Virus record (IMG/VR): IMGVR_UViG_3300021960_000095 | Span: 1 to 52,777 of that record | DNA: 52,777 nucleotides | Source of the DNA: a virus | Lineage: Duplodnaviria; Caudoviricetes | Reading direction: 5' to 3' (one strand) | In this document: piece after piece, positions 1-52,777 of the stretch | How positions within the stretch are numbered: position 1 is the first letter of the stretch | Layout: each line of letters begins with the position of its first letter | The notes under the pieces: generated by a model | What the model saw: the letters and a program-made list of their open reading frames with translations, nothing else | Databases searched by the model: none | Told to the model about the DNA's origin: nothing | Position numbers and translations under genes: made by a program

Positions 1-125
1 ATTTAGATGCAGGAGATATACAAGGTAATTTCGGTATAACCCCTATAGCTTTTTGTGTATGGTGTTATTCAAGTATCGTTGATATGGTTAGACAAACTAC
101 TATTTGTATATGTGAGGAAGAATAA
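1..125 (+). CDS. 5'-truncated hypothetical protein
   Basis: Open frame from position 3 (LDAGDIQGNFGITPIAFCVWC...EEE) to TAA 123-125, overlapping the next ATG (TAATG). Confidence 0.5.
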   Translation, partial: LDAGDIQGNFGITPIAFCVWCYSSIVDMVRQTTICICEEE

Positions 126-223
126 TGGAGAGACGCAGGTTCCGTAAGGAGCAACACGAATGGACTTATGAAATAAACTGGAACACCAGTTTGCCAAAAT
201 ATAAAGGGAGAAAAAATAAATGA
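125..223 (+). CDS. small hypothetical protein (32 aa)
   Basis: MERRRFRKEQHEWTYEINWNTSLPKYKGRKNK; TAATG and ATGA overlaps with both neighbours; GAGGA upstream. Confidence 0.45.
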   Translation: MERRRFRKEQHEWTYEINWNTSLPKYKGRKNK

Positions 224-741
224 GAGACTTAATTTGGGAAATTGCTAAAAGCGGTGAAGAGGATTTATCCAACACCGAACTAGAGATGATTACAGAACCT
301 AAAGAACTGTATGTCGCTAGAGGTCTATCAGCAGAAGCTAAAAGAGATACTACACGTATCAATGGTTTTGTTGACAACAAGATGGCTCAAAATGTTGAAG
401 AACACGGAGCATTGAAAATTGGTAAGAATGTGTTTAGTTACTCCAAAGGTTCTAGAACAGTATTACAAGATGCAAAGAGACTTCTTGACTGGGCAACAAA
501 TAAAGAATTATCAGAAGAAGCTATGAACAACCTTATTGCTGTTGTTGGAAATAACTTTTCCCCAAAGCTAAGAGGTATTGATGCAGTAGCAGGTAAAAAA
601 GGTATGGATGTTCAAGTAGCAAGAGATACTTTCACAGAAAAAATTTGGGATAGTGAACCTAAACTACAAGTCATTGATGTAGAATTACCAGCCGCACCTA
701 AGTGGGCAAAGGAGTTAGAAGATGGAAAAAGAAGAACCTAG
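220..741 (+). CDS. hypothetical protein
   Basis: 173-aa ORF with GGGAG SD, coupled to neighbours. Confidence 0.75.
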   Translation: MRDLIWEIAKSGEEDLSNTELEMITEPKELYVARGLSAEAKRDTTRINGFVDNKMAQNVEEHGALKIGKNVFSYSKGSRTVLQDAKRLLDWATNKELSEEAMNNLIAVVGNNFSPKLRGIDAVAGKKGMDVQVARDTFTEKIWDSEPKLQVIDVELPAAPKWAKELEDGKRRT

Positions 742-1228
742 GTTTGTTTGGAACAAAGAAAACTCTGATGCATTACTGTATTTTGTAGAAAATGTTTCGG
801 GTCCTTGGCATCCAAGCCAATGGTCAATTATTGTAGAACTTTGTAGTCAGATTGTTGGATGGGAGGGTCATACACTTCCAGCTACGTCTGCATCAAAAGC
901 AAAAAGAAGCCATCTTCATATTGCACCAATGATGCAAGCGTTCATAAAAGCATTAACTAATGCAGAGTACTTTTCTGATGTAAATGAATTCTATAGGTTT
1001 ATGCAGGAATCACAAAGTGACCAAGTTTTTTCAATGTTTAGATTTTGGATGCGCATAGATGCTCCGATTGAAAAAGATGATGAATACTTCGAAGACTTTG
1101 TAACTCAGATTTTTGAATACAAAGACAATTTACAAGAGCTAGATGTTGTTTTAAGTTCTTACAGTGATGAGCAGATTGCAAAAGAAATTGAGATGTTAAG
1201 ACAATCTTTTAATTTTGAGGAGGAGTAA
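722..1228 (+). CDS. hypothetical protein
   Basis: 168-aa acidic ORF with GGAG SD. Confidence 0.75.
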   Translation: MEKEEPRFVWNKENSDALLYFVENVSGPWHPSQWSIIVELCSQIVGWEGHTLPATSASKAKRSHLHIAPMMQAFIKALTNAEYFSDVNEFYRFMQESQSDQVFSMFRFWMRIDAPIEKDDEYFEDFVTQIFEYKDNLQELDVVLSSYSDEQIAKEIEMLRQSFNFEEE

Positions 1229-1257
1229 TTGACAAATAAAAAAACGTCAGATATGTT
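1229..1257 (+). promoter_or_regulatory. sigma70/SigA-type promoter containing TGAC-N12-GTCA
   Basis: TTGACA (1229-1234), 17-nt spacer, TATGTT (1252-1257); ACGTCA in the spacer. Overlaps a possible TTG start. Confidence 0.5.
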
Positions 1258-1366
1258 AAAGAAAATAAAACAAGAGGTAGAAAGTTTAAATAAATCTGTC
1301 GACTTGTTCATTAAAGACTATATTGCAGGAGAGATAGATGAGACATACTTTAAAAAAAATAATTAA
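1229..1366 (+). CDS. small hypothetical protein (45 aa), possibly the frameshifted 5' part of 1338-1991
   Basis: TTG start after GAGGAG; stops just after an A8 run. Confidence 0.35.
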   Translation: MTNKKTSDMLKKIKQEVESLNKSVDLFIKDYIAGEIDETYFKKNN

Positions 1367-1991
1367 GTTTTACACCCAAAAGGTAGTAGAACATAATACA
1401 AGAAAAATTCATAAGATGATAGGTCAAGTTGCATTTGGAGCTGAACTAAATAAAGATGCTAAAGAGTATATTGATTTAGTTTTTGAGGCTGCATTTCATG
1501 CTGTTGATAATGGCGAATATGACAACTTATCTATGGTGAAGCAAAATGATTTGTTTAAATTTGTCGGCTCTCACTACAAAAGTGCAGATGAATACTTTGA
1601 AGAAGTACAAAGAATTATGTTAGAGATTGAAGAATATATTGTTGAAAACCACGGTTCTTTTTTAAACTGGGTTTTGCTTCCACAATATGATGTTGAGCAA
1701 GACTTATCAGTTATCGTCATTGTATTTACAGGATATGACTTAAATTTAGAACACTATCGTTCAAGAAGAAGAGATATGTTGCCTAGGTTTAAAAAGCAGA
1801 TTACAAAATTTTATGACTATTCTCAAATGGCAAATTTTTACTACCAAGAGAACAGAGATGAAGTTGTTGAAGATATTGGTAAAATGACGGCTCTTTTACA
1901 AAGTGGTCGTCTTATGGATGCGATGGAAGTTAAAGATGAACTTACACAAAAGAAGTTAGATTACATTGGCTATAACGAGGAGGAAGAGTGA
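1338..1991 (+). CDS. hypothetical protein
   Basis: 217-aa ORF with typical composition. Confidence 0.75.
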   Translation: MRHTLKKIIKFYTQKVVEHNTRKIHKMIGQVAFGAELNKDAKEYIDLVFEAAFHAVDNGEYDNLSMVKQNDLFKFVGSHYKSADEYFEEVQRIMLEIEEYIVENHGSFLNWVLLPQYDVEQDLSVIVIVFTGYDLNLEHYRSRRRDMLPRFKKQITKFYDYSQMANFYYQENRDEVVEDIGKMTALLQSGRLMDAMEVKDELTQKKLDYIGYNEEEE

Positions 1992-2064
1992 ATAAAAATA
2001 TTTTTTATTTGATTTGTGCTTTGATTTTAATTAGAGTGACGCTAACAGGAATTGGAGTATTGTA

Positions 2065-2859
2065 ATGGATAATATAGATAAAGTACAACAGAATAATTTG
2101 ATGCCGTTTGAAGCAATCAAAAAAGATGCATCAGAAATTATTAAAGAAAGAAATAATGCTAGACCAACTGAAGTAGATGCAGTTGGTATATCTGAAGAAT
2201 ATTGGATGGCTGATTTCAGAAATATTTGGAATACAGAGTATCCACGTTCCGCTGAGAAGTGGGGAGAAGATTTTTGGGCTAGTTGGTATAAAAACTTTTC
2301 AGCATTTACAAGACAAGATATTGAATATGCATTCAATGAAGTAAGAAAAGTAAAAAGAGATATGCCACCTAATTTAAGTCACTTATTTGACTTCTGTACT
2401 CAGAATGCTCAGAAAAGAATTAAGTTAGCAGATGTAAATTCAGAAGCTAAATGCAATGATGTAGAGGTGGGGAAATGTGTGTATGGGGACCCGTACTGGC
2501 AACTAACCAAGTACGGGACACACGAATTTATGTTGATGTGTATCTTTAAGTGTGATAAGGCAATTAAAGGTTTTCCCGACAATTATCAACTGAAACAAAG
2601 ACCCGAGCCACAAACTAAAGGTACTTGGTTTAGCAATGTTGCAAAACTTTTATCTAGTAGTGAAGCTCCAATCTTTGATTCGGGTAAAACACAGAAAGAT
2701 AGAAAATTTGAGACTTATCAGTACGCTGAGTTATTTCCCGATGGAAATATTAAAGAAGTTCTGAAAGCACATAACTTAGATGAGAATCTTTCTTTTATAG
2801 AGCAATGTCAACAAATTGCAGAACTTCCAAGAAAAGAGACAATACTAGGCAATGTCTAG
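2065..2859 (+). CDS. hypothetical protein, possible helicase-loader-like (lambda P / SPP1 G39P-like) domain
   Basis: 264 aa with GGAG SD. WYKNFSAFTRQDIEYAFNEVRKVKRDMPPNLSHLFDFC resembles the W...A.....PP.L..F..C pattern of these proteins; the function call is weak. Confidence 0.5.
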   Translation: MDNIDKVQQNNLMPFEAIKKDASEIIKERNNARPTEVDAVGISEEYWMADFRNIWNTEYPRSAEKWGEDFWASWYKNFSAFTRQDIEYAFNEVRKVKRDMPPNLSHLFDFCTQNAQKRIKLADVNSEAKCNDVEVGKCVYGDPYWQLTKYGTHEFMLMCIFKCDKAIKGFPDNYQLKQRPEPQTKGTWFSNVAKLLSSSEAPIFDSGKTQKDRKFETYQYAELFPDGNIKEVLKAHNLDENLSFIEQCQQIAELPRKETILGNV

Positions 2860-2877
2860 AAGTGGCAAGTTTTGAGA

Positions 2878-2886
2878 TGGTACAAT
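2878..2886 (+). promoter_or_regulatory. extended -10 promoter
   Basis: TGG-TACAAT, 6 nt upstream of a structured GC-rich segment. Confidence 0.55.
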
Positions 2887-2892
2887 AGGTAT

Positions 2893-2978
2893 GTCGGCTT
2901 CCCTAGAAGTGGAAACACTTCGAGCTGACTGCCCTCCCATCAACAGCTTTGCCCTCGGGCGGAGCTGTATTTTTTTTT
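2893..2978 (+). ncRNA. candidate ~85-nt small RNA
   Basis: Stem GTCGGCT/AGCTGAC enclosing GAAGTG-GAAA-CACTTC; linker TGCCCTCCCATCA; terminator hairpin 2943-2968 followed by T9. Confidence 0.6.
2943..2978 (+). terminator. intrinsic terminator
   Basis: ACAGCTTTGCCC-TC-GGGCGGAGCTGT followed by a T run. Confidence 0.85.
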
Positions 2979-2989
2979 CTTAAATTGAC

Positions 2990-3018
2990 TTGCATTTTGA
3001 AACGACGTCATCTATGTT
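2990..3018 (+). promoter_or_regulatory. promoter upstream of the large structured RNA
   Basis: TTGCAT-17-TATGTT, with ACGTCATC directly before the -10 as at 14462. Confidence 0.6.
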
Positions 3019-3024
3019 AAGAAT

Positions 3025-3445
3025 ATGTCTGTATGAAAAAGAACGGATTGAGTATGAAACAATTAAATAAAGCTAATCGACTGTCTTAAAAAAAGGCCAT
3101 AAAACGGAAAGCTTGAATACTTCGGGTGGGTAGCCCAAAAAGGTCAAGCAAGTACTAATTAAAAATCCTAAAATAAGGGCAAAATCGCTGGCTATTCAAC
3201 AAAACAGCATAAGAACCATTTCGGTGTGTCATCGGTGGGGAAAGTAAGTATTGCACTGACTTTGCGTTGTTGATGTGTCGTTTGTCTAAATCGAAATGTT
3301 AGGGGGGTGGCAGTTTAAAATTGTAGCGTTGCATAGGGAGCAATTGATAAAAAAGACTTAGGTCTCGACCCTTGTAAGTCACTGAAAAGAATTTAATTGT
3401 TTTAAGTTTGGATTGGCCCAGTAGACATACTGGGTCATCCTTACA
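3025..3445 (+). ncRNA. candidate large structured RNA (~420 nt), class unknown
   Basis: No ORF of 60 aa or more in the track. Nested helices 3057-68/3391-3402 (12 bp perfect), 3079-85/3309-15, 3166-71/3299-3304; local hairpins; GNRA-capped 3' hairpin 3414-3437. Confidence 0.6.
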
Positions 3446-3474
3446 AAGAATTTAAGCAAACAGAAAGGGCAGAA

Positions 3475-4146
3475 ATGTCAAGTTATACAGACCAAGATAA
3501 AAATTATACACAATGCGCAAAGTGCGCAGAACCATTGGAACCAAATAACCAAGGTGCATTAGATATTAGCTATAACGGTGGTTATGGTGATTTCGTAGAC
3601 AATTACGATGGGGAAACTCTTTTCTTTCGTCTTTGTCACAAACACGCTCATCAATTTACCAACTGGTTAGGTAATCCATCAGCAATACACCCAAGTGCAG
3701 GTCATTCTCACAATGGTGCAGAAAAAGGTTTTTGGTATGGCCATATTGGTTGGGACCAAAAAACTTGGTTATCACACCTACGTACTTTTACGTGGTGGCT
3801 ATTTAAAACACGTAGCTTTAAAAAAGCTTGGTCTGAATTAGTTTATTCAGTTAAAAGTCACATTACGTGGACTCGTTCTAATATTAACGATTCAAGTACA
3901 CCAGTTGTTTGGTCACAATTCTTTTTTAAATTGTTTTTCTTAGACAATGCTTATGCTGGTACAGTTACTGCATTGAAGCGTAAGCTCAATGTGTGGAAAC
4001 ACCAAAAAGCTAAAAAAATATATCGTAAATACAAGTCTCTTTACTCAGAAATTTGGGAAAGTGCTATTTACGGTAAACTCACAGAATCCGAAAAATCTTT
4101 AATTATGGATATTGGTGAAGCTTTAAAACAGCAAGAAGAAGAGTAA
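3475..4146 (+). CDS. hypothetical protein with N-terminal CxxC...CxxH putative zinc site
   Basis: 223 aa; CAKC and LCHKH; Trp-rich; AAAGGG upstream. Confidence 0.7.
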   Translation: MSSYTDQDKNYTQCAKCAEPLEPNNQGALDISYNGGYGDFVDNYDGETLFFRLCHKHAHQFTNWLGNPSAIHPSAGHSHNGAEKGFWYGHIGWDQKTWLSHLRTFTWWLFKTRSFKKAWSELVYSVKSHITWTRSNINDSSTPVVWSQFFFKLFFLDNAYAGTVTALKRKLNVWKHQKAKKIYRKYKSLYSEIWESAIYGKLTESEKSLIMDIGEALKQQEEE

Positions 4147-4155
4147 TCTTTTTCA

Positions 4156-4184
4156 AAAGGGGGTATTGCTACAATATCCCCTTT
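4156..4184 (+). terminator. hairpin / likely terminator
   Basis: AAAGGGGGTATTG-CTA-CAATATCCCCTTT just after the 4146 stop. Confidence 0.7.
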
Positions 4185-4205
4185 AAAGCTGTTTATAATG
4201 AACTA

Positions 4206-5468
4206 ATGCCTAAAGATATTTTAGAGAATGTACAAGCGTCAAAACAGAGGGTATACAATATAACATTCCCCCCTCTTCACGATGCCCAAAAAGAAGTTCA
4301 CGATTCTAAAGCTCGTTGGAAAATACTTTGTGCTGGTCGACGATTCGGAAAATCTCGACTTGGAGTACAGATGTGTTTAGAAATAGCATTAGCTGGTGGA
4401 CGTGCTTGGTGGGTAGCTCCTACATTCGCAATATCTAGAGTTGGTTGGCGTGATATTCAAGCAGCAGCCGCATCTTTTCCAAAAGAAATGGGTGTAAACA
4501 TCAAAGTAGGCGATATGCAAGTAGATTTTAACAATGGTGGCTTTATTGGTGTTCGTTCTGCTGATAATCCACAAAGACTTAGAGGTGAGGGTCTTGACTT
4601 CCTTGTTATGGATGAGGCCGCTTTCGTAAAAGAGGAAACTTGGACAGAAGTACTTAGACCTACTCTTACTGAAAGAAAAGGTTCTGCATTATTCATCAGC
4701 ACCCCAAAAGGAATGGATAATTGGTTTTATAGATTATTTGAAAGAGCAAAAACACAGCCCGACTGGGAGAGATTTCAATTTCCCTCTACTTCTAATCCTT
4801 TAGTTGAAGAATCAGAAGTTGAAGCAGCTAAACAAGAAATTGGTTCTCTCGTATTTGCTCAAGAGTATATGGCTCAATTTATATCTGAGGGTTCTCAGAT
4901 GTTCAAACAAGATTGGTTTAGATATTATAAAGAGGGTGTAGGACAAGTTTTTGCTGATGGAGAAAAATACGATTTAAACGATATGACATTATTTGGTTCA
5001 GTTGACCTTGCAACATCAACAAGAGAATCTGCTGACTATACAGTTATAGGAAGCTTTGGACTTCATCAACCAACAAAAAAACTTTTTATTTTAGATATGA
5101 CCATTGCAAGAATGGAAGCACCCGATATTATTCCAGCAATTAAAAGACACGTTGTAAAAAACAATCTTGAATGGGTGGGAATTGAAAAAGCAGGTTTTCA
5201 GCTAGCTTTAGTACAATTTGCAAGAAGAGAGGGTCTTCCAGTTATTGAATTAAGGGCTGATAGAGACAAGCGACAAAGAGCACTTCCTTTATCTGCTAAG
5301 ATGGAAGCAGGATTAGTTTATCTTCCTAAGAATGAAGAGTACTCTTGGGTAGCTGACGTAGAACGTGAACTTCTCACGTTTCCAGTTGGTGCTCACGATG
5401 ACATTGTTGACTGTATATCATATGCTGTCATACAAGAGAAACGTCAAAGGAAGTGGGAAGCATATTAA
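4206..5468 (+). CDS. terL: terminase large subunit
   Basis: Walker A (AGRRFGKS), Walker B (LVMDEAA), ISTPKG coupling motif, nuclease VDLA...D and HDDIVD. Confidence 0.95.
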   Translation: MPKDILENVQASKQRVYNITFPPLHDAQKEVHDSKARWKILCAGRRFGKSRLGVQMCLEIALAGGRAWWVAPTFAISRVGWRDIQAAAASFPKEMGVNIKVGDMQVDFNNGGFIGVRSADNPQRLRGEGLDFLVMDEAAFVKEETWTEVLRPTLTERKGSALFISTPKGMDNWFYRLFERAKTQPDWERFQFPSTSNPLVEESEVEAAKQEIGSLVFAQEYMAQFISEGSQMFKQDWFRYYKEGVGQVFADGEKYDLNDMTLFGSVDLATSTRESADYTVIGSFGLHQPTKKLFILDMTIARMEAPDIIPAIKRHVVKNNLEWVGIEKAGFQLALVQFARREGLPVIELRADRDKRQRALPLSAKMEAGLVYLPKNEEYSWVADVERELLTFPVGAHDDIVDCISYAVIQEKRQRKWEAY

Positions 5469-5470
5469 TT

Positions 5471-8110
5471 ATGGCTGAAGAGAAAAGTTTTTACAGAAGA
5501 GCGGTTGAATACTTACAAGCACCGCCCGAAAGACAAGTTAAAGGTTTAACATATAATCAAAGCACAAATAGTGCTTTAGATTCTGCTGTATTCGGATACA
5601 ATACAAGTTCGGGTGCATTTCCAGCTAAATTACTAGAAGATATTGGCGAGGGAACTGGTAATTCAGCTGTTGTCGCTTGTATCAATGTTTTAGCTACCGC
5701 TTTCGCAGAACCAGTCCTTAAAGTAATGACTAAAACTACTGATGGTGATGAAGAGCAAATGCTTCATCCAGTCGAAAAACTTTTACAAAGACCTAATCCT
5801 TTTACATCGGGTCCTTTACTTTCCCACTACATCGTTACAGCATTAAACGCTAGCGGTGACGCATATTTATTAAAGATAAGAAATTCTTCGGGCCGAGTCA
5901 TACAACTAATCCCAATGATGCCCGACAGAGTTACCCCTCGTGGCAATGAAGATGAATTAATTACTCATTACGAGTATTACGGTTCATCTAAGACAATGGG
6001 CGAATTTGTTGTTCTCAAGAAAGACGATTTAGTTCATATCCGACAAGGAATAGACCCAAACAATCACAGACGTGGTTTTGCTCCTCTTAAATCTGTTTTA
6101 AGAGAACTCGTAGGTGATGAAGCTGCTGGTCAATATGCAACAGCATTACTTCACAATATGGCAGTGCCAGGCGTTATTCTTTCTCCGAAAGATGACTCTA
6201 ACGGCGGACCATCAAGAGAAGAAGCAGAAGCTATTGCTAAAATGTATAAATCTAAATTTGGTGGTGCAAATAGAGGCGCTCCTATGGTTCTTACTGGACC
6301 AATGGATGTTAAGCCAGTATCTTTTTCTCCAGACCAAATGGATTTAAAAGAACTTAGAAGACTTCCCGAAGAGAGAGTTTCCGCAGTTTTAGGTGTCCCA
6401 GCAATTCTCGCTGGACTCGGAGCTGGACTAGACGCGGCGACCTACAACAATACAAAAGAATTAAGAGAGTTTTTTACTGAGCAAAAACTTATTCCTTTAT
6501 GGAAAACAGTTGCTAACGAACTTACACATCAGTTACTTCTTTCAGATTTTACAAGTGATGAAGCTACTTACTGTGCTTATGACTTAAATATGGTCAGAGC
6601 TTTAGCTTCCGATAAAGATTCAACATACAAGAGAATGAATATGGCTGTTGCTGGTGGTTGGGCTACAATCGCAGAAGCTAGAAAAGCAGCTCATTTAGAT
6701 GTTGATGAAACCCACGATGTTTACTTAAGACCACTCAATATGGTTGCTGTACCTATTGAACTTGGTAATCAACCATATCAAATGAATGAACCTAGTGATG
6801 ATGAAAAAGTTATTGACTTAAAAGCAACTCTTTCAACAGTAGATTTTGGAGTTGAATCAGTAAGACAAGGTGGGGTTGCAATGACTGAGGAACCAAGAAA
6901 CGAAGAAAAATACATTGCCGAAATGCCTAATGGTGCTTTTTGTATTATCGACCACGATACTGAAAAAGTAATTGAATGTTTTAAAACAGAGGATGCTGCT
7001 GAAAGAGCATTAGCCAATATGAAAAAATCAATAAATGAAGAGAAAGCAGCCGCTATTTCTTCTAAAGTTCAAAAAACTTTACAAAAGAAAGTAAAAGACC
7101 ATAATGCGAAAAATCCAAAATATAAAGCAAGTTATGGAATGCTGGCAGCTGTCTTCAGACGAGGTGTTGGTGCCTATAGAACTAACCCAGCTTCAGTGCG
7201 AGGTAATGTTACTGGCGCAACCCAGTGGGGAATAGCCCGTGTTAACGCCTTTATAAAAGGTCTTAAAGGTAGCTTTCCAAGAAAACCATTTGACCAAGAT
7301 TTACTTCCTAGTGGTCATCCTCTCTCATCCAAAAAAAATGCAGAGAATATTATTGACGAATTAAAAGTTTCAACAGAAGAAGCAGAAGCATTACTTTACT
7401 CAGAAAGAATGAAGAATGAAACTTCTGAAAAAGCAAAATTATCTGACCTCAAGGTTGGAGATACTGTTAGTTGGTCAATAAATAAAGACCCCGACCCACC
7501 ATCAACTGTTCACGGTGTAATTAAATCACTTAACGCAAGAGATGACAAAGCAACAATGCAAGTATGGGCCATAATGGATGATGGTTCTCATCTTAAAACA
7601 GATAGGAACGTCACAATGGAAGTTTCTAAATTAAAGAAAATTAAAGATTGGCGAAAAGGTGCAAAAGCAAAAGATGATATTACTAACTTCCCTAAAAGCG
7701 GAGACAATCAAAAAATATCTCTTTCTAACTCACAATACAAACAGTTTCCCGATTTCAAGTACGTAAAAGACTTGAAAGAAAACTACCCAACAATTTGGCG
7801 TAGAGCTGGCACTGGAGGAAACCCTCCTACTTCATTCACTGGTAATGATGCATTCAATAGATGGTCTTCATACAAAAAAGGTGATAGAGGTCCAGCAGTT
7901 CTTTCTTGGGTTAAAAGACGAGAAAGATTTATGAACCGTCACAAGAATAACAATAGACTTAACGGTGCTATTGCCGCTATGAAGTGGGGTGGAGTTCTTA
8001 ATATTGGGGTATCTGAGATGAAGAGTTTAGTTAACGAGCAGAAGAAAAAAGTTGATGCTCGAAAGAAAAAAGCTGAAATTTTAATATCTCAGAAAACCAC
8101 AGAAAAATAG
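5471..8110 (+). CDS. portal protein with long multi-domain C-terminal extension
   Basis: HK97-family portal motifs (LLQRPNPF, GDAY, DLVHIR, GFAPL, VLGVPAILAG, TYNN, IAEARK) in the first ~450 aa. ATG 5471 preferred over GTG 5453. Confidence 0.93.
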   Translation: MAEEKSFYRRAVEYLQAPPERQVKGLTYNQSTNSALDSAVFGYNTSSGAFPAKLLEDIGEGTGNSAVVACINVLATAFAEPVLKVMTKTTDGDEEQMLHPVEKLLQRPNPFTSGPLLSHYIVTALNASGDAYLLKIRNSSGRVIQLIPMMPDRVTPRGNEDELITHYEYYGSSKTMGEFVVLKKDDLVHIRQGIDPNNHRRGFAPLKSVLRELVGDEAAGQYATALLHNMAVPGVILSPKDDSNGGPSREEAEAIAKMYKSKFGGANRGAPMVLTGPMDVKPVSFSPDQMDLKELRRLPEERVSAVLGVPAILAGLGAGLDAATYNNTKELREFFTEQKLIPLWKTVANELTHQLLLSDFTSDEATYCAYDLNMVRALASDKDSTYKRMNMAVAGGWATIAEARKAAHLDVDETHDVYLRPLNMVAVPIELGNQPYQMNEPSDDEKVIDLKATLSTVDFGVESVRQGGVAMTEEPRNEEKYIAEMPNGAFCIIDHDTEKVIECFKTEDAAERALANMKKSINEEKAAAISSKVQKTLQKKVKDHNAKNPKYKASYGMLAAVFRRGVGAYRTNPASVRGNVTGATQWGIARVNAFIKGLKGSFPRKPFDQDLLPSGHPLSSKKNAENIIDELKVSTEEAEALLYSERMKNETSEKAKLSDLKVGDTVSWSINKDPDPPSTVHGVIKSLNARDDKATMQVWAIMDDGSHLKTDRNVTMEVSKLKKIKDWRKGAKAKDDITNFPKSGDNQKISLSNSQYKQFPDFKYVKDLKENYPTIWRRAGTGGNPPTSFTGNDAFNRWSSYKKGDRGPAVLSWVKRRERFMNRHKNNNRLNGAIAAMKWGGVLNIGVSEMKSLVNEQKKKVDARKKKAEILISQKTTEK

Positions 8111-8153
8111 ATGTTAAAATAAGATTTAGAGAAAGAGATTTAGGGGAAATAAA

Positions 8154-9398
8154 TTGAATAAAGAATCTAAAAATTTCGAGTTTAAAGCAATTGATGATGT
8201 TAAGGGTTCAGTGGAAGCTGTCTTTTCAGTATTTAACAATATAGATACTGATGGTGACGTTGTGTTACCAGGCGCTATAAAAAGTGGTTTTAAAGATAAC
8301 CAAGTGCCTATGGTCTTTGCCCACAAGTGGGACCAGCCAATTGGAAAAGGTGTCATCTCTCAAGATGATGACAAAGCAACATTTACAGGTAACTTCTTTA
8401 TGGATACCGAGGCTGGCAAAGAGGCTTATCACCTTGCTAAAGGAATGGCTGACTTACAAGAGTGGTCGTTTGGATTTAGAATAAACGATGCTGAAGTCAA
8501 GGAATTCAAAAGCGAAGACGGTGAAGAAATTAGCGCAAGATTTTTAAAAGACCTCACAGTATTTGAGGTTTCCCCAGTCTTAGTAGGTGCAAATAGAGAA
8601 ACCTACACATTAGAAATCAAATCGGGAGAAGAAGCTGTCTATGAAGATTCCCTAAAAGCTCTTCCTAACGATTTATTTGAAACACAAGAAGAAGCAGAGA
8701 AGAGAGCTGAAGAACTAGGTTGTTCTGGTTCTCATAAAGAAATGCACGAGGGCAAAGAATATTATATGCCTTGTGATAACCACACTTCTTACTTAGCTTC
8801 AATGGAAAAAAGTTTGAGGAATGACGTCGAAGAAAAAGACGCTTCCGAAGATTCTGAATCTAATACTAGCGTGCAAGGTATGAGATTTTCAGACGAGGTA
8901 AAAGATGTGCTTGCTGCATTAGATAGCCTCATTGTAAGAGCAACTAGCATAGGCGAGTTGCGAAAGGGAGAGGGCAGAAAGTTGTCAGATAATGCAACTT
9001 CCGCACTTAGAGCAGTTCAAGAAGACTTGAACGATGCTTGGGCCGAAATTGACCAACTCATTGAGGAAGTCAGTGAAATCCCAGTATCTTCTGATGAAGA
9101 TGCAAAAGAAGAAGAATCAACAGATACAGAAACTCTTGAGGCCGAGGAAATCGTCTCAGAAGTTGAAGAATCTTCTACTGAGGAAATCGTAGAAGAAGCA
9201 GTAGCTGAAGATTCATCATCTGAAGTATCCGAATCTGAAGAAGCATCTGAAGAATCTATTGAAGAGGAAATAGAAATCGCTGAAGCAGAAGCTTCAGTTG
9301 AAGAAATTCCAGCTCAAGAGGAAGAAGATGACTCTGAATTGTTTGCAGCCACTCAGCAAATACTTGCTGATGCTGTAATTGCGGAAATCGACGAATAA
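8154..9398 (+). CDS. HK97-family prohead protease with small Cys/His insert and acidic tail
   Basis: DTDGDVVLPGA, PMVFAH, WSFGF, LFEVS-like EVSPVLVGAN motifs; TTG start after GGGGA; extended -10 TGTTAAAAT at 8112-8120. Confidence 0.92.
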   Translation: MNKESKNFEFKAIDDVKGSVEAVFSVFNNIDTDGDVVLPGAIKSGFKDNQVPMVFAHKWDQPIGKGVISQDDDKATFTGNFFMDTEAGKEAYHLAKGMADLQEWSFGFRINDAEVKEFKSEDGEEISARFLKDLTVFEVSPVLVGANRETYTLEIKSGEEAVYEDSLKALPNDLFETQEEAEKRAEELGCSGSHKEMHEGKEYYMPCDNHTSYLASMEKSLRNDVEEKDASEDSESNTSVQGMRFSDEVKDVLAALDSLIVRATSIGELRKGEGRKLSDNATSALRAVQEDLNDAWAEIDQLIEEVSEIPVSSDEDAKEEESTDTETLEAEEIVSEVEESSTEEIVEEAVAEDSSSEVSESEEASEESIEEEIEIAEAEASVEEIPAQEEEDDSELFAATQQILADAVIAEIDE

Positions 9399-9430
9399 GT
9401 ATAAGCAATTAAACAAGGAGACATTTTCAA

Positions 9431-10687
9431 ATGGCTGAAATTAAAGAGCTAAGAGAAAAAGTCGCTGCTAAAAGAGCTGAATTAAAAGAGCTTTTCGAGG
9501 CACAAGAAGACGGCAAGTACTCAGCCGAGCAAAAAGGAGAAATCCAATCTCGCAATGAAGAACTTGCAAGTCTAGTAGAAGAAGTAAATATTCTTTCTGC
9601 TAAAAGTGCTAACGAAAAAGCTATGAATGAAGATTCAGAGCCAGTTAGCGGCGGATACGCCGAAGAGGCATCCGAACCAATTTCAACAATTGGTGATGCA
9701 TTCGTTAAATCAGATGCATACAAAAACTACGTTACAAAAGGCGTAGGCGGAATTGACTCAACAGTCAAATTTAACCCAATGGGTTATAAAGCCACTTTAG
9801 GCGCGGGTACAACTGCTTCATATCCACCAGAGGTCTTAAGACAACCTGGTGTCATTGAAGAAAGTTTAAGAGACCCAAATGCAGTTATTGGACTTTTCGA
9901 CCAAATCGAAACAGACCAAAATGCATTCCAGTACCTTGAAGAAACCACTTTCACAAATGCTGCTGCTGAAGCAGCTGAAGAGGGTGCTGCTGCTGAAGCA
10001 GAACTTGACTTCACAGAGCAAACTGCTGCAATCAGAAAAATTGCAGTTTTCTTGCCAGTGACAGAAGAGTTACTCGCTGACGTTAGCGGAATTCAAGGTT
10101 ACGTAAATTCAAGATTATCAACAATGATGAGACTTCGTTTAGACGGACAGTTACTTAGTGGTGACGGTACCGCTCCTAACTTAGAAGGAATCCTCGATGC
10201 TGGTAAAACTCTTGTAAACTCTGTTGACTACTCCACATACGTAAGCGGTGGCGGAGAATTAAACAGAATGGGTGCAATCTATGAAGCAATCACTGACATT
10301 AGAACAGGTGCTTTCATAGAGCCAGATGCAATCGTAATGCATCCAAACGACTGGTACCAAACAGTAACAGCTGTTAGCGACATCACAACAAGCGGTTCAA
10401 AGAACCCATTGTTCGTTGCTGCAGGTGGATTTGGTGCTGGACCACAAGCATCACTTTGGGGATTAAAAGTTGTTCCTACAACTGCAATCTCTGAGGGTAC
10501 AGTGCTTGTCGGTAGATTCGGTGGCGGTGAAGCTGCTCACGTAGTTATGAAACAAGGTATTGATATCGCTGTTTCTGACAGTCACTCTGACTTCTTTTCC
10601 AAAGGAAAAGTTGCAATCAGAGCAACAATGCGTGTTGGTTTCCCAGTCTACAAACAAAAGGGATTTACCAAAATCACAAACTTCTAA
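9431..10687 (+). CDS. major capsid protein (HK97 fold) with N-terminal delta/scaffold domain
   Basis: Position after the protease; coiled-coil N-terminus; VTEELLAD, LLSGDG, IVMHPNDW, LWGLKVV; AAGGAG SD. Confidence 0.95.
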   Translation: MAEIKELREKVAAKRAELKELFEAQEDGKYSAEQKGEIQSRNEELASLVEEVNILSAKSANEKAMNEDSEPVSGGYAEEASEPISTIGDAFVKSDAYKNYVTKGVGGIDSTVKFNPMGYKATLGAGTTASYPPEVLRQPGVIEESLRDPNAVIGLFDQIETDQNAFQYLEETTFTNAAAEAAEEGAAAEAELDFTEQTAAIRKIAVFLPVTEELLADVSGIQGYVNSRLSTMMRLRLDGQLLSGDGTAPNLEGILDAGKTLVNSVDYSTYVSGGGELNRMGAIYEAITDIRTGAFIEPDAIVMHPNDWYQTVTAVSDITTSGSKNPLFVAAGGFGAGPQASLWGLKVVPTTAISEGTVLVGRFGGGEAAHVVMKQGIDIAVSDSHSDFFSKGKVAIRATMRVGFPVYKQKGFTKITNF

Positions 10688-10705
10688 AGTTAGAAGTTAC
10701 ATTTA

Positions 10706-10732
10706 GTAAAGGGGTCCCAGTGACCCCTTTAC
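10706..10732 (+). terminator. hairpin after the capsid gene (terminator or stabiliser)
   Basis: GTAAAGGGGTC-CCAGT-GACCCCTTTAC; weak U tract. Confidence 0.65.
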
Positions 10733-10760
10733 ACAAAGAATTAAGAATAGGAATTAATAA

Positions 10761-11006
10761 ATGGAATATATAGTAGCAAAGAAAGACATTTGGAAATTAC
10801 AAGACGGAACAATCTTTGAGGGTTCTGCTAACGAACTTCCAAAATCAAACGCTTCTAAAATAGCAAAAGCTGGAATGGAATATTCAGTTGCTTATTTAGA
10901 GAATAACGGCTGGAAAAAAGAAGCTCCTAAAAAAGCTGCACCTAAAAAAGCTGCACCAAAAGCAGAAAACAAAGCTGTTAAACCAGAAGACTTAGAAGAC
11001 AAGTAG
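10761..11006 (+). CDS. small head-associated protein
   Basis: 81 aa with PKKAA repeats and ENKA tail; typical position after a capsid gene. Confidence 0.7.
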   Translation: MEYIVAKKDIWKLQDGTIFEGSANELPKSNASKIAKAGMEYSVAYLENNGWKKEAPKKAAPKKAAPKAENKAVKPEDLEDK

Positions 11007-11013
11007 GCCATAA

Positions 11014-11700
11014 ATGGCTTTAAGTGCGGTTTCTGACGTAGAAAAAGTCCTTGGTGTAGATTTATCGACCAATGATGAGACCAACGTCACTAATGTTTTT
11101 ATACCAGCTGCAGATGCGGCTATAGAAAACTACGTTGGTTATGAGTTAGATTACCAATCAAGCATAGAGGAAAAATTTGATGGAAACGATGATGATTCAA
11201 TTTATCTTAAACACATACCGATTATCAGTGTTTCTTCTATTGTTGAAGATGGCGTTACTTTAACTGAGGGTAATTCTGAAGACTATGTTGTATATAAAAA
11301 GCAAGGCCTTATCAAAAGAACTGGTTTACAATACTGGTCAACTCAGAGACTACAAAATATCGTCGTTACTTACAGTGCTGGTTATTCTGACTCCGAAGTT
11401 AGTGCAGAAGATATTCCTAGTGATATAAAATTTGTATCAGCACGTGTTGCTGGTAGATTATGGGCTGCTTCAGCCAATATTTCCACACAACAATCAACTG
11501 GTGTAGTTTCAACCAACATCGCAGATAATTCAACAGATTCAAAGTTTCAAATGGTTAAATCAGAAAGTATTGGCGATTATGACGTCGAATATGAATCACT
11601 ATTAGACCAACTCAACCAAGAATTATTAAATCCAGCTGATAAATCAATATTATCTAAATATAAAAAACAATTCTTCACATCTGCTGGAATATTAGACTAG
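11014..11700 (+). CDS. head-tail adaptor (gp6/gp15-like)
   Basis: AADAAIENYVG, VVTYSAGY, IPSDIK, SESIGDYDVEY, ILSKYK. Confidence 0.8.
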   Translation: MALSAVSDVEKVLGVDLSTNDETNVTNVFIPAADAAIENYVGYELDYQSSIEEKFDGNDDDSIYLKHIPIISVSSIVEDGVTLTEGNSEDYVVYKKQGLIKRTGLQYWSTQRLQNIVVTYSAGYSDSEVSAEDIPSDIKFVSARVAGRLWAASANISTQQSTGVVSTNIADNSTDSKFQMVKSESIGDYDVEYESLLDQLNQELLNPADKSILSKYKKQFFTSAGILD

Positions 11701-11709
11701 ACTGTCTAT

Positions 11710-11895
11710 ATGGATTACAACGTAAATAAACAAATGCGTAAGCAATTCTTGCAAAACATAGAAATGGATAAGTTTCTAGAAGCAACTATTGAGCAAATGA
11801 ACTCATTAAGAATGAATGGTACAAACCTAGTTTCTGATATGGATGAGTTTGTAAATGGTTACTTAGCTGTTTGTAAGAAATACCCAATTAAATAG
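11710..11895 (+). CDS. hypothetical protein (probably leaderless)
   Basis: 61 aa; TAGACT (11698-11703) 6 nt before ATG; no SD. Confidence 0.6.
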   Translation: MDYNVNKQMRKQFLQNIEMDKFLEATIEQMNSLRMNGTNLVSDMDEFVNGYLAVCKKYPIK

Positions 11896-11900
11896 CTAGT

Positions 11901-12629
11901 ATGGAGGGCGTCGAATTTAAGACCGAGTATTCGGGTTTAGACGAAGTAGCACCAATACAACCAGCATCTCACTTTATTCCCCAGTGGTTTAAAGATATGC
12001 CTAGTCATATGGAATTTCCAGCTGGAGAGAGATTAAACCCTAGATATCAAAATATATTTGGTAAAACAGGTAAAATTGCTGAAAAATTTTATGGCTCAAC
12101 AATGAAGCGTTGCCCAGCAGTTGTTGATTTTGTTACTGAGGGATATATTATTCCTTACTGGACTGATACTTTAATACAGAGAGATGGAATGTCTCTTGAA
12201 GCAGATTCAAAAGATTGGCCAAAAAACATATCTTTTCACGATGCTAAACAAATACCCACATATCCTCTAGAAGAGGGTGATTTTCCTCACGCAGTCAAAT
12301 TTCACTCTCCTTGGTATTTTTATACGCCCAAAAACTACTCTCTCCTCTTCATACAGCCGTTTTACCAGTTTGAAAAGAGATTTACGGTACTACCCGCCAT
12401 AGTTCATACAGATAGTTGGCACGAAGTTAATTTTCCTACAATTATTCACGAAGAAAGCTTTACAATAAAGCAAGGAACACCATTTATGCAGGTTATACCT
12501 TTTAAAAGAAGTAAACTAGATATGGTTATGTCTTATTTGAAACAAAAAGATAAAGATAGATTAGATAGAAATAACTTATTTGTACAAACTAATTTTATTG
12601 GTGGATATAGAAAGGGAACAAATGGCTAG
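11901..12629 (+). CDS. DUF6065-like protein
   Basis: IPQWFKDMP, MKRCPAVVDFVTEGYIIP, FHSPWYFYTPKNYSLLF, IKQGTPFMQVIPFKR. Family name from memory. Confidence 0.6.
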   Translation: MEGVEFKTEYSGLDEVAPIQPASHFIPQWFKDMPSHMEFPAGERLNPRYQNIFGKTGKIAEKFYGSTMKRCPAVVDFVTEGYIIPYWTDTLIQRDGMSLEADSKDWPKNISFHDAKQIPTYPLEEGDFPHAVKFHSPWYFYTPKNYSLLFIQPFYQFEKRFTVLPAIVHTDSWHEVNFPTIIHEESFTIKQGTPFMQVIPFKRSKLDMVMSYLKQKDKDRLDRNNLFVQTNFIGGYRKGTNG

Positions 12630-12861
12630 ATATGACTACAAATGCCGTAGTTGTGAGCATATTTTTGAAGTAATACATTCTATTCAAGAAGACCCAAAGA
12701 TAAAATGTGAAAAATGTAAAAAATTATGTGATAGACAGTTGCCAACAACAGTTCATTTATACGGTACAGTTGGTATTGATTGGAATAGTGACCCAAGTAA
12801 AGCATCATCTAGTATGCAAAAAAGAGCACAAGACGCTAAAAAAAGAAAAAGAAAGTTCTAG
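12622..12861 (+). CDS. FmdB-family zinc-ribbon protein
   Basis: MARYDYKCRSCEHIFEV...CEKC; ATG 12622 with AAGGGA SD. Confidence 0.85.
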   Translation: MARYDYKCRSCEHIFEVIHSIQEDPKIKCEKCKKLCDRQLPTTVHLYGTVGIDWNSDPSKASSSMQKRAQDAKKRKRKF

Positions 12862-12956
12862 AGTTTTTCTTTTCTAGTTTCTTTTATAGAACGACACACA
12901 GCACAAATAACTTGACCCTCTACAGTAGGTCTTCCGCAATCTAAACATTCATTCAT
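12858..12956 (-). CDS. micro zinc-finger protein (32 aa)
   Basis: MNECLDCGRPTVEGQVICAVCRSIKETRKEKL; ATGA overlap with the SET gene. Confidence 0.55.
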   Translation of the reverse strand: MNECLDCGRPTVEGQVICAVCRSIKETRKEKL

Positions 12957-13273
12957 AATCTAGTAGCTACCTTGTATGTTGTGTATGTAAGAGTTAACTC
13001 TTCTTCGGGCATTATATCTATTTTAGCAATTAAAAATCTCTTGTCTCCAATATCAATAGTTTCACAGTTAGAATCTTCACTATGATTGATAAATCCACCT
13101 AAAGGAGTCCTAATCAATCCGTGTTGGTATTCACTACTTAAAACGTGTGAACACCCAAAATTAAATCCCTCTTTAAATATTGCAGTAGAAAATAAACCTA
13201 ATCCGTGAATTTTAGATGTTTTTATTGTCAACCCTATAGGTAAAGGGTAGTACATTTCGTTATCTTTTTCCAT
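12953..13273 (-). CDS. minimal SET-domain protein (putative lysine methyltransferase)
   Basis: SKIHGLGLF, GGFINHS..NC and EEELTLTY SET signatures. Confidence 0.88.
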   Translation of the reverse strand: MEKDNEMYYPLPIGLTIKTSKIHGLGLFSTAIFKEGFNFGCSHVLSSEYQHGLIRTPLGGFINHSEDSNCETIDIGDKRFLIAKIDIMPEEELTLTYTTYKVATRL

Positions 13274-13379
13274 TTTCCCTATCTGCTAACTTAAAATAAC
13301 ATTTATCACAAATTATAAGTGAGTCTTTGAAGTTTAAAGGTTCTTTGCATTTAACACAATGCGTTCTTTCATTCGCCAT
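13260..13379 (-). CDS. micro zinc-finger protein (39 aa)
   Basis: MANERTHCVKCKEPLNFKDSLIICDKCYFKLADRENGKR. Confidence 0.55.
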   Translation of the reverse strand: MANERTHCVKCKEPLNFKDSLIICDKCYFKLADRENGKR

Positions 13380-13527
13380 CTTCAAACCATTCTTTAGGAA
13401 ATCCCTCATTATTTTTTTCAATTTCCCATAAACGCATTTCGTTTTTCCATTCTATACGTTCAACTAGATGTTCTAGACCGTTAATAACGGATTCTAATAA
13501 TTGTATAAGTATTCTTCTGAGCGCCAT
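13369..13527 (-). CDS. hypothetical protein (52 aa)
   Basis: MALRRILIQLLESVING...WFEDGE; fills the gap and overlaps both neighbours. Confidence 0.5.
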   Translation of the reverse strand: MALRRILIQLLESVINGLEHLVERIEWKNEMRLWEIEKNNEGFPKEWFEDGE

Positions 13528-14045
13528 TTCTTTTCCCATTTCTTTGCGTTACCCCAACAAAATTTGCTAGCGTTCCAATCTTTCCAAGTTAGTTTACTAT
13601 AAGTATCTTCGGCAAGCAAGGATGCCATTTGAATATTGTAATAAGGTACGAACTGAACACGACGAGCTGACAAACCCTCTTCATTAATATCTAAGAGTGA
13701 ACCGAAGTACGGTTGCCCGTACCTCAGTATTATCCACTCATCCCATTTGGGCATATTATGCTTTGCAGCTACCCAATCCCACGTGGATGGAATAAATTGC
13801 ATGACTCCCGAATCGTCTGCTGATTTTCTATAAGCAGATGATTTACCTCTGCTCTCACACCAACCAATTCTTAAAGCTGTATATAAATTTTCTTCGTCAA
13901 AGTGTTCTATGTATTCGGGTAAGTGTTGAACCATATTTGTTGGTATGTTATCTAAACATCCAGTAATTTCGTTTAAGTTAGTAGTAGAGAGCTGGGTATC
14001 CCCTTGTCCAAAACTGGCTATTAATAATATGCAACTTGTAATCAT
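13494..14045 (-). CDS. exported lytic transglycosylase (SLT/Rpf-like)
   Basis: WCESRG (catalytic Glu) and GVMQFIPSTW; short hydrophobic N-terminus. Confidence 0.8.
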   Translation of the reverse strand: MITSCILLIASFGQGDTQLSTTNLNEITGCLDNIPTNMVQHLPEYIEHFDEENLYTALRIGWCESRGKSSAYRKSADDSGVMQFIPSTWDWVAAKHNMPKWDEWIILRYGQPYFGSLLDINEEGLSARRVQFVPYYNIQMASLLAEDTYSKLTWKDWNASKFCWGNAKKWEKKWRSEEYLYNY

Positions 14046-14051
14046 AGGGTT

Positions 14052-14081
14052 AATATAAGTGACCTATGGTCTTGTTGTCAA
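14052..14081 (-). promoter_or_regulatory. leaderless promoter of the transglycosylase-SET operon
   Basis: Minus strand TTGACA-18-TATATT, then 6 nt, then ATG 14045; GTCA 2 nt before the -10. Confidence 0.65.
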
Positions 14082-14326
14082 CTATTTAATTTTTTTTCAG
14101 CATCAGCTATAGCTAGAGATTTAGAATTACCTACTCCAAATGAAACTTGAGACATCCCAATCTTGCCTCTTTCATTCGTGTAGCTCTTAAATATCTGAGC
14201 TTCGAAGACTAACATATAATCGTTATAAGAAACGTTATAGGTATAGCCCTCTTTTTCAAACTGTTCGTTCAAAAAAGCTGGTGCATCATCTTGTCTAATG
14301 TCTACCATTACTCTTAATTCTAACAC
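14078..14326 (-). CDS. hypothetical protein
   Basis: 82-aa ORF; start uncertain. Confidence 0.55.
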   Translation of the reverse strand: MLELRVMVDIRQDDAPAFLNEQFEKEGYTYNVSYNDYMLVFEAQIFKSYTNERGKIGMSQVSFGVGNSKSLAIADAEKKLNS

Positions 14327-14446
14327 ACTTTGTTAGCTGAAATCACGAAATTCGTAAAAAAACACCAAAAAAAATAAAAAAAATTATTTAAGCCTATAAA
14401 CATTGGGGTTTATCTGTAGAAATCAATGAATTTAAGGTATCTCGAT

Positions 14447-14475
14447 TTGACAAGAAACAGTACGTCATCTATATT
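14447..14475 (+). promoter_or_regulatory. promoter with TGAC-N12-GTCA
   Basis: TTGACA-17-TATATT; ACGTCATC before the -10. Confidence 0.7.
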
Positions 14476-14506
14476 AGAGAATGACTATAAAACAAAAGGA
14501 GATGTT

Positions 14507-14767
14507 ATGACTACAGAAAAACTCGAAATCGAGTATCACGTGCTAAAAGATTCAGTTGCTAAACAGCAAAACTGGCCTTATAGCCCACTTCAAACAGAAC
14601 TAATAGATGAGGGTGTTGTCTATGTTGATAAAAAAGCTCAGCAAGACATCGTTACCATTACAGAATGGGTACATAACGAAACTCGAATCTACAACAAAAA
14701 AAATACCGACGAATCTATCACTTTCAGAGTAAGACTTGGTTCTTACTTTGATGGCGAAGAAGAATAA
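14507..14767 (+). CDS. hypothetical protein
   Basis: ATG 14507 with AGGAGA SD; the in-frame ATG at 14426 lies upstream of the promoter. Confidence 0.7.
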   Translation: MTTEKLEIEYHVLKDSVAKQQNWPYSPLQTELIDEGVVYVDKKAQQDIVTITEWVHNETRIYNKKNTDESITFRVRLGSYFDGEEE

Positions 14768-14781
14768 AAGGAGATAACAAT

Positions 14782-15387
14782 ATGAATAAAAAAATATGGA
14801 ATAATGGAGATAGTCCACAATCTGTAGTAGCAAGCAGATTTGCTGAGAACGAACTCGAAGATTTAAAGGCTGTAGAAAGAAAAGACATTTCTGACTACTC
14901 CGTAAATCAATTAAAAAGGAATCTTATTGATATCAAGTCTTACGGACTTTGGTCTCAAGATATTCCCGAAGTAAAAGACCTTGCGATAGGTGATACATTT
15001 GAAGTACCTCACTTCACATTTACACCTTATCGTCGAAGTAGAGGTGATTACAATGTTTGTAATGCTGTGTTCAAAGTTTTGGACAAGAAAACTATAAGCA
15101 AAGTAACAGAAGTGTTAAACGCTGACGGCACTAAGTTCGGAAAGCGTAAAACTAAGACTTCTTATGTTTTACTTGAGTGTGACCAAGATAGAGACCAAGG
15201 TCCCGACAATTGGTTTGAGATATGTTCTGACTTCTCTGCACGCAGAGACGGTGGAGGTTATTATTTCCCACTCAAGAAAAAGAAACAGCAATGGGTTTCT
15301 CAAAAACAGATACTTATGATGTTTCTGAAAGATGGAGGACTTTGTCCTCTAAAAAGACGCGGACAAGATTGCAGATACTGCAACTAA
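14782..15387 (+). CDS. hypothetical protein with C-terminal Cys cluster
   Basis: 201 aa; AGGAG SD; ends CP...CRYC. Confidence 0.75.
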   Translation: MNKKIWNNGDSPQSVVASRFAENELEDLKAVERKDISDYSVNQLKRNLIDIKSYGLWSQDIPEVKDLAIGDTFEVPHFTFTPYRRSRGDYNVCNAVFKVLDKKTISKVTEVLNADGTKFGKRKTKTSYVLLECDQDRDQGPDNWFEICSDFSARRDGGGYYFPLKKKKQQWVSQKQILMMFLKDGGLCPLKRRGQDCRYCN

Positions 15388-15412
15388 TTCGTTTCATATA
15401 AATCTTATGGCT

Positions 15413-15448
15413 AGCGGAGTTGACAAACTCCGCTTTGTCATATAAGGT
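15413..15448 (+). promoter_or_regulatory. promoter overlapping a hairpin and a perfect operator-like palindrome
   Basis: TTGACA-17-TAAGGT; TGACAAA-N6-TTTGTCA (15421-15440); hairpin AGCGGAGTT-GACA-AACTCCGCT. Confidence 0.6.
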
Positions 15449-15472
15449 AGAAGTATTACTGGGAGGTAAGAA

Positions 15473-16219
15473 ATGGCAAGAGACTACACCTTTGATGTCA
15501 AAGGTTTAATTAAAGAGATAGAGTATAAGCCTTGGGCAGATAACGTCTCTTTAGGAGAAAAATACGGAATATCTAGAGAAAGAGTTAGGCAAATCAGAAT
15601 ACAAAATGATTTACCAACTTCTATAGATGCAAAAAAACAATGGATGCTTGATAACTTCAATCTCTTTATTGATGGAGCTAGGAATGGTAAAACAGTTACT
15701 AATCCAAGATTCGTAAAACAATTTCCAATGAGTTCAAAACTTATGAAAATAGTTTTAGATGAAAATCCAACTCTTAAGAACTTGTACGAGTCAGCATTAG
15801 AAGATTGGGCAGATAGAATGGCTAATCCAACACATAAAACTTGTTTGATTTGTAAACAGAATAAGCCTATCAATGACTACTATACTTCTAAATCAGCTCG
15901 AACAAGAGATGGCTTCGACAGAAAGTGTAAAGAATGTAATGTTCGTGCCGTAAGTAAATATTACGAGTTACGAAAAGACAAACCTAAAACTACACCAACT
16001 GAAAAGTATTGTTCTGCAGTTCCCGAACTTGGAAAGTTACCAGCTTCTGAATTCAGAATAATGACTTCAGCCAATACTGGACTACAACCACAATGTACTC
16101 CATATCAAGACTTCTTCGTTAAGTTTAGAAAAGAACACGAAGTAGACGATGCAAGAGAATTAGCAAGAAGAGCAACTATGGCCTATTATAGAAATTTTGG
16201 TTCGGTCACTGCAAATTAA
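15473..16219 (+). CDS. HTH (sigma-r4-like) plus zinc-finger DNA-binding protein
   Basis: LGEKYGISRERVRQI helix-turn-helix; KTCLICKQNKP...RKCKEC and a degenerate second finger; GGGAGG SD. Confidence 0.75.
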   Translation: MARDYTFDVKGLIKEIEYKPWADNVSLGEKYGISRERVRQIRIQNDLPTSIDAKKQWMLDNFNLFIDGARNGKTVTNPRFVKQFPMSSKLMKIVLDENPTLKNLYESALEDWADRMANPTHKTCLICKQNKPINDYYTSKSARTRDGFDRKCKECNVRAVSKYYELRKDKPKTTPTEKYCSAVPELGKLPASEFRIMTSANTGLQPQCTPYQDFFVKFRKEHEVDDARELARRATMAYYRNFGSVTAN

Positions 16220-16251
16220 AATGTGATATACTGGAAGTTCATCTTGTCTAT

Positions 16252-16288
16252 GTCGAGACCGACCCTCGTGGTCGGTTTTGGCTTTTTT
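16252..16288 (+). terminator. intrinsic terminator
   Basis: GTCGAGACCGACC-CTCGT-GGTCGGTTTTGGC followed by T6. Confidence 0.85.
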
Positions 16289-16308
16289 GGGACTGCTAGA
16301 ATAAGTAT

Positions 16309-16650
16309 GTGCCAAAGATATCAACATCATTATTAAACGAAAGCGTCACTATCCAGCGATTGACTGGTTCATCTGTTGACGACCGAGGACTTAGCACAGC
16401 TACATTTGCTGATACATCAACAGTACAAGCAAGAATAATTAGAAACAACTCCGTATCAGAAACTAGAACTGGTTTTGCTATATCAAGCAATACAGAATTC
16501 GCAGTAATTGTACAAGGAGATGTGGATGTTACTGTAAAAGACAGAATCAAAATAGGAAGTGATTACTACGAGATTGAATCTGTTAATGATACAAAAGATA
16601 GATTTGGAAATACTTTTTACACAGAAATAAGAATAAGTAGCGGGTTCTAA
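16309..16650 (+). CDS. head-closure/stopper protein (SPP1 gp16-like)
   Basis: VTIQR...DDRG, DVTVKDRIKI..YYEIESV; TGC-TAGAAT 6 nt before GTG (leaderless). Confidence 0.8.
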   Translation: MPKISTSLLNESVTIQRLTGSSVDDRGLSTATFADTSTVQARIIRNNSVSETRTGFAISSNTEFAVIVQGDVDVTVKDRIKIGSDYYEIESVNDTKDRFGNTFYTEIRISSGF

Positions 16651-17612
16651 TGGCAGTAGATAAATTATTTGGCGTAGTTATAAAAGCAATAGGTGAAAGA
16701 AGATTACCTATGCGTAGATTTACTGGTGGTGATGGAAATATTCCTCGTTATACAAATGTACCTAGGAATGTAAATGAGATGTCAAAACTAAGAAGTTCTC
16801 TTTATACTTTCTCTGTTGCTGCTGGTGACATTCAATCTATGGTGCCAGGCAAGTTTTTGCCTAATCTTCGTAATAACTCTCTTACACTAGCAAGAGGTCT
16901 TGGTGATATAAATGCTATAAACAAAACTGTTCAAAAGCTAGCTGGGAATGGTGCTGGTGGAGGAGCTGTAGGAGAAAGGTTCTTTAGACGTATGACTGGT
17001 AGAGCAGCAGGTTCTGTTGTTAGAAAAATACCAGGCGATAACCCAGCTTCACGTTTACTCCGTTCAAGAATGGGTGCTGAATTCCAAAGACAACAAAACA
17101 AATTATTTAAACAAGGTTCTAAAGCTGTACAAGTTACAGGTAAAGGAAGAATAAATGCAGGAGTAGGAAATAAATACTTATCAGATAGATATGAAGCTTT
17201 CTTATTCAAGTTCGCTCAAGACTTTGTTACCTCTGTACAGAAATATGTACCAATCGATACTGGTGCATTAATTAAATCTGTTCAAGTAAGCAATAGAAGC
17301 GTTGGTAATAACGAAAACGAAGTTGCAGTAACAATGGGTGACAATAGTAATGTTTACTATGCCCCAGCTGTTGAGTTCGGTCGTGGTGCTGGACTAGCTG
17401 GAAGACAGCCTACTGGAATCAAAAACACTTCTGCTCCTCCATCAAGATTTGAAAACTACAAAGGTTATCAGCCTACAAGAGCTCCTTTGCGTAAAGGTGC
17501 TATCGCTGTAACAAACAAATACAAAGGACTTCTTAAAGAGTCAAGTGGAAGTATTACAACAGATAAAATACCAGCATTTATGAGAAAGAGTATAAAAGGA
17601 ATATTTGGATAA
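16650..17612 (+). CDS. HK97 gp10-like neck protein with basic N-terminal extension
   Basis: VPIDTGALIKS and YYAPAVEFG in the C-terminal part. Confidence 0.75.
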   Translation: MAVDKLFGVVIKAIGERRLPMRRFTGGDGNIPRYTNVPRNVNEMSKLRSSLYTFSVAAGDIQSMVPGKFLPNLRNNSLTLARGLGDINAINKTVQKLAGNGAGGGAVGERFFRRMTGRAAGSVVRKIPGDNPASRLLRSRMGAEFQRQQNKLFKQGSKAVQVTGKGRINAGVGNKYLSDRYEAFLFKFAQDFVTSVQKYVPIDTGALIKSVQVSNRSVGNNENEVAVTMGDNSNVYYAPAVEFGRGAGLAGRQPTGIKNTSAPPSRFENYKGYQPTRAPLRKGAIAVTNKYKGLLKESSGSITTDKIPAFMRKSIKGIFG

Positions 17613-18061
17613 TGGCACAACTATTACCAGACGCAGAAATATTAGCTAGGACTTGGGCCTTAAGTAAAACATCAATTACTGATATTGTTGACCAAAAAGT
17701 AGCTACAAGATTACCTCAAGATGCAGAAATGCCTTTCTTAGTTATAACAAGAATAGGTGGAACTCCTCTTACAGGAGAAGCATTAATTGACGAAGCTGTA
17801 TTGCAATTAGATTGTTATGCAGGTAAATACGCTACAAATGACACAAAAGGTCAACCCGATTATGCAACAGCGTATAATTTAGCATCAGCTTGTTACACAG
17901 AGGCTTTTGACCAATCCCCAGAAATACTAACTTCTTCTGGTGGTGTGAGTGGTAAGTTAGCAGGATTTACTATTCAAAATGGTCCACAGAGGATTGACGA
18001 GCCAACGCTCGGATTAGCACGCTATACTATAGATATAGTAATGATTTACGGAGCTAAATAA
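17612..18061 (+). CDS. tail terminator/completion protein
   Basis: LPDAE, PFLVITRIGG, LQLDCYA, ARY; position before the tail tube gene. Confidence 0.8.
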   Translation: MAQLLPDAEILARTWALSKTSITDIVDQKVATRLPQDAEMPFLVITRIGGTPLTGEALIDEAVLQLDCYAGKYATNDTKGQPDYATAYNLASACYTEAFDQSPEILTSSGGVSGKLAGFTIQNGPQRIDEPTLGLARYTIDIVMIYGAK

Positions 18062-18351
18062 TGAAGAAAGTTAAAGTAAATCCAATACTTAAAAGAAGTG
18101 TTGGGCAAGTCCGAGACGAGAAACTTAACTGTTATTTCAGTCACGATGAGTGGTGTGATGTTACAGAAGAGGATTGGAAACGTCTTAAAGAGGCTACGTT
18201 CAAACACGGAGACCTACGGGTTTCATTGTATGTAGCCGATGGTGAGGCAGCCTTTGGAAATGTTGATATGCTTGAAAAAGCTAAAACAGCAGAGCCAGTT
18301 ATCGAGGAAGAACCTTTTTGGGAAGAGGACGAAGTACAAGAAGAAGAGTGA
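18061..18351 (+). CDS. hypothetical protein
   Basis: 96-aa ORF coupled to neighbours. Confidence 0.65.
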   Translation: MKKVKVNPILKRSVGQVRDEKLNCYFSHDEWCDVTEEDWKRLKEATFKHGDLRVSLYVADGEAAFGNVDMLEKAKTAEPVIEEEPFWEEDEVQEEE

Positions 18352-18384
18352 CAAACTCTTCCAATTTAAAGTAGGAGATTAGTA

Positions 18385-18972
18385 ATGGCTAAAAGTATTA
18401 GTGAGGTAATGCTCGGAACTGGTGTTTTGTACGTAGGTGCAGAAGCAGTATCATTCCCAGCAGACCCAACAGCTACACCTAGCGGTTCTGACTGGGACGA
18501 CATTGGTTACTCTGAAAATGGTTGGACTCTTGACTATGACAAAACTTTCGAAGATGTTATGGTTGCAGAGGAAATTGACCCAATTTTCACAATCAAGACT
18601 GCTCAAGAAGTAAGAATCAGCGGTGAGCTTGCTCAAGTTTCATTAGCAAACTTGAACGAAGCAATGGGCGGTGCGTCTGGAAACATAACAACTTCAGACC
18701 CAGGTGCTGGATTCAGTACCTTGACACCCCCAAGCACAGACTCTTTCGTAGAAAAGTCTTTGCTATTGAGAGTTGATGCACCAGATTCAACTCTTGGTGG
18801 AACACTTAAAAAGAGAGATATCCAAGTTCCTCGTGCAGTGAACGTTGGAGCTTTCTCAATGACACACGCAAAAGCACCTCAAAAAGTGCTCGTTGCTGTT
18901 GAATATAAGTTGTTGAAACCAGGTTCTGGAGCTCAATTCACAGAGTTATTTAAGATAATCGACGAAGTTTAG
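18385..18972 (+). CDS. major tail (tube) protein
   Basis: GTGVLYVG, WDDIGYSENG; AGGAG SD; synteny. Confidence 0.85.
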   Translation: MAKSISEVMLGTGVLYVGAEAVSFPADPTATPSGSDWDDIGYSENGWTLDYDKTFEDVMVAEEIDPIFTIKTAQEVRISGELAQVSLANLNEAMGGASGNITTSDPGAGFSTLTPPSTDSFVEKSLLLRVDAPDSTLGGTLKKRDIQVPRAVNVGAFSMTHAKAPQKVLVAVEYKLLKPGSGAQFTELFKIIDEV

Positions 18973-18993
18973 TCGATAGATTAGGAGGGCGTA

Positions 18994-19329
18994 ATGCCAA
19001 CGATTGATTTTGACGAAGCAATCAAAGAGAATGAGAATGAGCCTTTGTTGATTAAATTGAATGAGAGAGAATATAAATTGTCTCCACAATTACCAGCAAA
19101 GGTGGTTCTCACACAAATCGCTCTAATGGACGAAAGCGGGAATCTCGGAAATAACGATATTCCAACTTGGTTAGGTGCATTAGTGGGCGAAGAGAACCTA
19201 GCACAAATGCTGGATGACGGAGCCACTTGGGAACAATTAGAAGAAGTTACAATGCAACTTCTTAAGTTTTATAAAATTATTCCCGAAGAACAAGAAATAG
19301 AGACGGGACAAGACGACGCCCCAAAATAA
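18994..19329 (+). CDS. tail assembly chaperone (G)
   Basis: Between tube and tape measure genes; ends on slippery C CCA AAA. Confidence 0.85.
   Translation: MPTIDFDEAIKENENEPLLIKLNEREYKLSPQLPAKVVLTQIALMDESGNLGNNDIPTWLGALVGEENLAQMLDDGATWEQLEEVTMQLLKFYKIIPEEQEIETGQDDAPK
19320..19326 (+). other. programmed -1 frameshift site CCCAAAA
   Basis: X XXY YYZ heptamer in frame immediately before TAA; the -1 frame is open to 19619. Confidence 0.85.
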
Positions 19330-19619
19330 GACTGTCTCTCAACGACTTAGTGGATAGTTGGGGGGCTATAGAATCTGACTTTCAAAGATTCTACAAAGTA
19401 GACAATCCACTCCAAATTTCTTGGCGAAGATTCAACATTCTGTTATTCAACCTTATCTCACAAGAGTCAGCTTTCTTTGCTCCTTTCATCAAAGAAGCAC
19501 AAGAAGAAGCTGAGCAACAAGCTGAATGGGAAAAGTATAAGCGTGGAGATAGAGCAAACATTCCAAGAGAAGCAGTACCTCTTGACCAAGCTTTAGGGGA
19601 AATAGGAATAGGAAAGTAA
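19326..19619 (+). CDS. tail assembly chaperone GT extension (-1 frame)
   Basis: IRLSLNDLVDSWGAIESDFQRFY...; resembles actinophage GT segments. Confidence 0.8.
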   Translation: MRLSLNDLVDSWGAIESDFQRFYKVDNPLQISWRRFNILLFNLISQESAFFAPFIKEAQEEAEQQAEWEKYKRGDRANIPREAVPLDQALGEIGIGK

Positions 19620-19620
19620 T

Positions 19621-22600
19621 TTGGAACAAGCAAATGTAATCGGTAGGTTAGCGTTCTTAGCTAACATCGTCGGAGATGGAGCTGTAAAAGGTATCCAACA
19701 AATGGCTAGAGGCACAGGTGCCGCTATGACCAAACTTGCTTCTGCAGTTCCAGCAGCAGCATTCGCAACATCAGCATCTGCATTAGCAGCTGTTGGTGCA
19801 GCTCTTGTTGGTGGTGTAAAAGCAGCAGCAGACTTTGAAGAATCATTCGCTTTAGTTAGAAAAGTTCTTGCTAGAGCTAGTGAACAAGAACTAGGCGATA
19901 TCCGACAAGCAATATTAGATTTATCAACAGAGATACCAGTTGCAGCTGGTCAATTGGCACAGTTAGGTTCTATAGCTGGTCAGTTAGGTGTTGAAGTACA
20001 AAACATTCCACAATTCATAGACACAGTAGCTAAATTAGGTGTCGCAACAAACATGACAGCTGAACAAGCTGCTTTCTCAGTTGCAAGGCTTGCAAACGTA
20101 ACAGGAATCGGAGCTGAGAACGCAGACCAACTAGCTAACGTATTAGTTAGATTAGGTAACAACACTGCGGCAACAGAATCAGAAATTACATTATTAGCAA
20201 CACGTTTTGGTGCTGTTGGTAAGATTGCTGGTTTAACTGCAGACCAAACATTAGCTTTCTCTGCATCTGTTAGAGCAACAGGTACAGAGGCCCAAGCTGG
20301 TGCTACCGCATTACAGAAGTTTTTCTTGTCTCTACAACAAGCAGCAGCACAAGGTGGTAATAGATTAAAAGCTTTTTCTGATGTAGTAGGAATGAGTTCA
20401 GACGAATTCAGAAAATTAGCTAGAGAAGATATTGCTGAAGCTGCAGCACAATTCGTTGAGGGATTAGATAGTATTGGTAATTCGGGAGGAAACGTACAAA
20501 AAGTTCTTAACGATGTAGGTTTAGGTTCCGTTCGTGTATCTAAAGTTATGCTTTCTTTGTCAGCTGATACGGAAGAATTAAGAAGTAACTTATTTTTAGC
20601 AAATGACGAAATGGAAAGACAGTCTGCTTTAAACAATGAGGCAGAAAAACGATTCGGTACATTGATACAGCAGATTGCAAGATTTAGAAATGTAATTAAA
20701 AAGGTTCTTATAGACATAGGTGAGGGATTAGTTCCAGTATTAGCTGAATTTGTAGGTAACTTAGCTGACGCTATATCGGGTGCTAAAGAATTTCAAGAAG
20801 CTTTAAGTACAGAAAAAGTTTTAAATTTAGCTAAAGCTCTTGGTGTACTAACTGCAGCTTTAGGTCTTTCTAGACTACAATCTGCAGTAATTCTTTTTAA
20901 CACTATATCAGCAGCTTTAACAACTATGACTAGTGCATCTTTCATTGCAGCAAATGCTTTCAAGATGTTGTTTATAGCTTTTAAACCTTTCTTGATTGCT
21001 GGAGCTATTATCGGTGGTATCACAGCAATAACAAAAGTATTCAGTAACTTTATTGAAAAAACTGCTATCGCTAAAAGAAATCTTGATGATTTCAAAGAAG
21101 CAATGGATAGCATAAAACTTTCTAATGAAGACATAGATATATCTGATGCAATGGCCGAGGGTTTATTTGACAATCTAGAAGAAGAAACACAACAAGCACT
21201 CAAAGATGCTTTTGGAAGTAATACTCAAAATGTTTTAAAAGACATACTTGGTAATACTTCTAGAAATATCTCAGATGTTATATCTGAAACCTTTGCATTG
21301 ATGCAAAAAAATACATTGATATTAACAAGTGCAGGTACAGGTAGCGACGAGGCTAAACAAGCTTTAAGAGAAAGAATATCTTTGATGGAAGAAAATCTTA
21401 AAGTTGTTGAAGAAACATTTGGAACTGAATCTGAAATAGCTTTGGCTATATCAAGAACAATTAGGCTTAGTAAGGTAAGACTAGAAGAGGGTAGGCTTTT
21501 AAATGAATCAGAAGAAAACCTTTTAAACAATGCACTAGAACAAGTTGATGTATTTAAAGTACTCGCAGATTTACAAAATGTAATTCTTGACCAAAGAATG
21601 GAAGAATTAAAAATTGCTGTTCGAAACAAATTACTGGAACAAGATAGCAGAGTTAGAGTTGCAAGCATACTTAAAGATGATGAATCAATACTTGCTGTAG
21701 CAAAAGAATTAGCTAAAGAAGATGCAACAATCGCTAAGTTGATTGGTTATGTTGCAGAAGACACAGAAGAGATAGCTGAAAACTTTAATGTGTTTGCGGG
21801 TGTTTTAGAAAAAGCAAATGACTTTGCTACTGAATTAAATGCTCAATTAAAACCTTTAGAAGCATTAGAAGATTTAGAAGATGCTCAAAAATCTCTTAGA
21901 GAGGCTAAAAAAGATATTGTCGAATTAGGTAAAGAAGAAGTCGAAGTTCAAGAAGAGCTAGCTTCAATAGAAAGAGAACTTAATGATTTATTACAAGATG
22001 GAAAGTTTCTATCAGACGATATCTTAGCTATTAAAGAAGAAGAACTAGAACTTGCTGAAATGATTAAAGCAGTCAACGAGGGTGTTGAGCTTTCATATCA
22101 AGAACAGCTAAAACTTCTTAAACTGGAAAGAGAACAAAGAATACTCCAACGTGCTGCTGAACAGGGAACTTTAAGTGATGCAGATGTACAACTAGGTGCT
22201 ATCCAAGAAAGAATAGACCTACTAAAAAGCGGTGGTGTAACAGAAGAGAATATTATAGAAAAAACAGCTAAAGTTCAAGATACTAAAAACCAAGCTCAAA
22301 TAAATGCAAATGAAAGAATTACTGAACTTTTAGACCAACAACAAGATGCAAATGAACGTTTACTTGAGATTGATGATGAATTAGTTGAAGCATTAGATTC
22401 AGTCAAAGATGCTAATTTAGAAATTTTGCAAGCCAGTAATAAAGTAACTATTGCTTTTGCTGAATTAGAAGATAAAGGTACAGGAAACATACGAAGACTT
22501 GGAGAAGCTCTTGGATATCCTAAATCTCAACTAGATGGAATAATTTCAAGAATCCAAGTAGCTCAAAAACAAATAGGATTACTACCAGCATTTAACACAG

Positions 22601-22920
22601 CGGCATCCGTTGGTGTAGACCCAGCAACACTTCAAAGTGGCAATAATTTATTTGAAGTTCCAAGAGCTATGGGTGGAATGGTAAGAATGGGACAAAGAGC
22701 TCTTGTTGGAGAAAGAGGGGCAGAAATTATTAAACCAATGCCTCACGGAGTTATGGTTACACCAATGCAAGGTGGCGGTAGTCAACCAATAAATCAATAT
22801 GTTAACCTAAACATTACAGGACTTCCAACTGACCCAATGGCAGCAAGAAAGATTGCACAAAATATTCAGAGAGAATTAAATAAATTGAAATCAGACGGTA
22901 GGAGTGGAATTGTTAGATAA
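19621..22920 (+). CDS. tape measure protein (TP901-like core)
   Basis: 1099 aa helical Ala-rich; AADFEES, LVRLGNNTAATESEI; C-terminal RAMGG..LVGERGAE. Confidence 0.93.
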   Translation: MEQANVIGRLAFLANIVGDGAVKGIQQMARGTGAAMTKLASAVPAAAFATSASALAAVGAALVGGVKAAADFEESFALVRKVLARASEQELGDIRQAILDLSTEIPVAAGQLAQLGSIAGQLGVEVQNIPQFIDTVAKLGVATNMTAEQAAFSVARLANVTGIGAENADQLANVLVRLGNNTAATESEITLLATRFGAVGKIAGLTADQTLAFSASVRATGTEAQAGATALQKFFLSLQQAAAQGGNRLKAFSDVVGMSSDEFRKLAREDIAEAAAQFVEGLDSIGNSGGNVQKVLNDVGLGSVRVSKVMLSLSADTEELRSNLFLANDEMERQSALNNEAEKRFGTLIQQIARFRNVIKKVLIDIGEGLVPVLAEFVGNLADAISGAKEFQEALSTEKVLNLAKALGVLTAALGLSRLQSAVILFNTISAALTTMTSASFIAANAFKMLFIAFKPFLIAGAIIGGITAITKVFSNFIEKTAIAKRNLDDFKEAMDSIKLSNEDIDISDAMAEGLFDNLEEETQQALKDAFGSNTQNVLKDILGNTSRNISDVISETFALMQKNTLILTSAGTGSDEAKQALRERISLMEENLKVVEETFGTESEIALAISRTIRLSKVRLEEGRLLNESEENLLNNALEQVDVFKVLADLQNVILDQRMEELKIAVRNKLLEQDSRVRVASILKDDESILAVAKELAKEDATIAKLIGYVAEDTEEIAENFNVFAGVLEKANDFATELNAQLKPLEALEDLEDAQKSLREAKKDIVELGKEEVEVQEELASIERELNDLLQDGKFLSDDILAIKEEELELAEMIKAVNEGVELSYQEQLKLLKLEREQRILQRAAEQGTLSDADVQLGAIQERIDLLKSGGVTEENIIEKTAKVQDTKNQAQINANERITELLDQQQDANERLLEIDDELVEALDSVKDANLEILQASNKVTIAFAELEDKGTGNIRRLGEALGYPKSQLDGIISRIQVAQKQIGLLPAFNTAASVGVDPATLQSGNNLFEVPRAMGGMVRMGQRALVGERGAEIIKPMPHGVMVTPMQGGGSQPINQYVNLNITGLPTDPMAARKIAQNIQRELNKLKSDGRSGIVR

Positions 22921-23302
22921 AATAAAAGATAATCTAGGTTTGATAGCTACAGCTATAGCTCTTATGGGTTCTATTGGTGCAGGTTTATCTACTGCTAGTG
23001 AACTTGTTGATAAGTTAACTAATATAGATGACCGAATGAATCAAATTCAAGTAGATTTTGATATGTTAAAAGATAGCACAATGGTACAAGGCGATATAGC
23101 TGTACTGTTTGAAAAAGTGCAGAAATTAGAAATAGCTAGTGATACTAACCAATATGTTCAAATTGAAAAATGGGAATGGGACGATATCAAACAACAAATT
23201 ATGCGTCTTGAAACACAGCTTATAGACCAAGAACAGGATTTGAATGTAGTTAGAGAAATACAAACTAGACTTGCGTGGATAGAAGCGAATTGTTGCAGAT
23301 GA
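22904..23302 (+). CDS. membrane-anchored coiled-coil protein
   Basis: N-terminal hydrophobic helix followed by heptads; ends CCR. Confidence 0.7.
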   Translation: MELLDKIKDNLGLIATAIALMGSIGAGLSTASELVDKLTNIDDRMNQIQVDFDMLKDSTMVQGDIAVLFEKVQKLEIASDTNQYVQIEKWEWDDIKQQIMRLETQLIDQEQDLNVVREIQTRLAWIEANCCR

Positions 23303-23439
23303 ACCAAAGAAAATTAAAGAGATATGTAGTTGCTATGATTAGAAGAGGAGCTAATTATCACGAAATAATTAAAGATTTACCAGCACCTCAAAAATTAGCT
23401 GTTATGCAATACGTGGAGAAGAAGTATGGAAATTTCTAA
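23299..23439 (+). CDS. small hypothetical protein (46 aa)
   Basis: MNQRKLKRYVVAMIRRG...; ATGA overlap. Confidence 0.5.
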   Translation: MNQRKLKRYVVAMIRRGANYHEIIKDLPAPQKLAVMQYVEKKYGNF

Positions 23440-23560
23440 CGAACAAGACCACAATACATTAAAACCTTGTAAGTCTGATAGTAAATGTGGTAACTGGTTT
23501 TATGATTATTTAGACAAGTGGGCATATTGTGAAACTTGTAGGAAAAAGGAGATGTGCTAA
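23426..23560 (+). CDS. small Cys-rich protein (44 aa)
   Basis: ...PCKSDSKCGNWFY...YCETCRKKEMC; GGAG SD; TAATG overlap. Confidence 0.5.
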   Translation: MEISNEQDHNTLKPCKSDSKCGNWFYDYLDKWAYCETCRKKEMC

Positions 23561-24804
23561 TGGCTAATACAATAACTATAGGAAGAATAAGTTTTACTTC
23601 TCCTCGTTCTTTAGCAGAAAGCGCTATGCCATCAGATGGTAAAAATTCATTAGAAAGAAATGTTGCTATAAACGGAATACTCCACGCAACAACAATAGCT
23701 GAAGCTAAATATTTAAGGGATGAACTTATGTCTTTAGCTAACGCAAACATAATTGTGCCGTTTACCTACGAGGGAGACTCGACTTTCAGCGGATACTGCC
23801 AAGTAGATGCGGCAGATATAAACACAGCTCAGTTGTTTGGTAAAGGTTTATTTAGATACAGTCTTAATTTGATAATTAAAGGTAGAACTGGAGAAGTAAA
23901 CTTTGAATCACAGATGACAGGTGGAAAACTTACTAATGCTCATTCTCACACTTCAACATATAACTATGGACCAGTACACGCTTTACCAGTACAAGCTTTT
24001 AATTACGCTCACTCAGAAACACCAACTGGAACATTAAGAAGTACAGACCAAGGTTCTGTGTATTTATTTCACGACCAAAACTTAAGAAGTTCTACTGCTA
24101 ACTGGATGGTAAATCCCGTAGATTATTACAAAGGTGCTGCAAAGATATCTGTAAATAGTCGTGTTAAAAATGGTTATCTTACTCAAAACAATCCAACACA
24201 AGTTGTTTTGGATAATGGAATTATTAAAGTTGAAGCAGGTTCTGTTGCTAGTGAATCAAGAATTAATCTTTCTTTTTACGATACTGGAGAGTTTGTCTCT
24301 ACAAGAGAAGTTGCTTTTTCAATGGGTAGTGGCTTTACAGAATGGAATGTTTGGCAATCAGTTCAGATATTAAGAAATGATGCAGAAGAAGCATCTGTAC
24401 GATTAGTTACTTATTCTGAAACTGCTGGTGATGGAAAACTTACTTTGGACCTATCTGTAAGAAGAGGAATGCATCACGTTGCTTTTGTAGCTACTCAAAG
24501 TGGTAGTGCTAGTAGAGCTGCTATATCAAGAATCAACGCAAAACTTATTGATGCAAATACAGTTACTACTACTTCTACTGGTTACTTTGAAGCTAGTGCT
24601 GATAGTGACGGACAGAAGTTTTTTGCTATGTCTCCACAAGGAGTAACAACATCTGTGAGTGATAGAAATATGCATATATCATCATCGCAGTTTAAAGGTC
24701 TTTTTGGATACGAAACTGGTAGTGATGCATATAACCAATCAGATGCAATTTTTGAACAATATTTGGAGTCAGTCTACGAACAAGTGCGCTTAGTGAGGAG
24801 CTAA
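23560..24804 (+). CDS. minor tail protein (distal tail-like)
   Basis: First large beta-rich gene after the tape measure; ATG 23560. Confidence 0.65.
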   Translation: MANTITIGRISFTSPRSLAESAMPSDGKNSLERNVAINGILHATTIAEAKYLRDELMSLANANIIVPFTYEGDSTFSGYCQVDAADINTAQLFGKGLFRYSLNLIIKGRTGEVNFESQMTGGKLTNAHSHTSTYNYGPVHALPVQAFNYAHSETPTGTLRSTDQGSVYLFHDQNLRSSTANWMVNPVDYYKGAAKISVNSRVKNGYLTQNNPTQVVLDNGIIKVEAGSVASESRINLSFYDTGEFVSTREVAFSMGSGFTEWNVWQSVQILRNDAEEASVRLVTYSETAGDGKLTLDLSVRRGMHHVAFVATQSGSASRAAISRINAKLIDANTVTTTSTGYFEASADSDGQKFFAMSPQGVTTSVSDRNMHISSSQFKGLFGYETGSDAYNQSDAIFEQYLESVYEQVRLVRS

Positions 24805-27800
24805 TGGCTATAAGTGAAAGGCTGATGGGTGCTGGTAACTTTGGAGTTACCTTTCTTCAAGACCAAACCCCGTCAGAAGTTATAAACAAAATTAAAGAGT
24901 GGGGACACATAGTTGTCACACCACAAGAAATGAATCCATCATTATATGATGATGCTTCTATGCTTGCTTCTGCAAGATATACAGGTGTTGTTTTAGCTAA
25001 ATCCCTAGAAGAGGGTGTAGTAACTGTTAGTGGTCAAGGACTACAACTTTACCTTGGAGACGATAGAGGTAAAGGTATGGTTATTGCTGAAAATCAAAAC
25101 TTAGGTAAAAAAAGAACATATACAAATCTACCTCTCTCAAGCGTTTTATTTCAATCTTCACAACCATACGGAATTATGCGTAATGAAGCTGGTAACTTAC
25201 AAGCAATTACACAAGGAACAATTTATGATGGTTCTGATACTTATACTGGTACACACTTCGTTGAAACTGCTTTACACGCACTAAAGTTTATTTGTGAAGA
25301 TTTAGGATATGAGTTTAGAGTAAATTCTGATGCAACAATAGATGCTGGCCCAGCAGCAAATCTTTTTACAGGTGTTAATACAGACCCAACAACTGTTGTA
25401 GTTAAAACTGGTTATGGAGATGACCCAACATATACAGGTTTAAGTCCAACTGGTGCTAGAACAGAATTTGATGCAAGAGACTATGTAACTAAAGTTGACT
25501 TTATTGCAGAAGTTGGTGCATTCAATGAACCTACTGACTTTGAGGGAGAAGCTTCTTTAAGTAGTGGAGACATTCCTTACTACGATATTCACGGTAACAA
25601 ACTATCAAGAACAGGTCTTGTTTCTGTTCCAGATATGGATTCTGATAGATTAGATAGCCAAGCACAAGTTATGCTTAATGAGTTATCTAGAGTTAAGAAA
25701 GTTCTTAACTTAGATTTAGAAGAATATGAAGTTACTGGTGATTTAAAAACTGGAGACTACATATTTGCTTTTGACCCAGTATTAGGATTCAATGATACAG
25801 AAACCCAAGCTTCTGCTGAATCAAGAAACTTATATGAAATTTCATTCAGAGGTCAACAAATAAACCCAATTAAAGTAAGAGTTGTAGGTTTAAGCTATCC
25901 AATTAAAAGTGGTATGGGTGTTTACTTCAGAAGCTTTGACGGTTCTAATGTTACTTACACAGATTTAACTCCTTATGTATCTTTTGAAGAGGGAGATACA
26001 CAAGTTGAGTTAGGTGATGTTCTAAGAGATATATCGGATGATATGCGATTTAATGAGTATTCGATAGCTGCTAGAACAGCATCAGCAAAGTCTATACCAG
26101 ACCTACCAAGTACTCCTACTTTGCAATCTGGTACTTACCTAGATGGTACAGGTGAATCTAAAGGATTCATTCGTATCGTCTTCTCTAAACCATCCAACAT
26201 TGATGGCTCAAATATAACTGACGGAAGTCACTATAGAGTGAGATATCGTGTTTCTGATGGACTTTCCACAAGCGGCGGTGCCTCGGCGAATGAATATTCA
26301 TATAAGGATTTTCCTTATACAGGGGCATCTACCGAAACTTTAATGATTACAGACTTAACTGTAGGAAAAGCTTACAGAATAGGTGTTGCAACAGTAGATA
26401 CTTCTGGATTTAGAAGAAAAACAGACTACACAGCTAGCGGAGAAGATGTTTACACAGACACTCCATCTATAAATCCAAACTATACAACAAATGCGATTAT
26501 TGAAATAGATAGAGACGGACAAGCTCCATCTAAACCAAAACAAGCACAAGCTATATCAGCTAGTACATTAAGAGTACAGGTCACACATTATTTAGGTAAA
26601 GATGGTGTAGATGGTTTAGGAAATCCATTTGGAGACTTTACTTTAGAGGGAGATGTTGACCACCTAGATGTACACGTAGTAACGAAAAACGGTAATACAG
26701 CAAACTTTACAGTCAGCACTTCTACAAAAAGAGGTGAATTAAGAGTTACTTCTGGAAACATACTTCAACAAATTCCACTTGTGGGAAGTCTGGAACTAGA
26801 AGATTCACAAGATTATTATTTTAGATTTGTAGCTGTAGATAAATCGGGTAACGAATCTCCCGCTTCAGATGGACAGACAGCTGTAGCAAATCTTATTGCC
26901 GAACAAAACATTGAGGATGCAACAATAACAACAGCTAAAATAGGTTTAGCTCAGATTACAAATGCTCTTATTGCAGATGCAACTATTACAGATGCAAAAA
27001 TACAATCCTTAACAGCAGATAAAATTACTGCTGGAACAATAGATGCTTCTGTCATAACGGTAACAAATCTCGATGCATCTAATATAACTGCTGGTACTTT
27101 GGACGCAAACACGGTGACTATTTCTAACTTAACTGTTGATGTTGCAGATGTTAACAACTTAAACTTTGCTTCTTTAGGTGCTACTTCACAAGATATTATT
27201 AATACACTTGCTACTGACGCAATTCTTTCAACGATAAGTAACGGTGGTATACCAGAAGCTAAATTAGGGAACCTATCTGCTAACAAAATAACTACTGGAA
27301 CTTTAGACGCTAACAACGTAACTATCAGCAACTTAACTGTTGATGTTGCTGACATAAATAATTTAAGCTTTTCGTCTTTGAATGCTACTTCTACCGACAT
27401 TATCAATACTATTGCTTCAAATGCAATTCAAGATGCCAAAATAGCTTCTGGATTGAATCCATCTAAAATAAGCGGTTTTGGAGCTATTAGTGGTAATCAA
27501 GTTGTTATAAACGCAAGTAGCGGATTATCAATTTTGTACGGAGAATTAAATTTAAATAACAAAGGTATCACTAATGCAAATGACCTTGAGTTAAATAATG
27601 GTAGTTCTTTTAGTTCTAGTGGTAACTTGTTTGCTACTGGAACAGTAAGGTCAAATAGCTATCATTCAGCAACTAGATATTATGATATTCTTTCTTCATC
27701 TAATATGGACCTTGCTTCAAGCTTTGTTTATTTAAAACCTGGCGATAACTTTGGTTTAAATGTTAGTACAAGTACATCAACAATATATTCAACTTTTCAA

Positions 27801-28334
27801 CCAAGTGCAGATAATTCAAAAAACTTAGGTACTTCTACAAGGAGATGGTCTACAGTTTATAGAGTTTCTGAATCTTCAACATCTGATGAAAGATTAAAAG
27901 AAAACATCATAGATATTGATTACGGTTTAGATTTTATAAATGATTTAAGACCTAGGGAGTTTACTTGGAAATCTTGGTCTAATGGATTTTCTTGTAGTAC
28001 TTGTGGACAGATTTACGATGAATTACAAGATTGTACTTCACAAATAAAATCTGTAAATGAGAATGACGAAGAAGTCTTAATAGACTGTACAGGAACTCTA
28101 GAAGAACAATTCACTGAAGCAGATGATAAATATACTTTTGGCTTTATTGCACAAGAATTACTTCCTAATTTGGGTACAGAAAAAGATTACAACTTAATAA
28201 ATCATAATATTGAAGAAGATGAATACAATTACTCTCAAGAAAATTTAATCGCACCTTTAGTAAAAGCAGTACAAGAACTCTCAAATAAAGTCGATGACTT
28301 AACTGCTAGAATAGAAGTACTGGAGGCTGGATAA
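24804..28334 (+). CDS. tail tip/central fibre with FN3-like domains and C-terminal S74 autocleaving chaperone
   Basis: FN3-like YRVRYR and YYFRFVAVDKSGNES; ITTAKI repeats; SDERLKENI...GFIAQEL...LIAPLVKAVQEL. Confidence 0.85.
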   Translation: MAISERLMGAGNFGVTFLQDQTPSEVINKIKEWGHIVVTPQEMNPSLYDDASMLASARYTGVVLAKSLEEGVVTVSGQGLQLYLGDDRGKGMVIAENQNLGKKRTYTNLPLSSVLFQSSQPYGIMRNEAGNLQAITQGTIYDGSDTYTGTHFVETALHALKFICEDLGYEFRVNSDATIDAGPAANLFTGVNTDPTTVVVKTGYGDDPTYTGLSPTGARTEFDARDYVTKVDFIAEVGAFNEPTDFEGEASLSSGDIPYYDIHGNKLSRTGLVSVPDMDSDRLDSQAQVMLNELSRVKKVLNLDLEEYEVTGDLKTGDYIFAFDPVLGFNDTETQASAESRNLYEISFRGQQINPIKVRVVGLSYPIKSGMGVYFRSFDGSNVTYTDLTPYVSFEEGDTQVELGDVLRDISDDMRFNEYSIAARTASAKSIPDLPSTPTLQSGTYLDGTGESKGFIRIVFSKPSNIDGSNITDGSHYRVRYRVSDGLSTSGGASANEYSYKDFPYTGASTETLMITDLTVGKAYRIGVATVDTSGFRRKTDYTASGEDVYTDTPSINPNYTTNAIIEIDRDGQAPSKPKQAQAISASTLRVQVTHYLGKDGVDGLGNPFGDFTLEGDVDHLDVHVVTKNGNTANFTVSTSTKRGELRVTSGNILQQIPLVGSLELEDSQDYYFRFVAVDKSGNESPASDGQTAVANLIAEQNIEDATITTAKIGLAQITNALIADATITDAKIQSLTADKITAGTIDASVITVTNLDASNITAGTLDANTVTISNLTVDVADVNNLNFASLGATSQDIINTLATDAILSTISNGGIPEAKLGNLSANKITTGTLDANNVTISNLTVDVADINNLSFSSLNATSTDIINTIASNAIQDAKIASGLNPSKISGFGAISGNQVVINASSGLSILYGELNLNNKGITNANDLELNNGSSFSSSGNLFATGTVRSNSYHSATRYYDILSSSNMDLASSFVYLKPGDNFGLNVSTSTSTIYSTFQPSADNSKNLGTSTRRWSTVYRVSESSTSDERLKENIIDIDYGLDFINDLRPREFTWKSWSNGFSCSTCGQIYDELQDCTSQIKSVNENDEEVLIDCTGTLEEQFTEADDKYTFGFIAQELLPNLGTEKDYNLINHNIEEDEYNYSQENLIAPLVKAVQELSNKVDDLTARIEVLEAG

Positions 28335-29572
28335 TGGCTGATATCATAAACGAGGGTGACTCCAAGTTAGAGGTAATAGATTCCTCTACCGCTGCTCTAG
28401 CAAAAATAATTGCAGAACTTAATGGAGTTCTTCGTGTAGAACAAACAAATCAATTACTTAATTTCTATAATCCTAACGACCAAATAGAAACTGGGAATGC
28501 AACAGACGATAATCAAGGCGCTGCTTCTACTTTTAATGGTTTACAAGTTGCTGATGCTACTGTAAGAATACAATCTGGTGATGGAGTATCTGTTCCAGAA
28601 TCTAATCTTTATATGGATGGTAAATCCATTATTTCTGATAAAACTCTTGCAATAGGTACAACAGGTCAAAAAGAATTACATTTAGGAACAAATGGTACCC
28701 AGTGGGTAAAAATTACAGAGTCTGGTTATTTAGACTTTAGTAAATTAACAATATCTGGAGACCAAGGTACAGCAGGACAATTAATTAGAAATGCTGGAAA
28801 TGGAACTATTGAGTGGTATACAGCAGATAACTTAAATAGTTTTGGAACAATATCTATAGGTGGAACTGATGTAGATGCAGACGCAGTAGGAGATAGTTTA
28901 AATCTTGTTGCTGGTAATAATATAACAATATCTGCTGATGATGTCACAAATACAATAACAATTAATGCTGCACAACCTAATGTTTTCTCAACAATATCTG
29001 TAAGTGGTCAGAGTGATATAACACTAGACCAAGCTTCAGATACTTTAAACTTTGCTGCTGGTAGCGGAATAGCTATAACAACAGACCCAATTACAGATAC
29101 TTTGACTATTACTTCTACTGTTAGTGGTGGTAGTACTGAAGATGTCTTTAAAAATATTGTTGTTACTGGTCAACCTACTGTAACTGCTGATTCAAGCACT
29201 GATACATTAACGTTTACTGCTGGAGACGGCATAAGTATCACAACTGATGATGCTACAGATGCAATAACCTTTACAAACAATAAAACAAGGCTTTTATCTA
29301 AATTAGGATACTTTGCATACACTGAAACTAACGGAACTTCTACTGAATTACCTCTAAGAAACTTTTTTATTAATAATTCGACCACAATACCAGTAAATGG
29401 TGGTGGTTCACTAGTAGGTCTCAGTACCCGTGCTTTACGTCTGCTACAATCAGATGGTAGCACTTATAAGTTTATGATTATGCCAGCTAATAGTGCTGGT
29501 GATAGTTTAACTCTTACTTTTACAAAGTCAGATGGAAGTACTGTAACTAAAGATATAACAATGGCGGCATAG
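28334..29572 (+). CDS. tail fibre/structural protein
   Basis: Three F..I.V.G...D...DTL.F.AG.GI.IT.D...D.ITI repeats. Confidence 0.7.
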   Translation: MADIINEGDSKLEVIDSSTAALAKIIAELNGVLRVEQTNQLLNFYNPNDQIETGNATDDNQGAASTFNGLQVADATVRIQSGDGVSVPESNLYMDGKSIISDKTLAIGTTGQKELHLGTNGTQWVKITESGYLDFSKLTISGDQGTAGQLIRNAGNGTIEWYTADNLNSFGTISIGGTDVDADAVGDSLNLVAGNNITISADDVTNTITINAAQPNVFSTISVSGQSDITLDQASDTLNFAAGSGIAITTDPITDTLTITSTVSGGSTEDVFKNIVVTGQPTVTADSSTDTLTFTAGDGISITTDDATDAITFTNNKTRLLSKLGYFAYTETNGTSTELPLRNFFINNSTTIPVNGGGSLVGLSTRALRLLQSDGSTYKFMIMPANSAGDSLTLTFTKSDGSTVTKDITMAA

Positions 29573-29578
29573 GAAACA

Positions 29579-32500
29579 ATGGCAGCAAAAACACCAATTA
29601 GAGGAGATTATAACGGTTCCGATTTAGTCGGATTATCCGAGTTTCTAGCTTCTGAATTCGTAGATATTTCAGATGGTGGTACTGGCGCTACTAATGCTTC
29701 TGATGCAAGAACAGCTTTAGGATTAGCAATTGGTTCAGACATTCAAGCATATCACGTCAACCTTGCTGATATATCTTCACTTGCAGTAACTGATGGCGGA
29801 ATAATTGTTGGCGATGGTAATAACTTTGTATTAGAAACAGGAGACACAGCTAGAACTTCTTTAGGACTAGGTACAACTGACTCCCCAACATTTAACAATC
29901 TAATACTTTCTGGAAACCTCACTGTTAGTGGTACAACAACCTCAATCAACACAGAAACAATTAATTTAGCTGATAACAATATAGTTTTAAATAGCAACGC
30001 TACTGGTTCTGCTTTAGAAGATGCAGGTATAACTATTGAGCGTGGAGATGACCCTAATAAAACACTTATCTGGGATGAAACTAATGACTATTGGACAGTA
30101 GGTTCTGAAACTTTTGTAGCTGCTAACTTTGCTGGTAGTTTAAGTGGAACTTCTGTATTAGCTGATGGTGTAACTGCAACTACACAAGCTGCTTTAGATA
30201 ATTCAACAAAAGTAGCTACAACTGAATATGTAGATTCTGCAGTAGCACAAGAAAACGAATTAGCAGAGATGAACGATGTTACTCTTACTAATTCACAAAA
30301 TGGAGACTTTTTAAGGTATAACGGTAGTGTTTGGATAAACGACGCTGTTGATTTGGCTACAGATACCGTAGGTGATTTCGTACAAAGTATTACTGGTGGA
30401 GACGGTCTTGCAATAGATGTAACTTCTGGTGAGGCACAAACCCCTACACTTTCTGTAAATGTAGACGATAGCTCTATAGAAATAAGCTCTGATAGCTTAC
30501 AAGTAAAAGCTCTTGGTATTACCAATGCAATGCTTGCAGGCTCAATTGAAAATGCAAAATTAGTAAACAGTGATATAACTTTTACAGACGGAACTACTCC
30601 AACTGTTGCAAGTCTTGGAGATACGATTACTTTTACTGGTGGCACTGGCGTAACAATTGCTAACACTGCTGGTAACTTTGATTTCAGTTTTGACATTGCA
30701 GAAGTAAAATCACAAGTAGACGAATATGCTCAAGACGCATTATACGATGCTTTCGTAGCTGGTACACAAACTTTAATTACTGTTGCTTATGATGATAATG
30801 CAAATTCAGTAAGTTACACAGTTGAAAATGATTTATCACTATATGACAATACTACTTCTGCTTTCATAACATTAACAAGTTTATCTGCTCCAAATGCAGA
30901 TGGTGTAAGTTATGACAATGCTAATGGTCAAATAACCTTAGCCAACATACCAAATTCAAGTCTTACAAACAGCAGTGTATCAGTAAGTGATGGTACAACT
31001 TCAACTGCTATTTCATTAGGCGACACAATAACATTTACAGGTGGAGCTGGTGTAGATATAGTCAATACAGCTGGTACTTTAGACTTTACTTTCGACCTCA
31101 CAGAAGTTGCTTCTGAAATAACTGAAGCTGCTCAAGACGCAATAGACGCTTTACTTACTGCTGGAACTCAAACAAGAATAACAGTTTCTTATAATGATGT
31201 CGCTAACTCACTTAGCTATACAGTAGATGATGACTTAGCTAATTACGATAACACCAACACTGCTTTCATAGATTTAACAGATTTATCAGCAACATCTGCT
31301 ACTGGTGTTACCTATGATAACTTAACTGGTACTATTGCCCTTGCTTCAATACCTAATTCAAGCCTTACAAATAGTTCTGTAACCATTAATGCTAATGCTC
31401 TATCACTTGGTGGAACATTAACATTAGTTACAGATGATATAGCAGAAGATGTTTCGCCAACTAATCTTTACTTCACAGATGAAAGAGCACAAGACGCGAT
31501 TGATGCAGCATTTAGTGCAGGTACTCAAACTAGAATTACCTACGCTTATGATGATAACGCTAACTCATACTCATTAACAGTTGATGATGACTTATCAAAC
31601 TACGACAACACTACTTCTGCATTTATTACAGCAGATAGTACAGATACACTTACAAATAAAACTTTTGATGCTAACGGTACTGGCAACAGTATTTCAAATA
31701 TAGAAGTTGCTGATTTAGCTGGTTCTGCTGTTGTTATAGAGTCTGAGGGGATTGCTTCAAATGATAATGATACAACATTACCAACTTCTGCAGCAGTTAA
31801 AGATTATGTAGACACACAAATTACAGCTCAAGACTTAGACATTACAGACGGAACAACAACGTCTGCAGTTGATTTAGATTCACAAACATTAACAATCCAA
31901 GGTACTGCTAATCAAGTAGATGTAAGTGTCAGTGGTCAAGTATTTACTGTTGCATTACCAAATGATGTAACTATAGCTGGTAACTTAACTGTACAAGGTA
32001 CTACAACACAAATAGATTCAAACACAGTTAATATCGGCGACAATATCTTAGTACTTAACTCAGACGAAACTGGTACTCCATCACAAAATGCAGGTATTGA
32101 AATTGAAAGAGGAACTGATACAAATGTAAGTTTGGTGTGGGACGAAACAAATGATTACTGGACAGTAGGTAGCAAAGATTTTGTAGCTACAAATCTTACT
32201 GGTACATTGAGTGCTACCTCTGTTTTAGCAGATGGCGTTACAGCTACAACTCAGAGTGTTAATGATAACTCTACTAAAGTTGCAACCACAGCTTATGTGG
32301 ATGCACAAGTTACATTACAAGACTTAGACTTCGCAGGTGATAGTGGAACTGGACAAGTAGATTTAGATAGCCAAACATTAACTGTTACTGGTGGAACAGG
32401 AATTACCACAACAGCATCATCACAATCTGTAACTATAGACATTGATTCAACTGTAGCTACATTAACTGGTACACAAACCCTAACTAACAAGACTTTAGGC

Positions 32501-35500
32501 GCTACAACAATTGCTGGACACTTAATTCCAGATACAGATGTATCTTATGACTTAGGTTCTAGCGCTCTTAAGTTTAGAGATTTATATCTAAGTGGTTCAT
32601 CAATCTACTTAAATACAAATACAATAACTTTAAATAGTGGAAACTACGAGTTTAGTGATGGTTCAAATGTCATCACAATGCCAATTGCTTCCACTGATAC
32701 ATTAGTTGCTAAAAACACAACAGATGTCTTAAGTAATAAAACTGTTGTTGATACAGATAACACAATGGTTAAAACTATTGTTGTTGATGTAACAGCAGGT
32801 AAATTTAGATTTAATGGTCAATCAGAAGCAATACTTAACTTAGAAGCAAATCAGAACTATAGGTTTGATACATCACATACATCTCTTGCTACAGACCCAT
32901 TTGCATTATCAGAAACAGTGGATGGTTCTAACACAGAAGTTAGCTCTACTTATGTAACAGATGAGTTTGACCCATCACAAATTATCTCTGACACAATCAC
33001 ATTTACAGCTGCTCACGGTTTAACAACAGGAGATGAAATAGTATACGACCAAAATGCTGACTTTGAAATTGATGGTCTTACAAACGGAACAAAGTATTAC
33101 GCAATAGTAGTAAGCAGTACAGAAATACAAGTAGCTGCTTCTACTTCTGATGCTGCAGCTGGTACACAAATAGCAATTGCAAATGGTAGTGCTACAACTA
33201 ACCAATTATTTAGAACATATACTTACACTTATGGTTCTGAATACACAACTGGTTTAACTACTGTAGGTACACAAGGTCAAGCTGGTTCTTACAAAGAATT
33301 AAGAGTACACACTACAACACCTACCTTATTCCCATTCTCTAGTGCAAATTCTAACAGAGGTGGTAATGCTAAAGGTAGGCCAGAAAGAGTTGGACGTTTC
33401 GTTGGTTTAGATACAGATGATGTTCTCATAAATAAGACTTTAGACCTAGAACTAAACACAATAAAGATTACTTATGCTGTAACTGTTGCAGTTGGTTCTG
33501 ATGGAAACAATAAATATTTCATAGACGGAGAAGAAACTGCTTCATTAGCACTTGTATCTGGATTCACATACATATTTGATTTATCAGATTCTTCTACTGC
33601 TACACATCCATTTAGATTAAATACTGGAAAAGACGGTACAGGAACAGCTTTAACAGCTGGTGTAACTTATGTTGGTACGCAAGGTCAATCTGGAGCTTAT
33701 GTACAAATTGCAGTTAACTCTACTACACCAGACTTAGTTTATTACTACTGTACTAGTCATTCGGGAATGGGTGGAAATTCAGTATTAACAGTTGCTGGTG
33801 CTGACCTTTCAACACAAACAACTGATGATTTAACACAAGGTACATCAAACTTCTATTATTCAGATACCTATGTAGATAATCATTTAAGCGGTGGTACTGG
33901 TATTGATTACACAACTGGAACAATCTCTGTAGAAGATTCAATAATTACTGCTCAATCAACCAAAGCTAGCCCAGTTGGAACAGACCAAGTATTAATTTAT
34001 GACGTATCTGGTACTTCATTAAAGAAAATTACAATTCAAGACATTGTTTCTCAAGCTGGTGCTGGTTCAATGTCAAGCTTTACATTAAGTGATGGTTCGT
34101 TAACTACACCAATTACAGACGCTGATACATTAACTGTATCTGGTGTAGCGAATGAAACAACTGTTGCAGTAGGAACAGACACATTAACAATTGGCTTAGC
34201 AGATGAAATAACCGCAGACATAAACGGTGCAATACACGTAAAAGCTAAAAACGAATCTGGTGCAACAATTACAAAAGGTACTCCAGTATATATATCTGGA
34301 CAATCTGGTTCTGGTCAAGAGTTTACAGTAGATGTTGCTGACGCTGACGATTCAGCAAAAATGCCAGCAGTTGGTATAGCTTATGCAGATTCAAACAACA
34401 ACTCTGAAATAACAATTGTTACACACGGTAAGTTTATAGGAATAGACACATCATCATTCTCAGTAGGAGATGACGTCTATGTTTCTACAACTGGAACATT
34501 AACAAGCACAATTCCAACTGGAGAAACTTCTGGAATACAAAAGATTGCTAAAGTAATTAGAAGTCACGCTAGCACTGGTCAAATCTATGTTATGGGTGCA
34601 AGCAGAACAAATGCTACACCTAACTTAGATGATGGAGATATATTCATAGGTAATGCTTCCAATCAAGCAGTTACAGCTTCATTAAATACTAAGATTTCTG
34701 ATTACCTAGGAGCTGGTGGAGATATCACAATTGGTGGTAACTTAATAGTTCAAGGTAGCACAACAACAGTAAACCAAACTGAAATAAATGTACAAAATGC
34801 TTTTGTCTTTGAGGGAGCTACTGCAGATGCATTTGAAACTACTTTATCTATAGAAGACCCAACAGCAGATAGAATTATAACTCTTCCAGATGATGACGGT
34901 ACTATTGCTTTAAATACAAGTGCATTAATTACAGGACAATCTGCACTTGTTGGTTCAATAGATACAGCAAATGACTTAGTTCTTCTTTATGATGCAAGTG
35001 CTACAAGCCTTACAAAAGTAGATGTAGCTACCTTGTTAGCATCAGCTGGTGCAGGTTCTTTTAACGACTTTACACTACAAGCTGATACTGGAACACCAGA
35101 AGTAGTAGCTGATGGAAACACAGTAACATTCACTGGTGGAACTGGTATTGACACAAGCGTAAGTGCTACAGATACAATAAACATCGCAATAGATTCTACA
35201 GTATTAACAACAAGTTCTAACTTAAATGATTTAGCTAACGTAAATGCTGGCTCTCCACAAAATGGAGAATCACTTGTTTACAACTCATCTAGTGGAAAAT
35301 GGGAACCATCTTACGTAAGCGGTGGTGGCGGTGGAGGAACTGCTGATTCTATAAAGATTGTTAACTATCTTGGTATAGAGAAATTCATAACAGTTTCTAA
35401 CTCTGAAATACCATTTATAGAATACGACGGTTCTTCAGATACTTCTGACCCATTACCAATATCTAACTCTGTATTAGACTTCCAAGAAACTGCTGATGGT

Positions 35501-35812
35501 GTAACTTTCGTTGATGATGATATCCAATTAGCTGTAGCTGAAGATACATTCTCAGTAATCGTTGATACTGCAGGAGATACTGCAGTAACTACTGAAGAAA
35601 CAGGCAACCAAGTTGGTTTCTTCACACAGGGATTAAAGAGAGGTTTTGTAGATGAGTTAGGTTTTAGCATAGGTGAAGACGGTATGGGCTTTAGGAATCC
35701 CGACAAATATGACGCAACAACTACAGTTCCTAGCGGTCAAAATATGATGATGGCTGGACCTATTACATTTTCTGGTACAATAACAGTACAAGGGAGGCTC
35801 GTAATTGTCTAA
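29579..35812 (+). CDS. giant repetitive tail fibre/adhesin (2077 aa)
   Basis: T/D/S/G-rich; duplicated AGI.IERG...WDETNDYW and triplicated AQDA..AGTQT blocks; YYCTSHSGMG motif. Confidence 0.8.
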   Translation: MAAKTPIRGDYNGSDLVGLSEFLASEFVDISDGGTGATNASDARTALGLAIGSDIQAYHVNLADISSLAVTDGGIIVGDGNNFVLETGDTARTSLGLGTTDSPTFNNLILSGNLTVSGTTTSINTETINLADNNIVLNSNATGSALEDAGITIERGDDPNKTLIWDETNDYWTVGSETFVAANFAGSLSGTSVLADGVTATTQAALDNSTKVATTEYVDSAVAQENELAEMNDVTLTNSQNGDFLRYNGSVWINDAVDLATDTVGDFVQSITGGDGLAIDVTSGEAQTPTLSVNVDDSSIEISSDSLQVKALGITNAMLAGSIENAKLVNSDITFTDGTTPTVASLGDTITFTGGTGVTIANTAGNFDFSFDIAEVKSQVDEYAQDALYDAFVAGTQTLITVAYDDNANSVSYTVENDLSLYDNTTSAFITLTSLSAPNADGVSYDNANGQITLANIPNSSLTNSSVSVSDGTTSTAISLGDTITFTGGAGVDIVNTAGTLDFTFDLTEVASEITEAAQDAIDALLTAGTQTRITVSYNDVANSLSYTVDDDLANYDNTNTAFIDLTDLSATSATGVTYDNLTGTIALASIPNSSLTNSSVTINANALSLGGTLTLVTDDIAEDVSPTNLYFTDERAQDAIDAAFSAGTQTRITYAYDDNANSYSLTVDDDLSNYDNTTSAFITADSTDTLTNKTFDANGTGNSISNIEVADLAGSAVVIESEGIASNDNDTTLPTSAAVKDYVDTQITAQDLDITDGTTTSAVDLDSQTLTIQGTANQVDVSVSGQVFTVALPNDVTIAGNLTVQGTTTQIDSNTVNIGDNILVLNSDETGTPSQNAGIEIERGTDTNVSLVWDETNDYWTVGSKDFVATNLTGTLSATSVLADGVTATTQSVNDNSTKVATTAYVDAQVTLQDLDFAGDSGTGQVDLDSQTLTVTGGTGITTTASSQSVTIDIDSTVATLTGTQTLTNKTLGATTIAGHLIPDTDVSYDLGSSALKFRDLYLSGSSIYLNTNTITLNSGNYEFSDGSNVITMPIASTDTLVAKNTTDVLSNKTVVDTDNTMVKTIVVDVTAGKFRFNGQSEAILNLEANQNYRFDTSHTSLATDPFALSETVDGSNTEVSSTYVTDEFDPSQIISDTITFTAAHGLTTGDEIVYDQNADFEIDGLTNGTKYYAIVVSSTEIQVAASTSDAAAGTQIAIANGSATTNQLFRTYTYTYGSEYTTGLTTVGTQGQAGSYKELRVHTTTPTLFPFSSANSNRGGNAKGRPERVGRFVGLDTDDVLINKTLDLELNTIKITYAVTVAVGSDGNNKYFIDGEETASLALVSGFTYIFDLSDSSTATHPFRLNTGKDGTGTALTAGVTYVGTQGQSGAYVQIAVNSTTPDLVYYYCTSHSGMGGNSVLTVAGADLSTQTTDDLTQGTSNFYYSDTYVDNHLSGGTGIDYTTGTISVEDSIITAQSTKASPVGTDQVLIYDVSGTSLKKITIQDIVSQAGAGSMSSFTLSDGSLTTPITDADTLTVSGVANETTVAVGTDTLTIGLADEITADINGAIHVKAKNESGATITKGTPVYISGQSGSGQEFTVDVADADDSAKMPAVGIAYADSNNNSEITIVTHGKFIGIDTSSFSVGDDVYVSTTGTLTSTIPTGETSGIQKIAKVIRSHASTGQIYVMGASRTNATPNLDDGDIFIGNASNQAVTASLNTKISDYLGAGGDITIGGNLIVQGSTTTVNQTEINVQNAFVFEGATADAFETTLSIEDPTADRIITLPDDDGTIALNTSALITGQSALVGSIDTANDLVLLYDASATSLTKVDVATLLASAGAGSFNDFTLQADTGTPEVVADGNTVTFTGGTGIDTSVSATDTINIAIDSTVLTTSSNLNDLANVNAGSPQNGESLVYNSSSGKWEPSYVSGGGGGGTADSIKIVNYLGIEKFITVSNSEIPFIEYDGSSDTSDPLPISNSVLDFQETADGVTFVDDDIQLAVAEDTFSVIVDTAGDTAVTTEETGNQVGFFTQGLKRGFVDELGFSIGEDGMGFRNPDKYDATTTVPSGQNMMMAGPITFSGTITVQGRLVIV

Positions 35813-37532
35813 ATTAGAAGTAAACCAAATAGATAAGACACCTACAGGTACTGAGGTAACTGTATTATCTGATTTGCACATAGGTGCTGAATTAAAGTTA
35901 AAAAACTACACAACAGCACAAATAACCGCTATACAGAATCCAAATGATGGTTCTTTAGTATGGGACGAAACAGAGGGAACTGTAAAAGTTTATAAATCAT
36001 CTAGTGCAACTTGGGTGCAAGTTGGTGGTACAGAACATACAAAAGCTTTCAATAACATTGAAGTAGCTGGTCAGTTAGATGTTGATGCATTGGTACAAAA
36101 CGATACATTGACGCTTATTGCTGGTCAAGATATGACACTTACTACCGATAGAATAAATCAAACTATCACATTTGCTCACAACGGTTTAGATACTTCTGCT
36201 GTGGCTCAAAACATAGTTCCTAGTCAAAATGATACTTATGACTTAGGTTCTGCATCCTTTAAGTGGAGAAACTTATATCTTGGTGGAGACACAATTTATA
36301 TGGGTGACTCTACAATTAGTGCAATCAATGTTGGTGTTAACGATGACAAAATTGTATTCTCAGACAAAATAGAGCTAGACGGAATAATAGATAGCTCTGG
36401 TGGTTCTGGAATCAGTGTCACTGGTAATATGAACATTGACGGTATAAAAACTGACTCTATAGGCGAAAAAACTGCAAGTAATAATGTAGCTATAAATAAC
36501 AATCTCGTCTTAGCCTCGGGTATAACAATAGACTTTACAGCTGGTTCTGCTACTGGACTTGGTGGTTCGGGTGGTGGAACAAATGCAAACTTATTAATGA
36601 ATGGTTCTTGGGATATATGGCAAAGAGGAACTGCAGGAACTTCTACATCTAATGGTAGACCACAATCTGCAGATAGGTGGGTAACTACAACTAATGTTTC
36701 ACAAATATCTAGACAAACATTTACTCAAGGACAAAGTGACGTGCCTAACAGTCCAGTATATTATGCAAGATGGTTCAGCTCAAACACTGGAAACTGCGTT
36801 ATGGAACAAAGAATAGAGGGTGTACAAACAGCTCAAGGACAAGATGTTACTTACAGTTTTTGGGCAAGAACTGCTTCGGGAACTAAAACATTAACAACTG
36901 AAATGAGACAAAACTTTGGTGTTACAGGTTCATATTCTGCTGCAGTAACTATTACTGGAACTGCTCACAGTATTAATGCTACTTGGACCCAATACACAGG
37001 AACTTTATCTATTCCATCAACAGCTGGTAAAGCAATAGGTTCTGTAAGAGACCTTGCCACACACGATTATTTAGCATTTATGTTTAAGCACACTGGTTCA
37101 TCTTTTGACATTTATATTGCAAATGTAAAACTAGAAATGGGAGGAAGTGTGACTCCATTTGAAAGATTACCTTACAATACAGAGTTAAATAACTGCGCAA
37201 GATACTTTCAAAAAGTTGGTGAGGGAACAAGCGCAATTATTGGCTGGGGTGGTGGTTCTCGTAACAACGTGTTAGACGGAATCCTACCCTATAAATTAGG
37301 CCCTATGTATAGATTCCCAGATAAAATTCATTCTGGACAATATAGATTTGTTAGAGGTATTTATAACGAATATGGTAACTACTTAAACCATAACTTCAAC
37401 TCTCACAGTGATGACGTTGGTTGGGGTTGTTGGAATGTTGATATTGGTAACAACCTTACAAACTACTTTTGTACAATTGCAGGTGGCAATTCAAGTATGA
37501 GGTGGATGTGGGATGCGGAGATAGGAGGTTAA
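35805..37532 (+). CDS. tail fibre with putative carbohydrate-binding domain
   Basis: NLLMNGSWDIWQRG...ADRW...VKLEMG..TPFE...EL..CARYFQ; TTG start after GGGAGG. Confidence 0.75.
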   Translation: MSKLEVNQIDKTPTGTEVTVLSDLHIGAELKLKNYTTAQITAIQNPNDGSLVWDETEGTVKVYKSSSATWVQVGGTEHTKAFNNIEVAGQLDVDALVQNDTLTLIAGQDMTLTTDRINQTITFAHNGLDTSAVAQNIVPSQNDTYDLGSASFKWRNLYLGGDTIYMGDSTISAINVGVNDDKIVFSDKIELDGIIDSSGGSGISVTGNMNIDGIKTDSIGEKTASNNVAINNNLVLASGITIDFTAGSATGLGGSGGGTNANLLMNGSWDIWQRGTAGTSTSNGRPQSADRWVTTTNVSQISRQTFTQGQSDVPNSPVYYARWFSSNTGNCVMEQRIEGVQTAQGQDVTYSFWARTASGTKTLTTEMRQNFGVTGSYSAAVTITGTAHSINATWTQYTGTLSIPSTAGKAIGSVRDLATHDYLAFMFKHTGSSFDIYIANVKLEMGGSVTPFERLPYNTELNNCARYFQKVGEGTSAIIGWGGGSRNNVLDGILPYKLGPMYRFPDKIHSGQYRFVRGIYNEYGNYLNHNFNSHSDDVGWGCWNVDIGNNLTNYFCTIAGGNSSMRWMWDAEIGG

Positions 37533-37533
37533 A

Positions 37534-37803
37534 ATGTCAGACGTACCACAAAGTATATTAGACGATTTAATAGAAGACCCTCACGTATTAGAGAATATTG
37601 ATTACTGTGAGAAAGTTTATCATATTGAGCCCGATGAACCAGTGCTTATAAACATTTGGTTTACTGGTGATATTGACAATGTAAGCTGTAGTCCCGATTA
37701 TGAAGATAGAGCAGAAACAAATTCTTTTTGTGCTTTAGTCAAAGCTTGGGTAGATGCAGGAAACGAATTTAGAGAAAACAGGTATCCATTAGACGATGAG
37801 TAA
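37534..37803 (+). CDS. small acidic protein, probable fibre assembly factor
   Basis: Follows a fibre gene; ends AWVDAGN; GGAGG SD. Confidence 0.55.
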   Translation: MSDVPQSILDDLIEDPHVLENIDYCEKVYHIEPDEPVLINIWFTGDIDNVSCSPDYEDRAETNSFCALVKAWVDAGNEFRENRYPLDDE

Positions 37804-39025
37804 AATAGTAGTAAGTGAGCTAGCAAGCCCAAGTGACAGTAAAATACTTTTTAGTGATGGTATTACTTTTGATACACCATTAAAACTTAAATCATATTTA
37901 GCAACACAAATAACAGCTTTAACTGGTATGACAGCTGGTGAAATAATATACGATTCTACAAACAAAAAAGTTAAAGTATATACAGGAACAGCTTGGGAAG
38001 ATATAGGTTCACTAGATGGAGTAAGGTCAACTTCTTATGATGTTATTAACGAAGCTTCTACAGGTTTTGGTGTAACTATAGAGGGAGTAAAACTCCAAGA
38101 TGGACAAGTTAATACAGATACAATAAATGAAACAACAGCTTCTGCTGGTGTAACTGTAGGCGGTGTTCTTCTCAAAGGTGCTGAAGTCAGTGTAGACACT
38201 ATCAATGAAAAGACTGCTGATACTGGCGTAACAATTGATGGAGTAGTATTAAAAGATTCTGGAATAACCGTTGCAGGACATATACTTCCTAGTGCAGATG
38301 TAACATATGATTTAGGTAGTGCAGGCAATAAGTTTAGAGATTTATATTTAAGTGGAAGTTCATTAACATTAGGTAGTCAAGAGATTACAACCGATGGTAC
38401 TTCTATTAGTCTTCCTACTGTAAAAACAGACAACATACAAGAAAAAACACCAGCTAGTGGTATAACAATACCTAGTAACGTAACCCTAACTGGAACAGTA
38501 GATGCTTCTGGTGGTACAACAGTAGGTTTTCCTAAAGGAAAATTTGAGCAAGTTGTTTATACTTTTAATGACACTGAAGCAACATACGCTATGCCAAACA
38601 GTGTTGATGGCGTAGAGGTAGCATTGTTGACTACAACAATAACACCAACTTCTGCTACTTCAGAAATTATGATAATGTTACAAATTTTTGGAGAATCTGG
38701 TCATCACGATGCAGTAGGTTTTATAAGTAGACAGCTTGCTGGAAATGCAGAAGTATACTTAAAACCAACAAATATAACTGGTACAAGAGGTGCTTTTCAC
38801 GTTGGTTACTACCCAGACACAGACTATAACTCCACACCACACTCAACTTCTTATCATCTTATTGATGCACCAGCTACAAATGGTAACGTTACTTATCGTG
38901 TAAGATTGGCTAAAACTAGTGGTGGTACTACAAACTTTAGATTCAATGGTACAATAAATACAACTACATCTTTAAACTATGAAAAAGGACACTCACAACT
39001 AACACTTATGGAGATATTGGCATAA
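37796..39025 (+). CDS. tail fibre protein
   Basis: D.INE.T...GVTI.GV repeats; TITPTSATSEI...SQLTLMEI C-terminal domain. Confidence 0.75.
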   Translation: MSKIVVSELASPSDSKILFSDGITFDTPLKLKSYLATQITALTGMTAGEIIYDSTNKKVKVYTGTAWEDIGSLDGVRSTSYDVINEASTGFGVTIEGVKLQDGQVNTDTINETTASAGVTVGGVLLKGAEVSVDTINEKTADTGVTIDGVVLKDSGITVAGHILPSADVTYDLGSAGNKFRDLYLSGSSLTLGSQEITTDGTSISLPTVKTDNIQEKTPASGITIPSNVTLTGTVDASGGTTVGFPKGKFEQVVYTFNDTEATYAMPNSVDGVEVALLTTTITPTSATSEIMIMLQIFGESGHHDAVGFISRQLAGNAEVYLKPTNITGTRGAFHVGYYPDTDYNSTPHSTSYHLIDAPATNGNVTYRVRLAKTSGGTTNFRFNGTINTTTSLNYEKGHSQLTLMEILA

Positions 39026-39381
39026 TGAATGAGTTGAATGATGCTCACATTGCTGAAGCTATATTAGCTTTAGAACCTAACGCACTATTTTCCGTGACAG
39101 GAATAGAAGAAGAAGATGTTAATTGGTTAAACGAAGACGATATAACACCACCAGATTGGGAAGATATTCTTGTTAAGGCACAAGAAATTGTTGATGCATA
39201 CAATGCTACAGAATACGCTAGAAACAGAGCTATTCAATATCCTACAATAGAAGAATTTGTAGAAGCATACACTGAAAAGGAAATACTAGGAGATTCAACC
39301 AAGTGGGATAAATATGTGGTACAATATAATAAGGTCAAATCAGACAATTCTAAACCTACTGAAGAGGAAGCCTCACCATGA
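39025..39381 (+). CDS. probable tail fibre assembly protein
   Basis: AILALEPNA...EYARNRAIQYPTIEE...KVKSDNSKP, a pattern seen after marine phage fibre genes. Confidence 0.65.
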   Translation: MNELNDAHIAEAILALEPNALFSVTGIEEEDVNWLNEDDITPPDWEDILVKAQEIVDAYNATEYARNRAIQYPTIEEFVEAYTEKEILGDSTKWDKYVVQYNKVKSDNSKPTEEEASP

Positions 39382-39638
39382 GCACAATAAGAGTATCACA
39401 AATTGAATCGTTAGATGCAAATAATACAGCTTTAATAGTCAATTCAGACTTACAGATGAACGCTCCGCTTACGATAATAAATAAAACTCAAGCTGAAATA
39501 GATGCATTAACAGGAATTCCTAGAGGTCAAATAATATTTAACACAGATTCGAAGACTTTAACCCAGTATAATGGGGTTAAGTGGATTGAGTATAATCAAT
39601 CTCAAGTAAACATAGGACTGGTGGTAGCACTTGGCTAA
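39378..39638 (+). CDS. short fibre-adaptor-like protein
   Basis: Shares MS.I.V..I and T..EIDAL...G.I.FN.D......YNG..W modules with fibres. Confidence 0.6.
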   Translation: MSTIRVSQIESLDANNTALIVNSDLQMNAPLTIINKTQAEIDALTGIPRGQIIFNTDSKTLTQYNGVKWIEYNQSQVNIGLVVALG

Positions 39639-42600
39639 AAAAGTAGTTAACTCTTATTACACAATAGATGCGTCTGCAAATACTCTTACGCTTCCTTATT
39701 ATGTGAAGAAAGAGGAAATATACCTTGTTACAGATATTGACACAGGTACTATTCTTGTTAACTTTTCTGACCCCGAATTAACAGTTGCAACTTGGTCTTG
39801 GGACGAAGAAAACGAAACAACCACTATTACAACAACTGCAAACCTTACTACACTTGGTGCAACAGATTCATCAAAATTACAAATTATTGTAGATAGACCT
39901 CTCGAAGAAATAGAAGTTGCTGATTCATTATTGGACCCAGTACACAAAATTCGTGTATCTACTCCAGAAAACCTAATTGATACTGACTTTGAGTACGGTC
40001 TACAGCCTACTAAATGGGAAACATTAGAATTATCAAACAACGTTCCATCTTTTTACGTTGCTGATGGTGATTCTGCTTTAGCTATAGTCACAGACGTAAC
40101 AGCTGTGAATGGTTCCGACTTAGTAACTGTTGTTTGTAATGATGAACACGGACTCGTTATCGGTACTCCTATCGATGTACAAGGTCTAACTTCAAGAACT
40201 GCAGAGGGTAAATTCCTTATCAAATCTACAACCACAACACAATTTATTTATCAAGCAAACGCTTCACAAACAGTAACTGGTTCTATTGGTTCTTTATATA
40301 CAACTGTAACGCCAGGCCAGTTCTATAGTGGTTCTCAAATTACTTATGATACTAGTGCTGGTGTACAAACAGATGGAGCAGCATCATCTAAACTTACAAT
40401 AGATACCCCAACACCACACGGTTTCGTTGATGGTTCTAACTTTTACTTAATAAACACTGTTGCTGTAAAAACATTAAAAATAACAGCTACAACAACTTCT
40501 ACTGCTGCAGATAATAGACCAGTAGTTGACTTTGCTGATACTATAACAGTTACTCCAACAGTTGACTTAACAAAAACAGAAACTAAAGCTTACAGACCTC
40601 CACATTCATTAAAATTTGATGCCAGTGCTGTTAATGTAGCTAACAACTCTATTGAATGGACAAACCACAGAATGCGTGACAATGACACAGTTCTTTATGT
40701 ACCACCTAGTGGAGATACTCAAATTGGTGGATTAGGTAGATTTGATTTTTACTATGTTAAAAAAGTAGATGATAACAATATTCAGCTAACAGACTCAAGA
40801 AATGGTGCTGCAATAAACTTTAATAATACTGGTTCTTATAACTACGGTAGAGCAATGATTGGAATGGTTTACGAGATTTGGGCTGGTAGAGGTAACTACA
40901 GGGATTATTACGGTTATGCTTACACAACTGCTTATTACAATGCTGGTGTAGGTTCTGGCTGGGATATGAACCAGTTTGACGAAGCAGCTGGTGGTTATGG
41001 TCTTTCTGGTGGTGCAGACCCTAGTTGGAGGACTATTGATAAAGCTATGCTTGCTTCAAGAACAAACACAGTAATAGAAGACTTTATAAAAGACTACGGT
41101 ACTTATGGAGCACATCAAGATGCAACAAATTATGTATTCCCAGAAACAGGAACAACTCCAAATAGATGGAACTTTATTGAAGATGAAGCTCACTGGTATT
41201 CAACTTGGTTTGAAAATAGAGATTATGCTGGTATTCCATATACAAGCAGATATTTCAGATTAAGAAAATATTATTGGTATAACGGTGGTTTTAGATACTT
41301 TGGTGCATATAGTGGAACACGAGATGTTTACTGGATTCCATTAATTGAAGACCAAGAAGCAGATACATTTTACTCTGCAAACTTACAGTTTAATGATGGA
41401 GACACTGTATCATTTGGAATAAGTTCGGGAGACTTAAAATCTATAAGTGGAGTTTCTACAAATAGAAATAACATTTTAGAAAGTACAGTAAGTGCTGGTA
41501 CCTATCAAGTAGAAAAAGTAGGTTCCGACAGATTTAGACTTGTTCAAAATGGAACAGTACAAAGAATAAGAGAAGCAACTGGAGTTTATACATTTAGTGG
41601 TACAGCAGCTAACCCTACTGCTAACTCTTTTTATATTCCAAATCACGGACTAACAAACAACTCACTTCTTACTATTGATGCTTCATTAGGAACACTTCCA
41701 TCCGTAACAACTGGTTCTATTGCTCCAGTAACCCCCGATACAGTAGAATTTGAATTTAGTCTTTGGAAAGCAGGATTGACTCAATGGCTAAATACTCAAA
41801 GTGGTTTTAGAAATATTGTTACATCAAATCAAGCAAACTTAGGATATATAACTACAGGTGTAGATACCACTCAAGGGTACACCGACAACTTTAGTTATGT
41901 ATCTACTTCTGCTATTTCTACAAGATTCTGGTCACAACCAGAGCAATCTTGGCGATATGTGACACAGTATCCTACAGATTTTTCAGAAACAACACCTAGC
42001 TTCCCGTTTTCTAACGAAATATATGCTGACCAATCTCCAGTTATTTATGGTACAGATTTCGTAGCAAACTCTAAAAACGAAAAATTCTTTATGTATATAA
42101 GAAAAGCAAATGAAGATACTGCTTATACTTATTACAGATTTAATCAATATTTATATATGTATACAAGAAGTCAAGGACCAAGCATAAGCCATACAAGCCA
42201 AGATTATCGTACATATTCTGCTACAAACAATAACTGGTACTACTCAAACGCTTGGGCAAGAGTTGGTGGTAGTGGTAATACAGATATGATTATAATTTCT
42301 TTCAAAGCTAGAAATAGAAGCATTTGGAATAACAACTCTTGGATGAGGTCTTTCCGTTCTATAAATAACGATAGGCAGTATGTTTGGAATGATGAACCTA
42401 CTGATGCGGGTGATACTCAAGGATTAATACTCTTATCTTGTGCAGATACAACATTATTCAGCACAACCGAAATCAATACAATGATTGAAAATATGATTGA
42501 GTATTACGATACAAGCTTACAATACCCAACATTAACTGACAATACACAATATAAAGTAAAAGTTAAGACAGACGATAGAATATCTTTAGCAGATAAGAAT

Positions 42601-45207
42601 ACAAACCAAGAATTAAACTTAAGCGGTGCTGGTGCTGCTAACCTAACATTCGTAACCCCAGCAACAGTTGGTATCGTTGATGGTGCATATACAGCTCAAG
42701 ATAGTACGGAACAACAATTTAAGTTCCAAACCAATTTTCAAATAGACCCAGTAACATACTCTTTTGATGGTGCTGCAAACGTTAGTTCAGATATTGTAAA
42801 TCTACCTAACGGTCACAACCTACAAAATGGTGCAGGTTTACTTTATGACAATAACGGAAACTCAGACATTACAGGTCTTACAAATAACACAACATATTAC
42901 ACAATTCTTGTTGATGAATTTAATATTAAGCTAGCAGCAACTGCTGAAGATGCTTCTTCGGGTACAGAAATAAGCTTAACTGGTTCTGCAGGAACACATA
43001 AATTAAAAGCAGACACAATATCGGGTATAGCTGAAGCTGTAGGAACAGTAACAACAACTGTTACAAGCGACGTAGTAGTTGGTGAGAATACATTATTTAA
43101 AAGATATTTTAAAGTTGGTGACTCACTATTAATCAAAGACAACAACAATACGCCAGGCGAGTTAACAACATTTACAGTTGTTGCTATTGCTGACGATGCG
43201 TCTATGCAAGTTGATAGAGCTGTAGGATTTGCAGCAACTGCTACAAAACACTTTACAGAAACTAACCTATACGCAAGACCAGACGGTTTTTCAATACACA
43301 GACCATTCGATGGTGGTGTAGAAATAGCTGCTGGTACTGCTCCTTTCTCATCAATTAGAAGACAGACAAGAAAATACTTTAGGTATCAGTCTGGTAAAGG
43401 TATACAGACTTCTGTTGCTATTAACTTTAACCCACCAATAACGCTAGAAAGCTTAGTTTCTAACGGATTGACTGCTACAGGAACAACTAAATATCCTCAT
43501 AGATTAAGTGCTGGAGCGTCTATAAGAGTTAAAAATGCTAGTGATGCTACATACAATGGAAACCATCAAGTAACAATTGTTGACCCATTTACCTTTACAT
43601 ATACATTAGCTTCAACACCAGTAACTACACAACCATCGGGTATTATTAAATTCAATGTTGCAGAATATTCTGATGCAGCAACAAGAGTTGGTATGTTTGA
43701 CTTACAAAACGGATTCTTTTTTGAATACGACGGTGCATCTCTTAAGGTTTGTAGAAGAACTTCTACTACACAGATTTCGGGTACAGCAACAGTAACAAAA
43801 AATTCAAATAAAGTAGTTGGTTTAGGAACTAACTTTAGTGGTCAGTTATCTGTTGGAAGCTTCGTAGTACTTAGAGGTCAATCATATAAAGTTATTAAAA
43901 TTAATTCAAAAACAGAAATGTACATCTCTCCCGAATATAGAGGTGTTAGTGCTCAAAACATAGTTATAACACTTACCGAAGACATAAAAATTCCACAAGT
44001 TGATTGGAATATAGATAAGTGTGATGGTACTGGAGCTGAGGGATTTAATTTAGACATCGATAAAATTCAGATGGCCTATATGGACTACTCTTGGTATGGT
44101 GCTGGTAAGATTCGTTTTGGATTTAAAGATAGAAAAGGTCACGTACGATATGTACACGAATTCTTACACAACAACAGATTAGATGAAGCTTATATGCGTT
44201 CTGGTAATATGGCCGCCGCATATGAAGTTGTGAATGGCGCAAACCCAACATACGCACCAACATTATTCCACTGGGGTACTTCTGTAATTATGGATGGTAC
44301 TTTTGACGAAGATGAAGCATATTTATTCACAGCTACATCAAACTCATTGTCTTTCACAAATGGTCAGTCTATTACAGCAACTACAACTGGTGCTTCTGCT
44401 CTAGTTAGATTTTATAACAGAAGTCAAAGAAATTATGATTTCTATGTAAGAATACCTTTTGCTGAAGCAGATGCTAGTAAATTAACTAGCGGTTCTCCTT
44501 TATATTCTGTTGGTGACGAATTACAAGGTGAAGAATTAACATTCACACAGTATTCGGGCTCAACTATTTATGCTTATATTTACATCAGTTCGGGTTCATA
44601 TTACAATACTCCAGCTGCATATCCAATAGTTCCAACTGCTACTGTTGTTTCTATAGGTACAGAAGCTGGCGGAACAGATGAAACAGTTAACTTAGGTACT
44701 GACGTCATTCCTCTTGTATCACTTAGACTTGCTCCATCTGTTGACTCTGGTATCTCTGGTTTCTTAGGAGAAAGAGATATTATTAACAGAATGCAACTTA
44801 GATTGAGTGAAGTAGGTTTAATTCTTACACACGAGTGTGAAGTTAAGTTAATATTGAATGGTGATTTATCTAAAGTTCAATGGTCAAATGTAAAATCTCC
44901 GTCATTATCACAGTTGCAAGCACATAATGCTACTGAAAAAGTAACTGGTGGTGTAGAAGTGTTCTCATTTAGAGCTTCGGGTGGTTCTACTGACTCAGTA
45001 ACTAATAAGAGGTTATCTAACTCATCTAACTTCTCACTTGAAGCAATTATTGATATGGGTAACTCTATTCTCGGTGGAGATGGTGTTTTCCCTAATGGTC
45101 CCGATATTCTAACCTTGGCTGTTAAAGTGATTGATACTGCAGATATATCTGCTACATCTCCATTTGTAGCTTCGGGAAGAATTACTTGGTCAGAATCACA
45201 AGCTTAG
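39631..45207 (+). CDS. large virion structural/adhesin protein (1858 aa)
   Basis: MAKK..NFSDP, KIRVSTPENLIDTDFEYGLQPTKWE, repeated HGL..G beta modules, YQSGKG/WYGAG lectin-like region. Confidence 0.75.
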   Translation: MAKKVVNSYYTIDASANTLTLPYYVKKEEIYLVTDIDTGTILVNFSDPELTVATWSWDEENETTTITTTANLTTLGATDSSKLQIIVDRPLEEIEVADSLLDPVHKIRVSTPENLIDTDFEYGLQPTKWETLELSNNVPSFYVADGDSALAIVTDVTAVNGSDLVTVVCNDEHGLVIGTPIDVQGLTSRTAEGKFLIKSTTTTQFIYQANASQTVTGSIGSLYTTVTPGQFYSGSQITYDTSAGVQTDGAASSKLTIDTPTPHGFVDGSNFYLINTVAVKTLKITATTTSTAADNRPVVDFADTITVTPTVDLTKTETKAYRPPHSLKFDASAVNVANNSIEWTNHRMRDNDTVLYVPPSGDTQIGGLGRFDFYYVKKVDDNNIQLTDSRNGAAINFNNTGSYNYGRAMIGMVYEIWAGRGNYRDYYGYAYTTAYYNAGVGSGWDMNQFDEAAGGYGLSGGADPSWRTIDKAMLASRTNTVIEDFIKDYGTYGAHQDATNYVFPETGTTPNRWNFIEDEAHWYSTWFENRDYAGIPYTSRYFRLRKYYWYNGGFRYFGAYSGTRDVYWIPLIEDQEADTFYSANLQFNDGDTVSFGISSGDLKSISGVSTNRNNILESTVSAGTYQVEKVGSDRFRLVQNGTVQRIREATGVYTFSGTAANPTANSFYIPNHGLTNNSLLTIDASLGTLPSVTTGSIAPVTPDTVEFEFSLWKAGLTQWLNTQSGFRNIVTSNQANLGYITTGVDTTQGYTDNFSYVSTSAISTRFWSQPEQSWRYVTQYPTDFSETTPSFPFSNEIYADQSPVIYGTDFVANSKNEKFFMYIRKANEDTAYTYYRFNQYLYMYTRSQGPSISHTSQDYRTYSATNNNWYYSNAWARVGGSGNTDMIIISFKARNRSIWNNNSWMRSFRSINNDRQYVWNDEPTDAGDTQGLILLSCADTTLFSTTEINTMIENMIEYYDTSLQYPTLTDNTQYKVKVKTDDRISLADKNTNQELNLSGAGAANLTFVTPATVGIVDGAYTAQDSTEQQFKFQTNFQIDPVTYSFDGAANVSSDIVNLPNGHNLQNGAGLLYDNNGNSDITGLTNNTTYYTILVDEFNIKLAATAEDASSGTEISLTGSAGTHKLKADTISGIAEAVGTVTTTVTSDVVVGENTLFKRYFKVGDSLLIKDNNNTPGELTTFTVVAIADDASMQVDRAVGFAATATKHFTETNLYARPDGFSIHRPFDGGVEIAAGTAPFSSIRRQTRKYFRYQSGKGIQTSVAINFNPPITLESLVSNGLTATGTTKYPHRLSAGASIRVKNASDATYNGNHQVTIVDPFTFTYTLASTPVTTQPSGIIKFNVAEYSDAATRVGMFDLQNGFFFEYDGASLKVCRRTSTTQISGTATVTKNSNKVVGLGTNFSGQLSVGSFVVLRGQSYKVIKINSKTEMYISPEYRGVSAQNIVITLTEDIKIPQVDWNIDKCDGTGAEGFNLDIDKIQMAYMDYSWYGAGKIRFGFKDRKGHVRYVHEFLHNNRLDEAYMRSGNMAAAYEVVNGANPTYAPTLFHWGTSVIMDGTFDEDEAYLFTATSNSLSFTNGQSITATTTGASALVRFYNRSQRNYDFYVRIPFAEADASKLTSGSPLYSVGDELQGEELTFTQYSGSTIYAYIYISSGSYYNTPAAYPIVPTATVVSIGTEAGGTDETVNLGTDVIPLVSLRLAPSVDSGISGFLGERDIINRMQLRLSEVGLILTHECEVKLILNGDLSKVQWSNVKSPSLSQLQAHNATEKVTGGVEVFSFRASGGSTDSVTNKRLSNSSNFSLEAIIDMGNSILGGDGVFPNGPDILTLAVKVIDTADISATSPFVASGRITWSESQA

Positions 45208-45233
45208 GATGCTATACTAGAAAAGGAGAAATT

Positions 45234-45440
45234 ATGGCAAAATTAGATAAAAAGAAAATCGAGGGAGCAATGTCTCAATTGTTGTTTTTAGAACAACAAC
45301 TCGGTAAATTTCACGCTGCAATAGAAGATATTAAAGCAGAATTTTACGAGGGAATTGAGGGTGCCGAGATTGAAATAGGCGGAGAAGATAAAAAACCGCA
45401 ATCTATGCCAGTAAATGAAGTCATAGAAGAAGAGGAATAA
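45234..45440 (+). CDS. hypothetical protein
   Basis: ATG 45234 with AAGGAG; extended -10 TGC-TATACT at 45210-45218. Confidence 0.65.
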   Translation: MAKLDKKKIEGAMSQLLFLEQQLGKFHAAIEDIKAEFYEGIEGAEIEIGGEDKKPQSMPVNEVIEEEE

Positions 45441-45443
45441 ACA

Positions 45444-46565
45444 ATGGCCGAAAGACCAATACATAAAGTTGAAGTAGCTGGTGATACCACTGGTCTGAGA
45501 GAGTTCTCTAACGGACAAGACTCTGGTATTATCGTTCCTCAAGGTACAACACCACAAAGAGAATCTAACCCTACTGAGGGTACCATTCGGTATAACTCTA
45601 CCGATGATGCAATGGAATTTTATATAGGAACATCGTGGGTACAGCTATCTGAAGCAGGTGTTGAGTCACTTATTGGTGATGCAGCTGCAGATGGTTCTAC
45701 AAAAGGTGTAGCATCATTTACAACTACAGAATTTACAGTAACAAGTGGTAACGTAGCTTTAGGTTCAGTTAGCCCTACAAAATTAAGTGGTACAACTGCT
45801 GAATTTAACGGTGCTTTATCTGATGGCTCATTTGCAACACTTGCAGGCTCAGAAACCTTACTTAATAAAACCATTGATACAGGTAGTCAGACATCTGTAA
45901 CTATAGATTTAGCTGATGTAGCTGCGGGTAACTTAAACTTTACAGGTACAACAACAGAGTTTAACAATGCTTTATCAGATGGTTCATTTGCAACTTTAGC
46001 TGGAACTGAAGCATTACAAAACAAAACAATAGACTTAGGGTTAAATACACTTACTGGTTCTATTGCAGAGTTCAATGCTGCCCTACAGGGAGATGGATTT
46101 GTTTCTTTGACTGGTACTGAGACAATACAAAACAAAACAATCAGTAACTCTCAATTAGGACAAGACTTAAATGCTGCAGGTAGAGCAATTTATGATGTAG
46201 TTCTTAAAGACTACGCAGAAACAAAGCAATCTGTAACTTCAAGTTCTGGAACATTAACAGTTGACGTTAGTGCAGGTAATACTGGTACTTTAACCTTAAC
46301 TGAGAACATAACAGCAATTGCTTTTACAAACGTAGCAGCAAGTGGTTTTCAAACTTTTACTTTACGAATAACACAAGACGCATCTGTAGCATACACAGTA
46401 GCAACAGCAACTGGTATGACTGTCAATGCAGCGAATGTTACTCCGATAACTGCAGGTGGTGCTGGATACACAATGACAGCAACATTAAGTGCAGTTGATT
46501 TGTTAACATTTATTTTCTTAGACGCAGGAGCTCCAGCAATACAAATGCTACAGGACCTACAATAG
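45444..46565 (+). CDS. fibre/adaptor protein with internal repeats
   Basis: GTT.QR...G.IRYN module; three G...EFN.AL.DG.F..L.G.E.L.NKTI repeats. Confidence 0.7.
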   Translation: MAERPIHKVEVAGDTTGLREFSNGQDSGIIVPQGTTPQRESNPTEGTIRYNSTDDAMEFYIGTSWVQLSEAGVESLIGDAAADGSTKGVASFTTTEFTVTSGNVALGSVSPTKLSGTTAEFNGALSDGSFATLAGSETLLNKTIDTGSQTSVTIDLADVAAGNLNFTGTTTEFNNALSDGSFATLAGTEALQNKTIDLGLNTLTGSIAEFNAALQGDGFVSLTGTETIQNKTISNSQLGQDLNAAGRAIYDVVLKDYAETKQSVTSSSGTLTVDVSAGNTGTLTLTENITAIAFTNVAASGFQTFTLRITQDASVAYTVATATGMTVNAANVTPITAGGAGYTMTATLSAVDLLTFIFLDAGAPAIQMLQDLQ

Positions 46566-46574
46566 GAGATAACT

Positions 46575-47375
46575 ATGTCGCCTATTGGAGTTTCCAGAGC
46601 AATCCTCTTAGGAGCAGGTAAAGACGGATTATCTGCAGCTAAAGCAGGCGACTCAGCAGAGCAAATCAAACAAGACTATCCAGCATCTACAGATGGTGTT
46701 TATTGGATAGATTTACCTACAGTTGGTCCTACTCAAGTATATTGTATAATGGACAGCAACCATCAAGGTGGTGGCTGGATGATGGCACTTAAAGGAACAA
46801 GAGGTACAACTTTTGGTTACAACTCTTCTTACTGGACAAACACAAGCACTTTAAATGAAACTACAGAATTAGATAGAAGTGATTCAGATGCAAAATTTGA
46901 TACATTTAATTACTTTGAAGCACTATCTTTACTCGCAATCTTTCCAGACATAGGTCAAGGTGGCTCTTATTCTTATGATGGTAAGTGGACTTGGTATGAG
47001 GCAAATATATACAATGGTGCTCAAGCTAGTACAAGAACTACATTAACAAACTTATTTAGTGGTGGTGAGTATTTCATACAAGATGCTAAAACATTTTCTG
47101 GTTATGGAAATGCTTGGTCATCACAAAAAGATGTTAGATTTTATGGCTACAACTACACCTCCAACAACGATACAAGAAGTCGTTGGGGATTCGGTTGGAA
47201 CGAAAACGGCGGTGGTTTATGGCCAAGCGGTAATGAATCATCTAACGACGTTGGAGGAGGAATAGGTATGAGATACAGAGGTGGTTCTAATTATTCTGCT
47301 GGAGATGTCATAGGTTGCTGTCAAGACAGCAGTGGTATTAACAGAAGTGCTAGAGTGGAGTTATATGTCAAGTAG
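46575..47375 (+). CDS. fibrinogen-like domain protein
   Basis: DGVYWID...QVYCIMD...GGGWMM motif. Confidence 0.8.
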   Translation: MSPIGVSRAILLGAGKDGLSAAKAGDSAEQIKQDYPASTDGVYWIDLPTVGPTQVYCIMDSNHQGGGWMMALKGTRGTTFGYNSSYWTNTSTLNETTELDRSDSDAKFDTFNYFEALSLLAIFPDIGQGGSYSYDGKWTWYEANIYNGAQASTRTTLTNLFSGGEYFIQDAKTFSGYGNAWSSQKDVRFYGYNYTSNNDTRSRWGFGWNENGGGLWPSGNESSNDVGGGIGMRYRGGSNYSAGDVIGCCQDSSGINRSARVELYVK

Positions 47376-47559
47376 CGATGTTTACAATATTCTTAGAGTT
47401 GAAGAAGAAGATATTTATTACAAAGTATATTTTGAAGTTTGGGATGATGGTATGAACAATGGAGAAACAATGTGGATGACATCAAATGATTTTGATAGTC
47501 CTTTAGGCGCTTTAGTAGAAGAATTTGTAAATAATGGAGGGGAGATAACCAGTGGCTGA
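47365..47559 (+). CDS. small acidic protein
   Basis: ATG 47365 with GGAG; ends FVNNGGEI, similar to the end of 37534. Confidence 0.55.
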   Translation: MSSSDVYNILRVEEEDIYYKVYFEVWDDGMNNGETMWMTSNDFDSPLGALVEEFVNNGGEITSG

Positions 47560-47821
47560 AAATAATGACATTTACAGAGAAGAGCATCAAAAACCAATTA
47601 CTTGGGATGATATGGCTGTTTCTGATGAAGTATTCCAAGAAAGAATATCTATCTGTAACAGTTGTGAATTTTGGGTAGAAAATGAAATTGGTATTGGTTA
47701 TGACTTTGAAACAGAAGAGTATGAGTCATATGATACAGTTATGCAATGTAGTAAATGTAACTGTGATATGAATATAAAAGCACTTCACATTAATACTAAA
47801 TGTCCGATAGATAAGTGGTGA
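47552..47821 (+). CDS. Cys-rich small protein (DUF6171-like)
   Basis: ERISICNSC...QCSKCNC.M.IK...KCPIDKW. Confidence 0.7.
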   Translation: MAENNDIYREEHQKPITWDDMAVSDEVFQERISICNSCEFWVENEIGIGYDFETEEYESYDTVMQCSKCNCDMNIKALHINTKCPIDKW

Positions 47822-47824
47822 GTT

Positions 47825-48511
47825 GTGTCTTTAGGAGTTGCTAGACCAGTTATTTTAGGAGACGTAAGAGCTTCTTCTTATTATCCTAGATTAGACAGTG
47901 GTGCTTTACCTAGACATCTTTATGTTCCCGAGTCATACAACGATGGTACAAATGTTTGGGAAGATTTTATGGGTAATGGCAATTCTACTGCTACAAGGGG
48001 GAATCCTAGTTATGTAAGTAGAAGTGCTGGTAATGGAGCACAGATAGAAGAATGTGTTCAAGGCGGAACTGGAGATGGTCTCAGATTTATAGGAAGACTA
48101 CAAACGAACACAAATTACACATTCTTTCACATAGCAAGATATAACGGTACTGAGGGAAGAATTTTTAATGGACTTAATACTAACTGGCTTTCTGGATTCT
48201 GGAATGCTAGAACTCCAGTAGCTTATCATAATGGTTGGCTTACTGACCAATCTGATAGAGCAGGAACAAACTGGGTAGTATCTGCTGACCAATACAACTA
48301 TTACAGGGGCTGGTGGGGTGCTTCATCAAATTATGGAGGCACTGGCGGCGGTAGTCAATCAATAAGTATAAGTTTAAATTATGGAGATAACATTGGCGAA
48401 TTTAGTGATTGGCAATGTTATATGATACTTTATTACAACACAGCTCTTAACTCAACAGAAAGACAAGTTGTTGTTGACCACTTAAGAAGCCTTGTTGGAT
48501 TAGGTCAATAA
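47825..48511 (+). CDS. LamG/concanavalin-like lectin domain protein
   Basis: W.D..GNG, YTFFHIARY, ILYYNTALNSTE. Confidence 0.65.
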   Translation: MSLGVARPVILGDVRASSYYPRLDSGALPRHLYVPESYNDGTNVWEDFMGNGNSTATRGNPSYVSRSAGNGAQIEECVQGGTGDGLRFIGRLQTNTNYTFFHIARYNGTEGRIFNGLNTNWLSGFWNARTPVAYHNGWLTDQSDRAGTNWVVSADQYNYYRGWWGASSNYGGTGGGSQSISISLNYGDNIGEFSDWQCYMILYYNTALNSTERQVVVDHLRSLVGLGQ

Positions 48512-48617
48512 AAAACTCATTTAGAAAATAAATATAAAAAAAACATTTAAAGAAAATACCCAAAAATTCGTGCGAGTGTATTAGACTTATATTATCCATT
48601 GAAATAGAGGAGAAATA

Positions 48618-48908
48618 ATGGCAGAGAATAATGAGGGAACTCCCGACGTAACAGTCGAAGATGTTATCCAAAAAAATAAAGAGTTAGCCACTGTTGCAGA
48701 AAATCTAAAAGCAGTACTAACTGAAATGCAAGACATCAATTCACAAAAAGAATTGAAAATTGCTGAATTGCAAGCAACTGTAAAAAGGTTTGGTGCAATT
48801 ATAGAGGCCTTTAAAGCTCAAGCAGCAGCACAAGGTCAAGAAGCATCAGTTATTGCTGAGGAAGAATCAGCAGAGGCAGGTGAAGAAGAGGTAGCTGAAG
48901 ATGAGTAA
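48618..48908 (+). CDS. coiled-coil hypothetical protein
   Basis: 96 aa; GAGGAG SD. Confidence 0.7.
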   Translation: MAENNEGTPDVTVEDVIQKNKELATVAENLKAVLTEMQDINSQKELKIAELQATVKRFGAIIEAFKAQAAAQGQEASVIAEEESAEAGEEEVAEDE

Positions 48909-49152
48909 TTTTCAGAATGAACTCAACAAAGCCGTCAATCCTCATCAAACTCGTTTGTTAAAAGCTGATAAGCTTATTGCAGACTTACGAGCTAAAGGTG
49001 AAAAAGACGAAGCAGACGCAATAGATGCCGCCTTATCTGATACAAATATTCCCGCATTTACAGTATTCAGAGCTCTTGAAAACAGCGGTTATAGTTTATC
49101 TTACAACGCTATACAGTCAGTAAGAAGACAGAGAGCTAATATTGCCTCGTAG
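48901..49152 (+). CDS. small hypothetical protein, possibly HTH-like
   Basis: ALSD..IP...V.RAL...GYSLS...I...RR pattern. Confidence 0.6.
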   Translation: MSNFQNELNKAVNPHQTRLLKADKLIADLRAKGEKDEADAIDAALSDTNIPAFTVFRALENSGYSLSYNAIQSVRRQRANIAS

Positions 49153-50386
49153 TAACTTCTCCAGTGAAGTAGAAAAGCTCCGAAAGTCTCGTAGAGACCA
49201 AGAAGATGCTCGTCGAGCTAAAGAAGAGCATCCCGATGGTTTCACGCCAGGCGTTCATTTAAAAAATGGTGTTGGAACTTTAACTACTAAGGGGAATAAG
49301 ACTAAGGTCGAATCAAACGACGAATGGTCTGCACACTTAGAATACTTTGGTTTTAATCCCGAAGAGTTCGAAGTAATTGACAATAAGATAGAATACCGAT
49401 GCTGGGAGGCACCAGTAGACGGTGGTAAGCAAATGATGCACTACTACAAAGTAGGTATTCGTTCCAAACAAGATACAAATGTAAGTTTTGATTTTGATTG
49501 GATTAAAAAGCTTATAACTAAAAAAATATCATTACCTAAGAAACAAAAAGCTTCACAAAGCTTCGTCTTGGCGTTAACTGACTGGCAAGTCGGAAAACAG
49601 GATGGAGACGGTGTAGAGGGAATAGTTCACAGGGTTAACGAAATGATTGGGCAAACTAAAGCACTTATTGAATTTAGAAAGAAAGGCGGGGCTAAGTATA
49701 ACCGCTTAATTCTTTGTGGACTTGGGGATATCGTCGAGGGCTGTGATGGCCATTACGCGATGCAAACCGCGTCCGTCGAAGTGAATCAGCGTGACCAAAT
49801 AACCATAGCTACAGGTCTAATTGTCAAAGTAGTAACTGAGTTGGCTCCTTTATTTCCATTTACCACTATTGCAGTGGTTGGCGGAAATCACGGAGAAAAT
49901 CGTAAGAACGGAAAAGCGTTTACGGATTTTGGAGACAACTTCGATAATTTAGCGTTTGACCAAGCAGAAAGAATTGTTTCGCAAAACAAAGAACTTGCAA
50001 AAAACATTTCTTGGAATATTGCAGATAAAGATTTAACGATGACTTTAGAAATCGAAAATCACATACTAGGAATAGCACACGGCCACCAATTTCGAACTGG
50101 GGGGACTAATCATCCAGCCAAAGCAGGAAACTGGTTAGCTAAACAAGCTTTAGCTAAAACAGCTGTAGGTGGATGTGACATTCTTTTATCTGCACATTTT
50201 CATCATCATTCAACAGAACACCAAAGAAATACTACTTTGGTACAAGCGCCAGCTTTGGATGGTGGTTCTTTATGGATAGAAAATTCTCACGCTTTAACAT
50301 CTAAAGCAGGTGTTCTTACATTTGTTATTGACAACAAATGGGGTTACACAGATGAGAAAGTTCTACACGGAACTACGGTGGAATGA
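49142..50386 (+). CDS. calcineurin-like metallophosphoesterase (Mre11-like nuclease of actinophages)
   Basis: DWQVGK, GDIVEG, GNHGE, HGH and HFHH motifs. Confidence 0.88.
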   Translation: MPRSNFSSEVEKLRKSRRDQEDARRAKEEHPDGFTPGVHLKNGVGTLTTKGNKTKVESNDEWSAHLEYFGFNPEEFEVIDNKIEYRCWEAPVDGGKQMMHYYKVGIRSKQDTNVSFDFDWIKKLITKKISLPKKQKASQSFVLALTDWQVGKQDGDGVEGIVHRVNEMIGQTKALIEFRKKGGAKYNRLILCGLGDIVEGCDGHYAMQTASVEVNQRDQITIATGLIVKVVTELAPLFPFTTIAVVGGNHGENRKNGKAFTDFGDNFDNLAFDQAERIVSQNKELAKNISWNIADKDLTMTLEIENHILGIAHGHQFRTGGTNHPAKAGNWLAKQALAKTAVGGCDILLSAHFHHHSTEHQRNTTLVQAPALDGGSLWIENSHALTSKAGVLTFVIDNKWGYTDEKVLHGTTVE

Positions 50387-51162
50387 AATACTTTTTAGTA
50401 GAAAATGAGAATAAACAAGCCAAGTTAAGAAAAAACGGCAAGTACGGTTGGTATTACCCAAAGCGTAAAAGAGAAATACAAGGAATTGTAATTCATACTG
50501 CTGAGGGTTCTCCAGCTAATGCTGTTGCAAGATATTTCACACATAACACTAGGCCAGCATCGGCTCACGTTGTTATAGATGAATCAGAAACTATTGAGCT
50601 GTTACCCGATGATTTTACAGCATTTCACGTTAGAGGACATAATTCTAGGACTCTAGGAGTAGAAATAGCTTATTGGGCGCATAAATGGGGTGAGAATCTT
50701 CAATTAGAAGACTTACTTCTTTACAATACAGCTAGATGGTGCAAGAAAAAAGTAGATGTATATAACATTCCTTTAGCGAAAGTTAGTACAGCAAACTGGA
50801 ATAAAGGCCAAAAAGGCTTCATTGCACACTCTGATTTAGACCCAAATAGAAGAACAGACCCAGGCGAAGAGTTTCCTTGGGATAGATTTCTTTCTTATGT
50901 GGATGGTGAAAAGCCCGAATTTAGAAGACAAGCTCCACCTTGGAGTGGAAGAGTCTTTAAGTTTGGAGTTCCTTTGATGAGAGGAGCAGATATAGCACAG
51001 TGGCAAGACGCCGCAGGTGGACTGGTTGCTGATGGTATATATGGTAAAATGAGTGTAGCTCGTTGTAAAGAGATACAAAGAGAAGTTGGTTTAATCCCCG
51101 ACGGGATAGTAGGACCACAAACGTGGTATTCTACTTTTCAACTTCCAAAGAGAGGAAACTAA
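50383..51162 (+). CDS. N-acetylmuramoyl-L-alanine amidase endolysin with peptidoglycan-binding domain
   Basis: IVIHTAE, SAH, GVEI, H......RTDPG; C-terminal DGIYG and DGIVGPQTW. Confidence 0.92.
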   Translation: MKYFLVENENKQAKLRKNGKYGWYYPKRKREIQGIVIHTAEGSPANAVARYFTHNTRPASAHVVIDESETIELLPDDFTAFHVRGHNSRTLGVEIAYWAHKWGENLQLEDLLLYNTARWCKKKVDVYNIPLAKVSTANWNKGQKGFIAHSDLDPNRRTDPGEEFPWDRFLSYVDGEKPEFRRQAPPWSGRVFKFGVPLMRGADIAQWQDAAGGLVADGIYGKMSVARCKEIQREVGLIPDGIVGPQTWYSTFQLPKRGN

Positions 51163-51737
51163 TGAAATTAGAAGTTCTTAGAATAAGCTCTCAGAACGAT
51201 AGCACTAGCGGTATTTTATTTGATGTTACAGATGGGAAACGTAAATTTCTTTGCTATACCCTCGAAGACGAATATCGTAGAGTTAAAGTAAAACACGAAA
51301 CAAGAATACCCGAGGGTACATATAAATTGACCCTTAGAAGCGAGGGTGGTTTTCATAAACGTTATCTTGAGAAATTTGGTTCAAATTTTCACAAAGGTAT
51401 GATTTATGTAAACAACGTACCGAATTTCGAGTGGATTCTTTGGCACCTGGGTAATTTTGAAAAAAATACCAGTGGTTGTTTACTTTTAGGAAATTCTCAA
51501 AATGAGAATATATCTGATAAAAAAGGTTACATCGGAGCGTCAACAGCGGCGTACAAGCGTGTATACCCTATCGTAAGAGATGCAATTTTAAGTGGTGAGG
51601 ATGTGTCAGTAACCTATGTGGACTTTGACCACGTAGAGGGAAAACCAACACCAAAAGTAAAGCCAACTAAGCCTTATAAGCCGTATGACAAAGAAAACAG
51701 TCAGAAGCTCATAAAGCGTATTGGCCGTTTAAAGTAA
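51162..51737 (+). CDS. DUF5675-like protein (putative peptidoglycan peptidase)
   Basis: CYTLED, TRIPEGTY, ILWHLGN...TSGCLLLG; ATG 51162 via TAATG. Confidence 0.75.
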   Translation: MKLEVLRISSQNDSTSGILFDVTDGKRKFLCYTLEDEYRRVKVKHETRIPEGTYKLTLRSEGGFHKRYLEKFGSNFHKGMIYVNNVPNFEWILWHLGNFEKNTSGCLLLGNSQNENISDKKGYIGASTAAYKRVYPIVRDAILSGEDVSVTYVDFDHVEGKPTPKVKPTKPYKPYDKENSQKLIKRIGRLK

Positions 51738-51745
51738 GGAGAAAT

Positions 51746-51958
51746 ATGCCAGATTATTGGCGAACAGCACTAATCAGAGCAGCTAGAACTGCAGCACAAA
51801 CTTTTGTGGCTGTAATAATGGCTAATCAAGCAGGAATGTTTGAAGCAGATGTATTGATGGCGGCAACAGTCGCTGGAGCTTCTGCTCTTGTCTCAGCAAT
51901 TCAGAATGCATTAGAAGATGCACCGTTTGAATTTATGAGTAAGATACCAAAAGGCTAA
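51746..51958 (+). CDS. holin (r1t-like)
   Basis: WRTALIRAARTAAQTFVA plus two hydrophobic segments. Confidence 0.8.
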   Translation: MPDYWRTALIRAARTAAQTFVAVIMANQAGMFEADVLMAATVAGASALVSAIQNALEDAPFEFMSKIPKG

Positions 51959-51993
51959 AAAAGTCCTTTTAATTAAAAGTACTATAATAAAAG

Positions 51994-52024
51994 AGGTGGG
52001 TTTGGAAACAGACCCGCCTTTTTT
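51994..52024 (+). terminator. intrinsic terminator
   Basis: AGGTGGGTTTG-GAAA-CAGACCCGCCT followed by a T run. Confidence 0.8.
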
Positions 52025-52039
52025 AATTAAGGAGCTCAA

Positions 52040-52300
52040 ATGGCCAAAAAGGTTATACAGGGATGGGCGCTTTATCTAAACATAATAAAAAGAATTGTTG
52101 CTGTATTTATAGCACAAGCACTATCAATATTAGGTGCTGGTTCTTTAGTAGGTATTGATGTATATCAATCTGCTTTACTTGCTGGAATAATGGGTGTAGC
52201 TCACGTTGTTGAGATGTTGGCTAGAAAATATATAGATGATGGAAAACTAGACTTAGACGAGGTAAATCAAGTATTTAACGCTGTACCTACTAGAAAGTAG
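52040..52300 (+). CDS. second holin-like membrane protein
   Basis: Two transmembrane segments; DDGKL..DE.N C-terminus; AAGGAG SD. Confidence 0.65.
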   Translation: MAKKVIQGWALYLNIIKRIVAVFIAQALSILGAGSLVGIDVYQSALLAGIMGVAHVVEMLARKYIDDGKLDLDEVNQVFNAVPTRK

Positions 52301-52302
52301 GA

Positions 52303-52777
52303 ATGCTTAAAAAACTCAATACATTTTGTAGACTATTAGTTGTAGGCCTACTTATATACCCTATGCCTATTGCTAGTGCTTATCACGTCCCAACACAAGC
52401 ACCTAGTAACTTAACCCTTACTGTTGACTATGAAAATGGTACAGTCAAAGCAGACTGGGACGCGTCAGACCAAATGGAAGATTACCCCGCTGAGCGTTAC
52501 GCTATTGGTTTTGGTTTAAGTGATGACGGAAGTATGCCATACGGAATCGCAACAGGTAATGTTGGCGATAGTAACGCACTCAATACTGAATATACATTTA
52601 CTGCTAGTTATTTAAATGCAGTTTTTAATGAAGCACACGGTTTATTTCACGTACAAATTAGGTCAGACAACGATACTAATGCAAGTTATTCTGATTGGAC
52701 ACCAACAGTAAGCGTTACAATACAAAATAAACCAGCAAAAGTTTCTAACCTAGCTAGCTCTATAGATGAGTCTGGCG
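52303..52777 (+). CDS. 3'-truncated exported FN3-like protein
   Basis: Signal peptide MLKKLNTFCRLLVVGLLIYPMPIASA, then APSNLT...W...Y...VQIRSDN...YSDWT; open to the window end. Confidence 0.7.
   Translation, partial: MLKKLNTFCRLLVVGLLIYPMPIASAYHVPTQAPSNLTLTVDYENGTVKADWDASDQMEDYPAERYAIGFGLSDDGSMPYGIATGNVGDSNALNTEYTFTASYLNAVFNEAHGLFHVQIRSDNDTNASYSDWTPTVSVTIQNKPAKVSNLASSIDESG

What the first reader, a model, noticed from the sequence alone, without database searches (positions are those of the whole stretch)
3025..3445. Large multi-branched RNA of unrecognised class upstream of the packaging genes
Seen: ~450 nt without a long ORF in a tightly packed genome, behind a promoter. Nested long-range helices: AAACAATTAAAT/ATTTAATTGTTT (3057-68/3391-3402), GCTA/TAGC (3072-75/3324-27), GACTGTC/GGCAGTT (3079-85/3309-15), TCCTAA/TTAGGG (3166-71/3299-3304). 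Local stems 3111-16/3144-49, 3187-90/3205-08, 3232-37/3254-59, 3355-60/3375-80, and a 10-bp GACA-capped hairpin. Possible loop-mediated pseudoknots: TCAACAA/TTGTTGA (3196-3202/3267-73) or GGGTAGCC/GGCTATTC (3128-35/3190-97). A-rich linkers and GU pairs favour the + strand. I see no tRNA, tmRNA, RNase P, intron or riboswitch consensus. Established: phages carry large ornate RNAs (GOLLD, ROOL, phi29 pRNA). Inference: a possibly new large ncRNA, perhaps partnered with the downstream Zn-motif protein 3475-4146 in the same transcription unit.
Basis: partly seen in the sequence, partly recalled or inferred. Interest (0 to 1): 0.85.

Follow-up and report, generated by a model that had tools for sequence, protein, structure and literature searches.

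The report
New folded RNA gene, marine phages
The gene-free stretch ahead of the DNA-packaging genes of this uncultured marine phage is a real gene for a roughly 400-base, intricately folded non-coding RNA that matches no catalogued RNA family and whose job is still unknown.

Summary
Window 3025-3445 (+) holds a real structured non-coding RNA. Its core (3057-3402) is closed by a 12-bp helix. On 24 distinct homologues a 90-pair model is 96.8% paired. 28 pairs show compensatory changes, against 1-4 in slid controls. No Rfam family matches. The RNA is often better conserved at the DNA level than the terminase gene. RNA-library contigs of four studies cover it. It sits behind a promoter of the phage's own class.

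The proposed partnership with the downstream Zn-motif protein is not supported. A distant full-length member (137 bits) lies in a complete 71.8-kb phage record, about 10 kb from that protein's homologue. There it is a stand-alone gene beside an ArdC-like gene, facing convergent genes.

I read it as an autonomous, trans-acting folded RNA, probably protein-binding. That function is inferred, not shown.

This scan probably met the family before on other DNA, as a distant member (note e1-5871286).

The parts
2985..3018 (+). Promoter of the RNA: -35 TTGCAT 2990-2995 (an overlapping TTGACT at 2985-2990), GTCA box 3007-3010, -10 TATGTT 3013-3018, 17-nt spacer. Predicted start near 3025.
   Evidence: Read from the sequence. 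Same layout (TTGACA-N11-GTCA-N2-TATxTT) at 1229, 14447, 15420 and minus 14077. Aligned with TTGACA-17-TATGAT in L031. Use as a promoter is inferred.
3025..3056 (+). Variable 5' leader before helix P1. About 10-20 nt in the L013/L031 clades, about 100 nt with extra hairpins in L005/L006/L007/L012.
   Evidence: Alignment A1. An RNA-library contig of X18 runs 62 nt upstream of 3050 in the long-leader variant. One of X15 starts 8 nt upstream of 3057 in the short-leader variant.
3057..3402 (+). Core of the RNA, closed by P1 (3057-3068 with 3391-3402). Invariant in all 23 aligned members, including the distant one: AAUCG 3075-79, UAAAACGG 3100-07, GUGGGUA 3126-32, AAUUAAA 3157-63, UGUGUCAUC 3225-33, UUAAAAUUG 3315-23, GCAAU 3340-44, UAAAAAAG 3348-55, CUCGACC 3364-70.
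   Evidence: Model R1 scores the window at 420.5 bits.
3072..3327 (+). P2: 3072-3075 with 3324-3327.
   Evidence: No compensation among close relatives. 3 of 4 pairs compensated in L174 (model-fitted alignment).
3079..3315 (+). P3: 3079-3085 with 3309-3315. Continued after a bulge by P3b: GCC 3096-3098 with GGU 3305-3307.
   Evidence: P3 has 3 pairs with compensatory changes and is 100% paired. P3b has C-G to G-C in 3 sequences.
3111..3149 (+). P4 arm: 3111-3116 with 3144-3149; 3120-3121 with 3141-3142; 3124-3127 with 3133-3136; loop GGGUA.
   Evidence: 5 pairs with compensatory changes.
3166..3304 (+). Central domain: P5 3166-3171/3299-3304; P6 3177-3183/3281-3287; P8 3196-3202/3267-3273; P9 3216-3219/3235-3238 plus 3222-3226/3230-3234 (loop UGU); P10 3239-3250/3254-3265.
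   Evidence: P5 has 2, P6/P7 6, P8 5 and P9 3 pairs with compensatory changes. P6-P8 diverge in the L018 clade and in L174. The pairing between P6 and P8 is ambiguous.
3328..3380 (+). 3' domain: P11 3328-3332/3340-3344 (loop AUAGGGA); P12 3354-3357/3362-3365 (loop UUAG); then invariant CUCGACC. A weak GAC/GUC pairing at 3367-69/3378-80 is unsupported.
   Evidence: P12 middle pair is AU 10, GC 10, UA 4. P11 never varies.
3410..3440 (+). 3' hairpin outside the core (3414-3423 with 3428-3437, loop GACA). No U-run here. A U-rich tail follows it in the L013, L143 and L031 variants. A wholly different hairpin stands here in the L135 clade.
   Evidence: Covaries; sequences. Role as a leaky terminator or processing or stabilising hairpin is inferred.
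2893..2978 (+). Context, not part of the RNA: separate small RNA with its own extended -10 (TGGTACAAT 2878-2886) and a terminator (2943-2968 plus T-run).
   Evidence: Subject of another note of this scan (e1-6309499).
3475..4146 (+). Context: 223-aa Cys/His-motif protein of unknown family, then the large terminase at 4206-5468.
   Evidence: No Pfam, PHROGs or PDB match. AlphaFold2 mean pLDDT 61.7. TerL has Pfam Terminase_6N/6C.

Best explanation
Window 3025-3445 (+) is a gene for a non-coding RNA of about 380-420 nt. It belongs to a previously uncatalogued family carried by a lineage of uncultured marine and estuarine tailed phages.

Shown: a 346-nt core (3057-3402) closed by a 12-bp helix, holding about a dozen helices in three arms with many invariant A-rich junctions and loops. 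The fold is maintained by compensatory mutations. The family has two deep branches that sit in unrelated gene neighbourhoods.

Inferred: it is transcribed from a promoter of the phage's own sigma-70-like class and ends, leakily, at a variable 3' hairpin. The folded RNA itself is the product and acts in trans. It most likely acts as the RNA part of a ribonucleoprotein, or as a decoy that binds a conserved host or phage protein through its invariant loops. Its place just ahead of the packaging genes in this clade would then be incidental, although read-through from its promoter probably also feeds that operon here.
For: Structure. A 90-pair model on 24 distinct sequences is 96.8% paired. 28 pairs have changes on both sides, against 1-4 in six slid controls, and 0 of 500 shuffles reach the observed values. 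RNAalifold on its own finds 25 compensated pairs of 70.

Distant member. L174/G001:9640-9979 scores 136.9 bits (E 5.5e-44) over the full length of the model. Of the 90 pairs, 41 are the same, 21 compensated, 10 changed on one side, 11 broken and 7 gapped.

Autonomy. In G001 (100% complete) the RNA has its own TTGACA-17-CAATAT promoter and follows an ArdC-like gene and a 96-aa ORF. Minus-strand ORFs follow it. None of those neighbours has a homologue in the window. G001 has no homologue of the 265-aa upstream protein. Its homologue of ORF 3475 lies about 10 kb away.

Constraint. The RNA's nucleotide identity exceeds that of TerL in 4 of 6 comparisons and that of both flanking genes in 5 of 6. 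136 of 374 alignment columns are invariant, including the distant member.

Expression. Contigs from RNA libraries of 4 studies lie on 3050-3391.

Promoter. Same class as four other sites in the window.
Against: No experiment and no raw reads: transcript ends, strand and abundance are not measured. RNA-library contigs may include DNA, and the runs were chosen because they hold this stretch.

The MFE z-score is only -1.7.

The sequences come from about six related clades plus one distant member, so independent events are few. The alignment with the distant member is fitted to the model.

In the window clade only about 35 nt separate the 3' hairpin from ORF 3475. No promoter of the phage's class lies between them. 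So here the RNA is physically the head of the packaging transcript, as a cis leader would be.

No protein partner is identified, so protein binding is an inference from how large ncRNAs generally work. Only one member of the second branch was found.
Confidence: 0.5

Rival explanations
1. Cis-acting leader of the packaging and head operon. The folded RNA plus its 3' hairpin would control read-through (attenuation or processive antitermination) or the stability of the late transcript. This would resemble the lambda PR'-6S-tR' arrangement or HK022 put RNA (both recalled, not tested).
For: In every locus of the window's branch that has both flanks, the RNA lies directly before ORF 3475-TerL. The strong terminator of the small RNA upstream and the lack of another promoter of the phage's class before 3475 make the RNA's promoter the likeliest source of the packaging transcript. 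The 3' hairpin has a U-rich tail in 3 clades. One X15 contig bridges the RNA and the start of ORF 3475.
Against: The distant member in G001 is followed by convergent genes, with no downstream gene to control. About 350 nt of invariant junctions is far more than known leaders of this type need. L003/L004 and the L020 clade run the same packaging genes without it at this place.
Confidence: 0.2
2. RNA-only machine: a self-assembling multimer like ROOL or GOLLD, or a ribozyme.
For: Size, a closed multi-branch fold, A-rich invariant junctions and a phage setting. Palindromic single-stranded words in the invariant junction 3151-3163 could mediate self-association (read from the sequence). Kretsch et al. 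(10.1101/2024.12.08.627333; I saw the listing and the start of the abstract only) show that such RNAs form RNA-only complexes.
Against: No similarity to ROOL or GOLLD models. No tRNA genes nearby. No pseudoknot or inter-molecular contact could be tested, because the candidate partners never vary. At about 350 nt it is smaller than those RNAs.
Confidence: 0.12
3. RNA partner of a phage protein encoded next to it: either the Zn-motif protein 3475-4146 or the 265-aa Cys/His protein 2065-2859.
For: Fixed order 265-aa gene, small RNA, this RNA, ORF 3475 in 17 of 18 metagenome loci with upstream sequence. All 16 IMG/VR contigs with the 265-aa protein also carry the RNA. Both proteins have conserved Cys/His motifs and no known family.
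Against: G001 has the RNA but no detectable 265-aa homologue, and its ORF 3475 homologue is 10 kb away. L003/L004 have ORF 3475 at 96% identity with other genes upstream. The co-occurrence is within one syntenic lineage and so carries little weight.
Confidence: 0.1
4. Not an RNA gene: a DNA-level element (pac/cos site, origin) or an unrecognised coding region.
For: It lies next to the terminase genes, where pac/cos sites often lie. No replication genes were recognised in the window.
Against: Compensatory changes with invariant G-U pairs on one strand only. No ORF over 33 aa, and the short ATG frames are not conserved between clades. GC skew shows no turning point. The distant member is far from the packaging genes.
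Confidence: 0.03

Closest known systems
ROOL (Rfam RF03087) and GOLLD (RF01998): large 'ornate' RNAs of phages and prophages
   Same: Phage-borne, several hundred nucleotides, multi-branched, with highly conserved junctions and no known function. Transcribed as a separate RNA.
   Different: No sequence or structure match to either model. About 350-nt core against roughly 580 and 800 nt (sizes recalled). Not next to tRNA genes. Multimer formation untested.
phi29 pRNA (Rfam accession recalled as RF00044)
   Same: A phage-encoded structured RNA. In this clade it is encoded beside the packaging genes.
   Different: No model match. About three times larger. This phage has a classical terminase with a nuclease domain (Pfam Terminase_6N/6C), a motor type with no known RNA part. 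The distant member is not near packaging genes.
Late-operon leaders and antitermination RNAs (lambda 6S/tR', HK022 put; recalled)
   Same: Promoter, then RNA, then hairpin, directly before the morphogenesis genes in the window's clade.
   Different: Those RNAs are short (about 65-200 nt) and act only in cis. This one is large, more conserved than its neighbours, and occurs as a stand-alone gene in G001.
Candidate structured RNAs of viruses catalogued from IMG/VR (Fremin et al. 2023, PMC10690425)
   Same: Same data source and the same kind of evidence (covariation in viral intergenic regions).
   Different: Their candidates are 29-151 nt, mean 67 (passage read), so this RNA cannot be there whole. 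Single hairpins of it might be listed in supplements that I could not open.
   Same: Probably the distant branch of this same family. It shares short words with the window's RNA and comes from a genome that also holds the element I found in the L020/G001 clade.
   Different: I could not see its sequence, so the identity is not proven. The window's branch sits in a different gene context.

Membership tests
New family defined here (model R1) | Full-length match to the covariance model: 352 positions, 90 pairs, P1-closed core with nine invariant words | tested here: met
   Window 3055-3404 scores 420.5 bits. There are 22 further full-length matches, including a distant one at 136.9 bits. The window is one of the sequences the model was built from, so its own match is by construction.
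GOLLD (RF01998) / ROOL (RF03087) | Match to the Rfam covariance model | tested here: not met
   0 matches at gathering score in the window and in 7 related loci. Neither family appears at E up to 10 on 2800-3550 or on L174:1400-1960.
GOLLD / ROOL | Frequent placement beside tRNA genes in phages or prophages (recalled) | tested here: not met
   ARAGORN finds no tRNA or tmRNA in the 52.8-kb window.
GOLLD / ROOL | Homo-oligomeric RNA-only assembly | not testable with these tools
   Needs native gels, SEC or cryo-EM.
Group I / group II introns | Model match and interruption of a host gene | tested here: not met
   No intron family at E up to 10. The flanking ORFs are complete and keep their lengths in relatives: 264-266 aa and 217-241 aa.
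RNase P RNA, tmRNA, 6S, SRP RNA | Model match (Rfam) or ARAGORN call | tested here: not met
phi29-type pRNA | Model match; phage with a phi29-type packaging ATPase | tested here: not met
   No match. The packaging enzyme here is a T4-type large terminase (Pfam).
HEARO / omega-RNA of IscB-TnpB nucleases | Model match and an adjacent IscB/IsrB/TnpB gene | tested here: not met
   No match. Neighbours in the window have no Pfam match and are 223-264 aa. In L174 the only family found is an ArdC-like gene.
Riboswitch or other cis-regulatory leader | Consistent placement in the 5' UTR of one gene family | tested here: not met
   Met within the window's branch but not in G001, where convergent genes follow.

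The most novel reading that the evidence does not exclude
The RNA is a phage counter-defence or host-takeover decoy: an abundant, compactly folded RNA that mimics a host RNA or binds and disables a host protein. It would move between phages as a one-gene module, as anti-defence genes do. This fits its stand-alone copy beside an ArdC-like anti-restriction gene in G001, its promoter of the phage's general class, its different neighbourhoods in the two branches, and loops more conserved than the terminase gene. Nothing here tests it directly.
Probability: 0.15. Interest if true: 0.8.

Novelty: new variant of a known kind. Interest (0 to 1): 0.6.

Why it matters
Large, highly conserved RNAs with complex folds are rare, and each class solved so far (RNase P, tmRNA, 6S, OLE, ROOL/GOLLD) has revealed new biochemistry.

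This one comes with a well-supported secondary structure, a working covariance model, two deep branches in different gene contexts, and signs of presence in ocean RNA samples. That makes it a tractable candidate for structure work (about 350 nt) and for asking what uncultured marine phages do with RNA.

It also shows that the lineage carries several separate conserved non-coding elements around the boundary with the packaging genes. Annotation pipelines would leave all of them blank.

Tried and rejected
Known families: Rfam at gathering score on the window and 7 loci, and at E up to 10 on two members, gave only chance hits (TarA, sn2903, ncr982, WT1-AS_7, RAGATH-32). ARAGORN found nothing.

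GenBank phages: blastn with both branches gave no match. TerL is under 27% identical to any cultured phage, so no host could be named.

Genome scan: the pattern hit only a Streptomyces contig and an actinomycete MAG. The profile does not confirm either, so they are chance hits. No prophage or host was found.

Thermodynamics: z-scores of -1.7 and -2.0 do not decide anything.

Small RNA (2893-2942) pairing with this RNA: duplex energy no better than 27 of 200 shuffles. The short complementarities I saw by eye are lost in clades where the RNA's helices covary. Rejected.

Pseudoknots: the loop GGGU 3128-31 with ACCC 3368-71 is possible but both sides never vary.

Short ORFs in the leader and core (18 aa, 11 aa, 22 aa) are not conserved between clades. 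A tmRNA-like tag reading was rejected for the same reason.

Proteins: AlphaFold2 models of the 265-aa protein (pLDDT 55.7) and of ORF 3475 (61.7) were too poor for fold search. PDB profile searches, Pfam, PHROGs and the protein atlas gave nothing usable.

Fragmentary records without the RNA (G002-G010, 21-86% complete) say nothing about absence.

RNA-library contigs: X16 and X20 cover only the RNA, and X18 has 34.7 depth on it against 2.2 on ORF 3475. The runs were picked for holding this stretch and contigs give no local depth, so I do not count the uncovered flanks as evidence.

GC skew shows no origin-like turn.

L138 joins the RNA to unrelated GC-rich DNA about 12 nt before P1. I treat it as a probable assembly chimera.

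Literature searches for this RNA in print: which gave listings only, plus passages of PMC10690425. Nothing describes it. That paper's supplements were not seen.

Full report
WHAT IS THERE. The window is a 52,777-bp virus record, estimated 91% complete. Its large terminase is under 27% identical to that of any cultured phage. The stretch 2860-3474 lies between ORF 2065-2859 (264 aa) and ORF 3475-4146 (223 aa). Neither protein has a Pfam or PHROGs match. It is the longest part of the window without a + strand ORF of 50 aa. Downstream come TerL (4206-5468), portal, protease and major head protein.

TWO ELEMENTS, NOT ONE. Aligning the gap from 11 related loci shows a separate small RNA at about 2893-2978. 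It has its own extended -10 and a strong terminator. Then comes a promoter, then the large element the finding is about. The small RNA is the subject of another note of this scan, and I treat it only as context.

CONSERVATION. A search with ORF 3475 found 33 viral loci.
- 17 hold the large element directly upstream (L001, L002, L005-L018, L031).
- 2 have no upstream sequence (L019, L029).
- 14 lack it at that place (L003, L004, L020-L028, L030, L032, L033).

The non-coding DNA is 84-96% identical where ORF 3475 is only 56-72% identical in protein. In six pairwise comparisons the RNA core is 97, 95, 93, 92, 76 and 88% identical at the DNA level. TerL is 99, 86, 85, 83, 80 and 81%, ORF 3475 is 98 to 60%, and the 264-aa gene is 83 to 61%. 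Pattern scans of viral and metagenome collections, confirmed with a profile, raised the set to 55 loci and 31 distinct sequences, 26 of them full length.

STRUCTURE. RNAalifold on the 26 sequences predicts 70 pairs, 25 of them with compensatory changes. I curated a 90-pair model and counted it on the 24 distinct rows.
- 96.8% of cells are standard pairs.
- 28 pairs have changes on both sides (145 cells).
- Sliding the 3' partners by 1-3 columns gives 1-4 such pairs and 30-48% pairing.
- None of 500 shuffles reaches the observed values. The tool warns that related sequences can exceed shuffles without structure, so the slid controls carry more weight.

The core is closed by P1 (3057-68/3391-3402). 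P2 and P3 follow, then a newly found P3b (GCC 3096-98 with GGU 3305-07, C-G to G-C in three sequences). These enclose a P4 arm (3111-3149) and a central domain (3166-3304). A 3' domain with two hairpins follows (3328-3365). Ten or more columns are invariant G-U pairs, which fixes the + strand.

Three local stems and one pseudoknot are displaced by covarying alternatives or are broken without compensation. Energy alone is not significant: z is -1.7, with 7 of 100 shuffles as good.

ENDS. The promoter is TTGCAT-17-TATGTT with a GTCA box (2990-3018). It has the same layout as four other sites in the window: 1229, 14447, 15420 and minus 14077. It aligns with TTGACA-17-TATGAT in L031. The 5' leader varies in length between clades. 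After P1 comes a hairpin (3414-3437) that covaries. It has a U-rich tail in the L013, L143 and L031 variants but not here, and is replaced by an unrelated hairpin in the L135 clade. Transcript ends are therefore inferred, not measured.

RNA SAMPLES. Contigs from RNA libraries of four studies lie on the core: 3057-3386, 3123-3337, 3050-3307 and 3096-3386. One starts 8 nt before P1 in a short-leader variant. One starts 62 nt upstream in a long-leader variant. One bridges into ORF 3475. These are contigs of runs chosen for holding the stretch, and DNA can be present in RNA libraries. So they show presence in RNA libraries, not level or ends.

KNOWN FAMILIES. No Rfam family matches at gathering score in the window or in seven related loci. 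None matches at E up to 10 on either branch beyond obvious chance hits. There is no tRNA or tmRNA. GenBank phages hold nothing similar. Fremin et al. 2023 (PMC10690425; passages read) catalogued IMG/VR candidates of 29-151 nt. This RNA cannot be among them whole. Its hairpins might be, in supplements that I could not open.

THE DECISIVE CONTEXT. A covariance model (R1) found nothing within 3 kb of ORF 3475 in the distant clade. Another (e1-5871292) matched the conserved non-coding element of that clade. So I searched whole records.

In G001, a 71.8-kb record rated 100% complete, R1 finds a full-length member at 9640-9979 (136.9 bits, E 5.5e-44). Of the 90 pairs, 41 are unchanged, 21 are compensated (6 in P1, 3 in P2, 4 in P3), 10 are changed on one side, 11 are broken and 7 are gapped. 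The alignment is fitted to the model.

There the RNA has its own TTGACA-17-CAATAT promoter. It follows an ArdC-like gene (Pfam ArdcN plus an M78-type peptidase) and a 96-aa ORF, and is followed by minus-strand ORFs. It lies about 10 kb from the ORF 3475 homologue. None of its neighbours has a homologue in the window. G001 has no homologue of the 264-aa protein. TerL of that phage is 67% identical to the window's.

So the RNA is the only thing the two loci share. It behaves as an autonomous gene.

THE PARTNER IDEAS. Within the window's branch the order 264-aa gene, small RNA, large RNA, ORF 3475, TerL is fixed. It holds in 17 of 18 metagenome loci with upstream sequence. The exception, L138, joins the RNA to unrelated GC-rich DNA about 12 nt before P1 and looks chimeric. 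All 16 IMG/VR contigs with the 264-aa protein carry the RNA. This is one syntenic lineage, so it proves little. G001 breaks both links. L003/L004 carry ORF 3475 at 96% identity (TerL 70%) with small protein genes in place of the RNA.

MECHANISM. Shown: a conserved, compensated fold; a family with two branches; independence from its neighbours; presence in RNA libraries. Inferred: promoter use, a leaky 3' end, and action in trans.

I commit to a trans-acting folded RNA, most likely working with a protein as an RNP core or decoy. My reasons are that invariant loops and junctions outnumber what a fold alone needs, and that most large bacterial RNAs work that way. Confidence is about 0.5 for the trans-acting gene and lower for protein binding.

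The main rival is a cis leader of the packaging operon. It keeps 0.2 because in this clade the RNA's promoter is the only recognisable one ahead of 3475-11700, and only about 35 nt separate the hairpin from the start codon. An RNA-only assembly or ribozyme, a phage-protein partner, and a DNA element follow.

NOVELTY. This is a new RNA family, not a member of any catalogued one. It is of a kind already known: orphan large structured RNAs of phages. This scan has reported several such orphans and probably this very family's distant branch.

LIMITS.

Noticed in passing
window 2878-2978; L020:1153-1260: The small RNA upstream (own extended -10, stem-loop, single-stranded CCCUCCCAUC, terminator) is nearly invariant in all 11 aligned loci. 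It has a divergent homologue that keeps that word in the distant clade (nhmmer E 7e-4 to 0.02).
   Followed up: partly
L020:835-1130 (also L023, L025, L027, L028, L030): In the distant clade a further conserved non-coding element of about 280-300 nt lies just upstream of the small-RNA homologue. It has at least one covarying helix and is absent from the window (nhmmer).
   Followed up: partly
L020:~925-945 with ~1185-1205: The single-stranded word of the small-RNA homologue is complementary to a stretch of that upstream element (15 of 16 pairs by eye). Duplex energy is -45.8 against -35.2 +/- 3.8 in 200 shuffles, with 0 as good. Both sides never vary, so it is untestable by covariation.
   Followed up: partly
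window 1229-1262, 2990-3018, 14447-14476, 15420-15450, minus 14077-14045: Five promoter-like sites share the layout TTGACA-N11-GTCA-N2-TAT(G/A)TT or TAAGGT. This looks like a phage-specific promoter class or an operator inside the spacer.
   Followed up: partly
window 2065-2859 and homologues (alignment A5): A 264-266-aa protein with invariant Cys/His (C130, C138, H153, C159, C163) and a DRKFETYQ..ELFPDG block. It has no family or structure match, evolves fast (54-82% identity), and is always just upstream of the two RNAs in this lineage.
   Followed up: partly
L003/L004 against window 3475-5468: Mosaicism: ORF 3475 is 96% identical but the adjacent TerL only 70%, and the upstream module is replaced by small ORFs. 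A recombination boundary lies at the start codon of ORF 3475.
   Followed up: partly
L005, L006, L007, L012 (between promoter and P1); L007:2190-2480: These clades carry about 75-100 extra nucleotides with two hairpins in the RNA's leader. L007/L008 also carry a further insert of about 190-285 nt after the small RNA, with a second copy of the promoter region.
   Followed up: no
L138:7000-7400: A metagenome contig joins unrelated GC-rich DNA to the RNA about 12 nt before P1 and ends inside the 3' hairpin. It is probably a chimera, but its breakpoints coincide with the predicted ends of the RNA.
   Followed up: partly
window, whole: No DNA polymerase, helicase or primase family was recognised among the ORFs I scanned. 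The right end holds an Amidase_2/PG_binding_1 lysin (50383-51162) and a DUF5675 protein (51123-51737). ORF 15473-16219 has a weak Sigma70_r4 hit (E 0.004).
   Followed up: no

Follow-up and report, generated by a model that had tools for sequence, protein, structure and literature searches.

A modular extension of a phage portal protein with lysine junctions that resemble the capsid maturation site

Analysis of the IMG/VR virus record IMGVR_UViG_3300021960_000095 (Duplodnaviria; Caudoviricetes), all 52,777 nucleotides of which are referred to here as the window, shows that the portal protein of this marine phage carries a chain of small modules joined at lysine residues beyond an HK97-type core. 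We are able to establish the anatomy of this extension, the shuffling of its modules among relatives, the conservation of the junction lysines, the likeness of the first junction to the capsid maturation site and the attachment of the same modules to other proteins of the head interior. Based on these comparisons we propose, with confidence evenly divided for and against, that the prohead protease would sever the extension from the portal, probably also into pieces, so that small basic domains would remain in the head at 12 copies.

The portal is encoded by a single uninterrupted ORF of 885 aa on the plus strand, as are all features described here, beginning at a GTG at position 5453 (5453..8110). 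The real start is probably the ATG at 5471, giving a protein of 879 aa, as relatives open with MAEEKSF and the Atlas record begins at residue 7. Residues 71-412 (5663..6688) belong to the HK97-type portal family Phage_portal (PF04860), with 196.3 bits against a Pfam cut-off of 39.1 (E 9.6e-58), and PHROG portal families match the ORF at E 1e-57. The core runs on to L456 (nt 6820), and phage portals align solely to residues 44-484 of the query. The HK97 portal is 424 aa long and has no extension, and thus some 430 aa of the 885-aa ORF are extra, in agreement with the initial annotation, which had described a portal core followed by an extension. The portal ORF has no match to MuF (PF04233), and no separate ORF of at least 50 aa is found on the plus strand in the gap between the portal and protease genes.

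The extension consists, in order, of a leader (L0), modules M1 and M2, a linker, modules M3 and M4 and a basic helix, with module pI values of 9.3-10.8. L0 (K457-K486, 6821..6910) starts at the junction K457/A458 (DLK-ATL, 6821-6826) and ends at EEK486/Y487; it appears to copy the capsid site and the start of the capsid N-arm, and is probably disordered, because model confidence is low there. M1 (Y487-K524, 6911..7024) is a two-Cys mini-domain (C-x3-H-x7-C) with three strands and a helix predicted, and is followed by the linker KSINEEK (7025..7045), which closes with the junction EEK531/A532. M2 (A532-K628, 7046..7336) is helical, basic (pI 10.8) and DUF5824-like, with the motif RGVGAYxTNPxSVR...QWxxARVN...DxDLLPxxHP. 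A mobile acidic linker element (IDELKVSTEEAEAL...; IDELKVSTEEAEALL...; 7337..7432) then closes with the junction SEK660/A661, ahead of M3 (A661-K738, 7433..7666), which is modeled as an SH3-like (Tudor/KOW-like) beta-barrel and whose tail includes the junction GAK738/A739 (7664-7669). M4 (A739-G853, 7667..8011) is helical and basic (pI 10.3), with the motif TNFPxxGDxxxISLxNS...GGN...GNxAF...RExxxxRH...KWG, and a C-terminal basic helix (aa 854-885, 8012..8107, pI 9.9) completes the protein. All four module boundaries given in the initial annotation (DLK-ATL, EEK-Y, EEK-A and SEK-A) hold in the portal ORF, and the junction before M4 is added to them here. The 30-aa leader, the mobile linker element and the C-terminal helix are also additions to that map.

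These modules are autonomous units, as had been suggested earlier, because each occurs alone or reordered in relatives and AlphaFold2 folds each of them separately, with pLDDT of 61-68 for M1, about 85 for M2 and mostly above 90 for M3 and M4. The earlier reading of M2 as a DUF5824 (PF19141) relative holds in part: the match in this protein, at 15.6-18.9 bits (E 0.0017-0.019), lies below the gathering cut-off of 25, while two relatives, P0143 and P0166, pass it with 26.4 and 26.8 bits. DUF5824 is matched at E<=0.001 in 23 of 49 long relatives (best 1.6e-8). As a lead, 48-70% of the members of Atlas neighbors carry this domain, and the nearest Atlas clusters carrying it are 96-100% viral, with Uroviricota as the commonest phylum. 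For M3, Foldseek returned NusG KOW, SGF29 Tudor and SMN Tudor with a probability of 1.0 but E of 0.013-0.04, and VIA gave Z scores of 7.0-7.8 (rmsd 1.7-2.7 A over 55-80 residues), where Z below 8 may reflect a common arrangement. With no family match in Pfam, M3 would resemble an SH3-like barrel (Tudor/KOW/PWWP) as a fold rather than as a family member, which agrees at that level with the Tudor/SH3-like unit proposed initially.

The remaining structural searches returned matches at background level. M1 was matched by VIA to the solved structures 3bid (Z 5.4), 6q2z (Z 4.7) and 2k7i (Z 4.5), which we take to be members of one family, UPF0339/DUF1508 (YegP-like); these scores are at noise level, as is the Foldseek match to 6q2z (E 0.89), the M1 model itself being of low confidence. 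M4 has no family match in Pfam, and its assignment to DUF6321, an Atlas lead with a score of 0.88, was dropped as Pfam gave it no backing. The best VIA matches of M2 in a wide search were sigma-factor region 2-like helices (Z 5.5-5.8), and the single VIA match of M4 was the C-terminal domain of mimivirus R596 (Z 6.8, 110 residues), both at background level for helical folds and both obtained with two-domain models, not with either domain alone. Sequence searches of the PDB gave E of 0.1-0.5, or noise, for an M1+M2 profile and nothing for an M3+M4 profile, and Foldseek found nothing in the PDB at E<=0.001 for either two-domain model. Pfam and PHROG profiles identified no enzyme, toxin or known conflict effector family in the portal ORF; among distant relatives, PARP, 2H/LigT or GNAT domains occur in single proteins and PAP2 in two. 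Searches by name found no literature on DUF5824 or DUF3721.

A comparison of the protease and capsid genes with those of HK97 shows the same basic maturation system: an S78-family protease, an N-terminal delta domain on the capsid protein and a site of Lys followed by a small residue in the same register. The protease ORF (8154..9398, 414 aa, S78 domain at aa 8-152) is 33% identical to HK97 gp4 over about 100 aa. Unlike HK97, it also contains an extra DUF3721 module (PF12518; aa 175-210, 8676-8783) that belongs to this family with 43.5 bits against a cut-off of 27 and stands after DSLK168/A169 (nt 8655-8660); past this module a coiled region leads into a long, acidic tail of Glu and Ser. The major capsid protein (9431..10687, 418 aa) has the HK97 fold and a 120-aa delta (scaffold) domain, and is 32% identical to HK97 gp5 (E 1e-33). 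HK97 gp5 is described as cut at K103/S104 (PMC10275583). The predicted maturation site here, GYK120/A121 (9788..9793), is in exact register with it, both standing 18 residues ahead of the aligned PG motif, which by homology bears out the earlier identification of K-ATL as the capsid maturation site. The lysine is kept by motif in 42 of 46 related loci, the other four falling outside the motif pattern used. We found nothing on S78 protease specificity in PMC3483164 or PMC11445458.

Unlike in HK97, this capsid-type site is repeated in the portal. In each of the five loci tested, the best local alignment between the portal leader and the phage's own capsid protein falls at the maturation site. 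Shuffled sequences reached the observed score in none of 2000 trials for locus L022 (z 10.3) and in one of 2000 each for L033 and L014, as compared with 56 of 2000 for this phage, a weak result, and 871 of 2000 for L019, where the likeness is absent. The leader thus appears to copy the capsid site and the N-arm that follows it, strongly in sister clades and weakly in this phage. In L022 only 6 of 12 identical residues use the same codon; since the codons differ, the likeness between leader and capsid is kept at the protein level.

Conservation of the junctions extends to the later modules. A lysine precedes M1, as K/Y, in 52 of 52 distinct contexts, and Lys-Ala is found before M3 in 68 of 70, before M4 in 68 of 83, before M2 in 61 of 82 and before DUF3721 in 7 of 15; most of the listed exceptions keep the lysine, with S, Q, V, I or L as the next residue. 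Lys-Ala at the junctions exceeds chance, with a frequency of 74-97% in junction windows against a background of 10.6% (2475/23400) in random 10-aa windows of the extensions. The junction lysine is kept regardless of which module stands upstream. The initial annotation had named unconserved lysine junctions as evidence against its reading; they are in fact retained even though relatives differ in which modules they have and in what order. Two of the junctions, NEEKA and AKAKDDI, lie in segments with pLDDT below 50 and are predicted to be accessible. EEK/Y may be no cut site, because the model has the first M1 strand starting at Y487. Three Lys-Ala pairs (K558, K699 and K873) are internal to the extension, and if cleavage happens these would need folding as protection. 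Covariation of the P1' residue between capsid site and junctions gave no signal across a wider set of lineages: the two agree in this phage (K/A with K/A) and in a Salinibacter phage (K/D with K/D), but differ in clade B, where the capsid has K/T and the junctions K/Q or K/A. Since nearly every lineage examined has Lys at capsid P1, the test discriminates nothing at this position.

Among relatives, the modules are permuted, gained and lost, often with a change of order, and they are carried by several head proteins. Among 149 distant cluster representatives, portal fusions of the modules account for 19, S78 protease fusions for 30 (in 7 of which a capsid protein is joined as well) and MuF fusions for 9, and a Pfam search of 49 long representatives found portal domains in 16, S78 in 13, capsid in 8 and MuF in 8. 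Some distant relatives have the modules between portal and MuF domains in one chain, and attachment to the S78 protease is seen at either of its ends. Fusion to portals, MuF and the protease places the modules inside the head, as the initial annotation had supposed. DUF3721, found here in the protease ORF, is part of the portal extension in sister clades. M2 and M4 are approximately 40% identical to proteins of Salinibacter phages, and isolate phages bearing the modules include Salinibacter, Roseobacter and Actinomycetia phages. Matches to M2 and M4 taken jointly amount to 1181 clusters at 50% identity (E<=0.001), and M2 alone has at least 587 confirmed stretches in IMG/VR. Three candidates for naturally split extensions (P0094, P0097 and P0098) were set aside; of these, at least the P0098 ORF is cut by a contig end, the match in L071 starting at base 74.

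Combining these observations, we suggest the following route. The portal C-terminus, directed toward the head interior, bears a string of self-folding domains, M1-M4, on disordered linkers, of which the first appears to imitate the capsid maturation site (Lys/Ala-Thr-Leu and the start of the N-arm), with a Lys, usually Lys/Ala, before every later module. The portal would bring twelve copies of the whole array into the prohead. The S78 protease, while trimming the capsid delta domain after K120, would also sever the array at K457/A458 and would probably cut between modules as well, yielding 12 free copies each of mostly basic domains of 4-13 kDa beside the DNA. That the array is cut, and that its domains stay in the head, bind DNA and leave together with it, are steps that we infer, DNA binding from the high pI of the modules (10.3-10.8). 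Ejection of the released domains into the host is a guess on our part, and the strong conservation of M2 and M4 fits a core role in the head better than a fast-evolving injected effector. A wider version of this proposal, which we put forward tentatively and consider rather less than probable, holds that M1, M2, M3, M4 and DUF3721 form a widespread head-lumen set, hung interchangeably by tailed phages on whichever protein comes to lie within the prohead (the portal C-terminus, MuF or either end of the S78 protease). The portal copy of this clade would then be a true polyprotein, its basic pieces of 4-13 kDa would be small enough to exit through the tail channel in folded form along with the DNA, and the conserved pair of M2 and M4 would serve generally in genome escort or end protection. 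On this wider view, the copy of the N-arm might in addition let the array bind to the shell subunits that surround the portal, in the manner of an encapsulin cargo-loading peptide.

Parts of this route have parallels in other phages. Internal proteins of T4 are cut by the prohead protease and ejected into the host. Internal proteins of the T4 and phiKZ type are encoded by separate genes with their own targeting sequences, and are cut at Glu-type sites by a different protease family, whereas here the cargo would lie within the portal chain and be bounded by Lys-type sites. Head-internal proteins of phiKZ and SPN3US are likewise described as cut by the prohead protease and ejected (PMC10052503, PMC7411985). 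The Mu portal gp29 (gpH) offers a precedent, as its last 124 residues are missing from the virion, a loss attributed to protease I (PMC11915804). That piece is short and, in the excerpted text of PMC11915804, is not described as a domain chain, in contrast to the approximately 430 aa and four or five folded modules found here; unlike the trimmed piece of Mu, these modules recur on other head proteins. Polyvalent proteins, with several domains per polypeptide, are encoded among phage head genes and enter the head through MuF or portal fusion (PMC5512222). The portal ORF likewise combines at least two domains in one polypeptide in a packaging and head gene context, but the profile search found in it none of the conflict effectors that polyvalent proteins carry (nucleases, ARTs, methylases, peptidases), and no recognized enzyme, toxin or anti-restriction domain. 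MuF polymorphic toxins and portal-effector fusions are near kin, the relatives here including portal-module-MuF fusions. In comparison with these, the modules of this phage are small and well conserved, and they have a capsid-type site at their junctions, a logic not seen for polyvalent proteins in the excerpted text of PMC5512222.

The array could instead escape cutting and remain attached at the portal crown, a flexible and basic internal appendage comparable in function to the barrel of the P22 portal or to an internal core. There it would touch the packaged DNA and act in, for example, DNA-end anchoring, sensing of head filling or exit guidance. Basic modules at the DNA-facing end of the portal would suit such a role, single portal-modules-MuF chains could be simple tethers, and the lysine before M2, which is kept far beyond the clade, may be structural. 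We nevertheless consider a permanent tether rather unlikely: it would have no need of a leader in which some 20 residues surrounding the capsid cut site are reproduced, the protease itself carries the same modules at either end, the N-termini of stand-alone M4 and M2 proteins fall no more than a few residues from the predicted cuts, and Mu is a precedent for portal trimming. Lysine junctions without any proteolytic role, as by-products of domain N-terminal caps or of recombination, would be the least probable of the explanations we weigh. The lysine could be intrinsic to the N-terminus of M2, since it persists across very distant lineages and many different linkers and since capsid P1 is nearly always Lys; low-complexity Lys/Glu-rich (EEK-type) linkers are widespread in module-bearing proteins, and module order changes frequently. 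Against this, the only DNA repeats at the junctions of this genome are short purine-rich matches, one P1 residue is common to five unrelated modules, and the first junction has an extended motif in common with the capsid site.

Cleavage might also take place with a different outcome, the array acting only as an assembly aid that promotes shell nucleation or draws capsid protein or protease to the portal vertex, and then being removed and either degraded or expelled, as the delta domain is, with no delivery to the host. The leader would then be a mimic of the N-arm or of the protease substrate. Such a role would account for the likeness of the leader to the capsid N-arm and site, for the co-occurrence of the modules with scaffold-type proteins (S78 and S78-capsid fusions), for a protein of a Salinibacter phage that combines M4 and M2 and is encoded directly upstream of the capsid gene, in the usual scaffold position, and for the high conservation of M2 and M4. 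Judging from HK97 biology, however, well-folded domains of 9-13 kDa (pLDDT 85 to above 90) that lack conserved internal Lys-Ala sites would be poorly suited to digestion into small peptides or to passage through shell pores, and stand-alone module copies occur without scaffold context. We therefore regard a purely scaffolding role as unlikely, and favor release of the domains by the prohead protease and their retention in the head.

To our knowledge, only in a few model phages is it understood how proteins are loaded into the head and delivered along with the genome. The arrangement described here suggests that a loading rule could be legible from sequence, as cargo fused to the portal with its pieces separated by the capsid's own cut site. 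If this is true, it would constitute a simple means, open to testing and perhaps to engineering, of packaging chosen proteins in 12 copies per virion, and under the polyprotein reading a single protease would both mature the shell and free the cargo. In that case, two large families without assigned function, the DUF5824-like M2 and the unnamed M4, would be placed in a context for the first time, as would DUF3721; all three would then be head-interior proteins of abundant marine siphoviruses.

The window spans a complete contig of 52,777 bp from a siphovirus-type phage (tape-measure gene at 19621-22920) whose head genes lie in a row: TerL (4206-5468), portal (5453-8110), S78 prohead protease (8154-9398, + strand) and HK97-fold capsid (9431-10687). 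The portal ORF is unbroken and encodes 885 aa. The Pfam Phage_portal match covers aa 71-412 (E 9.6e-58) and matches of named phage portals stop at about residue 484; as the HK97 portal is 424 aa long, approximately 430 portal residues are extra. The GTG start given for this ORF (5453) overlaps the end of terL, and as relatives start with MAEEKSF and the Atlas record begins at residue 7, the true start is probably the ATG of MAEEKSF at 5471. The S78 protease shares 33% identity with HK97 gp4 across about 100 aa. Its ORF is 414 aa long versus 225 aa for HK97 gp4, and contains the S78 domain, a DUF3721 module, a coiled region and a tail of ~100 aa (aa ~310-414), nearly all Glu, Ser, Ala, Ile and Val, possibly with a scaffold-like or targeting role.

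Other ORFs were noted in the window. Right after the capsid gene, an 81-aa ORF (10761-11006, +) with a repeated APKKAAPKKAAPK tail matched no family in a Pfam search and is possibly a small basic head protein or a decoration protein. In a 93-aa ORF (12580-12861, +), Pfam detects a zinc ribbon (CxxC...CxxC; Zn_ribbon_8, E 1.9e-11). Beside the head-tail genes, a 106-aa ORF (12953-13273, -) matches the SET domain family (PF00856 in Pfam; 31.1 bits versus a cut-off of 22.4) and is a candidate minimal phage-encoded SET-type methyltransferase. Two very large ORFs (29579-35812 and 39631-45207, +; 2077 and 1858 aa) hit PHROG families of tail-fibre connectors and virion structural proteins (phrog_677, E 2.3e-10; phrog_5838, E 7e-187).

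The initial annotation described the portal extension as modular, and relatives, AlphaFold2 models and junction counts confirm and extend this observation. Based on its boundaries, relatives and two models (alignments of 46 and 42 rows), the extension begins with a leader of low model confidence (L0, K457-K486) and a mini-domain of three strands and a helix (M1, Y487-K524; pLDDT 61-68), in which two Cys and one His are invariant across all copies listed. A linker ending EEK531/A532 (a slash between residues marks a junction or cut site) leads to M2 (A532-K628), which is helical (pLDDT about 85, pI 10.8), followed by an acidic linker element, IDELKVSTEEAEAL..., that is mobile among relatives too. 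M3 (A661-K738) is a small beta-barrel, M4 (A739-G853) is helical (pLDDT mostly above 90, pI 10.3), and a basic terminal helix completes the protein. The pLDDT drops below 50 exactly at the junctions NEEKA and AKAKDDI; unlike these, K486/Y487 adjoins the first strand of M1 in the model, and thus L0 and M1 may be a single unit.

By profile comparison M2 is DUF5824-like, as the initial annotation had suggested: the match is sub-threshold in the window's portal, above threshold in two relatives, and found by Pfam in 23 of 49 long relatives. Foldseek and VIA searches with the two-domain model that includes M2 returned no clear solved fold among their matches. M3 can be overlaid on barrels of the KOW and Tudor types (Foldseek probability 1.0, E about 0.01-0.04; VIA Z 7.0-7.8), which agrees with the Tudor/SH3-like unit first proposed, a likeness that in the model is at fold level only. 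M4 had no Pfam family, no relative in a PDB sequence search, and no clear solved fold among the Foldseek and VIA matches to the M3+M4 model. The same model gave nine BFVD matches at E<=0.001, and its BFVD matches include, by name, a prohead protease, XkdF (E 2.1e-3) and a head maturation protease (E 9.2e-3). No paper found in a literature search mentions DUF5824 or DUF3721. Our best guess, from charge alone, is a putative DNA-binding role for M2 and M4.

When 8000 candidates of 486-1549 aa were scored, 914 proved to be relatives of the extension at E<=0.001, nearly all with a portal domain, and close relatives are encoded in 72 IMG/VR loci. Module order is L0-M1-M2-M3-M4 in the window phage and L0-M1-(DUF3721 x0-2)-M4-M2-M3 in a large sister clade, while some further relatives lack M1; DUF3721 is located in the protease ORF in the former (43.5 bits) versus the portal extension in the latter. 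Of 1.84 billion cluster representatives searched exhaustively, 1181 matched at E<=0.001 (476 at 1e-10); the matches cover M2, M4 or both, and the proteins are 84-1270 aa long. In the 149 distant representatives listed, profiles built in this analysis, with limited sensitivity, detected modules fused to portal in 19, to S78 protease on either side in 30 (seven run on into capsid) and to MuF in nine (six are portal-modules-MuF), with modules alone detected in the remaining 97. A Pfam tally on 49 long representatives (portal 16, S78 13, capsid 8, MuF 8, Portal_Mu 4, Phage_portal_3 3; also PAP2 in two, and PARP, 2H/LigT, GNAT and ChaB once each) was consistent with these carrier counts. The prohead interior houses portal C-termini, MuF and the prohead protease, and this distribution therefore indicates that the modules are head-interior domains.

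Salinibacter phage 12_10 has an M4-M2 protein of 852 aa (M4 first; 32% and 40% identity, respectively), encoded directly upstream of its capsid gene. A TnpB/Cas12f-like ORF (positions 3233-4477 of this locus, L001; Pfam Cas12f1-like_TNB E 1e-20, OrfB_IS605 E 1e-3) lies among its head genes, with a MuF-like gene on one side and the gene of the M4-M2 protein on the other. Distant portal and protease fusions (P0142, P0143, P0145) carry an extra conserved module of roughly 120 aa between M2 and M4, with the motif YRLPIAKM...ELKIVFRGV.AAGSS.RGEPKF, that is not in the window.

Module order and content vary among homologues and the junction Lys is kept, regardless of which module stands upstream. In distinct junction contexts across 181 unique family sequences, which are mutually related and so not independent trials, the M1 junction reads K/Y in 52/52, and Lys-Ala occurs upstream of M3 in 68/70, before M4 in 68/83, before M2 in 61/82 and before DUF3721 in 7/15; most listed exceptions keep the Lys, with S, Q, V, I or L as the next residue. 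The background frequency of Lys-Ala is 10.6% of random 10-aa windows from the same extensions. The window phage extension has seven Lys-Ala pairs, four at junctions; the other three lie within modules or the terminal helix, and two of these are visibly not conserved among relatives. The pattern [ENDS][ES]KA occurs only four times in 14,442 residues (window + strand ORFs >=100 aa): two of these are in the portal extension, one is in the delta domain of the capsid (NEK/AMNED) and one in TerL, counts too few to carry weight.

The K-ATL noted initially in both portal and capsid falls, in the capsid, at the predicted maturation site. Identity between the window capsid and HK97 gp5 is 32% (E 1e-33), and ungapped extension of the alignment places K120/A121 (GYK/ATLG...QPGVI) on K103/S104 (FNK/SLGS...IPGII), where gp5 is cut according to PMC10275583. 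The site Lys is present in 42 of 46 related capsids by motif pattern; the other four fail the pattern. The likeness of leader to capsid extends beyond K-ATL, as in the sister clade (leader ESK/ATLTTIGLPPEVERE versus capsid ETK/TTLTTTGYPPEVLRQ), and the top local alignment falls on the cut site in 5/5 loci. Shuffles equalled or exceeded the observed score in 0/2000 for L022 (z 10.3), 1/2000 each for L033 and L014, 56/2000 for the window and 871/2000 for L019. The L022 stretches have 38/54 bases in common and use the same codon in only 6/12 identical residues, and thus are not a recent DNA copy.

The junction Lys could alternatively be part of each domain itself. In 80 loci retrieved with M2, Lys precedes M2 even in very distant lineages and capsid P1 is Lys almost everywhere, while P1' shows no general covariation between capsid site and junction; it is the distant-lineage Lys and this absence that make such a reading tenable. 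P1' agrees in the window (K/A with K/A) and in Salinibacter (K/D with K/D) and disagrees in clade B (capsid K/T versus junction K/Q or K/A). Glu/Lys-rich linkers, frequent in these proteins, also count against cleavage. That the junctions are recombination joints is not supported, as DNA repeats were not found at those of the window.

The initial interpretation of a protease-released polyprotein is supported in part: modular cargo inside the head, its junction Lys conserved, holds, with clipping and ejection as a proposal. The portal would carry twelve arrays into the prohead, where the S78 protease would cut each at K457/A458, a step we slightly favor, and perhaps at later Lys sites, which is somewhat doubtful. 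Freed folded pieces of 4-13 kDa would remain in the head, where their basic charge would keep them on the DNA; they might exit with it, although we consider such exit unlikely. Trimming of the portal C-terminus has precedent in Mu (PMC11915804), and effector domains fused to portal or MuF are termed polyvalent proteins (PMC5512222). New here are the repetition of a capsid-type site in the portal, a portal copy of the capsid site and N-arm, and a conserved module set common to portal, MuF and protease.
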